In this document: positions 1-64,000 of the stretch, piece by piece
How the letters are laid out: every line of letters starts with the position of its first letter
Numbering within the stretch: the first letter of the stretch is position 1
IMG/VR virus record: IMGVR_UViG_3300041411_000178
Span: 1 to 64,000 of that record
Strand: one strand, 5' to 3'
DNA length: 64,000 nucleotides
The notes under the pieces: generated by a model
Database searches by the model: none
What the model was told of the DNA's origin: nothing
Seen by the model: the letters and a program-made list of their open reading frames with translations, nothing else
Program-made: the position numbers and the translations under genes

Positions 1-47
1 CGAAACGACTTGGTGATAATGTCGCGGTCTCGAATTGTTACGGCCAT
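1..47 (-). CDS. 5' end of a gene running off the window (MAVTIRDRDIITKSF...), probably a virion structural protein
   Basis: CAT at 45-47, open frame to the window edge, AGGT SD-like sequence upstream on the minus strand; lies downstream of the tail lysin. Confidence 0.55.
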   Translation of the reverse strand, partial: MAVTIRDRDIITKSF

Positions 48-68
48 TGATAAATACCTGGTTTGTGT

Positions 69-106
69 AAAGAAAAAAGCGGAAGTGGGTGTGACCCCAC
101 CTCCGT
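69..106 (-). terminator. Intrinsic terminator after the tail lysin gene
   Basis: Imperfect GC stem GCGGAAGTGGG/CCCACCTCCGT, followed on the minus strand by a U-rich tract. Confidence 0.65.
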
Positions 107-110
107 ACAA

Positions 111-3100
111 TCAGATGGTGACAGCAGGCGAAGCAGGCTTCGAGTTGCTTTCCATCGATTTCAACAGTCCAGCAATTTGTTGCAACAGCTGGTTGGTCGT
201 ATCCTGCTTACCAGTACCCTCACCAACAACAGTAGTGAGTTTCTCCATCAAGCCACCTGGATCAGCCGGAGCAGGCTGCTGAGCCGTAGCTTGTTGTTTA
301 GGCACAGGTTTGCCGTACCCTTCTGGCAGTGGCTGCTTACTACCTTGAGGAGTAGACCCAGGAGCAGCAACAGGACCATTAGGGTTCTCGGTAGAACCAC
401 CCTGACCTGGCAATGGCAGCGAGGTGTACGGACCAGGGATCGCTCCCCCACCTGCTCCAGGAGCAACTTGATTACCCCCAGGTGCAGGAGCGTTGCTTTT
501 CATTGCTGGCGTTGGAACGGTCGTTGTATCTGGCGGAGTGGAAGGCATCTGACCCGGATCATACGCTTGATCTTTCGCAGTAACAGTCCCACCCGCTGTT
601 GTGTCTTGACCGGCTGGTTGTGCAGCACCAGCAGCTTGCGCAAACTTGTCAGCCGCTTCCTTCGACTTAAAGCCTACGTGAACATGACCACCCGTAGCAC
701 CGGCCGAAGCCTTAGCGTACTCGTTAAGCAGCAGGAAGTCATTTGGACCCATGTTAGCAGTCCGCAGGATGCCCGCTACAATGCTCATGGCCTGACCTGC
801 ACCAGTTGCACCGTTGGTCAAGGTGAAGTCCAACGCCAAGCCGAGAGCATGCTTAGAGTTAGGCTTCTTGTTCTTGTGGAACGCATCGTTCAATGCAGAG
901 AAGTAGCGGAAGTTCGGTACCTGACTCTGGATCAGTTGGCACAGACGGATAATACCAGGGTGAGCGTCACCGCCCGCAATGGCCTCTCCTGACTTAAGAC
1001 GCAAGCCACTCGAGTTAATTCCCGTACCGCCACCGACCAGAGAGCCTGGTTCGCTAGGAGCGCCGTTACCATAGTTCCCGCTGTAATCTGCACCGCCACC
1101 GCCTGGAGCCATGAGGCTTGGAGGTGTGCTGTAAGCCCCTGCGTTGCGAGAGCCACCACCTGGAGCTGCACCGATCTGCGGCGTGTTGCCTGTACCGATC
1201 GTAGGTGCTGGGTTGCTTCCCCCACCCCCGTACATCGAACCCGCACCTTGAGAAGGCGCTTGGTTCGTACCTTGAGCAGCCGCGTCGTCAGCCTTAAGCT
1301 GTCCGCTTTGCAACTGTTGCAGATAAGAGGTGTAGAGTTGGAACCGCTTAGGCATGCCCGGAAGTTCGTTACCACCATTCAAGCCAGTGGCTGCACGACC
1401 GAAGTTACCGTCCTGGGTGATGCTTTGCAGAAGCTTACTGTTCTTGTAGAAGTTGACCGCGATAGCCGCCATGACGTTTGGATCGTTCGACGCCAGCTCT
1501 GGATTGTTAACCAGGTCAATACCCAGTTGTTGTCCAATGCGAGCGTACTGTGCCCGACCCGTCAGTTGTACCAAGCCACGACCACGATACTTCCACCCAT
1601 CTCCTGGTGCAATGTTACCCAGTGTCTGACCCTTACCGCCGCCGTAAACGGTGTTAGCGATAGCTACAGGACCCGCAGCAACAAGTGCACGCGCCTGCGC
1701 CAGACTGGTAACCTCGCGGAACGTCTTGAGGAGATTCTCAGGAGTGGTATACCGCATGTTTTCGACAGTACGACCAAAGCCCTCTGTTTCGTAGTTGGTG
1801 AGTGCCAACATCTCAGCAATAGCACGAGGGTCAGTGAAGCCTTGTTTCAACATCTCGCGAATGATGAGTTGCTCTGCCAACTGCTTAGGAACTTTAACAC
1901 CGTTATCCTGACCATCGGCCGCCTGTACACCGCTCAAGTCCAAGTGACTGGTATCGCTGTCACCGGTAAGCGGTTGGTAGCCGTAGGAATTACCCGGGGT
2001 CTGATAAGCGCCGCCCAGGTTGTAGGTGTTACCAGTGCCTGAACCGCGACTGGTGTTCGTACCGTACTGCCCACCCAAGCCAACGTCACGACTATTTCTA
2101 GCCTTGCTCACGTCATCGACGTTTGCGCGTTTCGTTGTAAAGTCACCGCCCGTCTTGTGAGGGGAGATAGCCTTAGCCCAGGACTGGGTGTTCGTTTTAC
2201 CGGCTTCCTTTTCCGGGTCTTTCAGTTTAGCCGTTGTACTGGCTTCACCAAGCACGTCCAACATCCTGTCAACACGGTCTGGTTTACCCGGCGATACTGC
2301 GTCTTTGAACGGTGCGGCCCTGACATTCCAGATCGGTACAATCAACCCAGCGCCTGGTTCCACCTTGGTCTCTACCAGCGCCTTGGCGATCTCATAACGC
2401 GCGGTTACCGACAGGGATCTCCACACCACACCCGGATTACCACGACGGTAGTTCTGGATAAGGTTGAAGTAGTTCAGCAACGTTGGCATAAAGCGGTCTT
2501 TAAACCACCGGCACCAGTTATCTGCGTCACCCTTGTCAAGACGGAAGGCCTCTTTGAAGATGCCGAACATGTCACCAACCTGACCTTTGAACTGAGCACC
2601 CCCATCTGCAATAACGATGAGAGACTCGCAGTAGCGTTCCAGTTTCAGAACGGCTTCCACACGCCAGGTCAAGTCTTGATCGTTACCGTAGCACGCCAGA
2701 CGGATACCCGTGAGCATGTCCACTGGACGATTGTCAGGCAGCAAGTCTTTGATGAACACTTCACCAACTACTTTGGAGACCTTGTAGCCACCATTCAACT
2801 GGGCCAGCTGAGTATCGATCTCGTTCAGGCGGTCCTGTGCTTTGATAACGGCTTGCAACTTATCGTTGCTATCAAAGAACCCGCGAGGCTGTGCCAACAC
2901 AGCTTGCAGAGCGGCCTGCTCCTTCTTCATCGCCTCAACACCTTGCGGTGTCTTGATCGCTTCAGCATCGGCAGACGTATCTGTTTTACGGTCGATGTAC
3001 TTCTTCAGCTCTTCCAGTAAGTTGTTGCAACGTACCACGGTGGTCTTTTCACCCAGCAACGGGGTATCCGGATCGATCTTAGCAACGATCGAGTAGGGAA

Positions 3101-6100
3101 ACGGCATCACCGAACCGAGGGTCTGGTGAACCTGTTTGGCGACCTTGTATACGTCTTGACTGACAGCATCGTCGTAGTCCTTTAACGACTTCAGCTTAAC
3201 CACATCCAGACAGGCCATGTAGGTCAGGTACACCGGTTTGAAACGACCGTTGAACCAACTGAAGATGCTGCCAAGTTGTTGCTTGTCTTTCGGGTCAGTG
3301 ATGAACGCTTGCAGGATCTCTTGTAGTGGAGCATCTTTGGAGAACGACGCACGACCGTTACCGATCACCACGTAGTTGGTAAGCTTCTCCTCGATCTGCA
3401 AGATCTTCTTGCCCAAGTCGCTGTCAGGATCCGATACACCGTACTGTGTCATCCGGAGGTCGAACTGTTTCCCCGAGCCTCGTTTGACATAACGGTAGAT
3501 CCCGTAACCAATTGCACCTACAGCAACAGCCGCCAGCACATACGGGTTAAGCAACAGCGGAGCCATTGTAGTCCAGGCACCTGCCAACAGCGGTGTAGCC
3601 GCAGTCGCCATGGCACCCAACCCAATGTCCACACCTGCTGCCGCAGCAACCCCAGTAGCCATTTGGTAACCACCAATTACAGTGGTGGCAGTGGTGGCAA
3701 TATCTCCGATCTGGTTCAGCGCGCCGCCTTCGTCAATGAAGCCTGTGTTAACCAGCGCATCAACGCCCAAGCCCACTGCCAGACCAGCACCCACCTTCAT
3801 GCCACCTTTTGCAACGCGCCCACGAGGAGCCTTGCGATCACGGAGCTGTTTTGCGCGCTCTGCTTTCGTACGCTTCTTCCCGCGCAGATGGTCAAAGGTA
3901 TCAACACCCGCACCCGTCAGACTGCCTGTGCTAACGAGGGTGTAGATACCCTTCGCAATTGCCGCAATCCCTGTGGCCATAAACGGAAGCACTTTAATAC
4001 CGATGTTGGCAAAGGTACCGAGTGTCTTGAAACTGTTCCACAGCGTGCCCGTGAAGAACTTAGTAAGACCGAAGATCCCACCAGCGATAGCACCCAGACC
4101 GTCTTTCAACAGACCGAAGATACCCTGGCTTTCTTTCTTCTCCTTCTTACCACCGCCACCAAAGAAGCCCATACCCTGAGACATCTTAATCAAGGCATCC
4201 TGAGCGTCTTCGGCTTTCTTCTCCTTAGCCTTTTCCAACTTGTCGGCACGGGAGTTAAGACGGTTGTTCTCTTCGGGCTGCTCACCCAATTGCTTACGGA
4301 TACGTGCTTTGATTTGCTCGGCAACATTCCCGAAGCTGGCGTCCTTAGGCTTGGCATCTTCCGCCTCCCGGCGTTCCAATTCTTCAGGCGATACTTGAGC
4401 CTGTTGAGCACCCTTTGGAATCTCCAGCTTTTCCTGAGGTGCCGATGGTGCAGAGGCTGTGGTTTTCAACTTAACTTTCAGCTTAGGAGGTTTAACGCTC
4501 GTTACCGGAACGTTGACGTTCTCATCCCCCACCGGTGTATCCACTGTCGCGCCTGGCATCTCCAGTGCGTAACCCCAGTGCTTCAGCAGCAAGTGGTAGA
4601 TACGGTCGACCGAGTTAACGATCGGGCTGTAGTCAGCCTTGAAGGCCTTTACAGTGGCATCCTTGGCCTTACCGAATGCAGGACCCGCTTTCTCCCGGGC
4701 TTTGTTGAACAGGTCGAGACCCCATTCTCCCAGTTTCTTGCTAGCAGCACCCAGCTTGTTAACGCTCACACCCATCGAGGTACGCAGACCACGATCGTAC
4801 TCTTCCTGGGTAATGATTATGTCACCGTTCTTGTCGTAGACCGGTCCGTCGATCTCATGCCAGCCTGTCAGCTGAACCGCCTCACCACCCTCACCACGTT
4901 TCCAATACTCACCGGCAGCAAAACGCTTACCTACGAGCACAGGTGATTTCTCACCCTCCTTGTAAACGTCCATCTGGTGGAAGCGATTAACGATACGGTC
5001 TTTCAGGGCCACAGCACGACCGAATGGATCAACCCACTTGAACGCCCGCATAGCAAAGTCACGGATCTTGCTCAAACCGCTGAGCAATACTTCCTTGTTC
5101 TCCTTGGTAAACAGTTTACCGGCCAGACGACGTGCACCAATAATGGTGTCGTTGGTCTTGTCCTTAACGCTACCAGTGATCTGCTTCCACGACGTAATGA
5201 GGAATCCTTTCGTTGCGTCGTAGTAGTTACGGTTGGCCAGTTTGTTCGCTTCCAGGATCGGGGTATCAGAACCCTCCTCATAAAGGTCTTCACTGTCCAG
5301 AGCAGCACGGGTTTTCGACATGCTGTGAATCTTGCCGTAAGCCAAGGCTACCGCAGCACCACCACCCAGCAATGCAGCCGCTTTAGGGTCGTGGATTGCA
5401 TACGCTGCCAAACCACCCAACAGACCACCCAATACCAAAGGCTGAGCATCCAGGAGTTTATCAACCCCTTTGTTGAACATGTCCTTCAGGTTGGTTGCTT
5501 TCAGACGTTCAATGATCGAACGCTTACCGGCACTGATGTCGTGCTTGTCTTCGGAGGTAGGTGGTTTACCACTACCCGGTTGGTTGTGAAGGATACGAGT
5601 CAGGAGGTCATTACGCTCCACACCCATTTCCACCAGACGCTTCACCTGTTCATTTAGGCTGGTCATGCCAGCGTTCAACGGATCGAGGTTCAACATCTGA
5701 GCCAGCGGGTTGCCTGGACCTCCCATGTTGTTAATGGCTGTCTTCAAATCGCCCATGCTTGCCAGGGATTCAGTCAGCTTGTCCATTCCTTGAACCTTAA
5801 CACCCTCTGGAGACTCCTCTCCGGGGATTACAGGCGTTCTGTTACCGAAGGTCGGCACAGTGTAAGGGAAGCCACCAAAGCTCCCTGGACGAGTCGGTAG
5901 GGGGGTACGATCCGGGATCTTCGTATTACGGCGATTGGGGTCGGCAATGTACGAAGCGATAGCATCCTTGATCATGTCCATGTTGATGTCATCACGGTTA
6001 TACTCATCCGTGACAATCAACCCCGATTCTTTCAAGGCATCGTAACTACCGGTGCCCTTATGAATGTCCAACTGTGCAGCAATGTCAGGAACCAGGTTAC

Positions 6101-8108
6101 CCAGGCTCTTAACGGCATCGGCCACACCCACAACGTTCTTACGGGCCTTTTCAGTTGGCAGGTAGCCCGCCATCTTGATGCGGTTGGCATCAGAACCCGT
6201 TTCGAAGTCAGCGATGTGTTTGTCGGTAATGTCGAACGCAGCTTTCATGGCACGACGGATTTCAGCAGCAACCTTCGGACTAACGCCCGCATGCTCATCC
6301 AGCTTCAAGAAGTTCCAAGGCGTGAACGCCTCTTCCTTGTCGCTACCCATGATCAGTTCCATCGACAGCGCTTTCTTGGCCTCAGGGCTGAGTGCACCTA
6401 ACCCCAGTTGGTCAATCGTGTCTGTGATGTTGTTGGAGGACTGAGCCACCGAACTGAAGCTGTTGCGGTCGAGAACCTTGTTAACAACGTTGTTAACCTT
6501 TTGGTCGTGAGTAATGAAGCGGGCCTTTACGTAGTCATACGACATCGGCTTGAGCTTGTCTTCACCCGTCCGGATCTTCTCCAGCGACAGGTGGATCTGG
6601 CTCATCCACTGTGGAATGATTTCGTTCAGCGTACGGTCACTGCGACGGCTCCAGTGAGTTTGTTCGTAGCTGTCAGCCAAAGTACGATTGGTCAGCGAGT
6701 AACGACTACCACTGTTAGACCACGAGTTCTCGTACAACGACCCCAGACCCTTGTTAGCAGTCTTCTTCAGGGTGTTGAGAACTTCCCACTCCAACTTCGG
6801 CGTAGGCTTAGCACCCGGTGGCAACGAAGCCAGGTACTCGTCGTAGTCTTCATGACCGTTAACGTCCATACCACCGACGTAGTGACGCTGCATGGCGTTA
6901 ACCAGCCCAGCTGCGTTACCCGTGGTGTAGGTTGCGACGTTACCCAGATCCTCCATTCGCTTATAGGCGTCTTCTGCCCACTTCGCTTGTTTCGGATAGT
7001 TCTTCTTGAACTTGGCGAGGTACTCACGTGCTCTGCCCGACTTCATAATGCGTGGCAGTTGGCTAATAAACAAACCAGCCGCAGCATTACCTGCGATGTC
7101 ACCGAGGTTAAGGGTCATGCCCTCAGTCATCTCAGTGGCCATGCGCAGAGAGCCTACAACGTCGCCTACAGCCCCGATCGTGTCACTCCGTGCATCCTTA
7201 CCGAACTTGTCGTTAATGAACTCAGAGATGCCACCGAACTTGCTCTTGACGCTGCTGAAGAACTGCGAACGGATTTCCTTACGGATAGCCTGGCTGTGAG
7301 AGGTCTTCTCATAGTCCGACATCTTCGAGAACTCACGAATACTCTTCAGTTCACTGATGACGCGGTGTTGAGCCGCTTCCTGGAACTTGTAGTACTTCGC
7401 GTTCGTCAGGTACATCCGTGTCATGACGTTCAGCTGCATGGCATCGCTACGGGCTTGTACCCGACGCTGATGATCCAACAGCTGTTCCATGAGTTGGTTG
7501 TTGCGTACCAGGGAACGGTTCAGCGTGTTCATGCTGCCGATGGTACGACCACCCACCTCGGCCATCATGTCCATGGTGCGGTCGGCGATGGTCTCCATGG
7601 TGTTGCGTTCTAGGAGGGAGTTAGCCTCGCTAGCTTCCATGGCCATCTTGACCTGATCTTCGCTGACGTCTTCCATTCGAGGGGTGCTATCACCCTCAGA
7701 AAAGTCGGTCTTTTCCCAGTCAGAAAAATCGTGGGAACTGAACTTCATCAGCTGATCGGAGATTTTATTAGGACCCCCTTTACCGAGTTTGGTTCCGGCC
7801 CTTTTTGCGAGGTACTGGAGGTCTTGTACCGTCTGGTAACTATCTCCCTTAATTTCCTCCATTACTTCGCGACGACGCTGGTTTAACTGAGCGACGTTAC
7901 TGAATGCGCCAAGCCAAGTATTGGGCAAAACCATTTTGAGGGTGTTAACCCTGGCATCGGTGTCACCTACGGTCTTGCCGACGACACCCGAAAGGAAGCC
8001 GGTAGCAAAGCTTCTGATAAAGCCCGCTTTGGGTTTATCAAAATCGTCGTCAAAGTCTAGATCGCCACCAAAGGGATCGTCGTCCCATGAATCGAAATCA
8101 TCGGCCAT
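111..8108 (-). CDS. Giant tail-associated peptidoglycan hydrolase / tape-measure-like protein (phiKZ gp181-like) with GH19 and peptidase M15-like domains
   Basis: 2665 aa; Gly/Ala hydrophobic segments; GH19 motif GDGWKYRGRGLVQLTGR; SKHALGLALDF...HVH zinc motif; divergent from vRNAP beta' as in phiKZ-like phages. Confidence 0.85.
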   Translation of the reverse strand: MADDFDSWDDDPFGGDLDFDDDFDKPKAGFIRSFATGFLSGVVGKTVGDTDARVNTLKMVLPNTWLGAFSNVAQLNQRRREVMEEIKGDSYQTVQDLQYLAKRAGTKLGKGGPNKISDQLMKFSSHDFSDWEKTDFSEGDSTPRMEDVSEDQVKMAMEASEANSLLERNTMETIADRTMDMMAEVGGRTIGSMNTLNRSLVRNNQLMEQLLDHQRRVQARSDAMQLNVMTRMYLTNAKYYKFQEAAQHRVISELKSIREFSKMSDYEKTSHSQAIRKEIRSQFFSSVKSKFGGISEFINDKFGKDARSDTIGAVGDVVGSLRMATEMTEGMTLNLGDIAGNAAAGLFISQLPRIMKSGRAREYLAKFKKNYPKQAKWAEDAYKRMEDLGNVATYTTGNAAGLVNAMQRHYVGGMDVNGHEDYDEYLASLPPGAKPTPKLEWEVLNTLKKTANKGLGSLYENSWSNSGSRYSLTNRTLADSYEQTHWSRRSDRTLNEIIPQWMSQIHLSLEKIRTGEDKLKPMSYDYVKARFITHDQKVNNVVNKVLDRNSFSSVAQSSNNITDTIDQLGLGALSPEAKKALSMELIMGSDKEEAFTPWNFLKLDEHAGVSPKVAAEIRRAMKAAFDITDKHIADFETGSDANRIKMAGYLPTEKARKNVVGVADAVKSLGNLVPDIAAQLDIHKGTGSYDALKESGLIVTDEYNRDDINMDMIKDAIASYIADPNRRNTKIPDRTPLPTRPGSFGGFPYTVPTFGNRTPVIPGEESPEGVKVQGMDKLTESLASMGDLKTAINNMGGPGNPLAQMLNLDPLNAGMTSLNEQVKRLVEMGVERNDLLTRILHNQPGSGKPPTSEDKHDISAGKRSIIERLKATNLKDMFNKGVDKLLDAQPLVLGGLLGGLAAYAIHDPKAAALLGGGAAVALAYGKIHSMSKTRAALDSEDLYEEGSDTPILEANKLANRNYYDATKGFLITSWKQITGSVKDKTNDTIIGARRLAGKLFTKENKEVLLSGLSKIRDFAMRAFKWVDPFGRAVALKDRIVNRFHQMDVYKEGEKSPVLVGKRFAAGEYWKRGEGGEAVQLTGWHEIDGPVYDKNGDIIITQEEYDRGLRTSMGVSVNKLGAASKKLGEWGLDLFNKAREKAGPAFGKAKDATVKAFKADYSPIVNSVDRIYHLLLKHWGYALEMPGATVDTPVGDENVNVPVTSVKPPKLKVKLKTTASAPSAPQEKLEIPKGAQQAQVSPEELERREAEDAKPKDASFGNVAEQIKARIRKQLGEQPEENNRLNSRADKLEKAKEKKAEDAQDALIKMSQGMGFFGGGGKKEKKESQGIFGLLKDGLGAIAGGIFGLTKFFTGTLWNSFKTLGTFANIGIKVLPFMATGIAAIAKGIYTLVSTGSLTGAGVDTFDHLRGKKRTKAERAKQLRDRKAPRGRVAKGGMKVGAGLAVGLGVDALVNTGFIDEGGALNQIGDIATTATTVIGGYQMATGVAAAAGVDIGLGAMATAATPLLAGAWTTMAPLLLNPYVLAAVAVGAIGYGIYRYVKRGSGKQFDLRMTQYGVSDPDSDLGKKILQIEEKLTNYVVIGNGRASFSKDAPLQEILQAFITDPKDKQQLGSIFSWFNGRFKPVYLTYMACLDVVKLKSLKDYDDAVSQDVYKVAKQVHQTLGSVMPFPYSIVAKIDPDTPLLGEKTTVVRCNNLLEELKKYIDRKTDTSADAEAIKTPQGVEAMKKEQAALQAVLAQPRGFFDSNDKLQAVIKAQDRLNEIDTQLAQLNGGYKVSKVVGEVFIKDLLPDNRPVDMLTGIRLACYGNDQDLTWRVEAVLKLERYCESLIVIADGGAQFKGQVGDMFGIFKEAFRLDKGDADNWCRWFKDRFMPTLLNYFNLIQNYRRGNPGVVWRSLSVTARYEIAKALVETKVEPGAGLIVPIWNVRAAPFKDAVSPGKPDRVDRMLDVLGEASTTAKLKDPEKEAGKTNTQSWAKAISPHKTGGDFTTKRANVDDVSKARNSRDVGLGGQYGTNTSRGSGTGNTYNLGGAYQTPGNSYGYQPLTGDSDTSHLDLSGVQAADGQDNGVKVPKQLAEQLIIREMLKQGFTDPRAIAEMLALTNYETEGFGRTVENMRYTTPENLLKTFREVTSLAQARALVAAGPVAIANTVYGGGKGQTLGNIAPGDGWKYRGRGLVQLTGRAQYARIGQQLGIDLVNNPELASNDPNVMAAIAVNFYKNSKLLQSITQDGNFGRAATGLNGGNELPGMPKRFQLYTSYLQQLQSGQLKADDAAAQGTNQAPSQGAGSMYGGGGSNPAPTIGTGNTPQIGAAPGGGSRNAGAYSTPPSLMAPGGGGADYSGNYGNGAPSEPGSLVGGGTGINSSGLRLKSGEAIAGGDAHPGIIRLCQLIQSQVPNFRYFSALNDAFHKNKKPNSKHALGLALDFTLTNGATGAGQAMSIVAGILRTANMGPNDFLLLNEYAKASAGATGGHVHVGFKSKEAADKFAQAAGAAQPAGQDTTAGGTVTAKDQAYDPGQMPSTPPDTTTVPTPAMKSNAPAPGGNQVAPGAGGGAIPGPYTSLPLPGQGGSTENPNGPVAAPGSTPQGSKQPLPEGYGKPVPKQQATAQQPAPADPGGLMEKLTTVVGEGTGKQDTTNQLLQQIAGLLKSMESNSKPASPAVTI

Positions 8109-8135
8109 CTTTAACTCCCAAGGGATAATTTTTAA

Positions 8136-9752
8136 ATGAAACCCACAAACCTTACGTTACTGGACTTTAACAAAATCGGTCCACCTGTGTTTCAACCGGT
8201 GACGTCCACTGACGCGTTTGAAGGCATGACCCAAAACCTCAACGAGGAAGGTCTTTATTCTCCTGAAATCTTCGGCAAGTTGGGTAGCAAAGAGCGCGAC
8301 GAGACCGAAGCGTTTATCGATACCAAATTAGAAATATTCAACCCAACGTACTTTAAAGCGATGATTCAAACAAAGTCGCTTTACCTCGGAATTATCAAAG
8401 GCACGGAATACGCCGTCTGGGACCCGCAGGCCAAAGATTTCATAAAATCCAACCTCCTCGACGGGGAGACTGGTTTCAGTTTCTTTGTGAGTCACTTCAA
8501 AGAATTGCAACCCACCCTGTCCGAGAGTTACAAGCGTAAACAAAAGGTTGAACTGGTTCAGCGCTTCAAGCCGATTGCATTGGCGAATAAGGTTCTGGTT
8601 CCGCCCGCCGGTCTTCGGGACATTGAGTTCCAACCGGATGGTTCTTCAGTAGAACCTGAGATCACCGACCTATACCGCAAGCTGTTGTTCCGCACGCGGG
8701 TAGTGTCACTGGGTAGCAAGGAAGATGGTGACAACCCACTGTATGATACGGTGCGTTGGGGACTTCAGAGTTCCTACAACGATATCGATCAGTACATCTT
8801 CGATCTGATGGACGGGAAGTCGGGTCTGTTCCAACGTCGGGTTTCGACTCGGGGTGTGGTGTCGGGTACTCGTAACGTTATTACCGCCCGTAAGGTCTCC
8901 AGAGAACACTTGCACAAAGGGAACGGGGTTAACCCGAACTCGGTGGACATGGGTCTCTATCAAGCGTTGCTGAACTTTCAGTACGTTTGTATTCACGCAT
9001 TGCTCACTAAGTACCTGGGGGATATTTTCCAGCCAGGCTCCCAAAACGTCAAGTTGGTTAACACCAAGACTCTGGAGTACGAATATGTCGAGGTCGCAGC
9101 AGCTGTTGTCGAAAAGTGGTCAACGGCCACAGGCATCTCCAAACTCTTCAACGGTTTCGGAAACGCTCGACTCCGCTCCAAACCCATCATCCTTTCTGGG
9201 CACTATCTGGCGCTGGTGTACGACGACGGTCATGATGTTTGTGTCCTGAGTGACATCAACGATCTGCCTGCCGGGAAAGATCGTAAACTGGTGACACCTA
9301 TCACCTACATGCAGCTCTATTACCTGTCCTGCCACAAAGTCATTGGCGAACAGGTTTCCCAGCAGACGCGTTACCCGGTAATCGGTATCGGTTCCATCTT
9401 CCCTGCCAAAGTTAACCTCTTGAGCATTGAAGGGGCCAAGCCGCGAACCATCCGTAACTCCGAGTGGGATGTGATCGAAGAGTGCATGCGCTATCCGCAC
9501 AACCTTGAAAAGCCTGATTACTTTGACGCCATGTCGGTAGACCCAAGTCGTGAAGCCGGTCTCGATTCCGACCACGACGGTGACATGCTCAACAGTAACA
9601 GTGTCTGTGCCGAAGACAGTAAGGCTCAGGTTAACGATCTATTCGGTAAACGTGAGTACTACATCAGCGGCAGCAATCGGTTCCTTTATGACCCTGTGAA
9701 CGAACCTATCTTGTTTATGCTCAAAGCCGCCACCAGCGGTATGGAGAAATAA
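8136..9752 (+). CDS. Virion RNA polymerase beta' subunit, N-terminal/catalytic part (phiKZ gp180-like)
   Basis: EGLYSPEIFG motif, GTRNVIT, catalytic DxDGD (DSDHDGD). Confidence 0.9.
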   Translation: MKPTNLTLLDFNKIGPPVFQPVTSTDAFEGMTQNLNEEGLYSPEIFGKLGSKERDETEAFIDTKLEIFNPTYFKAMIQTKSLYLGIIKGTEYAVWDPQAKDFIKSNLLDGETGFSFFVSHFKELQPTLSESYKRKQKVELVQRFKPIALANKVLVPPAGLRDIEFQPDGSSVEPEITDLYRKLLFRTRVVSLGSKEDGDNPLYDTVRWGLQSSYNDIDQYIFDLMDGKSGLFQRRVSTRGVVSGTRNVITARKVSREHLHKGNGVNPNSVDMGLYQALLNFQYVCIHALLTKYLGDIFQPGSQNVKLVNTKTLEYEYVEVAAAVVEKWSTATGISKLFNGFGNARLRSKPIILSGHYLALVYDDGHDVCVLSDINDLPAGKDRKLVTPITYMQLYYLSCHKVIGEQVSQQTRYPVIGIGSIFPAKVNLLSIEGAKPRTIRNSEWDVIEECMRYPHNLEKPDYFDAMSVDPSREAGLDSDHDGDMLNSNSVCAEDSKAQVNDLFGKREYYISGSNRFLYDPVNEPILFMLKAATSGMEK

Positions 9753-9756
9753 AGGT

Positions 9757-12700
9757 ATGAATATCCCATCGGCGAACACGCTGAGTCCCCTAGACGCAGT
9801 AACGGGGGATGAAGCACTCTACCCCCAGTTCTACCGCGCCTTTGTACAGCGTAAGCGTCAAGAGTTGATCGCCCCTGTGTTCATCGGGATTGGCGAGATT
9901 ATCTTGCCACGTGGGTCGCTGGTTCACTTCTTCCCAAACAACCCACAAGAGATCGGTCCTTCGATTTCTGAAGCCTTTATCAGCAACTACCCGGATGAGG
10001 TGTTTGTTGAGTTCCCGGCGAAGTACACCCCGGTGATTGGCAACGGTCGCGCAGTACAGATCGAACCCCGCAAGATCATCACGGGTTATCGTGGGTCGCA
10101 CTACAAGTACAACTGGACCAAGGACATCAACACGGTCTACAACAAGGACAAGGTACTGGTTGTTAAGAGCTACGGCCTCGCCGACATGCTCTGGCATCCA
10201 CGTGCTTCGCTGTTTATCAATTTCGAGAAGTATTACAACCACTTCAACCTGTTGATGGATGGCGTTAACGAAGAAGCTGAGCGCAGCAAACGCCGTAAGC
10301 AGTTCTACCGTATTGACCTGCCGCTGCACATGCCGTCGTTTACTGACCTGATGATCGACTACGACCATTACGTCGAAAGCTTCCGTGACGGTAAGCCGTT
10401 GCCGAGCAACAAGACCGTTCGGACTACCAAGCAGGAGAACTCCTACTGGTTGATGGACTGGATGGCGTTCCTGTTTGGTGACAACGAATTCAGTCTGCTG
10501 AATAAGCTGTCTGATAAAGCGATCGAAGATTTCCACCTGATCTTTGTTTTCAACAGTCGTGCACTGGTGATTCACCTGGGTACGCTGAAAGGGTGGTTGG
10601 ATGCAGAGATGGATCCTAAAGCAAAAGCCAAGGAAGGCAGCGCGCCAAAGAGCAACCGTGATAAACACGGAAAGCGTTTGAACGCATCCAAGCGTGTTTA
10701 CCTGGCCTTGCTGAACCTTACCCGAGGTGGTGTCTCGGAAGAGGAAGTAGTAAAAGAGGAAAAATCCGATGGAAGAGGAGAAGAAACAGCGTCGGCTGGG
10801 GGCGTGGTTGCAGAAGCGCCGGGAGCTGAGAAAGGGAAAGGCAAAGTATCCGGTGGATCCGGAGAAGGAACGCTTCCTCGCAAAAATGACAGTAAGCGAA
10901 CTGTTGATCATCCTGATCCTCTCCGTGATGCTTTCGGTGGCGGTCAAAAAGCTGACGACGGAGTTCATGAAGGGGCCGGACAAGAGGGAGACGGAACAAA
11001 TTCTGAAAGCCTTGAAGAGTGGACATCACACGTAGACGACCGTCTGCTGGAACAAGACAAGGTGGTTGCAGATACTTCGATCAAGAAGGATCCGTTTCCC
11101 AAGTTTGAAAGTGGCGTAGGGGCTGCTCTGGAAGAAGTAGCGCGTGAGGGTAAGCTGTCTGTTTCCACTCAGCAGTTCTTCATGCGTAAAGCGACTCAGG
11201 TGTATCACATCGAAATGGAAAACGGCCAGAGTCTGGCTGAATACATGGAGATCAAACCAGAGGAGCTGAAGACGCTTACCAGCGACGCAAAGATCGAGGG
11301 TAACTTCCCCACGATTCTCGACCAATCGATGCTCCAGAGCCGTGCCAAGGTCTTGAAGCAGGGTTATGTGGACAAGTTCCTGCATAAGGACATTGCCCGC
11401 ATGGCAGTCGGTATTCAAAACGCCGGCTTTGCGTTGAACGACTACAAGCATGAGCAGATCCACGGTGTAGAAGGTTCCTACGACGTTGTGACGATGCAAG
11501 TCCACCACGTCGATGGCGAACAGTCGACTCACCAGGTTCGCTTCCCTATGGTGAACAAGGACAGTTCCTTCACTGTTGACGGGGTTAAGTCCCACCTGCA
11601 ACTGCAACGCATGGAACTGCCGATCCGCAAGATCGACGCCAGTACTGTGTTGTTGACCAGTCACTACGACCGCCAGCTCATGGTGACCCGTAGCAAGAAG
11701 GTTGTGGACGATCTGGGTGTGTGGCTGAAGAAACAGATCCTGCTGCGTGCTATGGCTGACAAGGACATCACGCTCAGTCGTGGTAATGGTCGTAACCGTG
11801 ACTATACTGGTCCGCGGATCTACACCATCTTGGCCAGTCGTTTCCAGTGGATCAATGTCGGCGGCTACATGCTGGACTTCCGCATCGAGAAGCTGCTGGA
11901 AGAGTATCCAGAGTTCAAGAAGTTCACCAAGCCGGACATGTTCCTGGTGGGCGTCAAGGACAAGAAGCCGATCACGATCGACAGCTACGGCAACCTCTAC
12001 CTGGACGGTGTTGAGTTTAACACCTTTGAAGGGTTGATGGGGATCAACTTCAGCAAAGCACCTAACGAACATGCCGTGATCAACATCAGCGGCTTTCAGT
12101 TTCCTCTGGGTGTTGTGCTGTGTTACTACTTCGGGATTGACGAACTGCTGAAGATCGTTAAGGCTACCACTCGAAGTGTCCCTATGGGTACCCGGCCTAA
12201 GTTGGCGGATGATGAATACGCCATTCAGTTCAACGACGAGTATTTGATCTTTAACCGTCGTGAGAAACTGTCCACCTTGATCTTCGGTGGGATGCCTAAG
12301 TTGAACAACATCAGTAACTTCAGCCGAAGTGACCTGAACAACAAAGGTATCTGGGGTCCGCTGATGGGAGACCCTAAGGTTCGTCCTTCTCAGTTCCTGG
12401 AGATGAACCTGCTGTACAAAATGTTTATCGACCCGGTCACTAAAGACCAGTTGAAACGCATGGGTTACAGCGAGTCCTTCCATTACCTGCTGATCGATGC
12501 TGCGAAGCTGCTGGAAACCGACTACACCCCTCACGAGGTGGAATTGGAAGAACAGCGGATCGTTGGCTATGAGCGTTTCGCAGGGCACTTCTACAAGGTC
12601 ATGGTAGGGGCATCGCGTCAGTTCTTCAACAAAGGTAAGGGTCGTAAGCAGAAGCTGGAGATCAACCCTGAAGCTGTGATCATGAACATCCTCAAGGACA

Positions 12701-14127
12701 CCTCGGTTAACCGGGTAGAGGAAGTGGGCCCAATTCACCAGTGTAAGGATCAGGAGGAACTGACCTTTGGTGGCACGGGTGGTCGCAGTGAGATCACGGT
12801 AGTTAAGCGCGCACGTGTGCAGCTGAAAAGCTATCGTGGCAAGATCTCTGAGGCGAACAAGGATAGCGGCAAGGTAGGTTTCGTAACTTACTTGACGTCT
12901 GATCCTTTGATCCTCGACTACCGCGGCAACATCGACACCAAGAGTAAACCATCTGCTACCTCGCTGTATTCGGTAACAGGTAACCTCGCATTCGGTATGA
13001 ACAAGGACGATACCAAGCGTGGCATGTTTACCTCGACTCAGGCGTCTCAAGCGGTCAGTGCTGAAAACTACACCATGCCAATCACCCGCACAGGCTATGA
13101 CAACATCATTGCTCAGCGGACCTCTGAACTCTACAGCAAGGTTGCTAAAGAGGCCGGTAAGGTAACGGCTGTTGAAGACGACCATATGGAAATCACCTAT
13201 AACGACGGCAACACTGAAAAGTATCCGTTGGGTTTGGTTATTGGTGAAGCCAGTGGTGAGTACCATCGTCACACCCGCGTTACCGATATGAAAGTCGGCG
13301 ACAAGTTTACGAAGGGTGAGATCCTGGGTTGGGACAAGCAGTGGTTTGCGCGTGACCCATTCTGCCCAGGACAAGTGGTTTGGAAAAACGGTCGTCAAGT
13401 TCGTATTGCGCTGGTAGAAGACCAAGACACCTACGAAGACTCCATCGCGGTTTCGAAAGAGATCATGGAGGAATCGATTACCCCGTTCCTGACGAAGAAC
13501 ACCTTCGCCGTGGATGTGGATAAAGTTGTGACCTTCCGGGTTAAACTAGGTGACCAAATCGACTACGACGCGATTTTATGCGAAATTGAAGAGAGCCACC
13601 TGGCGGGGGCTGGAGAGGCGAATAGCCAAGTCGGGGATATCAACCGTCTGGGGATCAAGCAGATCCGCTCCAAGTACCACGGCCAGGTCGTGAAGATCGA
13701 GGTGATGTACAACTCACCCGCGGAAAAGATGTCGGACAGTGTGCGTAAACTGGTTGCTGCTTCGGACAAAGAACGCAAGCGCATGTCTTCGATTGATGGC
13801 AGTGTTCCAACAGGTAGCGTGAGTAACAACCTCAACGTGAGTAAGCCTGTATTGTCACCAGGAAAAGTATTGTTTACTGTCTACGTCGAATCCATGGATG
13901 GTTCTACCACCTCGGACAAATACGTAATTGCCAACCAGATGAAAGGTACTGTCAACGGTGTAATGAAGAAGCCGTTGATGACTCAAGACGGTCGTGTGGT
14001 AGACGTCAAGTGTAGCTTTAAAGGCGGCTTTAACCGCATGGTACTGAGCTTACGGGATCGACTGGGTACAAGTGAACTGTCGGTTGGGGTTACCAAACAG
14101 GCTATTGCCATTTACAGAGGTAAGTAA
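9757..14127 (+). CDS. Virion RNA polymerase beta subunit (phiKZ gp178-like)
   Basis: 1456 aa; TFGGTGGRS, SGKVG, DDTKRGMF, TYEDSI, DKYVIANQMKG beta-like motifs; adjacent to beta'. Confidence 0.9.
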   Translation: MNIPSANTLSPLDAVTGDEALYPQFYRAFVQRKRQELIAPVFIGIGEIILPRGSLVHFFPNNPQEIGPSISEAFISNYPDEVFVEFPAKYTPVIGNGRAVQIEPRKIITGYRGSHYKYNWTKDINTVYNKDKVLVVKSYGLADMLWHPRASLFINFEKYYNHFNLLMDGVNEEAERSKRRKQFYRIDLPLHMPSFTDLMIDYDHYVESFRDGKPLPSNKTVRTTKQENSYWLMDWMAFLFGDNEFSLLNKLSDKAIEDFHLIFVFNSRALVIHLGTLKGWLDAEMDPKAKAKEGSAPKSNRDKHGKRLNASKRVYLALLNLTRGGVSEEEVVKEEKSDGRGEETASAGGVVAEAPGAEKGKGKVSGGSGEGTLPRKNDSKRTVDHPDPLRDAFGGGQKADDGVHEGAGQEGDGTNSESLEEWTSHVDDRLLEQDKVVADTSIKKDPFPKFESGVGAALEEVAREGKLSVSTQQFFMRKATQVYHIEMENGQSLAEYMEIKPEELKTLTSDAKIEGNFPTILDQSMLQSRAKVLKQGYVDKFLHKDIARMAVGIQNAGFALNDYKHEQIHGVEGSYDVVTMQVHHVDGEQSTHQVRFPMVNKDSSFTVDGVKSHLQLQRMELPIRKIDASTVLLTSHYDRQLMVTRSKKVVDDLGVWLKKQILLRAMADKDITLSRGNGRNRDYTGPRIYTILASRFQWINVGGYMLDFRIEKLLEEYPEFKKFTKPDMFLVGVKDKKPITIDSYGNLYLDGVEFNTFEGLMGINFSKAPNEHAVINISGFQFPLGVVLCYYFGIDELLKIVKATTRSVPMGTRPKLADDEYAIQFNDEYLIFNRREKLSTLIFGGMPKLNNISNFSRSDLNNKGIWGPLMGDPKVRPSQFLEMNLLYKMFIDPVTKDQLKRMGYSESFHYLLIDAAKLLETDYTPHEVELEEQRIVGYERFAGHFYKVMVGASRQFFNKGKGRKQKLEINPEAVIMNILKDTSVNRVEEVGPIHQCKDQEELTFGGTGGRSEITVVKRARVQLKSYRGKISEANKDSGKVGFVTYLTSDPLILDYRGNIDTKSKPSATSLYSVTGNLAFGMNKDDTKRGMFTSTQASQAVSAENYTMPITRTGYDNIIAQRTSELYSKVAKEAGKVTAVEDDHMEITYNDGNTEKYPLGLVIGEASGEYHRHTRVTDMKVGDKFTKGEILGWDKQWFARDPFCPGQVVWKNGRQVRIALVEDQDTYEDSIAVSKEIMEESITPFLTKNTFAVDVDKVVTFRVKLGDQIDYDAILCEIEESHLAGAGEANSQVGDINRLGIKQIRSKYHGQVVKIEVMYNSPAEKMSDSVRKLVAASDKERKRMSSIDGSVPTGSVSNNLNVSKPVLSPGKVLFTVYVESMDGSTTSDKYVIANQMKGTVNGVMKKPLMTQDGRVVDVKCSFKGGFNRMVLSLRDRLGTSELSVGVTKQAIAIYRGK
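10769..11035 (+). CDS. Putative overprinted small membrane protein in the +1 frame inside vRNAP beta (holin/antiholin candidate)
   Basis: 88 aa; GAGGA SD 8 nt before ATG; basic N-terminus, one hydrophobic helix LLIILILSVMLSVAV, charged C-terminus; coincides with a low-complexity linker of the host gene. Confidence 0.5.
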   Translation: MEEEKKQRRLGAWLQKRRELRKGKAKYPVDPEKERFLAKMTVSELLIILILSVMLSVAVKKLTTEFMKGPDKRETEQILKALKSGHHT

Positions 14128-14129
14128 AG

Positions 14130-15050
14130 ATGAGCTTCCGGACAGTCAACGGGGTTAAGGACGTACAAGTGGTTCTCGAAGAGAGCCATGTCTACTCTGG
14201 CGGTATTGACGGCGTCTGGGGTGCTGGGTCGGCGAATGGGGTTCTGAAGCTTCTTCAGGACTACCATTTGTTCCTGAACGGGGGGCGCTCTGTGCCCCTC
14301 CCAGTTACCGCAGGCAAGGGTCTTGAAATACAAGGCATCAAGGACATCCAGAGCAACCTTAAGCTGGTGGGTCTGTACACCGGTGAAGTTGACGGTATTC
14401 CGGGTAACGGCAGCCTGGGTGGTTTGCGTCAAGCAGCCTTCAGCTATGCCAAGCGCAACAAGGTTCCGTTCTACGACCTCGGTTGGAGTGCACGGGTTCC
14501 TGCGGCCTTCACCAAGAAGGTACGTGACTGGGCTACACAGCGCAGCATGTTCCCCGGTGCGGCTTCTGCACTGATGGCGTGCATGTGCTTTGAATCAGGC
14601 GGCACCTTCCGTCCTGATAAACAGAACAACGGCGGTAGCAACTACTGGGGTCTGATCCAATTCGGTAAGGACGCGGTAGAAGACTTGGCTAAAACGTTTG
14701 GGTTGAAGATCACCCTGGATGACGTCAAGGCCATGAGTCAACTGGATCAACTCGATCTGGTGTTCAAGTATTTCGAAATGTGGCAGAAGCGCGGCAAGGT
14801 TTACAAGCGCCTCGAAGACTTCTATCTGACGATCTTCTATCCCGCTGCTGTGGGTAAGGGTCCAGACGAAGTTCTGTTCACCAAAGGTTCTGAGGTTCCT
14901 ATCATTGCCAAGTCGTATGTCCAGAACAACGGATTCGACATCAACAAGGATGGGGCCATCACCGTGGGCGAGATCTGTACTCGTCTCTACGATTTCTATT
15001 ACCAAGGGATGTCGGTCAAAAACCGTGTCTCCAGCCCTTCACCACTCTAA
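14130..15050 (+). CDS. Modular endolysin: N-terminal peptidoglycan-binding repeats plus lysozyme/transglycosylase-like catalytic domain (EL188-like)
   Basis: DGVWGAGS and DGIPGNGS PG-binding motifs; FESGGTF...GLIQFG catalytic motif; follows vRNAP beta as in EL/OBP. Confidence 0.85.
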   Translation: MSFRTVNGVKDVQVVLEESHVYSGGIDGVWGAGSANGVLKLLQDYHLFLNGGRSVPLPVTAGKGLEIQGIKDIQSNLKLVGLYTGEVDGIPGNGSLGGLRQAAFSYAKRNKVPFYDLGWSARVPAAFTKKVRDWATQRSMFPGAASALMACMCFESGGTFRPDKQNNGGSNYWGLIQFGKDAVEDLAKTFGLKITLDDVKAMSQLDQLDLVFKYFEMWQKRGKVYKRLEDFYLTIFYPAAVGKGPDEVLFTKGSEVPIIAKSYVQNNGFDINKDGAITVGEICTRLYDFYYQGMSVKNRVSSPSPL

Positions 15051-15071
15051 CCCTACCAGGAGATCGGTCCG

Positions 15072-15248
15072 ATGACTGATAAAGAGCAACTCATCACCAA
15101 CATCGTCACGGTAGCCAATACCGTGGAGGTGGTCAAAAAGACCCTCGCCAAAGTAGGGTTGCAGTTCCTTGCCCCTTTGGGTGAATCCATGCTGGATGAG
15201 AAAATCAGCAAGGCTATCGTGGGCTGCGTTCAAGGAGCGTCGAAATGA
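15072..15248 (+). CDS. Small hypothetical protein (58 aa, MTDKEQLITNIV...), missing from the ORF track
   Basis: AGGAGA SD; stop overlaps the next start (ATGA). Confidence 0.7.
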   Translation: MTDKEQLITNIVTVANTVEVVKKTLAKVGLQFLAPLGESMLDEKISKAIVGCVQGASK

Positions 15249-16774
15249 TTCGTGAATCCAGCATTGCACTGGGCGAACTGATCGCCGTTGGCGGGGGTAC
15301 CTTCCGCCCGAGTCAAGTGATCGCCGGCCTGAACGGTGAGTCCTCTGGCGCCCTGGCCTTTACTGACAACTTCCGTCAGGAGATCATGGATGCCAGCCAA
15401 GGCAACATGCACACCGAAACCGTTGAAGGCGCTTCTGATCGTCTGGCTGAGATGATCCGTGAGTCGTTGGGCAACATCCGCACTTACGGCGTGCCAATGG
15501 CGCGTCGTGTGTTGAAGGACACCCAGCTGCTGTATTCGCGTAAACAACTGCAAAGCCTGACCGAGCAGTTGGTCGAAGTCCAGTACATCAACGTGGACAA
15601 CGGCTTCTTCGAATCGGCGCTGTATCCAACTGAAGTCCGTGACAAGTCGCTCACCTACACCGGTGTTGACCTGAAGTTGGCCAACCAACTGAAATGGCGC
15701 TGGCCTGATCAGAAAGAGATCATCGACTTCATCGGTGCTTCTCACGGTGACCTCATCGCCATCCTCGAAGATGACGACGAAAGTCTGACCGACGCGGCCA
15801 GCCGTATCTCCGATTTCGGCGAACTGCAACAACTGTTCACGAACAACGACGGTATCTTCGATTTCTCGCAAATCAAGTCTGTTCGTTTCGTGCTGCTGCT
15901 GAAGATGTACGTCCTGCTGACCAAGATGTACTTCAGCGAAGATCCTGCGCCGTGGCTGGAAACGGGTGAACTGTCGACCTACCGCAGCTTCGTGAGCCTG
16001 CTGTGGAACGGCATGACTCTGTACCTCATCAAGCTGAAGCAGGTGGTGCAAGTGTACCGTCAGCGTCAACTGGTAATCGTGCCGGAGAAGCAGCCTTCGC
16101 TGACGCCTCACAGTCAGTCGCAATACGGTGACACTCGTTTCATGCAAGCCAAGCTGAAGGTGTTCTACACCAACGGTATCCTGGACAAGATCCAGTCGGC
16201 AGGCGTGGGTTTCACTGAATCGCTGATGGGTTACTACTGGGCATCGCTCACCGGTACCCCGATGACCATGACCGACTTCATCGCTGATGTGGGTAAAGGC
16301 GGTGTTCACGCCAAGGCTTACTACGGCCACATCCACGAGAAGCTCTCGACTCAGTCGCGTGACCTGTTCATCAAGGGTGGCGTTAAAGCGATCTTCGACT
16401 TCATCAGCGAGAACCCTGCGCTGCTGGAACGTGCGAATGCCAGTCGTGGCGAAAACCAGATGCTGATGAGCTGGGTAGCGGGTACCTTCTCCGGTCAACT
16501 GGAAAAGGCTCACTACATTCTGGCTGAGCGTTTCAGCGGTGATGCTGTGCTCGACGTTGCCGGTGGCGATGACGGTGCTGATCCTCGTCTGGACGCACTG
16601 CTGGAAACCACGCTGATCCCTGCGTTCCTGCGTGCCTGTGGTGCCACCCTGACGGCGGACATCATCGAAGCCACCTTCGTGGACACGAGCAAAGAAGACA
16701 ACGTCATGGACAAGCGTGAGCGCCTGACCGTTGCGGTGGTTAACGAACTCGTGAAACGCCTGCTCGGAGCTTAA
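15245..16774 (+). CDS. Conserved jumbo-phage protein, probably virion/head associated
   Basis: 509 aa, strong codon bias, operon with the head protease. Confidence 0.6.
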   Translation: MIRESSIALGELIAVGGGTFRPSQVIAGLNGESSGALAFTDNFRQEIMDASQGNMHTETVEGASDRLAEMIRESLGNIRTYGVPMARRVLKDTQLLYSRKQLQSLTEQLVEVQYINVDNGFFESALYPTEVRDKSLTYTGVDLKLANQLKWRWPDQKEIIDFIGASHGDLIAILEDDDESLTDAASRISDFGELQQLFTNNDGIFDFSQIKSVRFVLLLKMYVLLTKMYFSEDPAPWLETGELSTYRSFVSLLWNGMTLYLIKLKQVVQVYRQRQLVIVPEKQPSLTPHSQSQYGDTRFMQAKLKVFYTNGILDKIQSAGVGFTESLMGYYWASLTGTPMTMTDFIADVGKGGVHAKAYYGHIHEKLSTQSRDLFIKGGVKAIFDFISENPALLERANASRGENQMLMSWVAGTFSGQLEKAHYILAERFSGDAVLDVAGGDDGADPRLDALLETTLIPAFLRACGATLTADIIEATFVDTSKEDNVMDKRERLTVAVVNELVKRLLGA

Positions 16775-16777
16775 CCG

Positions 16778-17503
16778 ATGGACGTCGGCAATCTCAAGCA
16801 CGACCCCAAGATTGCAGACCGCCTGTTGATTGAAATGGAAGATGGGTCCGTTATTGCTAAACGCGATTTCGAGATTCATCTTCCTAAGCGTTTCGTTGAC
16901 AGCGGCATGGCAGAGGTTGGGGAAACAGTCACAACGCCAGTGGTGCTTGGGTTGGTGATCCCAGGGGATAGTTACGCTCCCCTGATGTCATTGATGGACA
17001 TTACCCTCGTTCCGTTGAGCATTCGTGAAGTTGCAATCAAGGGCACCCAGTACCTGGTGTTGGAGTTTACCAAAGGTGACACGGTAATCGACAACATCAA
17101 CGTGCTGCAAGAGCCCAATCACCCGTACGCGTATTACATGGAGTTCCTCTACTACGCCAAGCGTCCTTGGTATGTCACTGAAAACGCCTTGTCGTCGATG
17201 TTTGACTTGGCAGCTTCGCAGAGTGGCGACCCGGTAGGTAGCAGTCCTCAGGTGATGCGCGTCTACATGTCATTAATGTTCCGTGATCCAGACAACCTGG
17301 AGAAGCCGTACCGGTACAGTAAGGCGATGTTGGAAGGACGACCTCCAGTCATTGTAGGTCTTAATAACAGTGGGCTCCTGATCGACGGTACGTTCCCGAA
17401 AATCATGGGCGGTTACCAACGTGACAACACGGTAGCGGCTATTGTGAACCCTGATGACCGTGTTACTGACCTGGAGAAGATTATTAAAGGGGTCCCAGTA
17501 TGA
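16778..17503 (+). CDS. Conserved jumbo-phage protein (phiKZ gp176-like by position)
   Basis: 241 aa, directly upstream of the protease with ATGA overlap. Confidence 0.6.
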   Translation: MDVGNLKHDPKIADRLLIEMEDGSVIAKRDFEIHLPKRFVDSGMAEVGETVTTPVVLGLVIPGDSYAPLMSLMDITLVPLSIREVAIKGTQYLVLEFTKGDTVIDNINVLQEPNHPYAYYMEFLYYAKRPWYVTENALSSMFDLAASQSGDPVGSSPQVMRVYMSLMFRDPDNLEKPYRYSKAMLEGRPPVIVGLNNSGLLIDGTFPKIMGGYQRDNTVAAIVNPDDRVTDLEKIIKGVPV

Positions 17504-18360
17504 GCCAGATACTTACATTTGGTAGCACGGTGTTGGAAGGTAGTGGTAAGCGCGGGATCCTCAAACCGATGGAGCCCGGCGGTCATTACTACCTGATGAA
17601 CGCGGGTGGTTTCAACATCAAAAACCGCGGTGGCGTGGGTTATCGTTTCAATGACTACGTCAAAGAGTGCATGAACCCAGACAGCGACCTGAACCGTCGT
17701 GCAGCGGAAAACCAGCTCTGGTGTGAGTTGGGGCACCCTCCGCAGTACTTCTGGACCCGTGAAGGCGGGCGCATCATTCAAACGCCTATCACGGATCTGT
17801 ATCAGTGGATCCATCGTCTGCGTACAGTGTTGGAACCCAACGTCTGCGCGTCGATCCGGAAGATCCACTTCCTCTTGACCGGTGGCGACAAAGACCCGGT
17901 GCACAACAAAGTAGAGATCCGTTCATTCGGTCCTCTCAAAGAAGTGTTCCAGGACAGCATCGAAGATCCGGACATGAACACCGCAATCTCCATCCGTACG
18001 GTTACCAAGCCGCAGCAGATGGGTGATCGTAACCGTGAAGTTGAATACTGGACGGGCTACGACGTGGTGATGGAGCAGGGCATGTTGAACGCCTGCAAAC
18101 ACCGTACCGCAGGTCTGGAGGACTTCCTGTCTTCGGCCCTGTACAACCCAGAGCCTGCGGAAGTTATGGCAACGGTTGACGAGTTCCTGTTCATGTGCAA
18201 GCAAACGGTGCACGGTGAGGCAGCGAAAGCTCGCTTTGCAGGTACTGAGAGCTACGAGCGGGTTACTTCGATGATTCGTGAAGTAGAACAACGTCTTCGT
18301 GGTCAACACGACAAGAAGATTCAGGTTGTGCGTTCCAGTGCTCTGTCGATCTTCAAGTAA
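17500..18360 (+). CDS. Prohead (head maturation) serine protease (phiKZ gp175-like)
   Basis: ELGHP catalytic His motif, AISIRT catalytic Ser motif, C-terminal AGLE/AGTE candidate autocleavage sites. Confidence 0.85.
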   Translation: MSQILTFGSTVLEGSGKRGILKPMEPGGHYYLMNAGGFNIKNRGGVGYRFNDYVKECMNPDSDLNRRAAENQLWCELGHPPQYFWTREGGRIIQTPITDLYQWIHRLRTVLEPNVCASIRKIHFLLTGGDKDPVHNKVEIRSFGPLKEVFQDSIEDPDMNTAISIRTVTKPQQMGDRNREVEYWTGYDVVMEQGMLNACKHRTAGLEDFLSSALYNPEPAEVMATVDEFLFMCKQTVHGEAAKARFAGTESYERVTSMIREVEQRLRGQHDKKIQVVRSSALSIFK

Positions 18361-18367
18361 TACCCCT

Positions 18368-18410
18368 TATAACTGCTACCGGGGGCGACCCCGGTAGCAG
18401 TTATATTTAT
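18368..18410 (+). terminator. Intrinsic terminator, 17-bp perfect stem with GCGA loop
   Basis: TATAACTGCTACCGGGG-GCGA-CCCCGGTAGCAGTTATA. Confidence 0.85.
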
Positions 18411-18473
18411 TCACGGCACCACGATACATATAGCAATTAGTGCATTTTGTTAAAAACCATGAGGATGAAGTTA

Positions 18474-19586
18474 ATGGATATTGAATCGCGTGCGGCTACG
18501 CAGCTGTTGGAAACACTGTCTTTCGTAAACACACTGCGCGAAGTCACCGGCGGGGTTAAAATCATTCAGGCACTTCTGGAGACTTCCTCGAAAGAGTGGG
18601 ACAACTCCAAAGATGCCAACGACGACACTCACCTGATCCAGGGTGTAGCAGTCAGCACCAAGAAGTCCGATGCTGTTCACGTTTATATCGCCAAGATCGT
18701 GGCACAGCACATGCGTTCGGTGGGCAATCGTCAAACGGCGTGGACCAAAGGCACCATCGCTTCCGAGCACCACACCAACGTGGCCATCACCAACCGTATC
18801 GCCGCCGGCGACTTCCAGACTCACGTCGATCTGTTCAAGATTGTTGCTGGTCGTCTGCTGGGTTACGACGATGGTCTGTTCGACTTCGCTCTGGCTGAAA
18901 CACCGCGTGACAAAGCAGAAGCGCTGGTTGCCTACATGGCCACTCGCTTCGACCTGTCGGATGACCGCAATTGCGCACTGTCCGATTACCCGAATGCGAC
19001 CGACTTCGTTGAAATGATGTTCGAGAAGGAAGGTTTCACCAACGAATACTTCCTCAAGACCATCGGGCAGGTTATCTCGTACTTCGCGAATCCTACCAAC
19101 GACGCCGGTAGCCATCTGACCGATCCGTTCGACGTAATCGACATGCTGGCCACTGAGTCGGACTTCGACTCCCTGACGTCGGCTACAACGCTCCTGGGCG
19201 TTACTGTACACACCATCATCCTGGACAAGCATGACCTGGATCCAGAAGCCACTGTCGCAGAACTCCGTAAGGTGTATGGTGATGTGAAGTTCATCGCACC
19301 CAACGGTGTACTGGACCTGAACAGCGACGAAGCCCCAGTTGTTCAAGTGGGCGTTGTCGATGCTCATCGCGAAGCCAGTCTGACCGTGAAACGTATCGAT
19401 GAAATCGTTCCGGCATCCACCGTCAAGATCGATGCAGCATTGAAAGGTGAAGAGACTGTTCTCGGTTTCGATCATCGCAACGGTGACTACAAGCTTGCCG
19501 GTGATGGCAAATCGGTTTCCGGTGAAGCCCCTTTCCGTACGGTCACTGCTGACTATCCGGAAGAAGCAGAGAAGCCAGTTGAGTAA
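18474..19586 (+). CDS. Hypothetical protein (phiKZ gp174-like by position)
   Basis: About 370 aa; GAGGA SD before ATG 18474; good codon bias. Confidence 0.65.
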   Translation: MDIESRAATQLLETLSFVNTLREVTGGVKIIQALLETSSKEWDNSKDANDDTHLIQGVAVSTKKSDAVHVYIAKIVAQHMRSVGNRQTAWTKGTIASEHHTNVAITNRIAAGDFQTHVDLFKIVAGRLLGYDDGLFDFALAETPRDKAEALVAYMATRFDLSDDRNCALSDYPNATDFVEMMFEKEGFTNEYFLKTIGQVISYFANPTNDAGSHLTDPFDVIDMLATESDFDSLTSATTLLGVTVHTIILDKHDLDPEATVAELRKVYGDVKFIAPNGVLDLNSDEAPVVQVGVVDAHREASLTVKRIDEIVPASTVKIDAALKGEETVLGFDHRNGDYKLAGDGKSVSGEAPFRTVTADYPEEAEKPVE

Positions 19587-19618
19587 GTGATGTCCGGTCT
19601 GTTGTTTGGGTTAGAATA

Positions 19619-19635
19619 TTTCAAGCCTATATTAC
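19619..19635 (+). promoter_or_regulatory. Early (vRNAP) promoter
   Basis: TTTCAAGCCTATATTAC; contains the phiKZ early core TATATTAC; motif recurs five times in intergenic DNA. Confidence 0.8.
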
Positions 19636-19729
19636 TATCCCGAGCAACAGACTTACCGTCTGGGGGGACGTGGACAACACCTCTTCTTGCTTCCTAATTT
19701 CTAACACCTGTACTCACACGAGGTTTACA

Positions 19730-20170
19730 ATGAGCTTGAATAAAGAATACACAGCCGCACAAGACGCAGCCGTTAAAGATCTGGTGGAAAACGTCACGTA
19801 CAACAAGGCCACCAACCACGCTACGTTCGACGCTGCCAAACTGGAACTGCCGGAAGACATCACTCCGGAATCGATGCAAGCCCACGTGTCTTACATCAAC
19901 CAGCTGTCCGGCCAGGTTGAAGTGGCTACCGCTCAAGTGGCTCGTGATCAGTTCGCTGACAACAACAAGCTGACCACCATCGACGGCACCCTGGACTTCG
20001 GCGGCTTCACCATCAATTCCCAGCACCACCTGCAACAGCAAGTGGGCGACGATCACCTGTACGGCATCTCGACCACCGCGATCGACTACTACCACAGCGA
20101 AGAACAAACTGACTGGTTGCAAGAACACCGCGACCAACACGTAACGCTGGCCACCGCGCTGTTCGGCTAA
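19730..20170 (+). CDS. Acidic early protein, 146 aa, probably highly expressed
   Basis: GAGG SD, own promoter and terminator, strong C-ending codon bias. Confidence 0.8.
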   Translation: MSLNKEYTAAQDAAVKDLVENVTYNKATNHATFDAAKLELPEDITPESMQAHVSYINQLSGQVEVATAQVARDQFADNNKLTTIDGTLDFGGFTINSQHHLQQQVGDDHLYGISTTAIDYYHSEEQTDWLQEHRDQHVTLATALFG

Positions 20171-20187
20171 TACCTCCACAGTAGTAC

Positions 20188-20240
20188 GGATGACTAGGGA
20201 GCAATCCTTAGTCATCCACTATTACGCATTTTGTTTTTCG
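20188..20240 (+). terminator. Terminator-like hairpin with GCAA loop
   Basis: GGATGACTAGGGA-GCAA-TCCTTAGTCATCC; T-rich tract lies about 12 nt further on. Confidence 0.7.
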
Positions 20241-20251
20241 TGAGGTGTCAT

Positions 20252-20764
20252 ATGTCTCAAGATCCACTCAACGAACAATTCATTCCCGACGGTAGCGTGG
20301 AATGGGTTTATACGCCGCTGCCTGGTTCTCCGGTTCAGGTTCCTTCGTTCTTCATGGACGGTGGGTACAACGCTGAACTTCATAAGCAGGGCTGCAAAGA
20401 GCTGGAAGAGATGTATCCTTGCAGTACGTTTCTTATTGTGGATCCTCCCGTGAGCAGTCATGATTACAAGAAGCTTTACCGTGAATTAGACGAAACGGGG
20501 TTCTTTACAGACCGTAAGTCTGAAGGTGACGTAAATGGGTTCAGAGTGTCGTATGCGCTTACCTTCACCATGAAGCCCAATGGTGTTAACGTCACCTGTT
20601 CTATTCCTGGTTACAGCCGTAGCAAAGGAAAGATTGCTGTTCCTAATATACGCGTTGTAGAGTTCTATTCCGATGGCAGTGCATGGGTTGCTCAGCCAGC
20701 TAAGTTGGATGAAGCTATCCGGGCTATTGAAGCGCTTATTGAGCAGCGTAAAGCGACGGGGTAA
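20252..20764 (+). CDS. Hypothetical protein
   Basis: GAGGTG SD before ATG 20252. Confidence 0.7.
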   Translation: MSQDPLNEQFIPDGSVEWVYTPLPGSPVQVPSFFMDGGYNAELHKQGCKELEEMYPCSTFLIVDPPVSSHDYKKLYRELDETGFFTDRKSEGDVNGFRVSYALTFTMKPNGVNVTCSIPGYSRSKGKIAVPNIRVVEFYSDGSAWVAQPAKLDEAIRAIEALIEQRKATG

Positions 20765-20766
20765 TA

Positions 20767-21717
20767 ATGGATACATACGAACTTGTTCAGATGCTTGTCA
20801 AGATGGGTGTGTTCTTTGCCCCCCAAGACCAGTTTGTAATAAAGGACTGTTTGGTGAAGCTCTACACCAATCCTCAGTTTGACAACAACGGCTTGGAAGT
20901 CTCTATCGGTCATCCTGAGTATGCTGGTGCTTACGTACCTTGGTACAGCTACACTCATGGGAGCCACCTGGGGCATTGTTTCCACGGTGAGACGATAAGT
21001 GCTACGAAACTACGTGCTGCTTTGTCAGCGGCTATCGTTACTTGGTACGGTGCTGAATCAGTGGACATCATGTTTGGCGCGGGTATGTACTTGCGGCTTC
21101 TTGATACTACATTGAGATTTGATCCTGATTTTAAAGGTCACCTCAAAATAGTTAAACTCGGTCCTCGTAAAGACCTACAAAAAGATGTAGACGAACACTT
21201 GCTCAAACTTCCTTTCGAGGAAGTCCATTCTTGGGGCATGCCATTGGCCCCTTATTCTGGAGGGATCCACGTGACCACTAAACTCAATAAGGCGGAAGCC
21301 CAAGTGCCACGTATCAGCTATCGCGACGCCGTAGCCAATTTGGCAGCAGAAGAAAAGCTCCGCTTCGAAGGGGAACACTATAAGCCCCAGAAAGCCGAGC
21401 CAAGTCCTTTCGGCGATAAACCTGAGGGCGTGGATGATCACCCGTGGGTAGCCTGGCGTCGTAACCACTACTCCACTCCGGTGGGTATGAAGGCTGACGA
21501 ATACCGTCGGGCGCTGATCGATGTACTGGAGACTGAACCCTTCCGTACGTTGAACAGCCTGAGTCTGGTTAACTGTGAACGCGAACGCCACGGTCATTTG
21601 ACACTGGGGTGGGTCATCTGTATGTACTACAATTTCGGCGGTAAGTCCTGGGAAGAAATTCACCAGGTAGGTATTGAACGCATCAAATACGATCGTCGTA
21701 AAGACGGTAAAAATTAA
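20767..21717 (+). CDS. Hypothetical protein
   Basis: 316 aa, tightly packed in the operon. Confidence 0.7.
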   Translation: MDTYELVQMLVKMGVFFAPQDQFVIKDCLVKLYTNPQFDNNGLEVSIGHPEYAGAYVPWYSYTHGSHLGHCFHGETISATKLRAALSAAIVTWYGAESVDIMFGAGMYLRLLDTTLRFDPDFKGHLKIVKLGPRKDLQKDVDEHLLKLPFEEVHSWGMPLAPYSGGIHVTTKLNKAEAQVPRISYRDAVANLAAEEKLRFEGEHYKPQKAEPSPFGDKPEGVDDHPWVAWRRNHYSTPVGMKADEYRRALIDVLETEPFRTLNSLSLVNCERERHGHLTLGWVICMYYNFGGKSWEEIHQVGIERIKYDRRKDGKN

Positions 21718-21729
21718 TAGGGGGTAGGT

Positions 21730-22506
21730 ATGCTTCATGAACTCGATTATGACAAAGACTTGGATTTGACACTCGGACTGGTGCGCAAAGAGTTACGCGC
21801 GCTGGTAGACGGCCGTACGTTCGTCGATGAGCGGGAAATGCGTGGCGGTAAGACCGGGCATTACTTCCTGCCAAACAGTTTTGCCGTTATGGCAGGTCTG
21901 CGCTATCTCGGGGAAGATTCTTCCGCTCAGCCTCTTAAAACGTTCACCGTTATCGCCAAACCAGTAACAGTGGTCGTACACGGCGGCGGTACTGAATACG
22001 AATTGATGTTTGCCAGCTTCGAAGACGCGCAAAGCGGTGCTATCTCGTTGGGCCTGGAACGCGAGATCGTGTATGGCGACATTACCATGCACGAAGAACT
22101 GCTCGACCAGCGAGCGGCGTTTCCAGGTATTATCGACGTGGTCGGTTCTGCGAAAAAAGCCAGCAATCGGTCTCTGGCGGATATGTCATTGTATCCAGCA
22201 GGGCGCCAGGTCAGTTCCGGTAACAAGGACCCCTATTTCTTAGGGTTCATGCTCGGATCGACCATGGGCGGCGATTGCCGTTCGCTACACATCAGCATGG
22301 CCGGTGAAGGTGAGTACGACATCAAGCACTCCGGTGACGAACACCGCTATACGCCCAATGCCTGGGTATCGGCCAGCCGTCTGCTGGAAAACCCCAACAC
22401 CTTCGAAAAACTCTGCCCGTGGTCTGCTCAGTTTGTTGAGGCGCTGCGGGGTAATCGTAATCACTGGACGCCTGAGCGCGAACAGGGTTTGAAAACTATT
22501 CGTTAA
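21730..22506 (+). CDS. Hypothetical protein
   Basis: 258 aa, G-rich SD. Confidence 0.7.
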   Translation: MLHELDYDKDLDLTLGLVRKELRALVDGRTFVDEREMRGGKTGHYFLPNSFAVMAGLRYLGEDSSAQPLKTFTVIAKPVTVVVHGGGTEYELMFASFEDAQSGAISLGLEREIVYGDITMHEELLDQRAAFPGIIDVVGSAKKASNRSLADMSLYPAGRQVSSGNKDPYFLGFMLGSTMGGDCRSLHISMAGEGEYDIKHSGDEHRYTPNAWVSASRLLENPNTFEKLCPWSAQFVEALRGNRNHWTPEREQGLKTIR

Positions 22507-22533
22507 TCGTTTTATCCATCAGGAGCAATACCC

Positions 22534-23343
22534 ATGTTGTTGAAGTCTATCCCTAAAGGTGCTGAATTCACTTACGGCGTTCACGGCCCATCCCTGGCCG
22601 CTATCGTGCCTGACAACGCGTTCACGCTGTTGCCTCAGGAACAGCTGCGTGACGCTGTACGTAAACTCGACGAAATCACCATGGGCTCCGTGCGCGCTCT
22701 GAACGCCAAGTTCGAGTTGCTGCGCCAAGGCATCGGTTACATCCTGTTCTACCGCATCGAACGTGATTTCAGTGGTAACAGTTTTGTTCAATTCATGGTC
22801 TATCGCCGCAACAAGACCAACAACGAAGGTCAGCTGGTCTCCAAACTGAGCCTGGGGGCTGGCGGTCATATCGAAGGTTTCGACGTGTCCTACCACCGGA
22901 TCATTAAAGACGAGTTGCTGCACGGGACTCCGATCATCGATATGGGTGAAACCACCGACGATTCCGTTGATCGTGAGGGCGGTGAAGAAGTCAAGCTGTT
23001 CGACAAAGATGACCAGAACGTTACTGGCGATGTCATGGTCGATGCCAAAGAAGGCCCGTTCAACAAGATCGGCTTCGTGATGGACAGCAAGCCTGAAGAG
23101 AAAGGCTACGTCGGCAACATCCATTACGGTGTGGTGTACGCCATCGACGCTTCTGAAGCTGTTCGCTTCGAAATGGCTGAGCCTCAGAACGACGCTGTTG
23201 CCTGGGCGTGTGCTGACGACCTCAAGAACGGCGACCTGTTCAAGAACCCTGAATGCCCGCTCGAACCGTGGTCGCAAATGATCGCTGATCAAATCGATGC
23301 GGTTGAAGACTACATCCTGACGCACTTCGCGCCGGCGGCCTAA
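22534..23343 (+). CDS. NUDIX-fold phosphoesterase (COG4112/YmaB-like)
   Basis: LRQGIGY, SLGAGGHI, REGGEEV (Nudix box variant), VGNIHYGVV, LEPWSQ motifs. Confidence 0.75.
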   Translation: MLLKSIPKGAEFTYGVHGPSLAAIVPDNAFTLLPQEQLRDAVRKLDEITMGSVRALNAKFELLRQGIGYILFYRIERDFSGNSFVQFMVYRRNKTNNEGQLVSKLSLGAGGHIEGFDVSYHRIIKDELLHGTPIIDMGETTDDSVDREGGEEVKLFDKDDQNVTGDVMVDAKEGPFNKIGFVMDSKPEEKGYVGNIHYGVVYAIDASEAVRFEMAEPQNDAVAWACADDLKNGDLFKNPECPLEPWSQMIADQIDAVEDYILTHFAPAA

Positions 23344-23351
23344 CCGCAATG

Positions 23352-23388
23352 CACTGCCCTCTTCGGAGGGTGGTGTTTATTTTTTTGT
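23352..23388 (+). terminator. Intrinsic terminator with cUUCGg loop
   Basis: CACTGCCCTC-TTCG-GAGGGTGGTG followed by a T-run. Confidence 0.85.
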
Positions 23389-23406
23389 CATGTGGGGGAT
23401 TTATTA

Positions 23407-23838
23407 ATGGTCGTTAGAAGTAAAGAAGTTTCTCCTGAGCTGCGATCCTTATACGAGGAAACAATACAGGTGTTCACCAAAGACATTACTGGTACATTTA
23501 TAGGCGGGATTGTCGTTGCAATAGTTCCCATGGAACATTGGTCACCCAATATTTACTTTTACGATTTCGCTAAACGTCGTGACCCAATTGCCGAGATCGG
23601 TAGTGGTGGGCAAAGTCTAGTGTTCCGACCTTACTCAGTTAAGGGTCATAACGGCGACGTTTATCTTGATGAATCCATTGTGTTAGCACAGATGCAAGTC
23701 TTACCTGAATTGATAAGAATGAGAATCCAGGAAGTACAAGCGTTAGAACTGGGTGTAGCGGTAAGGCACGTTCACAAGTTTACAGATCCCAATTACGTAC
23801 CACCCCAACAGAAAAAGAAGCAGGGACGGAATAAATAA
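23407..23838 (+). CDS. Hypothetical protein
   Basis: GGGGGA SD; TAATG overlap with the next gene. Confidence 0.65.
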   Translation: MVVRSKEVSPELRSLYEETIQVFTKDITGTFIGGIVVAIVPMEHWSPNIYFYDFAKRRDPIAEIGSGGQSLVFRPYSVKGHNGDVYLDESIVLAQMQVLPELIRMRIQEVQALELGVAVRHVHKFTDPNYVPPQQKKKQGRNK

Positions 23839-24776
23839 TGTCAGAAGTTAACGTTGCTTTCAGTTCGGGTATTGATTCAACTGCTTTGCTGGTAATGGGT
23901 CTGCGTCGGGGGTTTCGTGTGAACCTGCACATGATCAACGTGTCTGGTATTCCTGAGACGATGATGTACGAAGCGTACACGATGTGGCGTATCATTGAAG
24001 AGGTCAAGAAGATGACCTTCAAGAGTGGGAGTATCGGGACTGTTTCTTACAGCTTTGAATCACCCTTCCCGGCTCGTACGAAGGGCGGTACTGAAGACCA
24101 AGTCTGTAACTCCATTGTACAACAACTCGCCACTGTCTTGGGCATGGTGGATATTCGGCGGATGAACTATGACCAATGCCCAGGGACCTGGATTGGGTGG
24201 AACAAAGCAGATGCTTCCGAATCCTCCCTAATTGAATGGGATCACACCGAGCAAGATTACGAAGACCTTGTTACTAAGGTTCCAGCTATGATCGGTCGTC
24301 TTGGTAATGCGGACAACCTGGAAACGCCTTTCCGTATGCCGTTGTGGGATTTGAGCAAGAAAGAGATCTACGCTATCTTGCCACCAGAGTTGAAAGCACT
24401 GACTTTGGTAAACGGCAAAGCCTATGTTGATCCTGAGAAGAACAAGGCGACGTATAACGCCTATCCACACAAGCTTAAGGAACTTGCTGAGCAGCTGGAT
24501 ATGGAAATGCCAGAACACTGGGCTGTTGATCTAACCGACATTCCTGCGCACATCCGCATTATGTGCGGCTATGGTCTACCATCTGATGTGGGGTTGTCCG
24601 ATGATGCGTTACCACTTGTTCTTGAGCTGAGCAAGTTGTTCTCGTGGAAATACAACATTACTTTTGAAAAGGCCGAGAAAAGTAACGCTGTCAGCAACTT
24701 CAAGTATTTCGTAGACAACCACATTGAACTGGTTGGTAAACTCTCCGCATTTAAGAAAGAGGAAGCAGTCGCATGA
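23838..24776 (+). CDS. QueC-like PP-loop (adenine nucleotide alpha-hydrolase) protein
   Basis: N-terminal VAFSSGIDST PP-loop; PLWDLSKKEI motif; no CxxCxxC zinc site. Confidence 0.7.
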   Translation: MSEVNVAFSSGIDSTALLVMGLRRGFRVNLHMINVSGIPETMMYEAYTMWRIIEEVKKMTFKSGSIGTVSYSFESPFPARTKGGTEDQVCNSIVQQLATVLGMVDIRRMNYDQCPGTWIGWNKADASESSLIEWDHTEQDYEDLVTKVPAMIGRLGNADNLETPFRMPLWDLSKKEIYAILPPELKALTLVNGKAYVDPEKNKATYNAYPHKLKELAEQLDMEMPEHWAVDLTDIPAHIRIMCGYGLPSDVGLSDDALPLVLELSKLFSWKYNITFEKAEKSNAVSNFKYFVDNHIELVGKLSAFKKEEAVA

Positions 24777-25543
24777 AGGGGCACTTAATTGTTGTAGAGG
24801 GCCTAGGAGGCTCTGGAAAGACCAGTGTCTTGGATCGCATGGAAATGCAGCTGCAACAGGCTAACGTTCCTTACATCCGCACCCGTGAGCCCGGCGGTAC
24901 CTTTGCTGCCGAGTATCTGCGCAAATTGTGTCGCGAAGGCATTCCGGATAACCCAGGTAAGTTGGACCCTATGACGGTGGCATTGCTGTTCAATGCTGCT
25001 CGTTCTGAAAACATCAAGGACGTAATCAAACCAGCGCTGGCAGCAGGTAAAGTGGTTCTGTGTGATCGCTTCTGTGATGCAACGTTTGCCTTCCAACATG
25101 AGGCCGGTCTGAAGAATCTGCTCGACCTTCATCTGGCGGCACACGGTGATTTCTTCCCGGACCTTACTTTCCTGTTGGACGGCGACCCTGCGATCTTCCA
25201 ACGCCGGATTACCCCTGAAGAAATGGCCAGCGATCAGTTTGACTCCATGGGAATGGAGAAGCTGAACATCGCCCGCAAGAACTTCGTAAACCTGACCAAG
25301 TTCCGAATTCACGACGGCCGTTACGTTTTGGTTAACGCTGAAGTTAACCAAGACCAGGTCTACGCGCAGATCCTCCCTGATCTGATGGGTGTCATTGACC
25401 GGATGAAACAACGCCCGGATCCAGTGCCGGCACCAACATTAGACCAGCTGTTGGAGCTTTCGCAGAAGTCCACAAAGATGTTAGAAGGTCTGGTTGAGAC
25501 TTACACCCCTACCGACCGTCCCGCGGTGTCGATCAAGGACTAG
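24773..25543 (+). CDS. tmk: Thymidylate kinase
   Basis: VEGLGGSGKT P-loop, TREPGGT, LCDRF, PDLTFLLD. Confidence 0.92.
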   Translation: MKGHLIVVEGLGGSGKTSVLDRMEMQLQQANVPYIRTREPGGTFAAEYLRKLCREGIPDNPGKLDPMTVALLFNAARSENIKDVIKPALAAGKVVLCDRFCDATFAFQHEAGLKNLLDLHLAAHGDFFPDLTFLLDGDPAIFQRRITPEEMASDQFDSMGMEKLNIARKNFVNLTKFRIHDGRYVLVNAEVNQDQVYAQILPDLMGVIDRMKQRPDPVPAPTLDQLLELSQKSTKMLEGLVETYTPTDRPAVSIKD

Positions 25544-25573
25544 ATGCTATAGTCCAAACAAGAGGTTAGGGTT

Positions 25574-25762
25574 ATGACACCTGATGACGAAATGCGCCAA
25601 CGGCTTCACCTGGATTCCCTGGGCAAGGTCTATTCGACTGTTCCACCGGAACGTAACTCCTGGAGCCCTCAAGGCTTGAAGGAAGATCCGAACTTTGTAA
25701 AACGTGCTGAACCGCCTAAGCAGTTCGGTTACGGGATGGAACTGAATCTCCCCAAACGTTAA
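25574..25762 (+). CDS. Small hypothetical protein
   Basis: 62 aa, GAGG SD, followed by a terminator. Confidence 0.55.
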   Translation: MTPDDEMRQRLHLDSLGKVYSTVPPERNSWSPQGLKEDPNFVKRAEPPKQFGYGMELNLPKR

Positions 25763-25770
25763 CTCGTTAT

Positions 25771-25811
25771 TATACCTACCTAGCCCGTAATAGGCTAGGT
25801 AGGTATATTTA
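25771..25811 (+). terminator. Terminator, 15-bp perfect stem
   Basis: TATACCTACCTAGCC-CGTAATA-GGCTAGGTAGGTATA. Confidence 0.8.
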
Positions 25812-25823
25812 AGATACATCATC

Positions 25824-25840
25824 TTTCAGGTCTATATTAC
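25824..25840 (+). promoter_or_regulatory. Early promoter
   Basis: TTTCAGGTCTATATTAC. Confidence 0.8.
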
Positions 25841-25886
25841 TCCTGTGATTAAGACAATTAAGTCTTTCATACTCCGGAGTAACATC

Positions 25887-26786
25887 ATGAACAATTCCAT
25901 CGCTACTGTTTCTTTCATGGCTGACCGTTTCGCTAAACTGCTGGCCAACATCGCTTTCGAAATTCCATTCGAACCAGAGTGGAAAAACGGCACTGGTTAC
26001 TTTGACCATGCTGTTGATTGCTACGTGCCTGAAGGGCGTGTGGTCAAAGCTGTTTGCCCAAGCACGCAACGCCGCATCGTTCTGGTCGGCACCGTGCTGG
26101 GTACTGTGGTTGTGTTTGAACGCTACACGCCAGACATCGGCCAGGCATTCATTCTGACCTGGCATGCTCCTAAAGCGCTGCGTGCATTCATTGGCGAACC
26201 AGCACTGACGTCGGACACGCTGGAAAAGATCGTCTGCACCTACCACCCGCAGGAAAACATCAGTGCGCACGTTGACCGTCTGATTGACGATGGCATCAAA
26301 GCGCGCATTGCCCGCAAGGTGGATGTAGCGTCGATACACATGCCAGCTCCAGAGAAGGGCGTTGCCTGCCGTGTGGTGCCTGACGATGAAGTATCGTCGG
26401 ATTACCGCCCGTTGGTGATTGCTGACTCCAACGTGTCGCAGATCTTCGTGGCTGTTGCTAAAGCAGTTCATGCAGCCAAGGGTGTGGTAAAAGACGATCA
26501 CCGCGCATCCATTGGCGGTACCCTGAAGCTGTGTGGTGTGGCGACTCTGGATAATGGTGATTCTTCCATTCCAGTGGCGCTGATCGACGACGAGTACTTC
26601 TCGCTGAACGAACTGTACCTGGACGAAGCGGGTGTTCCACACGTGTCCACTCGTTCGGTGGCTGGTGTGATTCACACGCCGAAGTCTCAGAACGTGACAC
26701 TGGAGCAAGGCATCGCTGCTTACAACAAGGCGATGGAAGGCAATCGCTTCTCGTGTGGCCAAGTCAACAACGTAGTCCTGTTCTAA
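25887..26786 (+). CDS. Early hypothetical protein (299 aa)
   Basis: GGAG SD before ATG 25887; monocistronic between promoter and terminator. Confidence 0.75.
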   Translation: MNNSIATVSFMADRFAKLLANIAFEIPFEPEWKNGTGYFDHAVDCYVPEGRVVKAVCPSTQRRIVLVGTVLGTVVVFERYTPDIGQAFILTWHAPKALRAFIGEPALTSDTLEKIVCTYHPQENISAHVDRLIDDGIKARIARKVDVASIHMPAPEKGVACRVVPDDEVSSDYRPLVIADSNVSQIFVAVAKAVHAAKGVVKDDHRASIGGTLKLCGVATLDNGDSSIPVALIDDEYFSLNELYLDEAGVPHVSTRSVAGVIHTPKSQNVTLEQGIAAYNKAMEGNRFSCGQVNNVVLF

Positions 26787-26795
26787 GCAGGACGT

Positions 26796-26832
26796 AAAAG
26801 GCGGGGGAGAAATCCTCCGTCTTTTATTTTTT
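26796..26832 (+). terminator. Intrinsic terminator
   Basis: AAAAGGCGGGGGA-GAAA-TCCTCCGTCTTTT plus T-run. Confidence 0.75.
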
Positions 26833-26872
26833 GGGGGATTAGGAATATTCCCCTTCATCAAAGGAGTTAGTT

Positions 26873-27349
26873 ATGCGATTGCTTATCGTGCTGTTATTGG
26901 TGGTCCTTGCTTCGGCAGAGCCCGCCATGGCCAGAGCAGGTATCATGGCTGGTATACCTGAGAGCAAACAAGAAAGTGTTCTGATGAGCTGTGACACGGA
27001 AGCTGGCAAGAGTCTGCTAGTCCTTCGTGATCCAGATACAGACACCTTCACGATTCTCTACGGTAAAGACCTGATCCGGCCTGAGCAGATAGTAGTCAAG
27101 CTAGGCAATGACATGGGTACCTCCTATCACCATTCCGCGTCGGAAGCTACCGACACTCGAGAGATCTACTCGGCGGATGGGCAACAGTTCACTACAGTGG
27201 GCTATATGGATAAGGCAGGTGTCATATCGGCGTATTACAAATTACAAACCGGTGTGACAGTGTTGATCTCGGATAAGTGTACTGCGGCTAGTATCAGCAG
27301 TGCGTTTGACTTCTCTGAGAACTTCTCCAATATGACCGAGGTTGACTAA
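26873..27349 (+). CDS. Secreted/periplasmic protein with Sec signal peptide
   Basis: MRLLIVLLLVVLASAEPAMA signal (AMA cleavage), two Cys, AAGGAG SD. Confidence 0.75.
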   Translation: MRLLIVLLLVVLASAEPAMARAGIMAGIPESKQESVLMSCDTEAGKSLLVLRDPDTDTFTILYGKDLIRPEQIVVKLGNDMGTSYHHSASEATDTREIYSADGQQFTTVGYMDKAGVISAYYKLQTGVTVLISDKCTAASISSAFDFSENFSNMTEVD

Positions 27350-27397
27350 GGTAGCGGGAGGGTTTCCTCCCCCACCTACCTTTCTTTATTTTTTTGC
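27348..27397 (+). terminator. Intrinsic terminator
   Basis: Imperfect G/C hairpin followed by a long T-run. Confidence 0.65.
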
Positions 27398-27417
27398 TTT
27401 AAGTACAGGAGTACGTT

Positions 27418-28152
27418 ATGAATCGGTTTCGTATAGCGGACCGCAAAAACTTCCAGCTCTTTCAGGGCATTCTTACTGTTGCAGGCAATTACCTTCCTTT
27501 GGGCTTTATCTTCAGAGTTTTCAACCACATGAAGAAGAACCCTGAAGGATACGATCAAGAGTGGTTGTACAACGCTCTGTGTGCTACCAAGGACCTCTCT
27601 CAGCTACATTCCCTACCTGAGGGTGCTCTTCACGTGATGTACGCCGTGACGATGCTTATGGAGACTGGTAGGACGTATGAGAGTTCTATTCCCACAGACG
27701 CCGCTGCGGCGTTTGCTGTGGTGTTCTTGAATGAACATGCCGACGGTTTCTTCTCTGATGACGAAATACAAAGCATCTACAAAAGCTGTCGCCGTACCAG
27801 CGTCATGAATATGCGACCTTCGGTGGACACCACCATTGCTGTTGTGGCAAATGAAGTTCGGTTATTAACGGACATCTTTTATCCGAACCCGGCAAAGATG
27901 GTGATTGAATTTGTCAGAAACAATTCTACGCCTAATCTCGCCCCCATGGAACCTGATGAATGGTGCAGAGAGTTAGCGGTTAGTTTCGCTGAGCGCTTTG
28001 GCCGTCGTGGAACGGCGTGGAAAACGCTGCCAGTCATGGTTCTAAACAACAAGCAGGAGCAGTTAAGAAACTTCCAGGCTCTGGCTGATGACGCGGATTA
28101 TATCAGCGGGCTTGTGAAGAATAACTATAACCGCATTTTTGCTCGAAGGTAA
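27418..28152 (+). CDS. Hypothetical protein, degenerate HD-domain-like
   Basis: Helical pattern AVTMLMETG...AAAFA..FL....FSDDEI..I resembles the HD fold but lacks the His-Asp pair. Confidence 0.5.
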   Translation: MNRFRIADRKNFQLFQGILTVAGNYLPLGFIFRVFNHMKKNPEGYDQEWLYNALCATKDLSQLHSLPEGALHVMYAVTMLMETGRTYESSIPTDAAAAFAVVFLNEHADGFFSDDEIQSIYKSCRRTSVMNMRPSVDTTIAVVANEVRLLTDIFYPNPAKMVIEFVRNNSTPNLAPMEPDEWCRELAVSFAERFGRRGTAWKTLPVMVLNNKQEQLRNFQALADDADYISGLVKNNYNRIFARR

Positions 28153-28158
28153 AAAGGT

Positions 28159-28587
28159 ATGTCAGCACTCATCGAGGACTTCATACTGGTCGCTATCTGG
28201 GCAACCGTTGTTGTCTTACTGGTGGTACGGCACAAGGAAAGACGTGGGCTGCTCTACGGATTAACCTTAACCGATGACGGTATGACGTTCTGGTACAGAT
28301 TAGGAATCTACGCCGGAACTGTAACGATGGTTCGCGATGTGATGGTAAAGGAGCCACAACTAACCGGAAACGTTGTGGGTTGGTTGTGTCGGTTCCCTGT
28401 TCGCTACACGAATAAGGAGATGTGCAACTACATCAGGATGTATGCCCCTTTCTGTTCTGAGACCACGCCTCACTCGAAGGACCTTTGGATCTTTAATGAG
28501 GTGGTCAATCGAAACAACAATGGTTTGATTAGTGTCTATGGTCAGATCTTCTTGTTTGACAATCGCGATGGTAAAGGCTTTTATTGA
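28159..28587 (+). CDS. Membrane-anchored hypothetical protein
   Basis: N-terminal hydrophobic helix FILVAIWATVVVLLVV. Confidence 0.65.
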   Translation: MSALIEDFILVAIWATVVVLLVVRHKERRGLLYGLTLTDDGMTFWYRLGIYAGTVTMVRDVMVKEPQLTGNVVGWLCRFPVRYTNKEMCNYIRMYAPFCSETTPHSKDLWIFNEVVNRNNNGLISVYGQIFLFDNRDGKGFY

Positions 28588-28595
28588 AAAGCAGC

Positions 28596-28635
28596 TATAA
28601 GCCCTCCTAGCCCGCAAAGGCTAGGAGGGCTTATA
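28596..28635. terminator. Bidirectional terminator, 17-bp perfect stem
   Basis: TATAAGCCCTCCTAGCC-CGCAAA-GGCTAGGAGGGCTTATA between convergent genes. Confidence 0.85.
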
Positions 28636-28642
28636 TTTACGC

Positions 28643-29551
28643 TTAACCCAGGTAGTCGCCTGCCTCGGCCGCTACGGTTGCTTTCGCTGCCGTCATGCGT
28701 TCGATGGTACCTGCGTTGGCGAGGTTTTCCAGTACCGAAGTACGTTCCTGGAAGCCGGCCGGTGCAGTCACCGCGTCAGGGTTGAACAGTGGGAGCAGTT
28801 GCAGCATTTTGCGAGCGATCTGTTTCACCGCGAGGGTGTCCATTTCGATCACGCCGGTGAATTCCATCTCGATGGAGCGGATTTGGTTTTCGTCGGCTTT
28901 GTTGCGCTTGATCTCGATCGGAACGGTCGTGGTCGGCTGACCGGCAACCAGGATAGCGGCGTGAGCCACGTCCTTCATGTTGCGGGTTGGCTCGAAGTAG
29001 ATCGCCGAGTACGAGGTGTCGTCGAGCAGCATGTCGCCCGGATCATCCAGAATCACCATTTTGGCGTTCAGGATTTCAGGGTCCATGACACCCCAACGCG
29101 ACCAGGTCTTCAGCATGTGAGTGAAGACTTCACCTTCCACGTCGTAGGCCTTGTGCGTCACGCTACCCAGGGAGCGGGTAGCGCCGGTTGCCACGGACAT
29201 TTTGTGACCAGTCCACTCCATCGAACCGAAGTTGATTTCTGTGGAGTCACGGATACCGCTCCATTCCTGCGAACGGTTCTCGAAGAACGCCTTGCACAGG
29301 GAATGGAGTTTGGTGCCGCCCGGCAGACGGGAGAAGAATGCCGGAGTACTCAGGACAATACACCAGCCCTGTTGAGACACGTGCGGCTGAGCCGACATGT
29401 ACTCGAATACGTTACCGGCCCAACCGTACATGCCACCAGCGTCGCCATCGATGACGGGACGATTACCGAGGTCCAAGGCCTCGACAAACGGATCGCTCGA
29501 CGGCATCAACGTGGTGTCTGTACGGTGCGGGTAGTTAGTATCAGCAGCCAT
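28643..29551 (-). CDS. Tail tube protein (phiKZ gp30-like)
   Basis: 302 aa, directly downstream of the sheath, strong codon bias. Confidence 0.75.
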   Translation of the reverse strand: MAADTNYPHRTDTTLMPSSDPFVEALDLGNRPVIDGDAGGMYGWAGNVFEYMSAQPHVSQQGWCIVLSTPAFFSRLPGGTKLHSLCKAFFENRSQEWSGIRDSTEINFGSMEWTGHKMSVATGATRSLGSVTHKAYDVEGEVFTHMLKTWSRWGVMDPEILNAKMVILDDPGDMLLDDTSYSAIYFEPTRNMKDVAHAAILVAGQPTTTVPIEIKRNKADENQIRSIEMEFTGVIEMDTLAVKQIARKMLQLLPLFNPDAVTAPAGFQERTSVLENLANAGTIERMTAAKATVAAEAGDYLG

Positions 29552-29564
29552 AACTACTTACTCC

Positions 29565-31739
29565 TTACGAGTTGGTGGCCAGATCTTCTTCGTTGTAGGC
29601 AAAGAGATCCAGGTTCATCATGTACTTACCCTTGTTGAAGTAAGCATGGGCGATGGTGTTCATCACAGCACGACCACCCGGTTGGGTCTCGTCGTAGCTT
29701 GGTACGAACGTGATGGACTTGCACAGGCCACCGAGGTTGTCGCGGCACTTGCGTTCCGCGCCGTCTTTGAAGTTGGCCACGTAGTCGGAAGCCGACAGCG
29801 AGGTGTCACCGCAGACGTTGTTCCACTCGTCTTGTGCGATCTTCTCGATGCACACGCAGAGGAAGTTGGTGACCAGGTCCTTCAGCACGGAATCCGCGTT
29901 CGGGTACAGGGTAACCAGCGATGGGCGGAACAGGGTTTCGACGTTGCGCGGACGCAGCGTGATACCGCCGTTGGTGAAGTTGTCGCCCGCCACGAAGTCT
30001 TCCTCGAACTCGATGTTCGGGGAGTGCATGATGCGCAGGTTGCGGTTGTCCTTGCTGTCAGGCGAGAACGCTGCACGGATCACACCAGCGCTGTTACCAG
30101 CGAAGAGTGCAAACGCGTAAGCCAGGTCGAGGTTACCCGACATTGCTTCGCCGGACTTCTCGTCGATCATGTAAGCTTCGATGAGGTTGACCGCCGAACG
30201 GCAGGTTGGGGTACCCCAGTACTGGGATTCCGGGAACAGCTTGGCTTGAGCGGACAGCGCAGTGAAACGCGAGTACACTTCGGCCAGAGTGTTCGTCTTG
30301 CCTGGGGTGAAGACCGTGGCATCAGGAATAACGATGATGTCCTTACGGCTGGCAAGCAACTGCACCGAGAGGTCTTTGACTTCTTGAGAGAAGCCGACGT
30401 CCCAGTAGAACGACTGACGGTTCTTGGTGTAGTTCTTGGTTTCGGTACCGGCCAGGTACTCGGTCATGTCCAGCGCCATCAGCTTGTTGTTGATTTCCCA
30501 AGCTTGAACGTTGGTGATCGGGAACTTGGCGTTGGCCAACACGTTGAACGGGTCATCCAGCTCAGGCTGTGTAGCGTAAGCCGGCAGTTTGCCGTCAGCG
30601 TCCAGGAACGGCGAAACGCCACCCTTGGCTTTAACCGAACCGGTCATGTCCCAGGTCACAGCACCAGCGCTAACGAGCGCGTAGTACGGAGCACCGGTGT
30701 GGTTCACGCAGGTGAACGGGTTCATCTGCTGGTACGGGAACTGGCTCGTGTCGAGCATGTTCGGGTTGTTCGGCTCTTCAACCGCGTACATCGCCTGGCA
30801 GAGCGAAGCGATATGGTCTTCGTAAACGTAGACCGAGTTGAACGGCTGTTGAACAGGCACAACCTTGCGGTTGACGTTCGTGCCGGTGAACTGACCGAAG
30901 CCGTCTTTGATGCTGAACCGCACACCATTGATTTCGGTTTTGAAGAGGGTATACGAAACGGTTTCCAGACGTTTTGGCGTCTTGGAGAAACTGCGTGCGC
31001 CGGTTTCGGTTTCGGTGAACATCTTCAGATCGAACGGGAACACACCCGTTGCAGTCACGAATTCCGAAACAGCACGCCAGTTAACAGCGTTGTCCGAAAC
31101 ACCGGTCACCAGGCCACCGCGGTTGTACAGGTCGCCCACACCGGCCACTGCTTCGAAAAGCGGGTAGACGATGGTGTCAGGCACGGCAGGAACTTCACCG
31201 TTGGCCGGGGTACCAGTGATGGTGCGACGGGTCAGTGCGCCAACTGCAACGCCTTTCTTCGCTTCAGGATCAGGCTTGATCTCGATGCTCAGTGCAGTGG
31301 TGAACGTTTCGCCGGTTGGAATCTTTTTGCCGTCGGCGTCACGCTTGAACTTACCAGCCAGGTCACGCTCGTAGTCTGGCAGTTCTACCAGTTGAACGAA
31401 CGCAGAGATTGCCACACGGGCAACTTCTTTGTTAGCCGATACACGACGAACACCGATCGACGCTTGTTGGCCCTGAGACAGCGCAGCAATCAGCGCAGCG
31501 TTCGGGTTGTAGTACGGAGTGGTGTGGTCCAGCACGTTACCGAACTTCTTGGTGAAGTCGGACGTGGCGATCCACTGGGTACCCTTGTCGTCCGCCAGAT
31601 CACCCACAGGGGTCACCATGGTAATGACCGGAAGATGCAGCGGATACGTCGGGTTAGAGATGGTGTAATCGGGGATCGACTTGTCGTTGATACCACGATT
31701 ATTCACTTTCCCCGGAATGATGCTGTTAAGAACAGTCAT
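29565..31739 (-). CDS. Tail sheath protein (phiKZ gp29-like)
   Basis: 724 aa; PLHLP near the N-terminus, YWDVGFS, PESQYWGTPTCR; synteny with the terminase block. Confidence 0.85.
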   Translation of the reverse strand: MTVLNSIIPGKVNNRGINDKSIPDYTISNPTYPLHLPVITMVTPVGDLADDKGTQWIATSDFTKKFGNVLDHTTPYYNPNAALIAALSQGQQASIGVRRVSANKEVARVAISAFVQLVELPDYERDLAGKFKRDADGKKIPTGETFTTALSIEIKPDPEAKKGVAVGALTRRTITGTPANGEVPAVPDTIVYPLFEAVAGVGDLYNRGGLVTGVSDNAVNWRAVSEFVTATGVFPFDLKMFTETETGARSFSKTPKRLETVSYTLFKTEINGVRFSIKDGFGQFTGTNVNRKVVPVQQPFNSVYVYEDHIASLCQAMYAVEEPNNPNMLDTSQFPYQQMNPFTCVNHTGAPYYALVSAGAVTWDMTGSVKAKGGVSPFLDADGKLPAYATQPELDDPFNVLANAKFPITNVQAWEINNKLMALDMTEYLAGTETKNYTKNRQSFYWDVGFSQEVKDLSVQLLASRKDIIVIPDATVFTPGKTNTLAEVYSRFTALSAQAKLFPESQYWGTPTCRSAVNLIEAYMIDEKSGEAMSGNLDLAYAFALFAGNSAGVIRAAFSPDSKDNRNLRIMHSPNIEFEEDFVAGDNFTNGGITLRPRNVETLFRPSLVTLYPNADSVLKDLVTNFLCVCIEKIAQDEWNNVCGDTSLSASDYVANFKDGAERKCRDNLGGLCKSITFVPSYDETQPGGRAVMNTIAHAYFNKGKYMMNLDLFAYNEEDLATNS

Positions 31740-31857
31740 GGAGAACCTCGTTGATGTCCTGTTTGTGGGTCCTAAAACAATCGTATGCTAGCCATTTCTG
31801 GGCCGTACAGTGTGTTATACCACTGGCACATAACATGTTATTTTTAGAGGTAACCTC

Positions 31858-32736
31858 ATGCTGATCAACGCCTATGACACTACGGTCGGGAAACCCTTCA
31901 AGGCTACTGACAAGGTCGAGAGCACTATTAAGACCCTTCATGTGACTCGTAACCTGACCCCCACAAAGAAACCTGGGGTGTTCGTGGTGACCCATGAAAC
32001 GGATCTTCCAATCCCTATTTTCGCCTTTCCAATCACCATGGAAGGGTTCAATCGTCAACTGATTACCGTCTACGACGAGCGTCCGTTCCGCAACAAAAGC
32101 AATGCCATCGTTAACCAAAACGAAATCACCATCATGCGTCTGGCGGCGTTCATGCAACACGACGTAGCCGAAGGTGATGTGGTTCCGTTGAAGAACTGCC
32201 GACTGATGGCGACCAAAGCGTTCTCGGAAGCATTCGGTGCTCGCTTGATTCGTCGGGCTGGTCTCGATGTCAACGCCGGCCTTACCCTCAAGGTGCTGCT
32301 GTCGTTCTACATGGTCTCGATTCAGGAAGACCTGGGCACCGGCTTGGACATGTTGGCGCTCAATGTGATCCGCTCGATTTACGGCACCGAGAAAGGTTAC
32401 ATCATGGGTGTGATCGAAGGGCTGTCCCGGATGACCACGCTGGAGCAATTGTTCCAGGCCATTCACGATAACCCTGTTCTGTACCAACTGAAAGGCGTGG
32501 AGTTCAAAGACTTCATGGCACTGTTGGGTGGTATCAGTTTCGTGGCATTGGGTAGCAAGGTGATCATTGCCTCGGCTGAAGCCCCTTGCCTGTTCACCGC
32601 ACTGGTCTACGGTGCAGCGCGTTACAAACTGTACGCTAAGACCCCGTTGGGTATGGCGTTGGATCCTAAATACAACAAGGGTGTACTGGAATCGTTTACT
32701 AAACACATCGATTACACCTACGACCTCAACGGGTAA
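31858..32736 (+). CDS. Virion structural protein (phiKZ gp28-like)
   Basis: 292 aa, divergent from the sheath, conserved synteny. Confidence 0.65.
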   Translation: MLINAYDTTVGKPFKATDKVESTIKTLHVTRNLTPTKKPGVFVVTHETDLPIPIFAFPITMEGFNRQLITVYDERPFRNKSNAIVNQNEITIMRLAAFMQHDVAEGDVVPLKNCRLMATKAFSEAFGARLIRRAGLDVNAGLTLKVLLSFYMVSIQEDLGTGLDMLALNVIRSIYGTEKGYIMGVIEGLSRMTTLEQLFQAIHDNPVLYQLKGVEFKDFMALLGGISFVALGSKVIIASAEAPCLFTALVYGAARYKLYAKTPLGMALDPKYNKGVLESFTKHIDYTYDLNG

Positions 32737-32741
32737 ACATC

Positions 32742-35411
32742 ATGGGTATTCGTGGACCGGAAGACAATACGCCGCTGGTTCGATACACGGACGATCATCT
32801 CTGGTCTAATCCGGAAGAGAACCAGCAGTACCAGGTAAAGCTCAATCGCATTACCGAGGAATACGGTTACAGTTCCAATTTCAGCTACATGAACAAGTGG
32901 CGAACCCTGCCCAAGAAGAACACGTTCTTCCATGTGTTCTCGGCGGGTGGTCTTCACCCTGGGTTCTGGAACTTCAAGAACAACACCCTGCGACGCAATC
33001 CGTTGGATCGTTGGGTGAACATCGGCTTGCTGTGTAAAGCGCGTGGTCTGAAAGTTGATGTCTATTCGACCAAAGGCTATTCGCAGAGCCGCAGTCACTG
33101 CTGGTTGATGGTGACGTACGACGGTCTGGTGTTGATCGCTATTCAGAAGCTGGGTAAGACCCCGGTGGTTGATGGTGATGCCATGCGCTTCCGCTGCTAC
33201 ACGCCTTCGGTGTTGGTGGATAAGAGCCGTTTGGTGGTTAACGAAACGGGTAACCCGTACATCTTCGAAACCTGTGTGTACGAGAACCCGGGTGAGTACG
33301 GTACCTTCCTGGCTCGCTATAACGCGGTTAAGGCTCGTCCTGGTTATACCGGGTTGATCCATAACGGTGTGGAGATCTACGGAACGCCGGCAGATATCAA
33401 TCCGATTGCGCCAGGCGATGTGATCGAGTTCTGGCACGATCCAACGGTACTACGTGCTGATCGATACGCGTACACCACGTTGCTGTCGTTCCATTCTGAT
33501 CTGGACCAGAAAAAGAAACTCATTCTGCATCCGCCCAAGATCAAGGGTGACTTCACCATCCGTTACTTCGACGACAACGATTACTTCCTGTTGGGGGCTA
33601 AACGTCGTGGTCTCTATCTCCATCGCAATGATGAGAAGACCATTCGTCAACTGACGCATGTCGATGTGGCTGTGGCAGACGATGTGGTTAACGCCATGAC
33701 TGAATACCACCCAGACCTGAGCGATCCAATGGACTGCCAGATCCTGGTACTGGTTCGCAAGACCGCGTGGGTATTTCAGTGGCCTCATGAACACCAGCGT
33801 ATCCGTTACCTGTATCGGATGCCGGACATCGACATCATGCGTGCCATGGTAGATGCTCGAGCCAACATGCCGGAATGGACTGCCAAGGAATTGGAACAAG
33901 GTCCTGTCTTGCAGTTGCTGCGCAAGCAGTGGAAGAACGTCAAGCGTGATGACGCGATCCTGTCGGTAGGCTACAACGCCGCCACGCGCGTTCTGAGCGA
34001 GACGCCGGTGCGAGCCACCTACTTGCTAGGCAGTCGTGGTGTGGACGTTCCTGTGACCTACCAGGAGGGTTTCACGGCCTGGGAACATGACGCCAACGGC
34101 CAGCTGTTGGAATGGCGGAACATGACGGGTGTGTTGTACTACTCTCCGAACAATCCTGCCTGTGCCATGGTTGAGTTCACCATGGGGTCTACCGGTCGTG
34201 TGTTGGATACGTTGATCACCAACCAGGACGTTGATGTTTCCAAGGATTGGGATTATCAGGTCTACGTGTCTTCGTGGAACATCAACCTTGGTGAGCTGGT
34301 GGGTCCGTGGACTAACGTGACGGGTGATCCTGCCATGTACATCATCAAAGATGGTGTGCTGATTTGGAAAGGCCTGGACCGTGTCAACAAGCGCGGTATC
34401 CTGATCACCAACAAGAAGATCCTGGGTTACCAGTTCCAACTGGACCACATGGATCACAGCTTGGCGTTTGCCATCACGGACGTTTACGAAGATGGCGGGC
34501 AACTGGTTGATCTGACGTTTGCACAGATCGACATCTGGCTGAACAAACATCCGTTGGTCGACAAAGTTGACTGGATCTACAAGGACGGGTATTGCTACAT
34601 CATCAACAAGGAGTTTTTAGTTGATGGGCCTCAAGACATTGTTGTCCGCGCTATGGGTCTCGATAAAACTGTGGTGCTGCCGAACGCTGACACAGAACTG
34701 GGATTTGTGGATGGTGGGGTTATCGGTCGCGTTGATCGTTATAATCTGCGCGGCGATCGAGTTACTCGTACGGTTATTAATGGAGCCCTTTACCTGACCG
34801 ATGAAGTTCCACGGGCAGAGCGAGAAGTTCCAGACGACATCGGTAACCCTCTGAACGGCAAGCCGTACATGGTTAAGCACCACTGGTGTCCGATTCGTTT
34901 CGTCGATGACTACGACCTGTTGCCTTATCGTCAGCGCAGTCGTGAGACGGATCAACGGGTAAGTGATTACCTCACCAAGTACTTGCCGAAGCCTCGAACC
35001 AATGACGAAGAGATTGACTGGGAGAATGGGGATCCTCATCGTCCAGACGGCAGTGGTACGGCGGTGATTCCAAACCTGCAAGACAAGTACCGTCTGTTCA
35101 GCCCGTTCTTGAACGTGGTTGTGAACGGCGTACTGAACGGCCTGATCCACCTGCCGAACAAGGATAGCGGGGATACCTACTACAGCGACCAGGATATCAA
35201 GGATACGCTCAAGGCGTATATCTGGTGGTTGAAGTACGACCCTGTGCCCCTCAAGTTTGACCGTCGTTATTTTGCTATTACCCCGTTTGCCAACTTCGGT
35301 AAACTTACCGTATCGGATAAACAACTCATCTTCTTCAAACAGGTCAACGATCTCTACCTGGAGTCGGTCTGCGTGATTGAAGGCTATTTTGAGGTGAACA
35401 ACAATGTTTGA
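32742..35411 (+). CDS. Virion structural/baseplate protein (phiKZ gp27-like)
   Basis: 889 aa, synteny. Confidence 0.65.
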   Translation: MGIRGPEDNTPLVRYTDDHLWSNPEENQQYQVKLNRITEEYGYSSNFSYMNKWRTLPKKNTFFHVFSAGGLHPGFWNFKNNTLRRNPLDRWVNIGLLCKARGLKVDVYSTKGYSQSRSHCWLMVTYDGLVLIAIQKLGKTPVVDGDAMRFRCYTPSVLVDKSRLVVNETGNPYIFETCVYENPGEYGTFLARYNAVKARPGYTGLIHNGVEIYGTPADINPIAPGDVIEFWHDPTVLRADRYAYTTLLSFHSDLDQKKKLILHPPKIKGDFTIRYFDDNDYFLLGAKRRGLYLHRNDEKTIRQLTHVDVAVADDVVNAMTEYHPDLSDPMDCQILVLVRKTAWVFQWPHEHQRIRYLYRMPDIDIMRAMVDARANMPEWTAKELEQGPVLQLLRKQWKNVKRDDAILSVGYNAATRVLSETPVRATYLLGSRGVDVPVTYQEGFTAWEHDANGQLLEWRNMTGVLYYSPNNPACAMVEFTMGSTGRVLDTLITNQDVDVSKDWDYQVYVSSWNINLGELVGPWTNVTGDPAMYIIKDGVLIWKGLDRVNKRGILITNKKILGYQFQLDHMDHSLAFAITDVYEDGGQLVDLTFAQIDIWLNKHPLVDKVDWIYKDGYCYIINKEFLVDGPQDIVVRAMGLDKTVVLPNADTELGFVDGGVIGRVDRYNLRGDRVTRTVINGALYLTDEVPRAEREVPDDIGNPLNGKPYMVKHHWCPIRFVDDYDLLPYRQRSRETDQRVSDYLTKYLPKPRTNDEEIDWENGDPHRPDGSGTAVIPNLQDKYRLFSPFLNVVVNGVLNGLIHLPNKDSGDTYYSDQDIKDTLKAYIWWLKYDPVPLKFDRRYFAITPFANFGKLTVSDKQLIFFKQVNDLYLESVCVIEGYFEVNNNV

Positions 35412-37122
35412 CCAGACGCCGTTGTCTAATGCGATTGCTGCTGTTGCGGGGACGAACATCAGTCCCCTCAATACCGGTGAACGCAAGAACTTGCACTACC
35501 TCTGGAACATCTACGATCCAGACATCCATCCACCAAGTGACCTGAAGAAGTACGTGGTTCCGCAAGAAGGGGAATTGGTGTTCGATCCTCCTAACGGCAT
35601 GATCTACCTCGTGGCTAAGGTGGATTGGCAGGCTACCCTGAAATCGACACTGGTGCCTTGGCGCTTGCAGAACGTCGACGAGGGTAACACCACCGATCAG
35701 GATTACATCTACGGTCTCCGTGGTGGTCCGATGGCCGGTGAAGCCCTGCTGTCGATCGACTACTCGGTTCGTCCGAACGTAGCCCGTGTCGATGCTACCA
35801 TCATGCGTCCAGGCGCCACCCACGCCTTCGTGTACCTGGGCAGTTCGGCTGTTGAGAGCAACATCATCTCAGCTCAGTACGACCAGTCGATGAACATGGT
35901 CAGCAAGACTGTTCCGGTCAAGTTGGCATTGATCAACGAGTACACGAACAAGAACATCATGACCACCGGTCCGTTCAGCGTTACCAAGAACGAGCTGGCA
36001 CTGCCTGATGGCACTCGTGCGTGGCTGGTGTTCTTCGAGGGTGAGAACTTCATCCCGCCTGCTCAACCGTTGATGGTTCAGCATTCGTCGTACATGAAGG
36101 ACCACAACGTTGGCGTCAAGTTCGTTACCGGTGTCGAGTTGCTGTCGCCATGGTTCACCCATGTCAGCGATCGCGATCGTCTGATCATTCCGGTCAACGT
36201 TCAATTGGCGGCTGTTGAGCTGCGTGCGGTTACACATTACTCGGATGGTTCGACGTCTGACCCTGAAGCGGTTAACGGCGGTGAATACAGCCTGTACGGT
36301 GTTAACGAGTACCGTCCTAAGTTCCCTGGTCAAACCGCTGATGTGGTATTGGTCAAGAAACTGGGTGCCAACGAGAAACACTACATCGCCCAGCCAGGTA
36401 ACCCTGACTTCGTTCGTCACTCGTATACCTTCGAGGCCGGTGCAGCCAAGGGTGCTTACAGCCCACGGATCTTCACCTACCCTCAGTGGGATGCGAGTCT
36501 CAACGGTTACCGCTTGCAGCACTTCCTGTACGACTTGGATCGCAAGACGTTCACCGAAGTTACCGACGTTGTTACTTACAACGACAAGAGCCCGGTCTAC
36601 AAGCCATCGGCCTACGGTCTGTCGCAGGCACTCATCTTCAACATCAACCTCAAGGACGTCGCTCAGACGTACGAAAGTGTGCCGTTCATTCAGCACAACG
36701 AGATTGTGTTGCTGAAGGATGTCAACGGTCCAGGTAAACGCTGGAGTGTGAACTACAGCTTCGGCAAACCTGCTTATACCGCGTTGAATGTTGTGGCGAA
36801 GAACAACGGGGCCAACACCACGTTCAGTGTCGTCAACGGTCAGGATGCGATGGATGAGTGGCTGGACGTGATGTACTGGTCCGTGTACCCAAGCTACGAC
36901 ATCTTCAACGAAGACGAGGCACCTACCCCGACGCACTTCGATCTGATGCATGAAGACGGCCGTAAGTGGCGCTTCCCGGTTGAGGCCTGGAATGACGACA
37001 ATGCGATCACCGTGGCCATGCAGAAGGGCAAGACCTGGTACCTCAACTGGATCAACAAGTCGGTATCGGGCGTCGAGCTGCAACTGGGTATGACCGGTGT
37101 AACGGTAGAGTTGGCACCTTAA
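35404..37122 (+). CDS. Virion structural protein (phiKZ gp26-like)
   Basis: 572 aa, beta-rich, HYSDG Ig-like motif, synteny. Confidence 0.65.
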   Translation: MFDQTPLSNAIAAVAGTNISPLNTGERKNLHYLWNIYDPDIHPPSDLKKYVVPQEGELVFDPPNGMIYLVAKVDWQATLKSTLVPWRLQNVDEGNTTDQDYIYGLRGGPMAGEALLSIDYSVRPNVARVDATIMRPGATHAFVYLGSSAVESNIISAQYDQSMNMVSKTVPVKLALINEYTNKNIMTTGPFSVTKNELALPDGTRAWLVFFEGENFIPPAQPLMVQHSSYMKDHNVGVKFVTGVELLSPWFTHVSDRDRLIIPVNVQLAAVELRAVTHYSDGSTSDPEAVNGGEYSLYGVNEYRPKFPGQTADVVLVKKLGANEKHYIAQPGNPDFVRHSYTFEAGAAKGAYSPRIFTYPQWDASLNGYRLQHFLYDLDRKTFTEVTDVVTYNDKSPVYKPSAYGLSQALIFNINLKDVAQTYESVPFIQHNEIVLLKDVNGPGKRWSVNYSFGKPAYTALNVVAKNNGANTTFSVVNGQDAMDEWLDVMYWSVYPSYDIFNEDEAPTPTHFDLMHEDGRKWRFPVEAWNDDNAITVAMQKGKTWYLNWINKSVSGVELQLGMTGVTVELAP

Positions 37123-37155
37123 TGTTATACGTGTAATCCATCATTGGAGAAATGT

Positions 37156-37380
37156 ATGACGTCGCAAGTTAAAGTGGATGCCCACTGTGTTGATACCAAG
37201 GAAGTCGTTGTTCGCGTGTTCAACGTGAAGACCGATCAACTGATCGAAGAGTTCGCGCTGCAAAACGGTGAAAGCCGTGAAGTGCTGATTTACGATGACC
37301 GTGCGGTCGCGACCTACGAGCGTCTGAAAGACGAAACCGTGGATCCGGAAGTCGGTGTACCGGCAGCAATCCTGAAGTAA
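37156..37380 (+). CDS. Small acidic hypothetical protein
   Basis: GGAGA SD, biased codons, followed by a terminator. Confidence 0.7.
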   Translation: MTSQVKVDAHCVDTKEVVVRVFNVKTDQLIEEFALQNGESREVLIYDDRAVATYERLKDETVDPEVGVPAAILK

Positions 37381-37393
37381 GCAACTCGCTCCA

Positions 37394-37432
37394 ACAGGCC
37401 TGGGGTTAACGCCCTGGGCCTGCTTTATTTTC
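37394..37432 (+). terminator. Intrinsic terminator
   Basis: CAGGCCTGGGG...CCCTGGGCCTG plus T-run. Confidence 0.75.
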
Positions 37433-37476
37433 AATGTGTTATGTTTATTTTTTGATATGTTCAATGGGGGTCTATC

Positions 37477-40400
37477 ATGGACACAACTGAATCTGACAAT
37501 ACATCAGCCGAAGCACGGCTAAAGTTTGCAAAAGAGTTAGTGGAGTATTTGGGTGCTCAGAATCTGCCACCTGAGCTGATCGACGATCGCAAGAACCGGG
37601 TGGATTGGGAAAAGCGTACCGAAGACGAATTGGTCATGGCTCACTTCAATGAAGACAGCCTGAGCAAGATCAAGACCGTTCGTTTCCTTAAGGACTTTCC
37701 TCGTTACCAGGCGGCCGCTGACCGCACTACCAAGAACACCAGCTTTATCCGGACGGCAGAGATCTTCCGGCAGCAGGGGATCAAGAACTACTTCTTCCTG
37801 CTGCAACTGAACAACCCGGCTTTGATCGGGGTGGACCCGTACGACGAGAACTTGACCAACGAACAGAAGGTCATGGTCATGCACGAATGTGAGACCAACT
37901 TCTGGTATTTCCTTCGTGAGGTTTGTAAGCTGCGCGCTGATCGTCAGTTCTTGGCTAACCGGGGTAACATCAGTTTCATCTGGAACTACCTGAACCACAT
38001 CACCCAGTACATGATCATGCCTCGTCAACAAGGCAAGTACCAGGACGATAACGATAAGGTTCGTAAAGCAGACGGGACCTGGGTGCGTATCGGTGATCTG
38101 CAAGCGGGTGATCAAGTCATCGACCGTTACGGTAAAGAGTCCACGGTAATTGGTATCCATGCTCAAGGCATTAAGCGCTTGTACCGGGTTCACACCAGTG
38201 ACGGTCGTTATGTCAGCGCAGGACCTGAGCACCTCTGGACATTGGCAGATCATAGCCGTACTGTAAATGACGATCCAGTCTGGGACGATTACACTACCGC
38301 AGAAATGATCACCAAGCTCAAGGATGATGTAAAGCTCGAACTCCCGTTGATCGAAGCGGAGAAGGGCGTCAAGCAGAACCTGGCAATTGACCCTTATGTG
38401 ATGGGCACACTTATTGGGGGTCAACGCATTGGTGGTTTCATCCTCATTAAGAAAGTCTCTGAGTCTGCCGATGCCTGGATTGAAGAGAACCTGCCTGAAA
38501 GCCTGGAGCTGGTGAAGAAGGGCAATCGTCGCGAGATCCATTCAACCGACGAGAATGTCAAGATCAGCTTCGATCCGGACATGGGTCTGCCGGCTAACTA
38601 CCTGGAAGGGGCTCTGGAAGATCGTCTGGCCGCGCTGCAAGCGTTTCTCGACCAAGGAGCAATCGGTGAGGAGGGTGTGGTCTACAACACCACCAGCAGG
38701 CTTGTAGGCGGTCACGTTCAGTACCTGGCCCGTAGCTTGGGCGGTACGGCTTCCAAAGCGGGTAGCAAGATTACAGTTACACTGCCGCATTCGATGGCAC
38801 TGTTCAAGTACAAGCATGTTGAGGAAGAGTTCGTTTTCCCTAACCGTTTGTTTGTAGAGCGCATCGAGTATCATGGTGAAGCACCGTGCACCTGCATTGA
38901 GGTGGATAACGAAGATCACCTTTATGTCACCGACGACTTCCTGGTCACGCACAACACGGTCTCCGTGCAAGTGATTGCGTTCTGGTTGACGTACATCATG
39001 GGGCGTGGCTACAAGTCTCACCTGGTAACCCTGAAGTCGGATAACCGTGCTCAGTTCATTGACGCGATCAAGAAGATCCGGACATGTCTGCCGAAGTACC
39101 TGGTTAACCCAACCTGGAAGGACAAGGACGCGGGTAACTACCTGACGTATAAAGCGTTTGGGGAGGAGCACGTTAACACCCTAACCATCTCAGTACCCCA
39201 GATGGGTGAAGACGCCGCAGGCGACCTTGGACGGGGTCTCACGGTAGGTACCACGAACTACGACGAGCCAGGTTACATCAACTGGATCGAGGCGATCATC
39301 AACGGATGCTCTCCTTCTGCTTTGACAGAGATGGAGATTTGTCGTGACAGCGGTATTCCTTACGGGATCAGTTACATCACGACACCGAACACGACCCTGC
39401 ACCCAAGTGGCGCATTCATGTTTGAGAAACTGATGACGTCGACGGAGTGGCGTGAGAAGTTCTTCGACTCGTACAGCGAGAGTCACCTGAAGATGCGCTT
39501 GTTGAAGGCGTCTCCTCGTAAGACCACCTCGCCGTCTGTGGCCCTTGTGTATAACTACCTGCAACTGGGTAAAGACAAGGCCTGGGTACGCGAGACGATC
39601 GACAGCCTGAACCTCAGCCTTGCTAAGGCCAAGATCGACTTGCTCCTCATGTGGGTTGAAGACGGTGAGAACCGTGTGTTCGATGACATCACTCGTGAAG
39701 CGATTAACAACGTGAAGCGGGATAAGGTCTGGAGTAAGGAGTATCGTGACAGTGGTCTGTTTATCGACTTCTTTGTCACGCAGCAAGAACTGCTGGAGAT
39801 GGCGAAGAAGAGTTATAATGACTTCTTCCTCATTGGGGTGGATACCTCGTCGGCTATCAACAAGGATGCTTGTACGCTGATTATCCGCAGTATGAAGACT
39901 GGTAAGGTCATTGGGGTGGGTCGTTATCAGTTGGCATTCTTGGACGACGTGACGGGCATTATCGTCGACATGTTGGCCACTTTGGAAAACAGCCTGCTGG
40001 TGATTGAGCGTAACTATGCTCACCACATGATCGACAACCTGCTGGTTATGCTGCCGGCCAAGGGGATGGACCCATTCACTCGCATCTACAACACGGTCTT
40101 CCAAGATCCTGTTAACCATGCGAAGGAATACGAGGCAGTGCAGCACACCAAGTTTGCCCACCGCAGTAAGAGTTTCTACCTGAAGTACAAGCAGTTCTTC
40201 GGGTTCATCACGACCTCTACTTCACGTCAAGTGTTGTATGGCCTGATTCAGGAAGCTGTGGGTAACACAGGGTATGGCCTGCACTATGATCGGCTTGCTG
40301 ATGAGTTGATCAACCTCAAGACCCGAGGCGACCGGATTGACCACGATAGCAAACAGCACGATGACTTGGTTATCGCCTGGCTGCTGACGTACTGGTTCAT

Positions 40401-40740
40401 TAAGCTGGGTATGAACAAACCGATGTACGGAATCCCGACTGGGATTGCCCTCACGGAAACTCGTAACCTGCTCGATGCCGGTAAGCAGAAGAATGCTCCT
40501 GAAGTTGACCCAAGTGTTGTTTCGTTCTTGGACAACATCAAGAAACGTGTACAGAAGTTGACGGACGAGTTGTTGAACACCAACGACAATATCCTCGCCA
40601 TGAGGTTGGAGGCTGAGATCAACAAGCTCAGCAGACTGCTCCCACCTGAAACGGCTAAACTCCTGACCGTGGATACCTTGATCGAGGAGGCTAAGCTCGA
40701 AAGGGCTAAGCGTATCTTGAGAGAACGTAAGCGCGCATAA
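37477..40740 (+). CDS. terL: Terminase large subunit, intein-containing
   Basis: FWYFLRE; Walker A PRQQGK/T split by the intein; GRGLT, YDEP Walker B; nuclease IGVDTS and HDDLVIAW. Confidence 0.92.
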   Translation: MDTTESDNTSAEARLKFAKELVEYLGAQNLPPELIDDRKNRVDWEKRTEDELVMAHFNEDSLSKIKTVRFLKDFPRYQAAADRTTKNTSFIRTAEIFRQQGIKNYFFLLQLNNPALIGVDPYDENLTNEQKVMVMHECETNFWYFLREVCKLRADRQFLANRGNISFIWNYLNHITQYMIMPRQQGKYQDDNDKVRKADGTWVRIGDLQAGDQVIDRYGKESTVIGIHAQGIKRLYRVHTSDGRYVSAGPEHLWTLADHSRTVNDDPVWDDYTTAEMITKLKDDVKLELPLIEAEKGVKQNLAIDPYVMGTLIGGQRIGGFILIKKVSESADAWIEENLPESLELVKKGNRREIHSTDENVKISFDPDMGLPANYLEGALEDRLAALQAFLDQGAIGEEGVVYNTTSRLVGGHVQYLARSLGGTASKAGSKITVTLPHSMALFKYKHVEEEFVFPNRLFVERIEYHGEAPCTCIEVDNEDHLYVTDDFLVTHNTVSVQVIAFWLTYIMGRGYKSHLVTLKSDNRAQFIDAIKKIRTCLPKYLVNPTWKDKDAGNYLTYKAFGEEHVNTLTISVPQMGEDAAGDLGRGLTVGTTNYDEPGYINWIEAIINGCSPSALTEMEICRDSGIPYGISYITTPNTTLHPSGAFMFEKLMTSTEWREKFFDSYSESHLKMRLLKASPRKTTSPSVALVYNYLQLGKDKAWVRETIDSLNLSLAKAKIDLLLMWVEDGENRVFDDITREAINNVKRDKVWSKEYRDSGLFIDFFVTQQELLEMAKKSYNDFFLIGVDTSSAINKDACTLIIRSMKTGKVIGVGRYQLAFLDDVTGIIVDMLATLENSLLVIERNYAHHMIDNLLVMLPAKGMDPFTRIYNTVFQDPVNHAKEYEAVQHTKFAHRSKSFYLKYKQFFGFITTSTSRQVLYGLIQEAVGNTGYGLHYDRLADELINLKTRGDRIDHDSKQHDDLVIAWLLTYWFIKLGMNKPMYGIPTGIALTETRNLLDAGKQKNAPEVDPSVVSFLDNIKKRVQKLTDELLNTNDNILAMRLEAEINKLSRLLPPETAKLLTVDTLIEEAKLERAKRILRERKRA
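38038..38955 (+). mobile_element. Class 3 intein (306 aa) in the TerL Walker A motif, with a degenerate LAGLIDADG domain
   Basis: Inserted between GK and T; ends THN/T; Trp-Cys-Thr triplet (EHLW, TCIEV, VTHN); DPYVMGTLIGG and LQAFLD remnants. Confidence 0.88.
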
Positions 40741-40745
40741 ACCAA

Positions 40746-40777
40746 ACCCTGGAGCCCCCGCAAGGAGGCTCCAGGGT
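40746..40777. terminator. Bidirectional terminator with GCAA loop
   Basis: ACCCTGGAGCCCCC-GCAA-GGAGGCTCCAGGGT between convergent genes. Confidence 0.8.
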
Positions 40778-40791
40778 AAGGGTCGTATTCG

Positions 40792-41472
40792 TTATGGCGA
40801 GCTGTGGGTAACCAAGATGCTCTTGATGATGCAGACGGAGCCGTCATCGACTGGGGTGTCTGGGGAATAATCAACCTGGTTGTACACACCGCCGTGGAAT
40901 TGGAGTAATTGGCGTTGCCAGGAGGAATCCATTTGCAGGTTGCACGGTTCGAATGCTACACCGTTGCAAGTCCCGTTGATCTGTACTTTACCGCTACGGG
41001 TTACCCCGATGTTCAGTTTGAACTTGGCACCCAGGGGTACATCACGCTGAATGCTGACGTTAACGATGTCTGGGTTAACAAAGCTCTTGCGGAAGCCGGC
41101 CGTGATATTGCCGCGATTCCAGAACACCTTGAGCGGTGGGGTGGTGGCGTCTTTGACATGGATCTGTCCGATAACCACCTTGTCAGCATGGTTAACTTTG
41201 GAAAGGATCATCTCCTGACGATTCCAATGACGGTCAGCACTGGAGAGTGACCAGTACTCGGCTTCTTTCCATTCACAGCGTGTACGTTTGGTGCTCTTGC
41301 TCGACGCACCTTGAGTAGGGGCTGACAACTGGAGGGAACCGTCTTCCAGTAAACAAGCAACGTTGGGATAAAGATCCAGGATTTCAAGAGCGGGCATTTC
41401 GAGGGCTACCAACGACTTCGCCGAGACGGGCAAAGGGGTAGCGATGGTGAAAGTGCTAAGGTCAATAGACAT
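40792..41472 (-). CDS. Polysaccharide lyase family 7 (alginate lyase-like)
   Basis: RTRCEWKE, VIGQIH and FHGGVYNQ correspond to the PL7 motifs RxELR, QIH and YFKAGxYxQ. Confidence 0.85.
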   Translation of the reverse strand: MSIDLSTFTIATPLPVSAKSLVALEMPALEILDLYPNVACLLEDGSLQLSAPTQGASSKSTKRTRCEWKEAEYWSLSSADRHWNRQEMILSKVNHADKVVIGQIHVKDATTPPLKVFWNRGNITAGFRKSFVNPDIVNVSIQRDVPLGAKFKLNIGVTRSGKVQINGTCNGVAFEPCNLQMDSSWQRQLLQFHGGVYNQVDYSPDTPVDDGSVCIIKSILVTHSSP

Positions 41473-41504
41473 GGTAGTCTCGCATGTTGGCTAGTAGTTC
41501 TTAT

Positions 41505-41544
41505 TAACCGCTCTCCTAGCCCGTGAAGACTAAGAGAGTGGTTA
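41505..41544 (-). terminator. Hairpin/terminator
   Basis: TAACCGCTCTCCTAG...CTAAGAGAGTGGTTA imperfect stem. Confidence 0.55.
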
Positions 41545-41563
41545 GGGGAGGAGTTACATAAAA

Positions 41564-41995
41564 TCAGAACCATTCGGTCCGTTCGATAATGATGTTGAGT
41601 GTCGTCTCCATACAGGACAGTTGTGACACCATCAGCTGTATTTCCCAATCAGTAACGTGGAAGGTATCCACATCATTGATCTCTTGTTTCAGTGTTGCGA
41701 TGTCATGCTCCAGTTGGACCTTCTTGGCGAAGAGCCGTTGTTGCTCTGGAGTGTACGTCCCCATATTCCCCATGTTCAGATAAGCATTTTCATGCTGCTC
41801 CTTGGGAGCCCAGGAGATGTAACCTTGGTGGTCAGGGTGATTTGGTTTACCGCCGTCCAAATACTCGACCAGATAGCCTGGTTCAGCGCCATCTTCATCA
41901 GCTGGCATCTCCCAGCCTCTGTAATCGTTGTACACCGATTTTGTCATCGGCTTTGACTTAACGATTTTCGTTCCTACGAAGTGTTGAAGATCCAT
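41564..41995 (-). CDS. Two-domain phage protein (GTK..PMT/GYISW.P domain plus helical crAss001_48-like domain)
   Basis: FVGTKIVKSKPMT, GYLVEY.DG, YISWAPK; C-terminal QQRL...QL..M...L.IIIER. Confidence 0.7.
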   Translation of the reverse strand: MDLQHFVGTKIVKSKPMTKSVYNDYRGWEMPADEDGAEPGYLVEYLDGGKPNHPDHQGYISWAPKEQHENAYLNMGNMGTYTPEQQRLFAKKVQLEHDIATLKQEINDVDTFHVTDWEIQLMVSQLSCMETTLNIIIERTEWF

Positions 41996-42010
41996 GAATG
42001 GTCTCCGGTG

Positions 42011-42577
42011 TTAAGGGTTGAGAAGCATCCCAATCTCAGAGCGACCGCCGTTACCAAACTCGTATTGAACATACTTGAAACGAGACATGGCGTCGCCCAT
42101 CCGTTGGGCACGTGTTTCAAACAGCTCGGTGTAGCCTTCCACAAGATCTTCCTCATCCGTTCCTTTCACAAGGATAACACCCGCAGGATAAGCGACCCCA
42201 CCCAGAGATTGCAACATCTCCAGGTTTTCCTTCAAGACAGTCTGGAAGGAATCTACCGTGTAGTCCATCCAACGCATGTCATGAATCAACCCGCCTTTGA
42301 CGAGCACAATTTCACACTCGTCCAGGCAGGGCAGTAAGGTTTCTTTGTAGAACTTTGAACGGGCCTCAAGAAGAGCCACAATCTTTTCCTCGTTGCTCTT
42401 GTCGGGGTGTGTAAGCGTCATCCAGAGTTCGCGGTTTGCGCCCAAGGCATCGGATCCCACACCGACGTCAGTACAAATCGCAACCTTCTTGCCCTGTAGG
42501 GTAAGTCGATCTTTGATTTGATCAATGGCCGCATTTACGTTCAGCTCGTTTTGACCATCCACGTTAAAGTAATGCAT
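42011..42577 (-). CDS. Degenerate thymidylate-kinase-fold protein
   Basis: Topology echoes TMK (NVDG..., LLEARS...LLPCL...IVLV, PAGVIL) but there is no GKT P-loop. Confidence 0.5.
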   Translation of the reverse strand: MHYFNVDGQNELNVNAAIDQIKDRLTLQGKKVAICTDVGVGSDALGANRELWMTLTHPDKSNEEKIVALLEARSKFYKETLLPCLDECEIVLVKGGLIHDMRWMDYTVDSFQTVLKENLEMLQSLGGVAYPAGVILVKGTDEEDLVEGYTELFETRAQRMGDAMSRFKYVQYEFGNGGRSEIGMLLNP

Positions 42578-42586
42578 TCAACCTCC

Positions 42587-43969
42587 TTACTCAAAATAGT
42601 CCTTGCTCAGGATACGCAGCACAATGTACAGACACAGTGCCGTGCGTACCAGTTGCACGGTTTGTTGGGTTTTGACCCCAGTACGTTCTTTGACGATTTC
42701 GTCACCCAGGGTTCGGATCACCTTAACGGTATCGTTCTTGCTTCGAGGGGCACCGTAGGCACCGCGCATCTTGATCAAGACGTCATAGACGTTGGTTTTC
42801 TTAATACCATTGGTATGCAGGTACTCAAACATGTGCTGAAGGACTGCATCAGCGAACTGTTTGTACTCCGGCTTCTTCGGGTTGTTGTACATCGTCGGGA
42901 ACTGCTGAATAACATACGCCAACTTATCGCGAGGGCAACCTTCCAGCGCATCCGCAGAGTACTTGATCAACTCGTCCTTGTAGAACGAGGTCTCCTCAGT
43001 GAGGATACGATCCAGGTAGAGACCAAACTGCGTGATCTCTTTGGTCTGCGTCTTCAAAGCCAGTTCGTCACCGAGGTTAACCTTGGCTCCGTCAATCCGC
43101 ACGATGTCAGTTTTGTTCTTGACGTCGTGGAAGACTTTGTTGATGTCGTTAATAGCCCGACGCAAACGGTTCTGGATATCACCGACCATGTAGACGATTT
43201 TCTTGTCGTCATCCATCTTGGAGAAAGCGTCGTAGTGGATACCCGTCTTCGGATTGATAATGAACTCAGCCCGAGCTTCGATCAGTGCACGCCAGCTACC
43301 GTAACGCTTGATGTCGTATTTCAGACTCAAGCGGTTGTAGGTTTCCATCGCCACTTCTTTCCGTGCCATGAACGGATAGTCGTTGTGAATGATCGAGGTC
43401 AAACACTTGTAGTGGTACATCGCCAGGATGTCGATCATGGCCTGGTGTTTGGTGTCCTTGCTCAGACTTGAGCGATTGACCCGATACAGCAGGTACGGAA
43501 TGGTCAGGTTGAAGGTATCACCCACCACACTCCATTCCTTGTTCACCGCTTTGGCTGCGTGCAGGTTTTCTTTGAGTTCCTCTTCATCAACGTCGAAGAT
43601 CTCAGAGAACCACTGGTTACGGTCGGCCGTCGTGAAGGTGATCTTGTGCAAACCCAGATACGGAGAACCGAAGAACTCCATATGACTGACCACGCCTACG
43701 GTCCGGGTTACGAACGAATAGACATAACGGCGAAGTGTCTTGGCCCACTTCTCGTCAACTACCAGGAAATCACCGAACGAGTTGCAGATGTCCAGGATCG
43801 CATGGTTGCTGTCGAAGTTGATGCCGTTGAGCAAAGCCTCAGCACCCGTGACCGACTGGATCTCTTGAGGCTCGATCGGGTACAGGTACAGTCCGCCTTG
43901 AGCGAGGATCGAGTGTTCCTCCAGACCTTCAAACAAACTGAAGATCGAGGGTTCAATGAAAGATGTCAT
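42587..43969 (-). CDS. Conserved jumbo-phage protein
   Basis: 460 aa, TGATG overlap with the upstream gene, conserved position between TerL and PhuZ. Confidence 0.7.
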   Translation of the reverse strand: MTSFIEPSIFSLFEGLEEHSILAQGGLYLYPIEPQEIQSVTGAEALLNGINFDSNHAILDICNSFGDFLVVDEKWAKTLRRYVYSFVTRTVGVVSHMEFFGSPYLGLHKITFTTADRNQWFSEIFDVDEEELKENLHAAKAVNKEWSVVGDTFNLTIPYLLYRVNRSSLSKDTKHQAMIDILAMYHYKCLTSIIHNDYPFMARKEVAMETYNRLSLKYDIKRYGSWRALIEARAEFIINPKTGIHYDAFSKMDDDKKIVYMVGDIQNRLRRAINDINKVFHDVKNKTDIVRIDGAKVNLGDELALKTQTKEITQFGLYLDRILTEETSFYKDELIKYSADALEGCPRDKLAYVIQQFPTMYNNPKKPEYKQFADAVLQHMFEYLHTNGIKKTNVYDVLIKMRGAYGAPRSKNDTVKVIRTLGDEIVKERTGVKTQQTVQLVRTALCLYIVLRILSKDYFE

Positions 43970-44817
43970 CAGAATCTCCTTGGTACGGCACGACGTACGG
44001 CATCAGTCACACGCTGACGGTCACTGTAGGCCATCCGCTTGGTCCATTCCGTAGTGAGGTATTCGTGGTAGTCTTTCCAGGCATCACGATATTCCATGAT
44101 GTCGTCTTTGATGTCACTCAAAGAAACACCGCTACGGATAATCGCTTCCTGGGTTGGTCGACGGCAGGTCCGGTAGATGTGTGCCTTAACGGCCAACTCT
44201 ACCAGGTGAGCAAAGTGTTCATACTGGCGTGTCGAAATACTGCTCAGACCTTCATCGTACTCCAGGATCATCTTGGCCGACATCGAGTAAGTACCCGAAC
44301 TCAAACCAAAGATCACGAAGCAGTTGTTACCGGTCATATGGATGTTGTTGTAGGTCACCGGCATCTGACGGTTGGAGCTGAGGCTGTCCACCAGCGCTTC
44401 AGTCATGTCCGAGACGCTACCTTGTCCACACATCTCGCTGCTGTTAACCGTCATACCCAGCATGCCCGTCGACGAGGTCATCGAACCCAGGTAGATCTCG
44501 GTCACGGAAATGATCTTGCGACCACCGGTAACAATGTCCGGTACGTTTACTTCAATACATGCGTTACCCAGGTCCCGGATACGAGCACCGGTCAGGTCGA
44601 TGAACTCGGTCTTGCCACCGTTGGCATTACAGGCTGGCAGTACAGTACGGTGAATTACTTTCTCACGGATACCCTGTTCCACAGTCGTGTGGTTAACCAG
44701 GTTGTACCAGTTGCCTGCGAAGTTACCATTGGGGGCTTCGAAAGCAAGTTTAAGCAGGTAGTCATCGATGTCACAGTTGGTGACCCGATTGATGGCATAA
44801 TCCACCGCATTACTCAT
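43969..44817 (-). CDS. Conserved jumbo-phage (virion) protein
   Basis: 282 aa; TATG late-promoter-like motif about 35 nt upstream. Confidence 0.7.
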   Translation of the reverse strand: MSNAVDYAINRVTNCDIDDYLLKLAFEAPNGNFAGNWYNLVNHTTVEQGIREKVIHRTVLPACNANGGKTEFIDLTGARIRDLGNACIEVNVPDIVTGGRKIISVTEIYLGSMTSSTGMLGMTVNSSEMCGQGSVSDMTEALVDSLSSNRQMPVTYNNIHMTGNNCFVIFGLSSGTYSMSAKMILEYDEGLSSISTRQYEHFAHLVELAVKAHIYRTCRRPTQEAIIRSGVSLSDIKDDIMEYRDAWKDYHEYLTTEWTKRMAYSDRQRVTDAVRRAVPRRF

Positions 44818-45011
44818 GATAGGATTCTCGATGGGATGAAATGAGGGAAGTCATAGCATCGTATATCTTTTTTCACTTTTCACTTTTTGGAAGGTATCAT
44901 TTCAGGTGGGTTATGGGGATACCCTGTAGGGTAGATTACCCTCTGGCTATAAAACGTCTCAAATCGCTTCTCAGGAGATCGGTGGATAGATATGAAGGTA
45001 GGGTAGGATAT

Positions 45012-45028
45012 TCTTAGGTCTACATTAT
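45012..45028 (+). promoter_or_regulatory. Early promoter (variant)
   Basis: TCTTAGGTCTACATTAT, preceded by GATAT as in other copies. Confidence 0.6.
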
Positions 45029-45298
45029 CTGGTTGATAGGAAATAAAGGTATTTTTCTACTCATTTCTCCTAATCATATACGGAGAAAAGTGGGGAGGGG
45101 GTCTAACAGTAAAACAGCAACAGTTTAGTAAAAGTGTTTAACTCAGTTAGCAACAAAGAAAAGAAACATTACTTATTAAAACTCTCTATGACTGAGGTCA
45201 TGGAGGGGTAAGGGGATATATGCGGGCTGAAAGGTTATTTCTAACCCTAAGACGCATATTCTAGAAAAACTATTTAGAAGTAACGTGAGGAGAGACCT

Positions 45299-45841
45299 AT
45301 GACAACGATTTGCTGGGATGGGAAGAAACTTGTCAGTGATTCACAGGTGACAGCCGGCATGCAGATCTCACCTGGGGGACTGCGGAAGATCTACACCCCT
45401 GAAGAAGGTGAGTATTGGGATGTGAACGGCCATCGTGTTTTGGCTGCTGGCATTTCGGGGGACGGTAAGTCGATTGAATACGTCAGGGAACACCTGCGAG
45501 TTGGTGTGACCTACAAAACGAGAATTGAGGATGTAGACGAACTCAACTTCTCTGCACTGCTGATCGCTGAAGACGGCAATTGCTATCGCTGGGGAATGAC
45601 TAAGCGTCAGGGTCGTCCTCTGATGACAGACATCGTACCACTGCTGCCTCCTACTGCCGTAGGTTCTGGGCAAACCTTTGCACTGGCAGTGATGTCGATT
45701 GGCAAACCCGCAGAAGCCGCTGTACGCGCCGCTATCCGTCACGACAAGTGGTCCGGTGGCGATCTGCAAATCTGGGAAGTCCCACCTAAACCCGCCACCA
45801 AGTCCGTTCGACCAGTGGTTACCGAACCTACACCCGCTTGA
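45299..45841 (+). CDS. HslV/proteasome-beta-like Ntn hydrolase, copy 1
   Basis: N-terminal MTTI, SDSQ, RKI, AVGSG: Thr1/Asp/Lys/GSG pattern. Confidence 0.8.
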   Translation: MTTICWDGKKLVSDSQVTAGMQISPGGLRKIYTPEEGEYWDVNGHRVLAAGISGDGKSIEYVREHLRVGVTYKTRIEDVDELNFSALLIAEDGNCYRWGMTKRQGRPLMTDIVPLLPPTAVGSGQTFALAVMSIGKPAEAAVRAAIRHDKWSGGDLQIWEVPPKPATKSVRPVVTEPTPA

Positions 45842-45856
45842 TCAGGAAAACACATC

Positions 45857-46468
45857 ATGTCAACAGCCGCATTCGACGGTAAACTTCTGGTCACTGACTC
45901 GGCCATCCACACCGGCGGGCAAATCAGCCCCAGTGAGTTCCGCAAGATCTATACACCAGAAGAAAATGAGTACTGGGAGATCTGCGGTGTTAAAGCAATC
46001 GCATTTGCTCTGATCGGTACTCCCATTGTCTACCCGCAGTTCCGCAAGATATTGCAGGACGGCATGGATCACAGTTCTGACGCAACGGTATTTGACGGTA
46101 CATTCGAAGCCATTGTGGTGGGTGAAAACGGCGCCGGGTACCAGATCATCTTGTCGGAATCCAACAAGGAAGGCAAGAAGCAAATACTGCAAATCGTTCC
46201 AGGTACCGGATTCCTTGCCGTTGGGGACGGCGATCAATTCGCGTTGGCTGTAATGTCTGTCGGTAAGTCTGCTCGTGTGGGTGTCAAGGCGGCGATCAAC
46301 CTGTGCATTGAGAGCGGGGGCAATCTCCAGGTATTCGAAGTACCACCGCCACCTGAGACACCTTCTGTGCGTCCTAAGAAGGGGTACCCAACAACCGAAG
46401 AGTCGCTGGCCCAGCTTCGGGAATTGGTCAAGGAAGAAGAGCGTCAGGAAGCCAAAGCCAAGGCGTAA
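45857..46468 (+). CDS. HslV/proteasome-beta-like Ntn hydrolase, copy 2 (variant)
   Basis: Paralog of copy 1 (RKIYTPEE.EYW, FALAVMS.GK); starts MST and has GDG for GSG. Confidence 0.75.
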   Translation: MSTAAFDGKLLVTDSAIHTGGQISPSEFRKIYTPEENEYWEICGVKAIAFALIGTPIVYPQFRKILQDGMDHSSDATVFDGTFEAIVVGENGAGYQIILSESNKEGKKQILQIVPGTGFLAVGDGDQFALAVMSVGKSARVGVKAAINLCIESGGNLQVFEVPPPPETPSVRPKKGYPTTEESLAQLRELVKEEERQEAKAKA

Positions 46469-46477
46469 TTTTCTATG

Positions 46478-46696
46478 CTATGTGAACTCGTGAGTTTGCT
46501 CCTGCTTGAAGATAGTTAGCCCTGGCGTACCCGCGGGAATAGTTTGGAGTCCCCTACCCGCAACAGTTGGTTGTCCCCCATTAACGACCGGCTGTCCTGA
46601 CAAGTTATCGTTGGGAAAAGCTCCACCTGCCAAAGATATTTCCATCGTGCCCAGTCCTCCTAAACGGGGATTGGGTGCGGTGGGACTATTTTGCAT
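46478..46696 (-). CDS. Possible small Gly/Pro-rich protein
   Basis: 72-aa ATG ORF in an otherwise empty gap; weak SD. Confidence 0.3.
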   Translation of the reverse strand: MQNSPTAPNPRLGGLGTMEISLAGGAFPNDNLSGQPVVNGGQPTVAGRGLQTIPAGTPGLTIFKQEQTHEFT

Positions 46697-46856
46697 TTTG
46701 TTTTTTCTTACTCAGTAGCTATATTTTATACTTGCACACGCCGTCCGGTTTTTCTCGTAGCTGGGTTATCCGGAGGGGGTTTATTGGAGGTGGGTCCTAC
46801 TGTCCTTCGGTTTGCAGGTATTCTCACTCACAAGTGTTTAAGTCTTTTCTGAGGAC

Positions 46857-46895
46857 ACCCCCTGTTTGCCTCGTTTGCGGCAGGGGTTCTTTTTC
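46857..46895 (+). terminator. Intrinsic terminator upstream of the PhuZ promoter
   Basis: CCCCTG...CAGGGG stem followed by TTCTTTTT. Confidence 0.6.
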
Positions 46896-46951
46896 ACTTG
46901 TAGTCAGATTCTTAGGTAGTGTTGGCAATGGGTTGACGTCTTGTAAAAAGA

Positions 46952-46968
46952 TTTCAAGCCTACATTAC
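46952..46968 (+). promoter_or_regulatory. Early promoter of phuZ
   Basis: TTTCAAGCCTACATTAC. Confidence 0.8.
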
Positions 46969-47031
46969 CTGTGTGTTGACCATAAACGGTCTAACGAATT
47001 CTTCCAACTGGTAACTCAAAGAGAACTTCAC

Positions 47032-48030
47032 ATGAATGCGAATACTTCTGATCTGGCATATTTCCTCTGCGGTGGTACCGGGATCAACATCGGCGTGGCT
47101 CTGAAAAAGGGTACTCACACCGACAACAACAAAAACGCTTTCTTCGTGGGCCTGGACTCCTCGGACCGCAACAGCTCCAACGATCTGTTCGAAGTCGTGC
47201 AGATGGCCGTTGCCAACGATCCAGACCAGAAAGCCAAGGGCTCGGGTAAAGTCAAAGCGACCAACTACCCACAGGCTGAGCAGTTCGTGACTCAGTTCCT
47301 GACCAAGCACAAGCCGCGCGATTACAACATCATCGTCTGCTCCACCGGCGGTGGTACTGGTTCCATGCTGGCCTTCGTTCTGGCGCGCATGCTGTTCGAA
47401 CGCGATCAACTGGTTGTGCTGTGCTTCGTCAACGACAAGACCTCGCAGGTTGAAGAGATCAACGTCGTGAACAGCTACCGTTCGTACGCATCGCTGACCA
47501 CCCCAGGTTCGCTGAATCGCGTCGTTCCGTACATGGAATTCGACAACACCCTGACCAACACTCGCGGTGAAGTCAACCAGATGATCATCGACAAGCTCGA
47601 TGTGGCCAGCCTGTTCCTGACCAACGCGAACAAAGAGCAAGACCACACCGACCTGAAGAACCTGCTGAACTTCAGCAAGCACTACGGCGTTCCACCGTCC
47701 ATGTCGCGCATCCGCTTCTACGACGAAAACGGCGTGGCAGACTTCAAGGGCAAAGTGCCGGTTGCGGTCTCCTCCCTGTTCGAAAGCAGCGATGCGGTCA
47801 TCCCACGTTTCAACGGCACCGTGATCCGTTCCACCGGCGTGTTCGCTGACGGCGTTAAGCGTCCAAGCAACGCCAACGAACTGCACATGGTCCTGGACCA
47901 CGGCGAGGCTCTGAAAGAGCTGGAGAAACACATCGAAGCCATGGAAACCCGCAAGGTCGAAACTCAATCGTCCTTTACCCAGCAGAAGGATCTCTCTGCC
48001 GGCGCGGACGACAAAGGCTTCTTCCTGTAA
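47032..48030 (+). CDS. phuZ: PhuZ phage tubulin (332 aa; start is ATG 47032, not 46675)
   Basis: CGGTGINIG, GLDSS, GSGK, GGGTGS tubulin signature; start lies downstream of the early promoter. Confidence 0.93.
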   Translation: MNANTSDLAYFLCGGTGINIGVALKKGTHTDNNKNAFFVGLDSSDRNSSNDLFEVVQMAVANDPDQKAKGSGKVKATNYPQAEQFVTQFLTKHKPRDYNIIVCSTGGGTGSMLAFVLARMLFERDQLVVLCFVNDKTSQVEEINVVNSYRSYASLTTPGSLNRVVPYMEFDNTLTNTRGEVNQMIIDKLDVASLFLTNANKEQDHTDLKNLLNFSKHYGVPPSMSRIRFYDENGVADFKGKVPVAVSSLFESSDAVIPRFNGTVIRSTGVFADGVKRPSNANELHMVLDHGEALKELEKHIEAMETRKVETQSSFTQQKDLSAGADDKGFFL

Positions 48031-48047
48031 GTCAGCGTAGATAGTGT

Positions 48048-48098
48048 AGGGTACCGGGGAGTGATCCTCGGTACCTTATAGCTGCTACATTGTTTTTT
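48048..48098 (+). terminator. Terminator after phuZ
   Basis: AGGGTACCGGGGA-GTGA-TCCTCGGTACCTT. Confidence 0.7.
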
Positions 48099-48129
48099 GA
48101 TATCTTTTTCCACAGCCAAACTCATTACT

Positions 48130-48459
48130 ATGAGGCATGGTTTTTATAAAGGGGTCAAGAAGGTGTCTAGAAGCTTCTCTCTGGATTTAAAATCCTATAC
48201 CCTGGACGTACCAGTGGGTGGCGATCAAAGTTGCTTAAATCGTGCTGTATCCACGATGGATCTCCATTCCATACTCGTCGATGAGGGGTTTAATTCATTC
48301 GAATGCTCCAGAGCCTATCACCGGATCTGGGGAAATGACATTAACGCGTTACGGGATCAGGTAGCTAACAAGTTGTTGGGGGTACCTAGAGACGCTGTGG
48401 TTAAAATGCAGACTTTCGGTAAACTTCGTCAGCATGTATTGGTTACGCTGAAATACTAA
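48130..48459 (+). CDS. Hypothetical protein (start uncertain)
   Basis: First gene of a tightly packed small-gene cluster between phuZ and the DNA polymerase. Confidence 0.6.
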   Translation: MRHGFYKGVKKVSRSFSLDLKSYTLDVPVGGDQSCLNRAVSTMDLHSILVDEGFNSFECSRAYHRIWGNDINALRDQVANKLLGVPRDAVVKMQTFGKLRQHVLVTLKY

Positions 48460-48470
48460 AGGGGCCAGCA

Positions 48471-49022
48471 GTGATCAGATTCGATGTCCTAAACTTAGGC
48501 AATAGCTTAGTAATGGAAAAGGACGACGCTCCCGCTGTCAGGGAGTCAATTGCTGTACGAATGCTTGAAGCCGTAGTAGAGATGATCAATCATCCAGCAC
48601 GGCAGGATAAACTTCTGGATCAACTGGGGAACGTTTACGAAGAACATTACGACATGCTGACACCAGATCTCGTGATGCTCAAAATCAGAGATCAGCTGCA
48701 AAAAGAAACAAAGCGTCGGTCATGGGATTCACGCCTTAAGCTGAAGGTTAGCTTTAAGAAAATTTCACACGGCTTCCACCAAGCTCATATTGAGATGGAT
48801 CTGGATGCTACGTTGAAAGCAAACGTCAAACCCAAGGTTACCCGTGTTAAGCGTGAGAAGGTAACCGGCGAAACCATCAGCGATAATCCAAGTCCGGAGG
48901 CGATCAATGAATTCCTTGAAACTGTTGAGCGTCGGAGTATTCGGCGAACTCCGCGGCTTTCAGATCGACAACCGACAGCTGTTAGAGAACCTTTTGAGCG
49001 AGATCTCTTCGCTCAGCAATGA
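48471..49022 (+). CDS. Hypothetical protein
   Basis: 183 aa, AAGGGG SD, GTG start. Confidence 0.65.
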   Translation: MIRFDVLNLGNSLVMEKDDAPAVRESIAVRMLEAVVEMINHPARQDKLLDQLGNVYEEHYDMLTPDLVMLKIRDQLQKETKRRSWDSRLKLKVSFKKISHGFHQAHIEMDLDATLKANVKPKVTRVKREKVTGETISDNPSPEAINEFLETVERRSIRRTPRLSDRQPTAVREPFERDLFAQQ

Positions 49023-49401
49023 TTACGTGCCCCATCTTTATAAGGAAATGGCTTGGGGTGTACTCGAGATGGGTATCCAGCAACTCATGTTCCTCAAGGG
49101 CAAGAATCTTTACGACTGTCGCTACAATCAGAAGGCCGCACGTTGTTACCTGTATGAAGACCACCTGGAAGTTGAACTGGACAAGATCATGTCCCACATC
49201 ACCAGCCAGATGGGTAACGCAACCAATAAAACGTCACCGGATCATCCTTTTGTATACCAGATCCTAGCAAACGGCGATTTGTTGGTGTACATGGACGTCA
49301 GAGACTATGAACCCTTGGTAACTGACACCATTGAAGAGGAGTGCGGTGATGAGCAAGACATTTGGCTTGGCCCTGGGCTGCATTCCGATAGCCTTTGGTA
49401 A
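48907..49401 (+). CDS. Hypothetical protein
   Basis: GGAGG SD before ATG 48907; overlaps both neighbours. Confidence 0.6.
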   Translation: MNSLKLLSVGVFGELRGFQIDNRQLLENLLSEISSLSNDYVPHLYKEMAWGVLEMGIQQLMFLKGKNLYDCRYNQKAARCYLYEDHLEVELDKIMSHITSQMGNATNKTSPDHPFVYQILANGDLLVYMDVRDYEPLVTDTIEEECGDEQDIWLGPGLHSDSLW

Positions 49402-49717
49402 CCGTGGCTTTCACACCAATGAAATCACGAACCTGGTCACACTGTTAATGGGCGTGTGTCGGTTCAATGAAGAACCTTATATACCAGGCGTCATTGCGGA
49501 GTTCATTCGCACCGAAATGGATTTGGATCCGTTACACGCACAGATCCTTATCCTTGACGCCTTAGGTGAATTGGTGGAAATAGGCATGCAGTTCAGACGG
49601 GTCGCTGCTACTGGCTTCCTGCAACGCTACGTGGTACACCCTCACATTATTTTGCTGGAAGTTGACGATGACTACCAAAACCATTACGCACACAGTGATG
49701 CTGCCGCCAAACACTGA
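49349..49717 (+). CDS. Hypothetical protein
   Basis: GAGGAG SD before ATG 49349. Confidence 0.65.
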   Translation: MSKTFGLALGCIPIAFGNRGFHTNEITNLVTLLMGVCRFNEEPYIPGVIAEFIRTEMDLDPLHAQILILDALGELVEIGMQFRRVAATGFLQRYVVHPHIILLEVDDDYQNHYAHSDAAAKH

Positions 49718-49979
49718 TGTTCCGCAGTTCATCGGTGTGCACCGCAACCTTATGGATTCAATGCAAATTCCGCACACGCTGGATTTCTTCGATTCCACGG
49801 AAGCCTTCACTCACCCGATCGAGGAATGCCAGAAGCAGCTGACCACGGGATTCTTTGAATTCTTCCGTCAGCTGCAAGATCTGAAGAACCTCTACGGGTC
49901 GGTGCAATGTACCAACGCTACGGTGGGTAACAGCACGGTCACCTTTGTGTTTACCTACCAGGATTTGACCTCTGCATAA
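49668..49979 (+). CDS. Hypothetical protein
   Basis: About 103 aa, within the cluster. Confidence 0.6.
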   Translation: MTTKTITHTVMLPPNTDVPQFIGVHRNLMDSMQIPHTLDFFDSTEAFTHPIEECQKQLTTGFFEFFRQLQDLKNLYGSVQCTNATVGNSTVTFVFTYQDLTSA

Positions 49980-49989
49980 AGAGAACATC

Positions 49990-50349
49990 ATGTGGAAACG
50001 CATCCTGCCTATTGACTACGAAGAATTAGCTGATCACTTGTTGAGCAGCTATGCAATGGATTGCAAGGACTGGCCTGCTGAACCGTTTGATTTTCAAATG
50101 GCCAAGAACGTCCTGATCGATCATGTGGAAGCTATCATGGAAGATGGCGAGTGTTGCGCGGATGACAATCTTACTGACTTGTTGTTCAAAAACCACATCC
50201 ATGGCTCGGTCAAGAATATCCATGTTACAAGCTTGCCTGGGACGGTTGTGTTTCGAGACGGACATTCTTTGAAGCTTCCGTTGGTTATTATTGAACTCGA
50301 AATGCAAGGAGACCTCCCATATGGCAACCCCGAATCCTTCACGTGGTGA
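49990..50349 (+). CDS. Hypothetical protein
   Basis: 119 aa, within the cluster. Confidence 0.6.
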   Translation: MWKRILPIDYEELADHLLSSYAMDCKDWPAEPFDFQMAKNVLIDHVEAIMEDGECCADDNLTDLLFKNHIHGSVKNIHVTSLPGTVVFRDGHSLKLPLVIIELEMQGDLPYGNPESFTW

Positions 50350-50734
50350 CATTGTTTCATTTCAGCTGGTAAAGAACGGTATCAACGGGGGTGATCGCGT
50401 CGATGTGAAGGTCGACGGCATCCTCCAGTATGCCACGGCTCGATTGGTTGACCCGCAGTTGGCCATCAAGCACAAGAACCTGTTCCCGTACTTCAAGGAC
50501 AAGGTCGGTAACGTCGACGATCCAAACGCCTATGGTTACCTGGCGTTGATCGGGCGTAACGACAAGCTGGAAATCGTCGGGATCCCTTGGATCAACGATT
50601 CGACCTTCCAGTTGATCGACGGCCGCAATGCGAACATGATGATCAACAACTGGCGTGAAGACTTCAGAGCTCCCCTGGAAACCTTCATGCAGAGCATTGG
50701 CGCTACGTACACCCTCACGGTGTTCGATAAGTAA
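50321..50734 (+). CDS. Conserved jumbo-phage protein
   Basis: AAGGAG SD before ATG 50321; GIPWI motif; biased codons; followed by a terminator. Confidence 0.7.
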   Translation: MATPNPSRGDIVSFQLVKNGINGGDRVDVKVDGILQYATARLVDPQLAIKHKNLFPYFKDKVGNVDDPNAYGYLALIGRNDKLEIVGIPWINDSTFQLIDGRNANMMINNWREDFRAPLETFMQSIGATYTLTVFDK

Positions 50735-50745
50735 GAATGATCTGT

Positions 50746-50795
50746 CACTACATTCCTCATCAATAGGGGAGTGTAGTGGCCCATTTTCTTTTTTG
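50746..50795 (+). terminator. Intrinsic terminator
   Basis: CACTACATTCCTC...GGGGAGTGTAGTG plus T-rich tract. Confidence 0.65.
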
Positions 50796-50849
50796 CGATC
50801 TGTCTTTTTCTTTTATGTCCAATTTGACTTTTCACCGAGTAATAAACCG

Positions 50850-52934
50850 ATGACTGCTGCGGCTCAACATCTGTCTCCCTTCTTGGAAGAGGAGTATGTA
50901 CCTAACCGCAACTTGCTCCAGAACTACCACTACATGGCAGCGGCGTACCTGACGTCGATCTACAAGTGGGATTACAAGACAGTACTGGAGCTGGTTGAGA
51001 AAGTATTCGTACCGAATCAGAATGGCTATAAGGAAGCCAAGTTCAAGGTATTCAAGAAGAACAAGTACGGCGACCGTGTTCCGGATATCATGCCGGCTCG
51101 TGAGTTCTTCCAGACGGTCAAAGATAACAACTGGCATCTGTCACCTTCGTTTGTTGCGTATACGCACACCAACCAGGAACAGTCGATTAACTCGATTGGT
51201 ACTGAAACCTTTATTGAATTCCGTCGTCTTTACAAAGGCAAGATGAAAGGCGCCTTGGCGGTAGGTGATAAAGAAGCAGCACAAGCGTTTGACGAAATCC
51301 AGAAGGCTCTCAAGATCTTTAACAACGCCCAGTCTGGTGCGATGTCGTCTTCGGGTACTCCGCTGAACAACAAGTCGGGTCACACCACACTGACCTCGAT
51401 CTGCCGTTCCCTGACCTCCGTCGCCAACCTGATGAACGAGCGACTGATTACAGGTAACCGGTTGCTACTCAGTTACAACAAGTCCATGGAACTGTTTATC
51501 AGTACCCTGGCATTTGCGAAGCGTGACAAGATCCAGGCGGTCATCGATAAGTACCAGATGAACTACGCCACTGTGGACCAGGTCATGGACATGGTGAAAC
51601 GTTGCTCCGCGTATTACTGGAACAACAAGACACAGTTGGGTGCTATCCGTGAGTTCATGAGTGGGCTGTCTCCGCTGGAACTGACCATCATCCTCTGCAC
51701 CATGGACCTTCGCGGTCTGTACACCACCAACAAAGAAGTCATCAAGCGATTCTTCGATGAATGGTGCAAAGTTCCTGAGATGCCTGCGTCGTTTGAAAAC
51801 GTTACCACCATCAAGGCGGCTAACGACGACTACAAGACGCTCTGTATTACCAAGCTGGGTAAGAAGGCCACGCCTGAGCAATCAGCGTACCTGAACGCTT
51901 ACCACGTTAGCCTGGAAGTTAAATGGAAGGACTTCATTGAAGCTTTCTTGAAGGCCGACATTCCGCCGTCGGGTGTATTCAGTGTTAAGGAATTGGTACG
52001 TGAAAACGTAGTGACCTCCGACACTGACTCGATGATCTATTCGGTTGATGCGATCATTGACGACTACATCACCGACAAGGAAGATGTGCTGGCGTTCAAC
52101 GGGGTACTGACGTACTTCATTCGCTGTATCGCTGTAGACCAGCATGCGCGCCTCAGTGTCAACATGAACGTGGCTCGTAAGTATCGTCATCGTCTGAACA
52201 TGAAGAACGAGTACTTGTTCAGTGCTTACTTCACCACGTCGATGTCCAAGCACTATTACGCATTGCAGCTGATGTTGGAGGGTATTCTTTACGACGACCC
52301 TAAACTGGAACTGAAGGGTGTGCATCTCAGGGGTATCAAGATTGCACTCAAGGTTCGGGAGTTCACCAACAAGCTCATGCGGGATTCGTTGGATGCGCTC
52401 TACAACGGCAAGCAAATGGATGCACCAGCTTTGTTGAAAGCAGTGGGTGATCTGGAACGCTTGTTGTTCGAAGAACTGGAGAGCGGTGGTTGGAGCTGGT
52501 TGACCAAGAACGGCATCAAGGAAGAAAGCGCATACAGCAACGCTGACTCATCGATCTACTTCTACCACGAGATGTGGAAGCAGGTGTTTGCCGATACCTA
52601 TGGCGACGCACCAGAGCTGCCGTACCGTGCGTACAAGGTCAACGTCACACTGGATAACAAGACCAAGGTCAAGAAGTTTACTGAGACCTATGGTGAGAGT
52701 GATGTTGTGAAAAAGATGATGGAGTACATCGAGGCTCGTGGTTCTTTGACTGCGATCTATGTTCCGATTGACATGATTGAAAGTATTGGTGGTATCCCGA
52801 AAGAGATCCTGCCGATTGTCGATACACGCTCGTTGATTGCACAGAACTATAAGTCCATTTACGCGATCCTCGAATCGTTGGGCTTGTACATCATGAACGC
52901 TAAAGTGACTCGGTTGGTATCGGACGAGCATTGA
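50850..52934 (+). CDS. Family B DNA polymerase, polymerase subunit of the split phiKZ-type enzyme
   Basis: KIFNNAQSG (motif B), SDTDS (motif C), KHYYA, ELKGV; no exonuclease domain; start ATG 50850. Confidence 0.85.
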   Translation: MTAAAQHLSPFLEEEYVPNRNLLQNYHYMAAAYLTSIYKWDYKTVLELVEKVFVPNQNGYKEAKFKVFKKNKYGDRVPDIMPAREFFQTVKDNNWHLSPSFVAYTHTNQEQSINSIGTETFIEFRRLYKGKMKGALAVGDKEAAQAFDEIQKALKIFNNAQSGAMSSSGTPLNNKSGHTTLTSICRSLTSVANLMNERLITGNRLLLSYNKSMELFISTLAFAKRDKIQAVIDKYQMNYATVDQVMDMVKRCSAYYWNNKTQLGAIREFMSGLSPLELTIILCTMDLRGLYTTNKEVIKRFFDEWCKVPEMPASFENVTTIKAANDDYKTLCITKLGKKATPEQSAYLNAYHVSLEVKWKDFIEAFLKADIPPSGVFSVKELVRENVVTSDTDSMIYSVDAIIDDYITDKEDVLAFNGVLTYFIRCIAVDQHARLSVNMNVARKYRHRLNMKNEYLFSAYFTTSMSKHYYALQLMLEGILYDDPKLELKGVHLRGIKIALKVREFTNKLMRDSLDALYNGKQMDAPALLKAVGDLERLLFEELESGGWSWLTKNGIKEESAYSNADSSIYFYHEMWKQVFADTYGDAPELPYRAYKVNVTLDNKTKVKKFTETYGESDVVKKMMEYIEARGSLTAIYVPIDMIESIGGIPKEILPIVDTRSLIAQNYKSIYAILESLGLYIMNAKVTRLVSDEH

Positions 52935-52943
52935 GGAGTAATA

Positions 52944-53300
52944 ATGATCACAATCAAAAAAGGCCCGCACGGGTACTATACGGACGAACCTAAGTATACC
53001 AATGATGGGTTTGGTGATCCTATCATCGACGAAACTTTTGACAGGACCAGTGTGGTACTGACGGTTGGATTTAACCAACCAGGTTGTCGGTTACCGTTGG
53101 TAGGTTACACCGTCATGTACGTAACCGATATCAATGGTCGTGAGTGTCGGGTTGTCTGCAACAAAGACAATGAAATCGAGAAGATCAGCATTGGCAACGA
53201 ACTGATCACTTCTCTTGATGTGGATGACAATAACGGTTTCTGGTTTCTGGTGAGCGGTATTCCCAAGCAGACAAGCATTGAGGCAATACATGCGAAATAA
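52944..53300 (+). CDS. Hypothetical protein
   Basis: GAGGAG SD. Confidence 0.7.
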   Translation: MITIKKGPHGYYTDEPKYTNDGFGDPIIDETFDRTSVVLTVGFNQPGCRLPLVGYTVMYVTDINGRECRVVCNKDNEIEKISIGNELITSLDVDDNNGFWFLVSGIPKQTSIEAIHAK

Positions 53301-53646
53301 CAAGATGGGACTCATGCATGACCCCGCTAAAGGGGTCTACCTCTTCAGGCATCCGCCGAGTCAACTCGTGTTCGCTATTGAGGGTAACCGCCCGGAAGCT
53401 TACCTGAAAGACTGTGTGGCTTTCCCAGACCGTGAGGATGTGGACCCCACTAACTATCAGGTGGTGCTTGAAGACTTCAAGGTTGTGACCCGATACCAGT
53501 TCGATGAGTTTGTGCTCTATCCTGAATGTCCTGGGCAAATGGAGAAGCTGTTGACGTTCATTCGTGAACAGACCTGCTTCGAAGAACCACGGATCGTTAT
53601 TTCCGAGTCGATGTTTAAACACATCTACGGAATGGACAGAGCGTAA
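53290..53646 (+). CDS. Hypothetical protein
   Basis: GAGG SD; TAATG coupling to the next gene. Confidence 0.65.
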   Translation: MRNNKMGLMHDPAKGVYLFRHPPSQLVFAIEGNRPEAYLKDCVAFPDREDVDPTNYQVVLEDFKVVTRYQFDEFVLYPECPGQMEKLLTFIREQTCFEEPRIVISESMFKHIYGMDRA

Positions 53647-53948
53647 TGGGTACCGTACATTACTTACCAACCCCTCAGAATAGGAATCATCAAGAACGCC
53701 GGCTGAGCGAACTTCAGTTCCGAACGGCGGTACTGGGTAGCCGTTTAGGCAGCTATACCGACGCTACAGCAAGTCTGATGAAAGCGCGGGACGAACTGGA
53801 CAAGTGGTATGGGTTCTTTGGTCCCGTGCTGCGTTTCTTAAATCCGACACAGCACATGTTGGCTGTAGAGAAGCTCGCCAGGGCAGAGCACAAACAGCGG
53901 GAAGCTTACAGGGACTTTGTAAAAGCCAGAAACAAGTTGCACGAATAA
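53646..53948 (+). CDS. Hypothetical basic helical protein
   Basis: 100 aa, followed by a terminator. Confidence 0.6.
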   Translation: MGTVHYLPTPQNRNHQERRLSELQFRTAVLGSRLGSYTDATASLMKARDELDKWYGFFGPVLRFLNPTQHMLAVEKLARAEHKQREAYRDFVKARNKLHE

Positions 53949-53963
53949 AGATATAACTCGACC

Positions 53964-54010
53964 TACTCCTACCAGCCCCGCAAAGGGCTGGTAGGAGTAT
54001 AGTCTTTTTG
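53964..54010. terminator. Bidirectional terminator, 15-bp perfect stem
   Basis: TACTCCTACCAGCCC-CGCAAA-GGGCTGGTAGGAGTA. Confidence 0.85.
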
Positions 54011-54089
54011 CTATTTTTAAGATTTTTGAATGAAATATGGGAGCACTTCGTCGGTTGGACCGTTAAGTCTCCTCCCGTACAATGAAAAA

Positions 54090-55193
54090 TCAACGAAAGT
54101 TGATGTCATTGAGTACTTTCACTTCTTCCAGCAAATCACTCAGATGCTTCCTGAAAAACACTTCGGGGATGTTCTTCTGGCGGTAGGCAATTTGGCGATA
54201 CAGTCGGTCGATGTCAGCATTGATGTCCGCACACTTATACTTCATGCGGTTACCAATCGACAGGTAGATCGCACACACTTTCAGGTAAGCCGGTTCAAAG
54301 GCCCAACCCGTCTGCGCATACAGCGCCTGGTCATGCGGGTCAACGTAGTTCGTGTAGGGCTTGCGGTACAGACTGTCAATCTGCTTAAGCATCATCCACA
54401 CGTCCTGTAACCGACGACCGGTCAACACATCTATAAGGAAGAGCATGTAGTTCTTGAACAGCTTCTCTTCATTCAACGTGGTGAACTTCACCGACTCGCT
54501 ACGCAGCAGGTCATTGAGATCTTGTTCCTTTACGAAGAACTCGTAAAGGATGTTGATGACTGCTAACTGGTTCTGGTACAGCGTGGCGTGGTACAGTGGG
54601 TACATGCAGACGTAGGAGGCAGGACCCGTATTGACTTCCCGCTTCTCACGCATGAACAACCACCAGCCAACTGCCAGAGCTACCATGTCCAAACCAATGA
54701 TCGCAACATCCTTAATGTCATTGCTAATGGTCTGGCTCTTTTCAACAGTATGTTTGTACCCCCGATCCAATACTGTTGAGTATAGCGGGATCACCGCTCG
54801 CAGGTCTTCCAGCTTCAGGGTGTTTTCATCTAAGTTGGTTAAGCCATCCAGTAGAACCCAGTGCTCTCGGACATTGCGACGATAGAACCCATCGGCCTCT
54901 GCAAAGCCAATACGGTTGATCGAAGTGATGTGGAAGATCGTGCACAGTGAATTAGCACGGAAGCGTGTATTATCTACAACCTCCTGCAAGGTCCATGCGG
55001 GATCGATCATCAGGTGGTGGAGAAGACCCACCAGTTTGTTCTGGTCTTCGAGGTGGAAGGAAGAACGATCCACGTAGGCTCGGTAGTCCTTTCGGTTGAA
55101 CTCGGTTACACGGTGTAGATTCCCCAAGTCACTGAAATTGCTACGGGGATACTTCCGGCTGATATCCTCAGCAGGATACGTAAAGATAGTCAT
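54090..55193 (-). CDS. Conserved jumbo-phage protein divergent from chimallin
   Basis: 367 aa; synteny with phiKZ-like phages. Confidence 0.7.
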   Translation of the reverse strand: MTIFTYPAEDISRKYPRSNFSDLGNLHRVTEFNRKDYRAYVDRSSFHLEDQNKLVGLLHHLMIDPAWTLQEVVDNTRFRANSLCTIFHITSINRIGFAEADGFYRRNVREHWVLLDGLTNLDENTLKLEDLRAVIPLYSTVLDRGYKHTVEKSQTISNDIKDVAIIGLDMVALAVGWWLFMREKREVNTGPASYVCMYPLYHATLYQNQLAVINILYEFFVKEQDLNDLLRSESVKFTTLNEEKLFKNYMLFLIDVLTGRRLQDVWMMLKQIDSLYRKPYTNYVDPHDQALYAQTGWAFEPAYLKVCAIYLSIGNRMKYKCADINADIDRLYRQIAYRQKNIPEVFFRKHLSDLLEEVKVLNDINFR

Positions 55194-55397
55194 AGGGGGG
55201 CTGTCCGAAACAAATGATGGGGATGTAGAAATAAAGTGTTACTGTAATTCCCTATCTTATGTGAACAAGTCACATCGGGAGAAGATCTCCCATTGGGGAC
55301 CATTGCGCAATTCTGGGATTTGTGATGCAGTATTGAATACGCTTACTCTATATCATCCCTGCTGAAAAGTGGGGTGATTTTGGTTGGGGTAAGAATA

Positions 55398-55414
55398 TTT
55401 CAGGCCTACATTAC
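55398..55414 (+). promoter_or_regulatory. Early promoter of chimallin
   Basis: TTTCAGGCCTACATTAC; shares upstream AGAATA with the 19619 copy. Confidence 0.85.
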
Positions 55415-55499
55415 TTATGGGATTAGTAATACGAATGTTCCACATCCGTAAAGATAATCCTGCTATAGCAAACTATCTTCGTACACAAGGAATAAATCC

Positions 55500-57518
55500 A
55501 TGACTCTGAATACCGGTTCCGAAAGCACTTCCTGGAACGAAAACGAAAAGCCTACCAACGCTAACCAGGCTCCAGGCGCTCCGGGCACCATGGCTCCTCT
55601 GGATGGTCTTGCTGGTCTGCTCCGTCTGCCGTCCATGACGTCCGACAACCGTAACCTCAAAGAGGTTGCTGAATGCGTCGAGAAACTCGAGGCCATTTAC
55701 GAATCCGCCAAGAAGTCGACCACCAACGAACTGCAACGCCGCATCGTTCCGACCGTCGAAAGCCTCACCCCGGCCATCTCGGCCCAACTGCCAGGCGTCG
55801 GCCTGTACGTTGTCTTCGACGGCACCATGTACGTCATGGCTGCGCTGTTCTACAACCGCACCCTGTCCATCGGCGTCGAGCGCATCACCGTCAACGCCAA
55901 CAACATCATGCAGCAAATGTCGGCGCCGCTGACTCCAGCCCAGTACCCGAACAACGTGTTCCTGGAAAAGCTGACTTCCCACTACACCAAAGTGGCCGAA
56001 GGTCAAGGCGTGAAGAACGTCAGCGTGATCAACATGATCGTCGTCGACCTGGAAATGCTGGGCCATCCGGAAGCCGGCGATCCGAAAGACTACGCTCACC
56101 GTCAGGCGAACTACATCGCCTCCGAGTGGGAAGAAGCGATCATGGTCAAGACCGTGCGCGAAATCGTTGCCAAGGGTTATCAGATCCCTGCTCCGTTCGC
56201 CACTCCTGATCAGCCGTACGGCAAAGACGGTTGCGCTGAAGCACGCGTCAACGCCATCAGCTTCCGTACCTCCAAGGCCGGCACTCTGACCGCGGACAAC
56301 ATGGAAGTGATCGTTTCGACGATCAACAACAACAACCAGAACAGCGGCAACTTCCAGGCGAACTCGAAAGAGATCATCCGGGCTACCGCAGCTGTCAGCC
56401 TGAACGGCGTGTCGTGGGAAGACCACCAGCGTTTCATGATGTCGCACCGCTCGCAAGAGCAAATGAACGCGCTGCAACAGTTCCTCGGCAACCAAATGGG
56501 CATGGGTGTTTACCCACAGGGCTTCAAACCTCTGCGTCCAGTGATCACTGTCGGTACCGTTCAAGCCGGCGAGCAACTCTGCAACAACGGCGGTCTGTTC
56601 CCGTTCTTCACCGGCCTGTACGCGCTGATGGCGACGAACAACCAGTACGTCTGGTCCGAAGCTCTGCGCCGTCATAGCGTTGGTGCTCGCGGTAACCTGG
56701 CCGACCTGGAAACCCGTGTTGACCAAATGGTTAGCCAGATCCCTGGTGGCTTCCAGAACCCGCAACGTATCCGTCTCGACGAGAAGAAGATGTCGGACAC
56801 CGAGCTGGTCAACAACTGGATCCGTCAGAACGTTTCCCCGCATGCGACTTTCCAGATCAACCTGATCCCGGCCGGTCCGAACGCGTCGATCAACAACTTC
56901 TTCTTCCAACTGGCCAAGGTCGGTCAGAACGCAGCAGAAATCAAAGTTGTTATCTCGCTCATCGACAGCATGACCAAGGGCGCGTTCTCGGAAATCATCC
57001 GTGCCAACGCCACCTCGCAACAAGGCTGGGTACCGTCCAAGCCAGTGCTGATCCCGACTGGCATGATCGCTGTAAACGGCCTGGCCGAATACGCCGGTCG
57101 CAAGTTCAACACCCAGGAACTGGACGAGATGATGATCTCGCACATCAAGGGCCCGAAAGGTCAGCTCGCAGCCGAAAGCCTGCTGTCGACCATGTACGGC
57201 ACCATCCAGGGCGAAGAGTTCAAGCAACGTGCTCAGAAGCTGCGCGTGGAAACCAGCTCGTCGCTGTTCGACGGTCAGGTTCACATCAACGGCTGGGCTC
57301 AGCCTCACATCTGGGCGCCTGACTTCATGGCTGCCATGTCGAAAGCCATGGACTCCATCGGTCAGCTGAACGTTGCCAACAACCTGGGCAGCTGGCGCAA
57401 CACCAGCCTGGCTTCGACGCCGGGTATCGGTCTGGCTACCCTCGTGGGTGCTGGCTCGAACAACGCCACCGGCAACGGTCTCGGCGTTGCTTACAACATG
57501 AACATGCCATTCATGTAA
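55500..57518 (+). CDS. chmA: Chimallin, phage nuclear shell protein
   Basis: 672 aa; directly upstream of nvRNAP beta'; early promoter; extreme codon bias; C-terminal half pattern (TFQINL..AG, PVL.PTG, GQVHING....APDF..A) resembles chimallin as I recall it. Confidence 0.85.
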   Translation: MTLNTGSESTSWNENEKPTNANQAPGAPGTMAPLDGLAGLLRLPSMTSDNRNLKEVAECVEKLEAIYESAKKSTTNELQRRIVPTVESLTPAISAQLPGVGLYVVFDGTMYVMAALFYNRTLSIGVERITVNANNIMQQMSAPLTPAQYPNNVFLEKLTSHYTKVAEGQGVKNVSVINMIVVDLEMLGHPEAGDPKDYAHRQANYIASEWEEAIMVKTVREIVAKGYQIPAPFATPDQPYGKDGCAEARVNAISFRTSKAGTLTADNMEVIVSTINNNNQNSGNFQANSKEIIRATAAVSLNGVSWEDHQRFMMSHRSQEQMNALQQFLGNQMGMGVYPQGFKPLRPVITVGTVQAGEQLCNNGGLFPFFTGLYALMATNNQYVWSEALRRHSVGARGNLADLETRVDQMVSQIPGGFQNPQRIRLDEKKMSDTELVNNWIRQNVSPHATFQINLIPAGPNASINNFFFQLAKVGQNAAEIKVVISLIDSMTKGAFSEIIRANATSQQGWVPSKPVLIPTGMIAVNGLAEYAGRKFNTQELDEMMISHIKGPKGQLAAESLLSTMYGTIQGEEFKQRAQKLRVETSSSLFDGQVHINGWAQPHIWAPDFMAAMSKAMDSIGQLNVANNLGSWRNTSLASTPGIGLATLVGAGSNNATGNGLGVAYNMNMPFM

Positions 57519-57550
57519 GTGTCGTAAGTGTTGTAGCCTGCAATGGATTG

Positions 57551-57610
57551 GTGGGCGAGAGGGGTAACACCCTCTCGCTTGCTGATCTCTTTTTTCTGTT
57601 TTATCTTTTT
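57551..57610 (+). terminator. Terminator after chimallin
   Basis: GTGGGCGAGAGGG...CCCTCTCGCTTGC plus T-rich tract. Confidence 0.8.
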
Positions 57611-57621
57611 TGGAGTCGGCC

Positions 57622-59256
57622 ATGGGCATGTATCTACCGGAACTCACTCCGTCAAATGAGCTGGCTATTAAGAAGCTCACACAGTACAACGAAGAAAAGC
57701 TCGACCCAATGCCTTTCTTCAACCGCTATGCCGCAGCCTTCGGCCGGTCGCTGGAGGATGACCCGCGTTATTCGGAGCCGCTGTATTGGGACTTCGAAGA
57801 CTACGACTACTTGCACGATACCAGTCGTCTTAAGCCAATCTATCTGAATGAGTTCGACTTCAACATTCAGGAAGATCGCGAAGCCATCGAGCGTCTGACT
57901 CGTATGGAGTTCAACGGCAACTCGTTCGAGACCGTGGCCAGCTGTAATCCGGCCTGTGGTCACTATCGGGGTAACTATCGCCTGAAGCAGGGTAAGGCCT
58001 GTCCTAAGTGCGGAGAGGTCCCAGAACTGTTCCTAGACCGCGGTGAAGACACTCGTCTGTGGTTGAAGCTGCCAGAAGGCGTCAATGGGTTTGTTAACTT
58101 GGGTTTCTTCTCGACCTTCTTTAACAAAGTCGGCATCGGCAGTCCGAAGGTCTGCGTACCAAGGTACTTCATTGACCCGACGTATCGCGGACAGATCAAC
58201 AAGCAAAAGAACACTACGGTCAACCTGATCCGGAACATGCTCGACGAGCTACAGATCAGCGAAGTCAACATGAACACCTTCCAGGAACGATGCGATGACA
58301 TTATGCATTGGATGCTGGTAGGCAATGGCAAACGTCATTGCACGACCTCTCACGAGGGCGTAGTGTTGATGGAAGTGTACCAGAAGAACAAGCACATCGC
58401 GTTCTCCAAGTACATGAAAGTACCGAACCGCTATGCAACGATCCTGGAGAAGACGGGCAAGGATACTTACGCCTATCCTCACCAACCGGTCACTGCACAG
58501 CTGTACACTGCGATCGCTGATACCAAGCGTTCCAACTCCGTGGTTAAACTGAGCGCCGCTGATAAGCGCCGTAACGTGGACATCGTGGGTAAGAACCTGG
58601 TTAAGCTGGCTGACCAATACCGTAAGGTGAACAACCCGAAAGCGTTGTTTGGTAAACCGGCTATCAACCGTAAACACGTGGCCTCTGGTGCAGTACCGTT
58701 CACTGGCCGCTCGGTTGTAACCTCGGTAACCGGTATCCTCAACCCGGACGAGTGGATGGTGCCGTGGAAGATGTGTCTGGCTATTCTGGACTATCACATC
58801 ACGGGCTTCCTGTATCGTCGTGGTCATACTCCGTATCAAGCCATTCAGCGAATCAGTCGAGCTGCTTATTGGATCGACCCGCTGATTGATGAATTCTTCC
58901 GCGACATGGAAGATAACAACAAGGCTATCATACAGAGTGGACGTAACCCGTCGATTGAGTTCCTCAGTCTGCGCAGTGCGTTCCTCCGAGTGAACCGCGA
59001 TCTCCGAGACGAAAGTATTCGGGTACCGATCCTCGCAGTTAGCGAATCGAACACCGACTTTGACGGCGACAACCACTACATCGTCCTTATGGCCGATAAC
59101 GAGTCGAAAGCAAAAGCTTACGGCGCGTGGGGTCACCACCAAACGTTGGACCGCAACATTCCGTTTACAGTGGGTGACTACGCTGGGCAAGCGGCGACTA
59201 ACCTCATGAACCTTAACACGCTCATGGCGCAAACGCCGATTCTTGATGTAGCCTAA
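57622..59256 (+). CDS. Non-virion RNA polymerase beta' N-terminal subunit (phiKZ gp55-like), uninterrupted
   Basis: Zinc finger CNPACG...CPKCG, FTGRSVVT, RNPS, catalytic NTDFDGD. Confidence 0.9.
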   Translation: MGMYLPELTPSNELAIKKLTQYNEEKLDPMPFFNRYAAAFGRSLEDDPRYSEPLYWDFEDYDYLHDTSRLKPIYLNEFDFNIQEDREAIERLTRMEFNGNSFETVASCNPACGHYRGNYRLKQGKACPKCGEVPELFLDRGEDTRLWLKLPEGVNGFVNLGFFSTFFNKVGIGSPKVCVPRYFIDPTYRGQINKQKNTTVNLIRNMLDELQISEVNMNTFQERCDDIMHWMLVGNGKRHCTTSHEGVVLMEVYQKNKHIAFSKYMKVPNRYATILEKTGKDTYAYPHQPVTAQLYTAIADTKRSNSVVKLSAADKRRNVDIVGKNLVKLADQYRKVNNPKALFGKPAINRKHVASGAVPFTGRSVVTSVTGILNPDEWMVPWKMCLAILDYHITGFLYRRGHTPYQAIQRISRAAYWIDPLIDEFFRDMEDNNKAIIQSGRNPSIEFLSLRSAFLRVNRDLRDESIRVPILAVSESNTDFDGDNHYIVLMADNESKAKAYGAWGHHQTLDRNIPFTVGDYAGQAATNLMNLNTLMAQTPILDVA

Positions 59257-59278
59257 CCCAGGCTAAGAGGTAAACACG

Positions 59279-59920
59279 ATGAATAGTGCTCATGCATTCA
59301 GCTACGCGGTCTCGGGTAGTTATACCGAGAATCAGATGCAGAAGTACGCCGAGTATGTGAACAACTCCACTCAGGCGTTTCAACAAGCCGGTGGTTGGTT
59401 GGCGCAGCAAGCTACAAACGCGTTGGAAGGGTTTAACAACTACATGACATCGCGTGCATGGGAAATGGGTAAACGACTGTTGGGCAAGTCGGACGGCGAT
59501 TACGTCGGTCGGTTTGAAGTCGGTTATCTGGGTTCTGTAGCCGGTCTGCAAGGTGCACAAGGTTTCATGCGTGACTACATCATGGCGCATGAAGGTCTGC
59601 ATCAGGATTACCTGGACGACAAGATCAGTGGTTATGATGGCGTCTTCAGTCCGCTCAATACCGGTATCGGCGCTGAGAACATTTTCTGGCGTCGGGCAAT
59701 GAACGGTTTGATGCACATGGAAACCAAAGACGACGTGACTCGGTTGAAGCACGCTCACTATCTGGAAAGTGCCGGTGGTGGGTTGTCATTCCGTGAACGT
59801 GTTGATGTGCAGAAAACCTGGGCTGCTGTGGGTTATCATCGGACCAAAGGTCTGTTCGATATCACCAGTGAGACCAACAAGGCGTTGAAGGGTGCTCAGC
59901 CGCCCGCAGACGTCGAATAA
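59279..59920 (+). CDS. Conserved jumbo-phage core protein
   Basis: 213 aa, GAGG SD, core block after nvRNAP beta'. Confidence 0.7.
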   Translation: MNSAHAFSYAVSGSYTENQMQKYAEYVNNSTQAFQQAGGWLAQQATNALEGFNNYMTSRAWEMGKRLLGKSDGDYVGRFEVGYLGSVAGLQGAQGFMRDYIMAHEGLHQDYLDDKISGYDGVFSPLNTGIGAENIFWRRAMNGLMHMETKDDVTRLKHAHYLESAGGGLSFRERVDVQKTWAAVGYHRTKGLFDITSETNKALKGAQPPADVE

Positions 59921-59935
59921 AGCCGTTTAGATAAA

Positions 59936-59971
59936 CAGGAGGGGGTAACACCCTTCCTGCTTTATTTTTTT
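59936..59971 (+). terminator. Intrinsic terminator
   Basis: CAGGAGGGG...CCCTTCCTG plus T-run. Confidence 0.75.
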
Positions 59972-60042
59972 GCTATACGCTATCTTACAGCGTTACCTGT
60001 AAGTTTATTCTTATAGAGGGCATTTCTATAAAGGAAAACGGT

Positions 60043-60450
60043 ATGAGTAGTTTTTGTGTAGGTACTATGTCCACACGCTCTGGCTGGGAGATCAAGTCTC
60101 CTCAAGAAGCCATGGCGCTGCATTTCATGTATTGGTTTACGTCCCGACGTGACCAAGGCAAGGTCATCGGCCAAGTTCCCAGTTTTTATTTTCTCTGGGC
60201 AGCCCATGGTACGACGCCAGAAACCATGGTTGATCGAACGCAACAAGAATTCGACGCCTACATGAAAGAACTGTTCCCACAGTCGGAAGTGTTGGTGCAG
60301 AAACAAACCGTAGCAAATGAAAAGAATAACTACCATCTATTACTCTCAGCGCGAGCGATTGTAGATGGTGTGTCGTATGACCTGTCCGAAGTGGTATTGG
60401 TAACGGGCAGTCTCTATCAAGTATTAGACAAGGCGAGGTTGGGTAAATGA
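60043..60450 (+). CDS. Conserved hypothetical protein
   Basis: 135 aa, AAGGA SD, ATGA overlap. Confidence 0.7.
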   Translation: MSSFCVGTMSTRSGWEIKSPQEAMALHFMYWFTSRRDQGKVIGQVPSFYFLWAAHGTTPETMVDRTQQEFDAYMKELFPQSEVLVQKQTVANEKNNYHLLLSARAIVDGVSYDLSEVVLVTGSLYQVLDKARLGK

Positions 60451-61256
60451 GTCAGATGACCAAGCAGGACCGCGAAGATATTCTCAAGGAAGACTTTGCC
60501 TTTCTGGAGAACGTGAAAGTACAGGACATCAACGGCAAGTTGATGATGAGCGACGGCGAGCTGCCTTTCAGCGTCTCTACCGTGATGTATGAGAAGGATT
60601 TCGTACGCGACTGGCTGATGCCCTTCGCCATCGGTAACGACCTCGGCAAGAACTACTTCAAGGTCAACGAGTGGTTCCAGATCAGCGCCAACGGCACCCG
60701 TGCAGTAATGGTGGTCGACGACAACTACAAGCCGGTTCTGATCGTTGCCCCGATGATCAACCATGGTCTGACTCAGAAAGAGTATCAGATGATGGAACAG
60801 GCCAGCCGGATGATTCACAGTCACAGCGCTGACACCATGAAGAAGCACGATCCCAACGCCAACCTCGGCCTGGCTCGTGCACTGACCAAGGCGTTGGACG
60901 GTAAGAAGCGCACCACGCTGACTGAAATGATCGCGCCTGAGTTCTACGTCAAGCACGGTGTTATCCCTGAAGTAGAGAAACAGATCTACTACATCAAGGA
61001 CTACCTGAACAACAACGAGCGTGACATCAAAGAGATCAACGCTATCCGGCCTATTCTCTATGCAAACTATCGCAAAGAGCCGGTGACGCAGGAACAAGTC
61101 AGCCAGGTCAATCGCCTGATGACTGGTAATACCGAGTTCCAGTTCAACGAAGAGTCCATCAAGGGCCACAAGGAAGGTTACGAGCGTATCCTGGGCACAG
61201 GCAAGAGTAACATTTCTGGCACCCGGGAAAAGCCGACCGACCCGCTGGAGTGCTAA
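60447..61256 (+). CDS. Conserved hypothetical protein
   Basis: 269 aa. Confidence 0.7.
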   Translation: MSQMTKQDREDILKEDFAFLENVKVQDINGKLMMSDGELPFSVSTVMYEKDFVRDWLMPFAIGNDLGKNYFKVNEWFQISANGTRAVMVVDDNYKPVLIVAPMINHGLTQKEYQMMEQASRMIHSHSADTMKKHDPNANLGLARALTKALDGKKRTTLTEMIAPEFYVKHGVIPEVEKQIYYIKDYLNNNERDIKEINAIRPILYANYRKEPVTQEQVSQVNRLMTGNTEFQFNEESIKGHKEGYERILGTGKSNISGTREKPTDPLEC

Positions 61257-61277
61257 CTATCATTAGGGGATTTATAA

Positions 61278-62399
61278 GTGCGTTTTCTCTGGAGCTCTGA
61301 TCAACACACGCTACACCAAACAACACCCACGCCACATATCCTTTCTAACCTGAGCCGTTTCCTATTAAAAGAAAACGATCTGGCTAAAGTGGATATGGTG
61401 GCGTTCGGTGGTGATTTCATGGAACGCATGGTTGAGTCCCCTAACGAAGACATGTTCAAGGTCAAGGACTGGGGGCGCGACTTTCTGCACTCAGCCCATG
61501 ACCTCAATGCCGACCTTATCGCCATCTGGCTGGCGGGCACAGAGTCCCACGACAGTAAACAACCCCGACACTTTGTAAACCTCGCACCCCGAGGCATGGA
61601 TGTCCGGTACATTGATACACTGTCGATTGAGGTGTTCCCGCAGTTAGACGATCTGTCCATTATGTTTGTTCCAGACAACATGGGCAAGATGACACCGGAT
61701 GAGATCTGGGAGCGCGCACTCCAGGTCTTGAAAGCTAACGAAATGGATAAGGTCGACTTGATCTTCTTCCACGGCGGCTTTACCTTTCAACTGCACGCAA
61801 TGGCTCAGAAGAATGCACACCTGCTGGAACGTTGGGAAACCATCGTCAGGTACGCTATCTTTGCAGGTCATATACACAAGCCAGTGCAGAAGGGGAAGCT
61901 TTACACCTCTGGTTCGTTTGACCGTACCGCTCACGGTGAGGAGCATCCCAAGGGCGGTTACGTTGTCGACCTGGATAAGAAGAAGAACTACTTCAACCCA
62001 GTGTTCTGGGAGAACAAGAACGCCCTGCCGTACCTCACCATGGATGTACCGTCTGATATCACGCCTGAAAAGCTGATCACAGAATTCCACACCTTCATTG
62101 CAGCCCGTAAGCTCCCACCTTTCTCGCAGTTGCGTATCCGAGGTGGTAAAGCTGAGATCGTTAACCCGATCGTGGAAGTAATGAAGAAAGACTACCCCAT
62201 GTTTGGGATCAAGGCTGAGAACGAAGTCGATAAAAGCGTCAGTGTTGACGAGACGTTGTTTGATGCTAAGGTCTACGAAGGGGTTTCATTAACGAAAGAG
62301 AACTTAAACGATTCTCTCATGCCAGAAGTTGCTCCCAGGTTCTTGGAACTGGGGATTGACCTGGAAGAGGCGTTTGAGGTGTTGGAGGAGTTCAAATGA
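61278..62399 (+). CDS. sbcD: SbcD/Mre11-like metallophosphoesterase nuclease
   Basis: SDQH, GGDF, GTESHD, FHG, GHIH, SGSF motifs. Confidence 0.85.
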   Translation: MRFLWSSDQHTLHQTTPTPHILSNLSRFLLKENDLAKVDMVAFGGDFMERMVESPNEDMFKVKDWGRDFLHSAHDLNADLIAIWLAGTESHDSKQPRHFVNLAPRGMDVRYIDTLSIEVFPQLDDLSIMFVPDNMGKMTPDEIWERALQVLKANEMDKVDLIFFHGGFTFQLHAMAQKNAHLLERWETIVRYAIFAGHIHKPVQKGKLYTSGSFDRTAHGEEHPKGGYVVDLDKKKNYFNPVFWENKNALPYLTMDVPSDITPEKLITEFHTFIAARKLPPFSQLRIRGGKAEIVNPIVEVMKKDYPMFGIKAENEVDKSVSVDETLFDAKVYEGVSLTKENLNDSLMPEVAPRFLELGIDLEEAFEVLEEFK

Positions 62400-63190
62400 G
62401 AGCACTGGGTGCGTTAGGCATGTCGGTGGGAACTTCACTGGCATTAGAACTTGGCGGGGATGCAGTCCGATCGGCGGATACCCTGCTGTTTAATCTCAGG
62501 ACTTTGATCCGTAACGCTCAGGCAGCTTACGAGAAGGATGATGCAGGAGCTGACGACGTCAAGCAACTGGTCAAGGATGTTGAAGAGGATTTGGTTAAGT
62601 TAGGCCAGTATCTGGAACAGCTGCGTAAAGGCAAGCCTATTCAGATGGTGGTCTACTACCCGTCTTACCGCGGTCTGAAAAGCAAGTACAAACACGCTGA
62701 CCTGACCGACTTCATCAACAACGGTACTGAGAAACAGAAGAAGTTTGCCAAGTTGACTAAAGACGTGGCAGAAGGGCTAATGGAGAAACATTCCAAGATC
62801 CTCGTGAGCACAGATATCGGCATGCCTGATTTTAAGGGGAATGGCGTTGTCATGACTCACCACGTAGTCGACCTGGCAGATGCACGCGGTATTGGTCGCC
62901 TCTTTCTTCTGGAATCTTACACGGGGGTATTAAAACCTTTCACGACTTGGTACACCAAACTGACTGGCGGGGAAGAACTGCACTACATGCCGTTTAACCA
63001 CCTCACCATTCAGATCTTCGGCGATCGCTCTACCAACTTTAAATCGTCTTCCAAGGCGATCAAGGATCTGGTGAAGAAGCTTGCCCTGGACAGTAACTGG
63101 ACGTCAGCCACGTCTATGAGTCGTGTAAGAAACAGTATCGCTGGAATGGACAATCCCGTTGACAAAGCCGGACTCTTGATGATGTTGTAA
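62396..63190 (+). CDS. Conserved jumbo-phage protein, possibly a PIN/5' nuclease-like fold
   Basis: 264 aa, ATGA-coupled to sbcD; fold is a guess. Confidence 0.6.
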   Translation: MRALGALGMSVGTSLALELGGDAVRSADTLLFNLRTLIRNAQAAYEKDDAGADDVKQLVKDVEEDLVKLGQYLEQLRKGKPIQMVVYYPSYRGLKSKYKHADLTDFINNGTEKQKKFAKLTKDVAEGLMEKHSKILVSTDIGMPDFKGNGVVMTHHVVDLADARGIGRLFLLESYTGVLKPFTTWYTKLTGGEELHYMPFNHLTIQIFGDRSTNFKSSSKAIKDLVKKLALDSNWTSATSMSRVRNSIAGMDNPVDKAGLLMML

Positions 63191-63201
63191 GGGAACAGAC
63201 C

Positions 63202-63435
63202 ATGCTCGAGAACACTATTCGCGATTTGACATCTGAAGTGGATAATCGCATCAGCAGTGCGCAATGTCATGATGTTGATACGGGGCCTTTGGAGGAAGCA
63301 CTGAAAATGCTGCACCTGATCCCTGAACTGTTTGAAAAGATCAAGCATGGTGAGCCGGGACATGAAGCGTGGCTTAAGGAAGCTATCGAATGTCATTTCC
63401 TCGGTAAACCCATGCCGGAGTACGTCGCCAAGTAA
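63202..63435 (+). CDS. Small hypothetical protein
   Basis: 77 aa, AAGGGA SD. Confidence 0.65.
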   Translation: MLENTIRDLTSEVDNRISSAQCHDVDTGPLEEALKMLHLIPELFEKIKHGEPGHEAWLKEAIECHFLGKPMPEYVAK

Positions 63436-63515
63436 CTCGTTTAATACCACTGAGTCGCCATTCATATAGACTCAAATCACCAATTTCCCAGTTTGAATAA
63501 AAAGGTAGAATCTCT

Positions 63516-64000
63516 ATGCAACCACAACGCAACGGCGCGCCCTCCGGTCAGAAGCGCAAGAAGACGTTCCTGAACGATTACCGTCAGGCACACCCATCCA
63601 CGGATGGTCCGATCAACGGTGGTAAGTACCCTGCTCAGCTGATGTTCGAGCAGAAGATCACCGGGCAGATCGTGTTGAAGATCAACGACGGCGTGTTCTC
63701 CGAAGGCAAGTCGACTCACAAAGAAGTCGAGCTCGATGCCTACGATCGCGGCCTGCTGTTCGAAGCCCTGAAAGACGCGGCTGATATCGCTGGTAACCCG
63801 AACTTCAAAGCGGCCAAGGTTGTACCGGCTCGTCACCAGTTCGTGTTTCAGGGCGGTTCGGGCCGTATGTCCGAGAAGCCAGTGGTGCAGTGCAACTTCA
63901 CCATCACCCGTGAAGACAACGGCGAGATCACCCTGGGTTACAGCAAGGGCGACTACAAGGCGCTGATCCGCTTCAAGGGTCCTCGCAGCATGAGCGTCAT
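63516..64000 (+). CDS. Truncated gene (MQPQRNGAPSGQKRKK...), ChmC-like nucleus-associated RNA-binding protein by position
   Basis: AAGG SD; open to the window end; biased codons; missing from the ORF track because it has no stop; product inferred from synteny only. Confidence 0.55.
   Translation, partial: MQPQRNGAPSGQKRKKTFLNDYRQAHPSTDGPINGGKYPAQLMFEQKITGQIVLKINDGVFSEGKSTHKEVELDAYDRGLLFEALKDAADIAGNPNFKAAKVVPARHQFVFQGGSGRMSEKPVVQCNFTITREDNGEITLGYSKGDYKALIRFKGPRSMSV

What the first reader, a model, noticed from the sequence alone, without database searches (positions are those of the whole stretch)
650..1880. Tail lysin carries two different cell-wall hydrolase domains (GH19 plus M15-like zinc peptidase)
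Seen: GH19 motif RGRGLVQLTGR (about 1555-1600), then a Gly/Ser/Pro linker and SKHALGLALD...HVH (about 670-860), the H-x6-D...HxH signature of M15/LAS peptidases, then a P/Q/A-rich disordered tail. Known: phiKZ gp181 ends in a single lytic transglycosylase domain. Inference: this virion cuts both glycan and peptide stems during entry, and the C-terminal cassette is swappable.
Basis: partly seen in the sequence, partly recalled or inferred. Interest (0 to 1): 0.6.

Follow-up and report, generated by a model that had tools for sequence, protein, structure and literature searches.

The report
Jumbo-phage tail protein, two wall-cutting domains
The giant tail protein of this EL-like jumbo phage ends in a family-19 glycosidase followed by a previously unlabelled zinc-peptidase-type domain, so the virion probably cuts both the sugar chains and the peptides of the host cell wall on entry; the design is known in other phages and the same pair is present, unannotated, in phage EL.

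Summary
All motifs lie, on the minus strand, in one 2665-aa ORF (window 111-8108).

**GH19 domain (aa 2066-2265).** It passes Pfam's cut-off and matches solved phage GH19 endolysins at E 3e-19. Both catalytic-type Glu positions are invariant in 44 homologues.

**Second domain (aa 2363-2495), after a Gly/Ser/Pro linker.** It reaches no Pfam M15 threshold: 13 bits against a cut-off of 25. An AlphaFold model (core pLDDT above 90) has the LAS (Hedgehog/DD-peptidase) fold. Best matches are:
- VldE, the "MT3" tape-measure-type L,D-endopeptidase, Z 8.8
- Sonic hedgehog N-domain, Z 8.4
- *Streptomyces albus* Zn DD-peptidase, Ply500, T5 and RB49 endolysins, VanX and MepA, Z 5-6.3

The residues D-x2-H, S-x-H-x2-G-x-A-x-D, E and H-x-H are at least 96% conserved in 193 diverse copies.

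**Distribution.** The domain family has at least 1342 clusters at 50% identity, mostly in tape-measure and tail-lysin proteins, and no Pfam model covers it. Among isolated phages it occurs only in EL-like phages and in Erwinia phages Joad and RisingSun, where it is not annotated.

**Modularity.** Homologous giant proteins of other phiKZ-like phages lack the domain. Elsewhere it follows SLT or a tail lysozyme, so the catalytic end is modular.

Enzyme activity, zinc binding and bond specificity remain untested. I rate this a new member of a known kind, of moderate interest.

The parts
111..8108 (-). Whole gene: 2665-aa giant virion tail protein, homologue of phage EL gp183 and phiKZ gp181 (PHROG 3201)
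   Evidence: ORF list and translation. PHROG 3201 matches along the whole length at E 1e-128 to 4e-158. EL gp183 is the closest isolate.
3954..4013 (-). Hydrophobic segment, aa 1366-1385 (possible membrane-inserting stretch)
   Evidence: Kyte-Doolittle 19-residue window of 1.5 or more. The role is inferred.
3498..3569 (-). Hydrophobic segment, aa 1514-1537
   Evidence: Kyte-Doolittle maximum 1.83. The role is inferred.
1314..1913 (-). GH19 (family-19 glycoside hydrolase, phage-lysin type) domain, aa 2066-2265
   Evidence: Pfam PF00182 at 33.3 bits, above the 25.5 cut-off. PHROG 181 endolysin at 1e-45. PDB 8p8e at 3e-19, 9ms6 at 1e-18, 4ok7 at 1e-16. Forms a conservation block.
1788..1790 (-). 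Glu2107, first catalytic-type Glu of GH19
   Evidence: Aligned to the conserved Glu of solved GH19 lysins. Invariant in 44 of 44 homologues.
1761..1763 (-). Glu2116, second catalytic-type Glu (E-x8-E)
   Evidence: Aligned 'vEN'. Invariant in 44 of 44.
1554..1586 (-). GH19 signature RGRGLVQLTGR, aa 2175-2185
   Evidence: R2175 and R2177 are invariant.
1023..1313 (-). Gly/Ala/Ser/Pro-rich linker, aa 2266-2362
   Evidence: Composition. Low conservation with gaps. pLDDT below 50 in its modelled part.
624..1022 (-). LAS-fold (Hedgehog/DD-peptidase-like) putative zinc peptidase domain, aa 2363-2495
   Evidence: AlphaFold2 model with mean pLDDT 82 and core above 90. VIA-align Z 8.8 to VldE, 8.4 to ShhN, 6.3 to 1lbu, and 5-6 to Ply500, T5, RB49, LysB4, VanX, MepA and DacB. 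Atlas and BFVD neighbours are Hedgehog and Peptidase_M15_3/M15A.
876..887 (-). Asp2408-x2-His2411, conserved pre-motif (aligns with D-x2-H of Sonic hedgehog N-domain)
   Evidence: D present in 192 of 193 copies, H in 190 of 193. Alignment to Shh.
828..857 (-). SKHALGLALD: His2420-x6-Asp2427, predicted zinc ligands
   Evidence: H in 192 of 193, G2423 in 193 of 193, D in 193 of 193. Aligned to the Shh S-x-H-x2-G-x-A-x-D motif.
720..722 (-). Glu2463, conserved acidic residue (candidate general base)
   Evidence: Present in 192 of 193 copies. The role is inferred by analogy with Shh E177 and VanX E181.
678..686 (-). His2475-Val-His2477, the HxH motif of LAS enzymes
   Evidence: H2475 in 192 of 193. 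H2477 in 185 of 193, with Asp in the other 8. Lies at the start of strand 137-141 of the model.
249..623 (-). Pro/Gly/Ala/Thr/Gln-rich, poorly conserved tail, aa 2496-2620
   Evidence: Composition. Conservation 0.23-0.36 with gaps.
114..248 (-). C-terminal 45 residues of ordinary composition, aa 2621-2665 (possible anchoring helix)
   Evidence: Composition. Phage EL shows a similar pattern at its C-terminus. Conservation is weak, and the role is speculative.

Best explanation
The gene at 111-8108 (minus strand) encodes the giant virion tail protein of an EL-like (phiKZ-related) jumbo phage. It is the counterpart of phiKZ gp181 and EL gp183 and probably acts as the tape-measure or ejected tail protein. 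Near its C-terminus it carries two independent muralytic modules joined by a flexible Gly/Ser/Pro linker.

1. A GH19 glycosidase cuts the glycan strands. Its candidate catalytic residues are Glu2107 and Glu2116.
2. A LAS-fold zinc metallopeptidase follows. The predicted zinc ligands are His2420, Asp2427 and His2477. His2475, Glu2463 and His2411 are candidate catalytic residues. It would cleave the peptide stems or cross-links of peptidoglycan.

On tail contraction the protein is expelled into the periplasm. There the two enzymes together open the murein layer for the tail tube, and the hydrophobic middle segments may help to cross the inner membrane.

**Shown here:** domain identities, fold, residue conservation, distribution and modularity.

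**Inferred:** zinc binding, catalysis, the bond cleaved, the location in the virion and the timing of action.
For: **One ORF with two conserved blocks.** The blocks are separated by a variable linker.

**GH19.**
- Pfam match above the cut-off.
- Solved phage GH19 lysins at E 3e-19 to 1e-16, with the E-x8-E glutamates aligned and invariant in homologues.

**Second domain.**
- Confident model, core pLDDT above 90.
- In an all-against-representatives structural search, 12 of the 17 best rows are LAS enzymes or Hedgehog N-domains. These include VldE at Z 8.8, ShhN at 8.4, Hh at 8.0, 1lbu at 6.3, Ply500 at 5.9, RB49 at 5.8, LysB4 at 5.5, T5 at 5.4, VanX at 5.1, MepA at 5.0 and DacB at 5.0.
- Foldseek, the ESM Atlas and BFVD point the same way.
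- 20 of 46 family members give a sub-threshold Peptidase_M15_4 match.
- A broad profile's best PDB matches are Sonic hedgehog at E 0.09 and VldE at 0.17. They align exactly on D-x2-H...S-x-H-x2-G-x-A-x-D.
- The putative metal and catalytic residues are 96-100% conserved in 193 copies drawn from 50%-identity clusters.

**Carriers of the domain.** They are mostly tape measure proteins, tail lysozymes and lytic tail proteins. VldE's domain is the MT3 motif of the TM4 tape measure protein and is a proven L,D-endopeptidase with H, D, H zinc ligands and an HxH motif (PMC11667670; PMC1796659).

**Genome context.** The window belongs to a complete 224-kb phiKZ/EL-like genome with virion RNA polymerase subunits next to the gene, as in EL.
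Against: - No curated M15 or other peptidase family reaches its threshold.
- Sequence searches of the PDB give nothing significant.
- The structural Z-scores of 5-9 lie in the range where the tool warns that a match can reflect only a common arrangement. The case rests on many LAS entries clustering at the top together with motif conservation.
- Hedgehog N-domains keep the same zinc site while their peptidase role is debated, so conservation of the site does not prove catalysis.
- The tape-measure role is not shown for this protein. There is no PF10145 hit, and PHROG 3201 is labelled 'tail fiber protein'.
Confidence: 0.78

Rival explanations
1. The second domain has the LAS fold and may bind zinc, but it is not a peptidoglycan peptidase. 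It would act as a binding or structural module, for example holding peptide stems for the GH19 domain or docking in the baseplate, as a Hedgehog-like pseudo-enzyme.
For: The nearest sequence and fold neighbours include Hedgehog N-domains, whose zinc site is conserved without an agreed enzymatic role. No curated peptidase family threshold is met.
Against: The full set of LAS catalytic-type residues is kept in 96-100% of 193 diverse copies, including the first His of HxH and a Glu. The best structural match is a proven L,D-endopeptidase from the tape-measure MT3 class. The domain travels with glycosidases in tail lysins.
Confidence: 0.12
2. The domain is an active metallopeptidase whose substrate is protein, not murein. 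It would process the giant protein itself, another virion protein or a host envelope protein.
For: Giant tail and tape-measure proteins are often proteolytically processed (general knowledge). The domain sits between two disordered, cleavable stretches.
Against: Every characterised bacterial or phage LAS enzyme among the matches acts on peptidoglycan peptides or D-Ala-D-Ala. The phage encodes its own head maturation protease. The consistent pairing with glycosidases argues for murein.
Confidence: 0.05
3. The H-x6-D...H-x-H pattern is a chance motif in a low-complexity C-terminal region, and no folded domain is there.
For: The surrounding sequence is Gly/Pro/Ala-rich. The Pfam match covers only 19 residues.
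Against: There is a conserved 133-residue block with 20 invariant columns in 46 proteins. At least 1342 representative clusters match at E 1e-3 or better. The alpha/beta model is confident.
Confidence: 0.01

Closest known systems
Pseudomonas phage EL gp183 (YP_418216, 2543 aa); also the homologues in Erwinia phages Joad and RisingSun
   Same: It is an orthologous giant tail protein with the same order: GH19, linker, LAS-like domain, disordered tail. It shares 68% identity over the catalytic end and 59% over the LAS domain. The H-x6-D and H-x-H motifs are kept, and the neighbouring divergent virion RNA polymerase gene is the same.
   Different: This protein is 122 residues longer, with a different linker and tail. 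No nucleotide-level match was found. Public records label the EL protein only as 'lysozyme domain', 'tail fiber' or 'endolysin'. The second domain is not annotated there.
phiKZ gp181, structural peptidoglycan hydrolase (Briers et al. 2008, as cited in PMC5380687)
   Same: It is a homologous giant virion protein: the body (aa 1540-2000) is about 22% identical to phiKZ-group phages. It also carries a C-terminal muralytic domain used at entry.
   Different: gp181 has a single glycosidase of lysozyme or transglycosylase type. It has no GH19 and no LAS-like domain: no phiKZ-group record matched the LAS domain.
MT3 motif of the mycobacteriophage TM4 tape measure protein, and VldE of Streptococcus pneumoniae (PDB 9flh)
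   Same: This is the best structural match (Z 8.8, 90 residues, rmsd 3.0). It is a LAS fold with H-x6-D and HxH, it sits inside a phage tape-measure-type protein, and it has proven peptidoglycan L,D-endopeptidase activity.
   Different: There is no significant sequence relation: TM4 gp17 scores 2.2 bits, motif only, and VldE has E 0.17. VldE has an Arg and a zinc-zipper loop that were not identified here. Its hosts are Gram-positive or mycobacterial.
Hedgehog N-terminal signalling domain and M15A zinc DD-peptidases (Streptomyces albus 1lbu; Pfam Peptidase_M15_3)
   Same: The fold is the same (Z 8.4, 8.0 and 6.3). These are the best, though sub-threshold, sequence matches. They share D-x2-H...S-x-H-x2-G-x-A-x-D and the E...H-x-H arrangement. 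Atlas neighbours carry HH_signal and Peptidase_M15_3.
   Different: All E-values are 0.09 or worse. There is a longer insert between the conserved Glu and HxH. The biological context differs: signalling or carboxypeptidase against a phage tail lysin.
Dual-activity virion-associated lysins and tape measure proteins (e.g. staphylococcal HydH5; T5 Pb2; TMPs with SLT plus peptidase)
   Same: The logic is the same: a tail protein delivers a glycosidase and a peptidase to the wall at infection (reviews PMC5380687; my own knowledge for HydH5 and Pb2).
   Different: The catalytic families differ (CHAP, LYZ2 or M23 against GH19 and the LAS family found here). Most described cases are from Gram-positive hosts or siphophages.

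Membership tests
Glycoside hydrolase family 19 (Pfam PF00182), phage-lysin subgroup | Score above Pfam's curated gathering threshold | tested here: met
   33.3 bits against a cut-off of 25.5, E 5.6e-08. All 44 EL-like homologues also carry a PF00182 annotation.
Glycoside hydrolase family 19 (Pfam PF00182), phage-lysin subgroup | Two catalytic glutamates (general acid and base) in the N-terminal part of the domain | tested here: met
   E2107 and E2116 (E-x8-E) align with the conserved Glu pair of solved GH19 lysins 8p8e and 9ms6. Both are invariant in 44 of 44 homologues. Their catalytic role is taken from knowledge of GH19.
Glycoside hydrolase family 19 (Pfam PF00182), phage-lysin subgroup | Full-length similarity to solved GH19 catalytic domains | tested here: met
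   8p8e at 3.4e-19 over query 41-197, 4ok7 at 1.1e-16, 7r6s at 2e-17.
Glycoside hydrolase family 19 (Pfam PF00182), phage-lysin subgroup | Muramidase or chitinase activity | not testable with these tools
   Needs an enzyme assay.
Peptidase family M15 (Pfam Peptidase_M15_2/_3/_4, VanY) | Score above a curated Pfam or NCBIfam threshold | tested here: not met
   The best match is Peptidase_M15_4 at 13.1-13.8 bits against a cut-off of 25, over 19 residues. NCBIfam gave nothing. 20 of 46 relatives give the same sub-threshold match.
LAS superfamily (MEROPS clan MD; Hedgehog/DD-peptidase fold) | H-x(3-6)-D and H-x-H (or E/D-x2-H) zinc motifs in this order | tested here: met
   H2420-x6-D2427 and H2475-x-H2477. 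They are conserved in 192, 193, 192 and 185 of 193 copies respectively.
LAS superfamily (MEROPS clan MD; Hedgehog/DD-peptidase fold) | Central antiparallel sheet packed against helices, superposable on known LAS structures | tested here: met
   The model has pLDDT 82. Z is 8.8 to 5.0 for VldE, ShhN, Hh, 1lbu, Ply500, RB49, LysB4, T5, VanX, MepA and DacB, which occupy most of the top 17 rows. The Atlas and BFVD searches agree. The Z values are moderate.
LAS superfamily (MEROPS clan MD; Hedgehog/DD-peptidase fold) | The three ligands converge on one zinc ion | not tested
Only the placement of the motifs on strands 86-91 and 137-141 is known.
LAS superfamily (MEROPS clan MD; Hedgehog/DD-peptidase fold) | Zinc-dependent cleavage of peptidoglycan peptides | not testable with these tools
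   Needs metal analysis and muropeptide LC-MS.
MT3 motif family (TM4 tape measure protein / VldE) | Detectable sequence homology to MT3 | tested here: not met
   TM4 gp17 scores 2.2 bits, with only the H-x6-D motif aligned. VldE has E 0.17. The fold match is nevertheless the best in the PDB.
Phage tail length tape measure protein | Match to a TMP family model (PF10145, PF06791, PF20155, TMP PHROGs) | tested here: not met
   P0001 has no TMP Pfam hit, and PHROG 3201 is labelled 'tail fiber protein'. Other carriers of the same LAS domain do match TMP models.
Phage tail length tape measure protein | Very long protein with internal hydrophobic segments and a C-terminal muralytic end | tested here: inconclusive
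   The protein is 2665 aa with hydrophobic segments at 1366-1385 and 1514-1537. This is compatible with a TMP but not specific to one.

The most novel reading that the evidence does not exclude
The second domain defines a large, uncurated branch of the LAS superfamily, with at least 1342 clusters at 50% identity. It is almost confined to phage tape-measure and tail-lysin proteins. By sequence it lies closer to the Hedgehog N-terminal domain than to any curated M15 family. It could have a bond specificity not yet described for virion lysins of Gram-negative hosts, and it could be informative about the prokaryotic or viral relatives of the Hedgehog zinc site.
Probability: 0.25. Interest if true: 0.55.

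Novelty: new member of a known kind. Interest (0 to 1): 0.36.

Why it matters
**Correction of annotation.** The giant tail protein of EL-like jumbo phages is currently labelled 'tail fiber', 'endolysin' or 'lysozyme domain'. These results give it a second, probably peptidolytic, active site.

**Biology of entry.** phiKZ-type phages appear to differ in how they breach murein: one glycosidase in phiKZ, a glycosidase plus a peptidase in EL, Joad, RisingSun and this phage.

**Domain curation.** The results point to a widespread tape-measure-associated zinc-peptidase-like domain that has no Pfam model and could be curated.

**Practical use.** Two compact, linker-separated catalytic modules active on Gram-negative murein are candidates for engineered lysins.

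Tried and rejected
- Megablast of the region against 50,697 phage records found no match, so the phage is new at the DNA level.
- phmmer of the second domain against PDB sequences found nothing. The family profile A1 against PDB gave only chance-level rows.
- NCBIfam gave nothing for the GH19 region, the second domain or the tail.
- A word-index search for free-standing relatives of the second domain (78-247 aa) found none. This search only covers that length range.
- Foldseek against PDB gave no row at E 0.001 or better, although the top rows were already Hedgehog and LD-carboxypeptidases. The exhaustive VIA-align search was needed.
- I tested whether the domain is the same sequence family as the TM4 'MT3' motif. 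It is not: only the H-x6-D motif aligns.
- Literature searches for EL gp183/EL183 or for a peptidase domain in phiKZ-like tail lysins found no description.
- The 'gp181' and 'tape measure' hits in the phage G paper refer to other genes.
- Measuring the zinc-site geometry was not possible, because model coordinates are not exposed.
- The read-mapping tools and the complex-prediction tool were not used, since nothing in the claim depends on them.
Full report
**1. What is at the coordinates**

The finding lies in the 3' part of a single open reading frame on the minus strand, window 111..8108, which encodes 2665 residues (protein P0001).

| Feature | Residues | Window coordinates |
|---|---|---|
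| RGRGLVQLTGR | aa 2175-2185 | 1586-1554 |
| SKHALGLALD | aa 2418-2427 | 857-828 |
| HVH | aa 2475-2477 | 686-678 |

Between the two blocks is a stretch of about 100 residues rich in Gly, Ala, Ser and Pro. After the second block comes a stretch of about 125 residues rich in Pro, Gly, Ala, Thr and Gln. In an alignment of the last 720 residues of 44 homologues, conservation is high in two blocks (aa 2066-2265 and 2366-2495). It is low, with many gaps, in the linker and in the tail.

**2. The genome and the protein**

The window is the first 64 kb of a 224,004-bp virus record with direct terminal repeats, rated complete. Several neighbours mark it as a phiKZ-like jumbo phage:
- two virion-RNA-polymerase beta-type subunits at 8136-9752 and 9757-14127
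- a head maturation protease
- a DUF7193 protein
- a divergent family-B DNA polymerase

There is no nucleotide-level match in 50,697 phage records.

At the protein level the closest isolate is *Pseudomonas* phage EL. The C-terminal 445 residues compared are 68% identical to EL gp183. EL gp183 has the same neighbouring, divergently transcribed RNA polymerase gene.

The whole protein matches PHROG 3201 from end to end. The conserved body (aa 1540-2000) has homologues in 181 jumbo-phage records, including the phiKZ group, phiPA3, Ea35-70-like Erwinia phages, Ralstonia RP31 and Goslar. These homologues are annotated inconsistently as tail fiber, endolysin, tape measure, chitinase or peptidoglycan hydrolase. 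The protein is therefore the counterpart of phiKZ gp181, the structural peptidoglycan hydrolase reviewed in PMC5380687.

**3. First catalytic domain: GH19**

- Pfam Glyco_hydro_19 scores 33.3 bits against a cut-off of 25.5.
- PHROG 181 (endolysin) matches at 1e-45.
- Solved phage GH19 lysins match at 3e-19 (8p8e), 1e-18 (9ms6), 2e-17 (7r6s) and 1e-16 (4ok7) over about 160-190 residues.
- In those alignments Glu2107 and Glu2116 (E-x8-E) fall on the conserved Glu pair. Both are invariant in 44 of 44 homologues, whereas the neighbouring Glu2109 is not.

**4. Second domain: sequence evidence**

No curated family reaches its threshold. Peptidase_M15_4 gives 13 bits (E 0.09-0.15) over the 19 residues around S-x-H-x2-G-x-A-x-D. 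NCBIfam and a PDB sequence search give nothing.

The block is nevertheless a real domain. Evidence for this comes from three searches:
- It is found in 46 giant proteins: 44 carry GH19 and two are 2.2-kaa tape measure proteins. There are 20 invariant columns.
- An exhaustive HMM search of 1.84 billion representatives finds 1342 proteins at E 1e-3 or better and 736 at E 1e-10 or better. Their lengths run from 217 to 3176 aa, with a median of 878.
- In 193 copies, the key residues are kept as follows.

| Residue | Copies conserved (of 193) |
|---|---|
| D2408 | 192 |
| H2411 | 190 |
| H2420 | 192 |
| G2423 | 193 |
| D2427 | 193 |
| E2463 | 192 |
| H2475 | 192 |
| H2477 | 185 (Asp in the other 8) |

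A broad profile (A4, 123 sequences) has as its best PDB matches the Sonic hedgehog N-domain (E 0.09) and VldE (E 0.17). Both are below significance. They align precisely on D-x2-H...S-x-H-x2-G-x-A-x-D, which are the zinc-ligand motifs of those proteins.

**5. Second domain: fold evidence**

AlphaFold2 with the 46-sequence alignment gives mean pLDDT 82, with blocks in the core above 90. The element order is helix, strand, helix, strand, helix, strand, strand, helix. The H-x6-D motif leads into strand 86-91 and HxH sits at strand 137-141.

Foldseek against the PDB gave only weak rows, but Hedgehog N-domains and the LD-carboxypeptidases LdcB and DacB already headed the list.

The exhaustive VIA-align search of 48,161 representative chains put LAS-fold proteins at the top.

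| Match | Z |
|---|---|
| VldE C-terminal domain (9flh) | 8.8 |
| ShhN | 8.4 and 7.7 |
| Drosophila Hh | 8.0 |
| *Streptomyces albus* Zn DD-peptidase (1lbu) | 6.3 |
| Ply500 | 5.9 |
| RB49 L-Ala-D-Glu peptidase | 5.8 |
| LysB4 | 5.5 |
| T5 L-Ala-D-Glu peptidase | 5.4 |
| VanX | 5.1 |
| MepA | 5.0 |
| DacB | 5.0 |

Unrelated alpha/beta folds scored about 5. The individual Z values are moderate, and the tool's own note says a Z under 8 can be a common arrangement. The weight of the evidence is that a dozen members of one superfamily crowd the top and that the motif residues coincide.

The ESM Atlas search returns Hedgehog (HH_signal) and Peptidase_M15_3/M15_2 clusters as the nearest named ones. 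BFVD returns 'Peptidase M15A, C-terminal' proteins, Gordonia phage tape measure proteins, and a 442-aa protein named GH19 at 31% identity.

VldE's catalytic domain is explicitly the 'MT3' motif of the mycobacteriophage TM4 tape measure protein. It is an experimentally proven L,D-endopeptidase with zinc ligands H301, D308 and H375 and an HxH motif (PMC11667670; Piuri and Hatfull, PMC1796659).

At the sequence level, however, this family is distinct from MT3. TM4 gp17 aligns only over the H-x6-D motif, at 2.2 bits.

**6. Who carries the domain**

Of 45 diverse carriers scanned with Pfam:
- 11 hit tape-measure models (PhageMin_Tail 7, TMP_3 2, TMP_2 1, lambda TMP C-terminal 1)
- 6 hit Phage_lysozyme2
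- 1 hit SLT
- no Pfam model covers the domain itself

With PHROGs, most named matches are 'tail length tape measure protein'. Others are 'baseplate hub subunit and tail lysozyme', 'lytic tail protein', 'transglycosylase' and 'endolysin'.

The domain sits at a median 77% of the protein length, with about 118 residues after it. P0046 (2218 aa) has PhageMin_Tail at 150-347, SLT at 1733-1828 and the domain at 1913-2071.

Among isolated phages the domain occurs only in nine EL-like records and three Joad/RisingSun records. There are weak hits in *Psychrobacter* phage D'Alembert and *Vibrio* phage VH-8. The homologous giant protein exists in 181 records, and many of these carry GH19 without the second domain.

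Four arrangements all exist: SLT alone (phiKZ, from the literature), GH19 alone, GH19 with the LAS domain, and SLT with the LAS domain.

**7. Mechanism proposed**

*Shown:* two independent, conserved catalytic-type domains joined by a variable, disordered linker near the C-terminus of a giant virion-type protein.

*Inferred:* the protein lies in the tail, either as a tape-measure-like lumen protein or as part of the puncturing device, as proposed for gp181. It is expelled on contraction. In the periplasm, GH19 cuts the glycan strands and the LAS domain cuts the peptide stems or cross-links, which enlarges the hole in the murein. Two strongly hydrophobic segments, aa 1366-1385 and 1514-1537, may take part in crossing the inner membrane, as is proposed for other ejected tape measure proteins.

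The bond cleaved cannot be predicted. LAS enzymes include DD- and LD-carboxypeptidases, L-Ala-D-Glu endopeptidases, and DD- and LD-endopeptidases.

**8. Rivals**

- *A zinc-binding but non-catalytic module, Hedgehog-like.* This is possible, at about 0.12, because conservation of a zinc site is not proof of catalysis.
- *A protease acting on proteins.* This is unlikely, at about 0.05.
- *A chance motif.* This is excluded.

**9. Novelty and verdict**

The precise label should be 'LAS-superfamily (Hedgehog/M15A-like) zinc-peptidase-type domain', because membership of a curated M15 family was tested and not met.

The design, a tail or tape-measure protein carrying a glycosidase plus a LAS peptidase, is a known kind. 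Examples are TM4 MT3 and the dual-domain virion lysins. The same architecture has been present, unannotated, in phage EL gp183 since its genome was published. I found no paper describing it.

What is new is the annotation itself, together with the recognition that the domain belongs to a large family without a Pfam model. Interest is moderate. Enzyme activity, zinc binding and bond specificity remain to be shown.

Noticed in passing
window 8109-8135: The tail-lysin gene (start 8108, minus strand) and the first virion RNA polymerase subunit gene (start 8136, plus strand) are divergent with only 27 bp between their start codons. Phage EL gp183/gp184 have the same arrangement. Any promoters for both must overlap the coding ends.
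   Followed up: no
window 14130-15050 (+): A 306-aa ORF lies directly after the large vRNAP subunit. It matches PHROG 4928 (2e-60) and, more weakly, 'baseplate hub' (phrog_196) and 'peptidase' (phrog_21656), but no Pfam family. It could be another tail or baseplate enzyme fragment.
   Followed up: partly
window 8136-14127 (+), 17500-18360 (+), 32742-35411 (+), 50655-52934 (+): These are hallmark phiKZ-like genes: two vRNAP beta-type subunits, a head maturation protease, DUF7193 (889 aa, E 4e-267) and a divergent family-B DNA polymerase. The record is 224,004 bp with terminal repeats and is rated complete.
   Followed up: partly
window 63-992 (+), 1248-2042 (+), 2157-3020 (+), 3663-4946 (+), 6408-7613 (+): Long ORFs (226-427 aa) lie antisense to the lysin gene. 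They are most likely by-products of the G+C-rich, low-complexity coding strand rather than genes.
   Followed up: no
protein P0053 (605 aa, metagenomic), residues 165-289 and 464-587: One carrier has two tandem copies of the LAS-like domain.
   Followed up: no
BFVD A0A6J5SXI3 (442 aa) and protein P0048 (322 aa): A 442-aa uncultured-phage protein named GH19 matches the LAS model at 31% identity, so the GH19-plus-LAS pair also exists outside giant proteins. P0048 starts with the domain at residues 18-147 and may be a split or truncated ORF of a giant protein.
   Followed up: no
window 114-248 (-), aa 2621-2665: After the disordered tail, the last 45 residues or so have ordinary composition and a helix-like pattern (…LLQQIAGLLKSMES…). 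EL gp183 has a similar ending (…ILAEIYKVLGRMAE…). This may be an anchoring element, but identity across homologues is low.
   Followed up: partly

What the first reader, a model, noticed from the sequence alone, without database searches (positions are those of the whole stretch)
10750..11035. Hidden overprinted membrane-protein gene inside vRNAP beta, upstream of the endolysin: candidate holin or lysis regulator
Seen: an 88-codon +1-frame ORF with GAGGA at 8-nt spacing. It encodes a very basic N-terminus (KKQRR...KRRELRKGKAK), one clean hydrophobic helix (LLIILILSVMLSVAV) ended by KK, and a short charged tail. It covers the Gly/Glu low-complexity linker of the beta subunit, where the main frame appears to use GGA/AGA codons more than the rest of the gene. 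Known: nested out-of-frame lysis genes exist (lambda Rz1, phiX174 E, MS2 L), and to my knowledge holins are poorly identified in phiKZ-like phages. The endolysin is the next gene and has no signal peptide. Inference: a dual-coding region supplying a membrane or lysis function that gene callers miss.
Basis: partly seen in the sequence, partly recalled or inferred. Interest (0 to 1): 0.85.

Follow-up and report, generated by a model that had tools for sequence, protein, structure and literature searches.

The report
Hidden membrane-protein gene inside phage polymerase gene
A small gene for a membrane protein lies in a second reading frame inside a giant phage's virion RNA polymerase gene, is kept by selection across a whole branch of these phages (including EL and OBP), is annotated in none of the records checked, and has an untested function.

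Summary
Window 10769..11035 (+) is an 88-codon ORF in the +1 frame of the 1456-codon virion RNA polymerase beta-like gene (9757..14127, phiKZ gp178 homologue). GAGGA lies 8 nt before its ATG.

An open +1 frame here is not unusual in itself (P 0.03-0.41 under synonymous shuffles). The evolutionary signal is decisive:
- Synonymous variation of the host frame collapses exactly over the ORF.
- Codon-position periodicity switches to the +1 frame.
- The +1 frame is under purifying selection (omega 0.38), while the host frame becomes nearly neutral (0.88, against 0.2 elsewhere).
- Two other phage clades repeat this pattern (Vibrio Gorgonvirinae, OBP group).

The ORF, its start and its single transmembrane helix were intact in every carrier examined, over 40 genome records in all. 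Carriers form one fully supported side of the host-gene tree. phiKZ, PA1C, RAY, Proteus phage 10, Goslar and RsoM3USA lack it.

No family library or sequence database gave a homologue outside this nested site. None of the 36 GenBank/RefSeq records found with three clades' nested proteins annotates it.

The holin or lysis reading is plausible but untested. The genome also holds a conventional holin candidate beside its spanin genes.

The parts
9757..14127 (+). Host gene: virion RNA polymerase beta-like subunit (1456 aa), homologue of phiKZ gp178. Its variable Gly/Glu/Asp linker (about aa 330-425) carries the nested gene.
   Evidence: ORF list. tblastn finds 311 phage records annotated as RNA polymerase beta subunit, including EL at 56% and phiKZ gp178.
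10748..10753 (+). Two +1-frame stop codons (TAG TAA) directly upstream. They rule out an N-terminal extension and leave only 5 codons in which a frameshift from the host frame could enter.
   Evidence: Sequence; stop-to-stop segment 10754-11032.
10756..10760 (+). Shine-Dalgarno-like GAGGA, 8 nt before the ATG. It lies in the least structured 50-nt stretch of the whole gene.
   Evidence: Sequence. AGAGGA/AGGAGG-type motifs lie 5-10 nt upstream of the conserved ATG in 11 of the 14 lineages and are weak or absent in AhC3_1, N1M2 and PS1. Local folding energy is -2.4 kcal/mol against a gene mean of -10.2.
10769..11035 (+). Nested (overprinted) gene, 88 codons plus TAG, in the +1 frame of the host gene.
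   Evidence: The ORF was intact in every carrier examined. Host-frame synonymous diversity falls to 0.04-0.14 against about 0.35. The +1 omega is 0.38 [0.30-0.48]. Periodicity switches to the +1 frame.
10769..10888 (+). N-terminal basic domain (aa 1-40, net +7, conserved W13 and RRxLRK), predicted cytoplasmic.
   Evidence: Alignments A1/A2; charge counts; AF2 helices 2-21 and 31-38.
10889..10945 (+). Single transmembrane helix (aa 41-59), encoded by T at host-frame third positions.
   Evidence: KD19 = 2.44. Host-frame third-position T is 0.71 here against 0.23 gene-wide, and 0.53-0.76 in every lineage. AF2 helix 42-67 has pLDDT about 85.
10946..11032 (+). C-terminal tail (aa 60-88) with a conserved P-D/E-x-R-E-x-E-x-I-L amphipathic helix, predicted periplasmic. 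It ends just where the conserved host-frame motif EEWTSHVDD begins.
   Evidence: Alignments; AF2 helix 72-83; three-frame translations.
14130..15050 (+). Context: endolysin-like gene (306 aa, no signal or TM segment), the next gene downstream.
   Evidence: ORF list. PHROG hits are phrog_4928, baseplate hub/peptidase/endolysin-type. Its EL homologue was seen only as an unnamed CDS, and the OBP counterpart is annotated endolysin.
8136..9752 (+). Context: beta-prime-like N-terminal vRNAP subunit (538 aa, DHDGD motif), homologue of phiKZ gp180.
   Evidence: ORF list; synteny with annotated records.

Best explanation
This is a real protein-coding gene created by overprinting. The variable, acidic Gly/Glu linker of the virion RNA polymerase beta-like subunit is also read in the +1 frame, from its own Shine-Dalgarno/ATG, to give an 88-aa protein. 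The protein has a basic N-terminal domain (predicted cytoplasmic), one transmembrane helix and a short amphipathic C-terminal tail (predicted periplasmic), so it is a bitopic inner-membrane protein, N-in/C-out. Over these 267 nt, selection acts mainly on the +1 product, while the polymerase linker is nearly free to vary as long as it stays open. The gene probably arose once, in the common ancestor of the EL / RisingSun / Miami / Gorgonvirinae / OBP / Aeromonas-phage branch of nucleus-forming jumbo phages. SHOWN here: the ORF, start and helix are conserved; purifying selection is specific to the +1 frame in three clades; all copies are nested; carriers form a single clade. INFERRED: translation by internal initiation on the polymerase mRNA, therefore at the time the virion polymerase is made (middle/late); membrane insertion and topology. 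FUNCTION is a guess, about 0.3-0.35: an accessory lysis-control membrane protein (holin-like or holin-modulating) acting with the soluble endolysin encoded next door. It is more likely a clade-specific addition than the ancestral holin. The confidence below refers to the shown and inferred gene-level claims, not to the lysis role.
For: (1) The ORF, ATG and TM helix are intact in all 10 metagenomic relatives at 55-100% host-protein identity and in 6 further contigs. They are also intact in EL-like, RisingSun, KPN8/Miami, pTD1 and 6 other Gorgonvirinae, FishSpeaker, OBP, N1M2, Kc263, Yubaba, AhC3_1, D6 and PS1. (2) Host-frame synonymous diversity drops from about 0.35 to 0.04-0.14 exactly over nt 10777-11017, while host amino-acid divergence peaks at 0.46-0.52. 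(3) p-distance by host codon position is 0.35/0.26/0.16 in the overlap against 0.15-0.18/0.10-0.12/0.39-0.40 elsewhere. That is the 3rd>1st>2nd pattern of the +1 frame. (4) OLGenie-type estimates give +1 omega 0.38 [0.30-0.48] against 0.77-0.86 in the rest of the gene. Host omega is 0.88 against 0.20-0.23, and the +2 control is 1.13. The result repeats in Gorgonvirinae (0.42 [0.32-0.53]; host 0.97 against 0.16) and in the OBP group (0.52 [0.41-0.67]; host 0.68 against 0.19-0.24). (5) Mean pairwise identity is 0.68 for the +1 protein against 0.52 for the host frame over the same nucleotides. (6) GGA and third-position-T codon skews in the host frame are the ones needed to encode the +1 protein. 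(7) There is no Rfam match and no unusual RNA folding (z = +0.54). (8) Carriers are one side of a 100/100 branch of the host-gene tree. [quoted passage not shown]
Against: There is no direct evidence of translation. No Ribo-seq or proteomics exists for any carrier in the literature searched. The only runs holding this phage are metagenome contigs. For the deepest lineages the evidence is weaker. For OBP, N1M2, PS1 and D6 the synonymous-shuffle null is weak (P 0.04-0.09). The Aeromonas trio and the EL-RisingSun pair are too saturated for the omega test. Against the lysis role: the protein shows no similarity to any holin, spanin or other family. A conventional holin candidate sits beside the spanin pair at 130.4-132.1 kb: a 2-TMD protein of phrog_14084, also present in EL, OBP and RAY. 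Non-carrier relatives lyse without this gene. RAY has the endolysin-like gene next to its polymerase gene but no nested ORF.
Confidence: 0.87

Rival explanations
1. The gene is real, but its product has no role in lysis. It could be a late inner-membrane factor for something else. Examples are anchoring of procapsid or virion-polymerase assembly at the membrane, a role at the early membrane vesicle that encloses the injected DNA and virion polymerase, or exclusion of superinfecting phage.
For: The gene is a clade-specific de novo addition inside a virion-polymerase gene. It has no similarity to lysis proteins. A conventional holin candidate and a spanin pair exist elsewhere in the genome. The basic cytoplasmic domain is partly a by-product of reading Glu/Gly codons in the +1 frame, so its charge need not be holin-specific.
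Against: Nothing tested here points positively to any of these roles. Known small late-expressed single-TMD phage proteins are mostly lysis proteins (general knowledge). The neighbourhood of a soluble endolysin fits lysis slightly better.
Confidence: 0.5
2. The ORF is a chance open frame. A hydrophilic low-complexity linker rarely makes +1 stops, and the hydrophobic stretch is a by-product of the host-frame motif.
For: Openness alone has P 0.03-0.41 under synonymous shuffles. PA1C has an open 88-codon +1 frame at the same place without a TM helix. For OBP, N1M2, PS1 and D6 the host protein by itself makes a fairly hydrophobic +1 frame (null mean KD 1.6-2.1).
Against: Chance does not explain three findings: the collapse of synonymous variation confined to the ORF, the switch of codon-position periodicity, and the frame-specific omega of 0.38-0.52 in three clades with a neutral +2 control. 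It also does not explain an invariant ATG with a Shine-Dalgarno motif before it in most lineages.
Confidence: 0.03
3. The constraint is on nucleic acid rather than on a protein. Candidates are an internal promoter, an RNA structure, or a packaging or regulatory element inside the polymerase gene.
For: Reduced synonymous variation alone cannot distinguish an RNA or DNA element from a second coding frame.
Against: The constraint has 3-nt periodicity in the +1 frame. Changes that are silent in +1 accumulate 2.6 times faster than those that alter it. Distant clades keep the protein architecture with unrelated nucleotides. There is no Rfam hit, the folding z-score is +0.54, and no promoter- or terminator-like site lies in the ORF.
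Confidence: 0.03
4. The +1 frame is reached by programmed ribosomal frameshifting. The product would be the N-terminal third of the polymerase subunit fused to a membrane anchor, not an independent small protein.
For: Both frames are open and overlap. In one relative (L004) the +1 frame is open for 15 more codons upstream.
Against: In the window and most relatives, +1 stops lie 4-6 codons before the ATG. The ATG is invariant in 18 of 18 aligned lineages, and an SD-like motif precedes it in 11 of 14 lineages checked. No slippery motif is conserved in that short interval.
Confidence: 0.04

Closest known systems
Lambda Rz1 nested in Rz (o-spanin gene embedded in the +1 frame of the i-spanin gene)
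   Same: A small envelope-protein gene lies wholly inside a larger phage gene in the +1 frame. It has its own ribosome-binding site and start, and both frames are translated.
   Different: Rz1 is a lipoprotein with a lipobox and no TMD, and it works together with its host gene's product. The nested product here has no lipobox and one TMD. Its host gene is a virion RNA polymerase subunit with no known envelope role. This genome has its own separate spanin pair at 131.2-132.1 kb.
phiKZ holin gp142 (class III, 'IIIB': one TMD, N-in/C-out, small periplasmic tail; PMC12894885)
   Same: It has the same predicted gross topology and a similarly short (about 28-30 aa) amphipathic periplasmic tail. It comes from the same phage family and acts with a soluble endolysin.
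   Different: There is no sequence or profile similarity (hhalign probability 0.3%). gp142 has an 80-aa helical cytoplasmic domain that binds a regulator, is a free-standing gene inside a lysis cassette, and belongs to phrog_14484. That family was found only in phiKZ and PA1C and not in any carrier.
phiX174 E and MS2 L (overprinted single-gene lysis proteins)
   Same: These are de novo genes born by overprinting inside essential genes, and they encode small membrane proteins. Like L, the protein here has a basic N-terminal part followed by a hydrophobic part and an L-S dipeptide.
   Different: E and L belong to tiny ssDNA/ssRNA phages that have no endolysin. The L-S dipeptide is not conserved across this family (RisingSun, KPN8, OBP and others lack it). 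This phage has an endolysin and spanins, so a single-gene lysis mechanism is not needed.
T4 holin T and its antiholins RI/RIII
   Same: T has a single-TMD, N-in/C-out topology. T4 is also a precedent for lysis-timing genes scattered around a large phage genome rather than grouped in one cassette.
   Different: T has a large (about 160 aa) periplasmic domain, and RI is a SAR-anchored periplasmic protein. No similarity to either was found through the PHROG or Pfam libraries.

Membership tests
Overprinted (nested, out-of-frame) protein-coding genes of phages | ORF lies wholly inside another gene, in a different frame, with both frames open | tested here: met
   10769..11035 lies in the +1 frame of 9757..14127. 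The host frame is open across the ORF in every relative and contig examined.
Overprinted (nested, out-of-frame) protein-coding genes of phages | Own translation start (start codon with ribosome-binding site) | tested here: met
   The ATG is invariant in 18 of 18 aligned lineages. GAGGA/AGGAGG-type motifs lie 5-10 nt upstream in 11 of the 14 lineages checked. The start lies in the least structured part of the gene in the window clade. This is sequence-level evidence only.
Overprinted (nested, out-of-frame) protein-coding genes of phages | Purifying selection specific to the alternative frame | tested here: met
   The +1 omega is 0.38, 0.42 and 0.52 in three clades against about 0.8 background. 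The +2 control is 1.13. Periodicity switches to the +1 frame, and host-frame synonymous variation is suppressed.
Overprinted (nested, out-of-frame) protein-coding genes of phages | Product shown to be made (ribosome footprints, peptides, genetics) | not testable with these tools
   No Ribo-seq or proteomic data for any carrier were found. The public runs that hold the phage are metagenome contigs.
Holins (any class) | At least one transmembrane domain in a small protein | tested here: met
   There is one hydrophobic helix of 19-26 aa (KD19 = 2.44; AF2 helix 42-67) in an 88-aa protein, and it is conserved in all carriers.
Holins (any class) | Gene placed in a lysis cassette next to the endolysin and/or spanins | tested here: inconclusive
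   The ORF ends 3.1 kb upstream of the endolysin-like gene and sits inside that gene's immediate upstream neighbour. The spanin pair is 120 kb away and has its own 2-TMD neighbour.
Holins (any class) | Sequence membership of a described holin family | tested here: not met
   There is no hit in Pfam, PHROGs, NCBIfam or PDB, no meaningful Atlas hit, and no similarity to phiKZ gp142.
Holins (any class) | Timed, PMF-sensitive lethality, and release of a soluble endolysin (complements lambda S) | not testable with these tools
   This needs expression and complementation assays like those used for gp142 (PMC12894885).
Class III holin topology (T4 T, phiKZ gp142) | Single TMD, N-terminus in the cytoplasm, C-terminus in the periplasm | tested here: inconclusive
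   The positive-inside rule favours N-in: N-terminal net charge is +4 to +15 against -2 to +8 at the C-terminus, and 16 of 18 sequences are more positive at the N-terminus. This is a prediction only.
Spanins (Rz/Rz1 type) | i-spanin: N-terminal TMD plus a long periplasmic coiled coil. o-spanin: lipobox signal | tested here: not met
   The TMD is central, the periplasmic tail is only 29 aa, and there is no lipobox. True candidates lie at 131247..132111 (-) of the genome.
MS2 L-like lysis proteins | Basic N-terminal domain, hydrophobic domain, conserved L-S dipeptide | tested here: not met
   The basic and hydrophobic domains are present. The L-S dipeptide is invariant only in the window clade and is absent in RisingSun, KPN8, OBP, N1M2 and the Aeromonas phages.

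The most novel reading that the evidence does not exclude
The nested membrane protein may not be a lysis protein at all. It could be a partner of the virion polymerase that encodes it. One version is a late-made (possibly packaged) membrane anchor whose basic cytoplasmic domain binds the acidic polymerase linker encoded by the very same nucleotides. That would tether polymerase or procapsid assembly to the inner membrane, or tether the injected polymerase-DNA complex to the early membrane vesicle of nucleus-forming phages. This would be a gene and its overprinted partner co-evolving as a physical pair.
Probability: 0.06. Interest if true: 0.9.

Novelty: new member of a known kind. Interest (0 to 1): 0.64.

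Why it matters
Nested out-of-frame genes are known in phages (Rz1, E, L, K), but gene callers miss them. This one sits in well-studied model jumbo phages (EL, OBP) and in a whole branch of nucleus-forming phages, and it is absent from every annotation checked here.

It adds a conserved membrane protein to a group whose envelope-related steps are poorly known outside phiKZ. Those steps include lysis timing, assembly at the membrane and the early infection vesicle.

It is also an unusually clean natural example of gene birth by overprinting:
- The host linker is nearly neutral.
- The proto-state survives in relatives: PA1C has an open, basic, non-hydrophobic +1 frame.
- The gain maps to a single branch of the host-gene tree.

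There is a practical consequence as well. Engineering, codon-optimising or 'silently' recoding this polymerase gene would destroy a second gene.

Tried and rejected
- Homology searches for the 88-aa product or its family profile found nothing informative. Sources tried: Pfam, PHROGs and NCBIfam; PDB sequences; ESM Atlas; the word-indexed 5.8-billion protein set.
- The exhaustive HMM search gave only 5 true hits. The three whose contigs were looked up come from contig ends where the big gene is truncated, so they are the same nested gene and not free-standing copies.
- A six-frame profile search of the whole genomes of phiKZ, RAY, Goslar, PA1C and RsoM3USA gave no match at E <= 1. No free-standing ancestor was found.
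- phiKZ holin gp142 has no homologue in this genome or in 5 carriers. It is also absent from RAY, Goslar and RsoM3USA, so presence or absence of gp142 is not informative about complementarity.
- The RNA-element explanation was rejected.
- The frameshift-fusion explanation was judged unlikely.
- A dual-start (holin/antiholin) motif was considered. The second Met (M40) has no SD at a workable distance and is Leu in several lineages.
- The long antisense ORFs over the same gene (397 and 799 aa) are artefacts of avoiding TTA/CTA/TCA codons.
- Laying public runs gave only metagenome contigs. These give no information on expression, and the difference table was truncated.
- The metagenome scan returned the same contigs as the viral collection.
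- The AF2 model is helical but of low confidence (pLDDT 67, pTM 0.30), so no fold search was run on it.
I used the permitted 8-row alignment instead.
Full report
**1. The observation**

The window holds an 88-codon ORF at 10769..11035 (+). It lies in the +1 frame of a 1456-codon gene at 9757..14127. GAGGA (10756-10760) sits 8 nt before the ATG, and two +1-frame stops (TAG TAA, 10748-10753) lie just upstream.

The product has three parts:
- a basic N-terminus (14 K+R in 40 residues, net +7);
- one hydrophobic helix (aa 41-59) followed by KK;
- a 29-residue charged tail.

The host gene is the virion RNA polymerase beta-like subunit. Its closest named relatives are Pseudomonas phage EL (56% aa) and Erwinia phage RisingSun (53%), and phiKZ gp178 is a distant homologue. 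The genome is a complete 224-kb viral contig with terminal repeats, found in soil and rhizosphere metagenomes.

GGA makes up 10 of 19 Gly codons in the overlap against 5 of 98 elsewhere (P = 2e-6).

**2. Is it more than chance?**

Openness alone is not evidence. +1 stops need host codons with T at position 2 (xTA or xTG), and a Gly/Glu/Asp linker has few of these. When host codons are replaced by synonymous ones drawn from the gene's own usage, the +1 frame stays open in 28% of shuffles here and in 3-41% in relatives. An open frame together with a helix this hydrophobic is rare (4e-4 here; 5e-5 to 0.085 across lineages). The helix is built from T at host third positions: 0.71 here against 0.23 gene-wide, and 0.53-0.76 in every lineage.

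**3. Comparative evidence**

A scan of viral contigs returned ten loci at 55-100% host-protein identity. All ten keep the +1 ORF, its ATG, the helix and the C-terminal P-D-K-R-E-T-E-Q-I-L motif, even though the host-frame linker is visibly scrambled.

- **Synonymous variation.** A sliding scan of the whole host gene shows synonymous diversity of about 0.35 (range 0.21-0.49). It falls to 0.04-0.14 only in codons 341-400 (nt 10777-11017). At the same place, host amino-acid divergence is the highest in the gene, at 0.46-0.52.
- **Periodicity.** Substitution periodicity switches frame. By host codon position the p-distances are 0.35/0.26/0.16 in the overlap and 0.15-0.18/0.10-0.12/0.39-0.40 elsewhere. 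The overlap pattern is the 3rd>1st>2nd signature of the +1 frame.
- **Selection.** I used an OLGenie-type partition of sites (method: PMC7531306, in my own simplified implementation with internal controls). The +1 omega (dNN/dNS) is 0.38 [0.30-0.48] in the overlap against 0.77-0.86 in the rest of the gene. The host omega (dNN/dSN) is 0.88 [0.64-1.26] against 0.20-0.23. The +2 frame control is 1.13.
- **Identity.** Mean pairwise identity is 0.68 for the +1 protein and 0.52 for the host frame over the same nucleotides.
- **Near-identical strains.** The table of differences was truncated. Only two differences were listed inside the ORF. One is silent in +1 but Ala>Thr in the host frame. The other is Ala>Val inside the helix and silent in the host frame.

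**4. Breadth of distribution**

The same +1 ORF (basic N-terminus, one TM helix, short tail) sits at the same place in many named phages:
- EL-like phages, RisingSun, KPN8/Miami and FishSpeaker;
- pTD1 and six other Gorgonvirinae;
- OBP, N1M2, Kc263 and Yubaba;
- Aeromonas phages AhC3_1, D6 and PS1;
- by tblastn, also SXP01, AH04, Survivor and Sureiya.

EL itself carries it at NC_007623.1 197725-197988.

The selection test repeats independently in two clades. In Gorgonvirinae the +1 omega is 0.42 [0.32-0.53] and the host omega is 0.97 against 0.16 elsewhere. In the OBP group the +1 omega is 0.52 [0.41-0.67] and the host omega is 0.68 against 0.19-0.24. The Aeromonas trio and the EL-RisingSun pair are saturated and gave no power.

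phiKZ, PA1C, RAY, Proteus phage 10, Goslar and RsoM3USA have no such ORF. PA1C has an open, basic but non-hydrophobic +1 frame there, which looks like a proto-gene state.

On a maximum-likelihood tree of the host protein, the 17 carriers form one side of a 100/100 branch and the 6 non-carriers form the other. A family profile finds nothing in any frame of the non-carrier genomes and exactly one site in each carrier. One gain by overprinting is the simplest history.

**5. Start and alternatives**

The ATG is invariant in the 18-lineage alignment, and an AGAGGA/AGGAGG-type motif precedes it in 11 of the 14 lineages checked; AhC3_1, N1M2 and PS1 are weak. In the window clade the start lies in the least structured 50-nt stretch of the gene.

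There is no Rfam match, the folding z-score is +0.54, and no promoter- or terminator-like site falls inside the ORF. Together with the frame-specific signal, this excludes an RNA or DNA element. A frameshift fusion is unlikely because +1 stops lie 4-6 codons before the ATG and no slippery site is conserved.

**6. What the product is**

No library or database gave a relative: Pfam, PHROGs, NCBIfam, PDB, the Atlas and the 5.8-billion set. The exhaustive profile search found five small proteins. Three were traced to contig-end fragments of the same nested arrangement. None of the 36 GenBank/RefSeq records hit by tblastn with three clades' nested proteins lists anything but the polymerase gene under the match.

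AlphaFold2 gives four helices, with the TM helix (42-67) at pLDDT about 85 and the rest weaker, for a mean of 67. The charge balance predicts N-in/C-out.

**7. Function**

In favour of a lysis role:
- The product has a single TMD with class III-like topology.
- The next gene is a soluble endolysin-like protein.
- No other small TMD ORF lies in the first 23 kb of the genome.
- The phiKZ holin gp142, defined in 2026, has the same gross topology with a small periplasmic tail (PMC12894885).

Against a lysis role:
- There is no similarity to gp142 or to any holin family.
- The genome has a spanin pair at 131.2-132.1 kb (an N-terminal-TMD protein plus an overlapping lipobox protein). Its convergent neighbour is a 2-TMD protein of phrog_14084, which is conserved in EL (gp109), OBP and the non-carrier RAY. 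That neighbour is a more conventional and older holin candidate.
- RAY has the endolysin-like gene next to its polymerase gene but no nested ORF.

The nested gene is a clade-specific addition, so an accessory role is more likely than the core holin role. Examples are lysis timing, antiholin activity or another membrane function. I put a lysis-related role at about 0.3-0.35 and gene reality at about 0.9.

**8. Comparison and novelty**

The arrangement works like lambda Rz1 in Rz: a +1-nested gene for a small envelope protein with its own start. Its origin resembles phiX174 E and MS2 L, which were also born by overprinting. It is not a member of any described protein family.

It is therefore a new member of a known kind. 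Three things are notable: its breadth across a whole branch of Chimalliviridae-type jumbo phages, its location in the virion polymerase gene, and its absence from all the annotations checked. Literature searches found no report of it.

Noticed in passing
window 9790..10983 (-), 11026..13425 (-), 15230..16879 (-): Very long antisense ORFs (397, 799 and 549 aa) lie over real genes. They are by-products of codon bias. The polymerase gene has only 7 TTA/CTA/TCA codons in 1456, and their positions (9790, 11026, 13546 and so on) are exactly where the antisense ORFs end.
   Followed up: yes
genome G000 130446..132111 (outside the window; L032:947-2612): A spanin-like pair sits here: an i-spanin with an N-terminal TMD at 131563..132111 (-), and an overlapping lipobox protein at 131247..131777 (-). 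Its convergent neighbour is a 233-aa protein with two TM-like segments (phrog_14084). The same trio is present in EL (gp109-gp111). It is a conventional holin candidate for this phage group.
   Followed up: partly
L011:4686-5144, L017:3677-4082, L027:3534-3926: In EL-like phages, FishSpeaker and PS1 the same polymerase gene is split near codon 1065-1085 by an insert of about 0.4 kb with tiny ORFs. This looks like an intron or homing-endonuclease remnant. The window's gene is uninterrupted.
   Followed up: no
window 10912..10944 (host frame), and the same place in relatives: The host-frame linker keeps a short hydrophobic motif directly under the +1 TM helix: PLRDAF here and (I/L)LD(V/L)(F/Y) in most relatives. 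A similar motif exists in non-carriers (phiKZ NLIDIG, PA1C LLDLG). It may therefore predate the nested gene and may have seeded its hydrophobic segment.
   Followed up: partly
L025 (PA1C), host codons 318-406: This non-carrier has an open 88-codon +1 frame at the homologous place. The frame is basic but not hydrophobic (KD17 = 1.18), which is a possible picture of the pre-gene state.
   Followed up: no
window 15072..15248 (+): A conserved 58-aa protein without a TMD (phrog_17945, similar to PHIKZ177.1, Goslar gp208 and RAY gp166) follows the endolysin-like gene. Its function is unknown, and it is syntenic across carriers and non-carriers.
   Followed up: partly
genome G000 175622..175822 (+) and 180670..180840 (+): Two further small free-standing membrane-protein ORFs have no family match. 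One is 66 aa with two TMDs, and the other is 56 aa with a C-terminal TMD after an RRRR run. They are additional unassigned envelope-protein candidates.
   Followed up: no

What the first reader, a model, noticed from the sequence alone, without database searches (positions are those of the whole stretch)
22534..25543. NUDIX, zinc-less QueC-like PP-loop enzyme and thymidylate kinase cluster: possible uncharacterised nucleotide or protein modification pathway
Seen: a COG4112-like NUDIX, a small ORF, an SGIDST PP-loop protein lacking the QueC CxxCxxC, and tmk. The last three are translationally coupled; a terminator separates the NUDIX gene. No queD, queE, folE or dpdA is in the window. Known: QueC-family enzymes make preQ0, and homologs in CBASS (Cap9) and QatABCD act in defence. 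Inference: the enzyme adenylates a different substrate, giving a modified nucleotide (phosphorylated by the kinase), a tRNA modification, or a counter-defence activity. DNA modification would be unexpected in a shell-protected phage.
Basis: partly seen in the sequence, partly recalled or inferred. Interest (0 to 1): 0.6.

Follow-up and report, generated by a model that had tools for sequence, protein, structure and literature searches.

The report
Jumbo-phage NUDIX, QueC-like enzyme, thymidylate kinase
A soil jumbo phage related to Pseudomonas phage EL has three adjacent genes: a NUDIX-type nucleotide hydrolase, an uncharacterised zinc-less relative of the QueC/Cap9 ATP-using enzymes whose substrate pocket is rebuilt, and an ordinary thymidylate kinase.

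Summary
The + strand carries four genes:
- A, 22534-23343, a COG4112/YmaB-like NUDIX.
- B, 23407-23838, a small ORF.
- C, 23838-24776, a PP-loop protein.
- D, 24773-25543, a dTMP kinase.

B/C overlap as TAATG and C/D as ATGA. A strong terminator-like hairpin follows A.

C folds with high confidence (pLDDT 91). Its closest structures are Cap9 (Z 15.6) and QueC (Z 14.8). It keeps the ATP/PPi motifs (SxGxDS, PLWxxxK). It lacks the zinc CxxCxxC motif and the YxQxH, VPxRN and YPDC residues that hold 7-deazaguanine.

The complete 224-kb genome has no QueC, QueD, QueE (radical SAM), FolE or TGT/DpdA. It also has no ThyA, ThyX, RNR, dCMP deaminase, dUTPase or tRNA genes.

C belongs to a small family: 46 hits among 1.84 billion representative proteins, and every member whose source was seen is from a phage. 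The order A-C-Tmk holds in phage EL (gp198-gp201) and in 15 metagenomic relatives, down to 25% identity. General synteny is conserved there too. More distant C homologs (Miami, AerS_266) stand alone. ORF B is a precise, sporadic cassette insertion.

Best reading: an active adenylating enzyme with a new acceptor, possibly acting on a pyrimidine nucleotide between the NUDIX and Tmk steps. The chemistry is unproven. It is a new variant of a known kind, of moderate interest.

The parts
22534..23343 (+). Gene A: 269-aa COG4112/YmaB-like NUDIX hydrolase. The catalytic helix R147-E148-x-x-E151-E152 is conserved. A roughly 22-aa insert lies between the 'GGHIE' strand and 'MGE'. Ortholog of phage EL gp198.
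   Evidence: (39% identity to EL gp198, 2e-49); phrog_8902 1e-26.
23351..23376 (+). Intrinsic-terminator-like hairpin (11-bp stem, UUCG loop) followed by a U-run, separating A from B-C-D. A hairpin is present at the same place in L004 and L010.
   Evidence: dG -18.5, z -4.0.
23407..23838 (+). ORF B: 143 aa (148 aa if read from GTG 23392), no known family. A sporadic cassette, absent from the 97%-identical relative L004. Present in L005 and P0139, with a faint match to EL gp199.
23838..24776 (+). Gene C: 312-aa zinc-less QueC/Cap9-fold PP-loop ATP pyrophosphatase. Residues 1-222 form the catalytic domain; 223-312 are helical, with no match outside related jumbo-phage proteins. Ortholog of EL gp200.
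24773..25543 (+). Gene D: 256-aa dTMP kinase with a P-loop, LLFNAAR, DRF, TxxAFQ and a LID Arg. Its start overlaps the stop of C (ATGA). Ortholog of EL gp201.
25574..25762 (+). 62-aa ORF between tmk and the downstream hairpin. Its coding status was not tested.
25771..25807 (+). Perfect 15-bp hairpin closing the B-C-D unit. No U-run follows, so the terminator scan did not call it.
   Evidence: dG -25.6, z -6.0.

Best explanation
The locus is the only recognisable nucleotide-metabolism module of an EL-like jumbo phage.

A is a YmaB/COG4112-type NUDIX pyrophosphohydrolase that turns a (deoxy)nucleoside triphosphate or NDP-X into a monophosphate. D is a canonical dTMP kinase.

C lies between them and is translationally coupled to D. 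It is an active N-type ATP pyrophosphatase of the QueC/Cap9 clade. It binds ATP through the SxGx(D/E)S loop and the PLWxxxK lysine, adenylates an oxygen (carboxylate or carbonyl) of its substrate with release of PPi, and hands the activated group to an amine nucleophile.

Its acceptor pocket is rebuilt. Family-specific invariant residues Q95, G120-W121, D125, Y141, W170 and K212 replace the 7-deazaguanine-binding motifs, and a beta-hairpin plus helix replaces the zinc knuckle. It therefore does not make preQ0.

The favoured but unproven acceptor is a small molecule in pyrimidine deoxynucleotide supply, made by A and passed on to Tmk.

Shown: gene content, fold, motif retention and loss, conservation of gene order in the clade, and absence of que, thy and nrd genes. 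Inferred: enzymatic activity, the kind of substrate, and any link between the three steps.
For: Fold. AF2 model pLDDT 91.1. VIA-align: Cap9 9nto_B Z 15.6 (174 of 181 residues aligned), QueC 3bl5 Z 14.8, ThiI 13.7, YcfA 13.6. All listed ESM-Atlas structural neighbours that carry a Pfam family are PF06508 QueC clusters. hhalign to E. coli QueC gives probability 91.6%, E 8e-7. The profile search of PDB puts Cap9 best at 8e-5.

Likely active. G11, S14, G120, P168 and K212 are invariant, and D125 and K174 nearly so, across 41 sequences at 17-77% identity to C.

Not QueC. The motif mapping, set against the signature defined in PMC13329287 and the Cap9 contacts Y115, R86 and D117.

No deazaguanine pathway in the complete genome.

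The nucleotide context of A and D:
- YmaB is reported to have dNTP pyrophosphohydrolase activity and lies in the nrd operon (PMC5960316).
- In the unrelated Nickievirus Nican01, an A homolog sits in the order ThyA-DHFR-A-P-loop kinase.
- D passes the TIGR00041 equivalog cut-off and keeps all TMPK motifs.

Linkage:
- The order A-C-Tmk is kept in EL and in 14 of the 15 IMG/VR loci, down to 25% identity of C; the 15th contig ends inside C.
- C and D overlap in 8 of 14 distinct loci.
- All 10 trio genomes lack ThyA and ThyX.

Precedent for a PP-loop enzyme acting on a free nucleotide: YcfA with GTP.
Against: - No assay and no ligand model; substrate identity is pure inference.
- Flanking genes U2 and V1 are syntenic in the same loci, so gene order is conserved no more strongly here than in the flanking genes.
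- C homologs in Miami, AerS_266, L022 and L023 have neither A nor tmk beside them, although Miami and AerS_266 do encode Tmk elsewhere.
- A terminator-like hairpin separates A from C here and in relatives.
- D looks like an ordinary dTMP kinase, so nothing marks it as adapted to a modified substrate.
- QueC-clade chemistry is carboxylate activation, and no carboxylated pyrimidine nucleotide is an obvious candidate.
- The two closest characterised relatives outside preQ0 synthesis (Cap9, QatC) modify proteins, not nucleotides.
Confidence: 0.35

Rival explanations
1. C is a Cap9/QatC-like protein ligase. It adenylates a carboxylate and joins it to the N-terminus or a lysine of a phage or host protein, for host takeover or to interfere with QueC-family defence systems (type IV CBASS, QatABCD). 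Its position beside NUDIX and Tmk is inherited synteny only.
For: - The best structural and profile match is Cap9 in complex with its protein substrate.
- 10 of 41 family members weakly hit the PADLOC QueC model.
- QueC-family repurposing to protein modification is documented twice.
- The family is acidic and has an extra C-terminal helical domain that could dock a partner.
- C stands alone in distant phages.
Against: - The residues that bind the deazaguanine moiety in Cap9 (Y115, R86, D117 of the YxDC and RN motifs) and the zinc site are missing.
- No conserved small partner gene exists: the upstream small ORFs of different lineages are unrelated.
- No CD-NTase, QatB or TGT-like gene lies nearby, and TGT is absent from the genome.
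Confidence: 0.2
2. The three genes make a non-canonical deoxynucleotide for phage DNA, following the T4 (gp56-gp42-gp1) or S-2L (MazZ-PurZ) logic. A strips a canonical dNTP to a dNMP, C converts the base by adenylation and amination, and Tmk re-phosphorylates the product.
For: - The gene order matches that logic.
- C and D are translationally coupled.
- No other nucleotide enzymes exist in the genome.
- PP-loop enzymes do aminate or thiolate nucleobase carbonyls; GMP synthase, TilS and YcfA are all fold neighbours.
Against: - D keeps every canonical thymine-recognising TMPK motif and scores as an equivalog.
- C has no conserved Cys for thiolation.
- No glutaminase partner is seen.
- Miami and AerS_266 carry C together with a normal ThyA and a distant Tmk.
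- The genome was assembled from ordinary shotgun metagenomes in several studies, which shows no obstacle to sequencing, though this is weak evidence.
- No report of modified DNA in phage EL was found, but no search targeted that question.
Confidence: 0.12
3. C modifies RNA, for instance a host tRNA in the manner of ThiI, TilS or MnmA.
For: ThiI (Z 13.7), TilS (12.6) and MnmA (11.2) are good fold neighbours, and the ThiI alignment runs to residue 278.
Against: - The genome has no tRNA genes.
- Family median pI is 5.5, with net charge about -3 to -21 in most members.
- There is no THUMP or other RNA-binding domain.
- There is no conserved Cys or Fe-S ligand.
- QueC and Cap9 match better than the tRNA enzymes.
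Confidence: 0.07
4. C is a degenerate ATP-binding or structural protein without catalysis.
For: In this clade the first Gly of SGGxDS is Ser or Ala. Most family members have Glu in place of the canonical Asp.
Against: The PP-loop Gly and Ser, the PLWxxxK lysine and several pocket residues are invariant over very divergent sequences. The D-to-E change is conservative.
Confidence: 0.06

Closest known systems
QueC (7-cyano-7-deazaguanine synthase; PDB 3BL5, E. coli b0444; PF06508 cluster 1)
   Same: Same Rossmann-like PP-loop fold (Z 14.8, 180 residues aligned). Same SxGxDS loop, the conserved Asp after strand 4 (my alignment by eye), and the PLxxxxK lysine. hhalign probability 91.6%.
   Different: No C(x)8CxxCxxC zinc site and no YxQxH, VPxRN or YPDC substrate motifs. 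It falls below the Pfam threshold. It has an extra 90-residue helical C-terminal domain. No queD, queE or folE is present in the genome.
Cap9 of type IV CBASS (PDB 9NTO) and QatC of QatABCD
   Same: Best structural match (Z 15.6) and best PDB profile match (8e-5). Like them, it is a QueC-fold enzyme outside preQ0 synthesis.
   Different: Cap9 keeps the QueC catalytic signature and the zinc site, and QatC keeps a zinc variant and has its own motifs; C has neither. It has no CD-NTase, Cap10 or QatB partner. It is encoded by a phage, not a defence island.
YcfA (6-thioguanine biosynthesis, PDB 9KQ6-9KQD) and GMP synthase ATP-PPase domain
   Same: PP-loop enzymes that adenylate a nucleobase carbonyl of a free nucleotide. 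Fold neighbours at Z 13.6 and 11.0.
   Different: No sulfur-donor partner and no glutaminase partner. Sequence similarity is confined to the PP-loop.
YmaB (B. subtilis nrd operon) and Tm1382 (PDB 3E57), COG4112 NUDIX proteins
   Same: A shares the 'SLGxGGH' and 'RExxEE' motifs and a nucleotide-metabolism gene context. YmaB is reported to be a dNTP pyrophosphohydrolase.
   Different: A is longer, with a roughly 22-aa insert in the Nudix loop and a conserved N-terminal region. The similarity is weak (E 0.024). The fold was not modelled.
T4 gp56 / gp42 / gp1 and S-2L MazZ / PurZ nucleotide-level DNA modification pathways
   Same: Same logic in the gene order: dNTP pyrophosphatase, then a base-converting enzyme, then a dNMP kinase.
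   Different: None of the enzymes is homologous apart from the general kinase and NUDIX classes. No modified base is known or shown here.

Membership tests
PP-loop (N-type) ATP pyrophosphatase superfamily | SGGxDS pyrophosphate-binding loop at the end of strand 1 of a Rossmann-like fold | tested here: met
   S9-S-G11-I-D13-S14. G11 and S14 are invariant in 41 sequences. All fold matches with Z>=9 are PP-loop enzymes.
PP-loop (N-type) ATP pyrophosphatase superfamily | Conserved Lys in the P-L-x4-K segment that contacts ATP phosphates | tested here: met
   P168-L-W170-x3-K174 aligns with QueC PLMWIDK (K165).
Canonical QueC (PF06508 cluster 1) | C(x)8CxxCxxC zinc-binding motif | tested here: not met
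   Only Cys 90, 114 and 243, with no CxxC and no Cys conserved across the family.
Canonical QueC (PF06508 cluster 1) | YxQxHxxE, VPxRN and YPDC substrate motifs (essential Y35, R99, Y131) | tested here: not met
   The hhalign mapping keeps only the final Glu (E45) and the Asn (N91). YPDC falls in a gap. The motifs are defined in PMC13329287.
Canonical QueC (PF06508 cluster 1) | Pfam gathering score; co-occurrence with queD, queE, folE or TGT/DpdA | tested here: not met
   No PF06508 hit for C or for the genome. Only 13 of 41 family members hit weakly. PF01242, PF01227, PF01702 and PF04055 are absent from the complete genome.
Cap9 / QatC protein deazaguanylases | Deazaguanine-binding residues (Cap9 Y115, R86, D117), a zinc site, and an adjacent CD-NTase or QatB substrate gene | tested here: not met
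   The motifs are absent. The neighbours are a NUDIX, ORF B and Tmk. C has no PADLOC hit.
NUDIX superfamily (gene A) | Nudix box Gx5Ex7REUxEExGU | tested here: inconclusive
   E139-x7-R147-E148-G-G-E151-E152-V aligns with the MutT box. E148 and E152 are invariant; R147 and E151 are at least 90% conserved. However, the leading Gly is separated by an insert, PF00293 is not reached, and no structure was modelled.
COG4112 / YmaB-type NUDIX (gene A) | Sequence similarity to YmaB or Tm1382, including the SLGxGGH motif | tested here: inconclusive
   Profile against 3e57 gives E 0.024 over 30 residues plus the RE..EE stretch. JGI's name for the homologs matches the COG4112 description.
dTMP kinase (gene D) | Equivalog HMM score; P-loop GxxGxGKT; DR(F/Y); thymine-contacting F/R (LLFNAAR) and T/Q (TxxAFQ); LID Arg | tested here: met
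   TIGR00041 117 bits against a cut-off of 83. PF02223 4e-29. All motifs are invariant in 12 orthologs.

The most novel reading that the evidence does not exclude
EL-like jumbo phages, which encode no thymidylate synthase or ribonucleotide reductase, use a zinc-less QueC-fold adenylating enzyme for a previously unknown reaction. One version is conversion of a pyrimidine deoxynucleotide into a non-canonical precursor, fed by the NUDIX enzyme and re-phosphorylated by Tmk. The other is a phage-encoded counterpart of the Cap9/QatC nucleobase-protein conjugation chemistry, turned against host immunity.
Probability: 0.15. Interest if true: 0.85.

Novelty: new variant of a known kind. Interest (0 to 1): 0.5.

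Why it matters
QueC-fold enzymes have recently been shown to be reused for protein-nucleobase conjugation in two bacterial defence systems. This locus defines a compact family with the same fold, the same ATP machinery and a completely different acceptor pocket; every member whose source was seen is in a phage. Its members occur in jumbo phages with culturable representatives (Pseudomonas EL, Klebsiella Miami, Aeromonas AerS_266, Erwinia phages).

In the EL clade it sits inside the only nucleotide-metabolism module of genomes that lack thymidylate synthase and ribonucleotide reductase. Finding its substrate would reveal either a new step in phage nucleotide supply or modification, or a new phage use of adenylation chemistry. 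EL gp198-gp201 offer a direct experimental handle.

Tried and rejected
- Megablast of the locus against GenBank phages found no match.
- The first AF2 model of C, from 12 close homologs, was unusable (pLDDT 49.7). The 41-sequence alignment replaced it.
- The search for related loci with the full family alignment failed for lack of a conserved stretch. It was rerun with 16 sequences.
- Complex prediction of A + D + C, with C as partner, gave no verdict (score 0.00). It is no evidence either way.
- A sub-threshold Acb2/Tad1-hairpin Pfam hit in the C-terminal extension of a long A homolog was not backed by the PDB profile search and is dropped.
- The idea that ORF B is the split-off form of that extension was rejected: hhalign probability 0.06% and phmmer found nothing.
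- The idea that a small ORF upstream of C is a conserved partner was rejected: the upstream ORFs of Miami, L022 and L023 are unrelated to B and to each other.
- C as a replacement for thymidylate synthase was rejected, because Miami and AerS_266 have both C and ThyA.
- PADLOC gave nothing for A, B or C.
- Literature searches for PP-loop or QueC in jumbo phages or Chimalliviridae found nothing relevant.
- Sequencing-run search found only soil and rhizosphere DNA holders and no confirmed RNA run (one 0.05-share row is a guessed RNA library).
Full report
**What is there**

The + strand between 22534 and 25543 holds four ORFs.
- A: 22534-23343, 269 aa.
- B: open from 23392, with the likely start at ATG 23407 behind a GGGGGA Shine-Dalgarno sequence, ending 23838.
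- C: 23838-24776, 312 aa.
- D: 24773-25543, 256 aa.

The stop of B and the start of C overlap as TAATG, and C and D overlap as ATGA. Between A and B lies an 11-bp hairpin with a UUCG loop and a U-run, at 23351-23376 (dG -18.5 kcal/mol, z -4.0). A perfect 15-bp hairpin at 25771-25807 closes the unit. The 276-aa ORF on the opposite strand of A is a shadow ORF.

**The genome**

The window is the first 64 kb of a complete 224,004-bp IMG/VR virus record with direct terminal repeats.
- It carries phiKZ-type split multisubunit RNA polymerase genes, a tail sheath, a terminase and a DNA polymerase.
- Its near-identical DNA occurs in soil and rhizosphere metagenomes.
- The four proteins are orthologs of Pseudomonas phage EL gp198, gp199 (faintly), gp200 and gp201, at 39%, about 44% over 25 residues, 28% and 37% identity.
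- I did not test for the nuclear-shell protein.

**Gene D**

D is an ordinary dTMP kinase. It scores Pfam 4e-29 and TIGR00041 117 bits against a cut-off of 83. The P-loop, LLFNAAR, DR(F/Y), TxxA(F/Y)Q and LID arginine are invariant among 12 orthologs.

**Gene A**

A is not recognised by Pfam, even at E<=1. Four independent lines support a COG4112/YmaB-type NUDIX.
- JGI calls the homologs 'predicted NUDIX family phosphoesterase'.
- A 40-sequence profile finds PDB 3e57 (Tm1382) and aligns SLGxGGH and RExxEE (E 0.024).
- hhalign to MutT aligns E139-x7-R147-E148-x-x-E151-E152 on the Nudix box, and these residues are invariant or nearly so.
- The language-model neighbours are viral NUDIX clusters (score 0.96, 187 shared features).

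By my reading of the MutT alignment, the box is split by an insert of about 22 residues between the GGHIE strand and MGE.

YmaB lies in the B. subtilis nrd operon and is reported to have dNTP pyrophosphohydrolase activity (PMC5960316). In the unrelated 112-kb Nickievirus Nican01, an A homolog sits in the order thymidylate synthase, DHFR, A, P-loop kinase. That kinase matches AAA_28 and not the Tmk family, despite its annotation. A is therefore tied to deoxynucleotide supply in two phage lineages.

**Gene C: fold**

C has no Pfam family. It matches phrog_8825 (unknown function) and only faintly the QueC-like phrog_1550.

An exhaustive profile search of 1.84 billion representative proteins returned only 46 hits. 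The named relatives are all jumbo phages: the EL group, the Klebsiella Miami group, Erwinia phages and Aeromonas AerS_266.

With a 41-sequence alignment the AF2 model reached pLDDT 91.1. Residues 1-222 superpose as follows.

| Structure | Z | Note |
|---|---|---|
| Cap9 | 15.6 | 174 of 181 residues aligned |
| QueC | 14.8 | |
| ThiI | 13.7 | |
| YcfA | 13.6 | |
| LarE | 12.6 | |
| TilS | 12.6 | |

Nine of the ten listed ESM-Atlas structural neighbours are PF06508 QueC clusters, many of them viral; the tenth carries no Pfam family. BFVD shows that the whole two-domain architecture is shared with Miami and Erwinia jumbo-phage proteins (TM 0.67-0.68). Profile comparison with E. coli QueC gives 91.6% probability, and the best PDB sequence match is Cap9 (8e-5).

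**Gene C: motifs**

I mapped the published QueC signature (PMC13329287) onto that alignment.
- The SxGxDS loop and the PLxxxxK lysine are kept.
- YxQxH, VPxRN and YPDC are lost, as is the zinc motif.
- These lost motifs include the residues that stack and hydrogen-bond the deazaguanine in Cap9 (Y115, R86, D117).
- In their place the family has its own conserved set: G120, W121 and K212 are invariant, and Q95, D125, Y141 and W170 are at least 90% conserved.
- The family is acidic (median pI 5.5) and has no conserved cysteine.

I conclude that C is very probably an active adenylating enzyme that does not use 7-carboxy-7-deazaguanine in the QueC manner.

**No deazaguanine pathway, and almost no nucleotide metabolism**

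The complete genome has no match to any of the following:
- QueC, TGT/DpdA, QueD, FolE or radical SAM;
- ThyA, ThyX, ribonucleotide reductase, dCMP deaminase or dUTPase;
- tRNA genes.

A, C and D are therefore the only recognisable nucleotide enzymes.

**Linkage**

In EL and in 14 of the 15 IMG/VR loci, the order A, C, Tmk is kept down to 25% identity of C; in the 15th, L014, the contig ends inside C, so only A was scored. C and D overlap in 8 of 14 distinct loci. All ten genomes with the trio lack ThyA and ThyX. The four phages in which A or C is not part of a trio (Miami, AerS_266, Nican01, FLC8) have ThyA.

Three points weaken the inference.
- The flanking genes are syntenic in the same loci.
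- A terminator-like hairpin separates A from C in relatives too.
- C homologs in Miami, AerS_266 and two distant contigs have neither A nor tmk beside them, although Miami and AerS_266 encode Tmk elsewhere.

**ORF B**

B is not part of the module. In L004, whose C is 97% identical, the same leader sequence runs directly into the start codon of C. In the window that ATG opens B, and B ends in a TAATG that restores the start of C. Only three other B-like sequences were found.

**Interpretation**

- Most likely (0.35): C adenylates a small-molecule acceptor connected with pyrimidine deoxynucleotide supply, between the NUDIX step and Tmk.
- A Cap9/QatC-like protein ligase role is a serious rival (0.2).
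- A nucleotide-level DNA-modification pathway is possible but is not favoured, given the canonical Tmk (0.12).
- tRNA modification (0.07) and loss of catalysis (0.06) are unlikely.

None of these can be decided without biochemistry. Phage EL offers the orthologs for it.

**Verdict**

C is a new, zinc-less subfamily of the QueC clade, known so far only from phages, with unknown substrate. It is a new variant of a known kind, with interest 0.5.

Noticed in passing
window 23392-23840; L004 5940-6010: ORF B is a precise cassette indel. The same leader and ATG open the PP-loop gene directly in a 97%-identical relative. In the window that ATG opens B, whose TAATG end recreates the PP-loop start.
   Followed up: partly
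whole genome G000, plus EL and 8 IMG/VR relatives: All ten genomes with the NUDIX-PP-loop-Tmk trio lack ThyA and ThyX. G000 also lacks RNR, dCMP deaminase, dUTPase and tRNA genes. Tmk is kept without any thymidylate synthase.
   Followed up: partly
window 37477-40740 (+): The terminase large-subunit ORF is 1087 aa, but PHROG terminase matches stop near residue 515. Weak primase and DnaC-like hits lie inside that N-terminal half (residues 158-313), and the C-terminal half has no match. This may be an inserted domain, an intein or a fusion.
   Followed up: no
window 111-8108 (-): A single ORF of 2665 aa next to the split phiKZ-type RNA polymerase beta genes (8136-14127). It was not characterised.
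   Followed up: no
L019 5648-6262 (Pseudomonas phage Nican01): The gene annotated 'putative thymidylate kinase' beside the A homolog does not match PF02223. It matches AAA_28, so it is a P-loop kinase of uncertain specificity. The operon order is ThyA-DHFR-NUDIX-like-kinase.
   Followed up: partly
P0030-P0049, P0071, P0091, P0092 (e.g. L010 4777-5940, L013 4729-5931): Many A homologs are 372-437 aa because of a C-terminal extension of 110-170 residues. These extensions form their own families, with no known fold by sequence, and are unrelated to ORF B.
   Followed up: partly
window 25574-25762 (+) and 25771-25807: A 62-aa ORF follows tmk and is closed by a perfect 15-bp hairpin (dG -25.6, z -6.0) without a U-run.
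   Followed up: partly
L005 6945-7273 and L008 6951-7279: In two relatives a gap of about 327 nt separates the PP-loop gene from tmk, where most relatives have overlapping genes. This may be another small inserted ORF.
   Followed up: no
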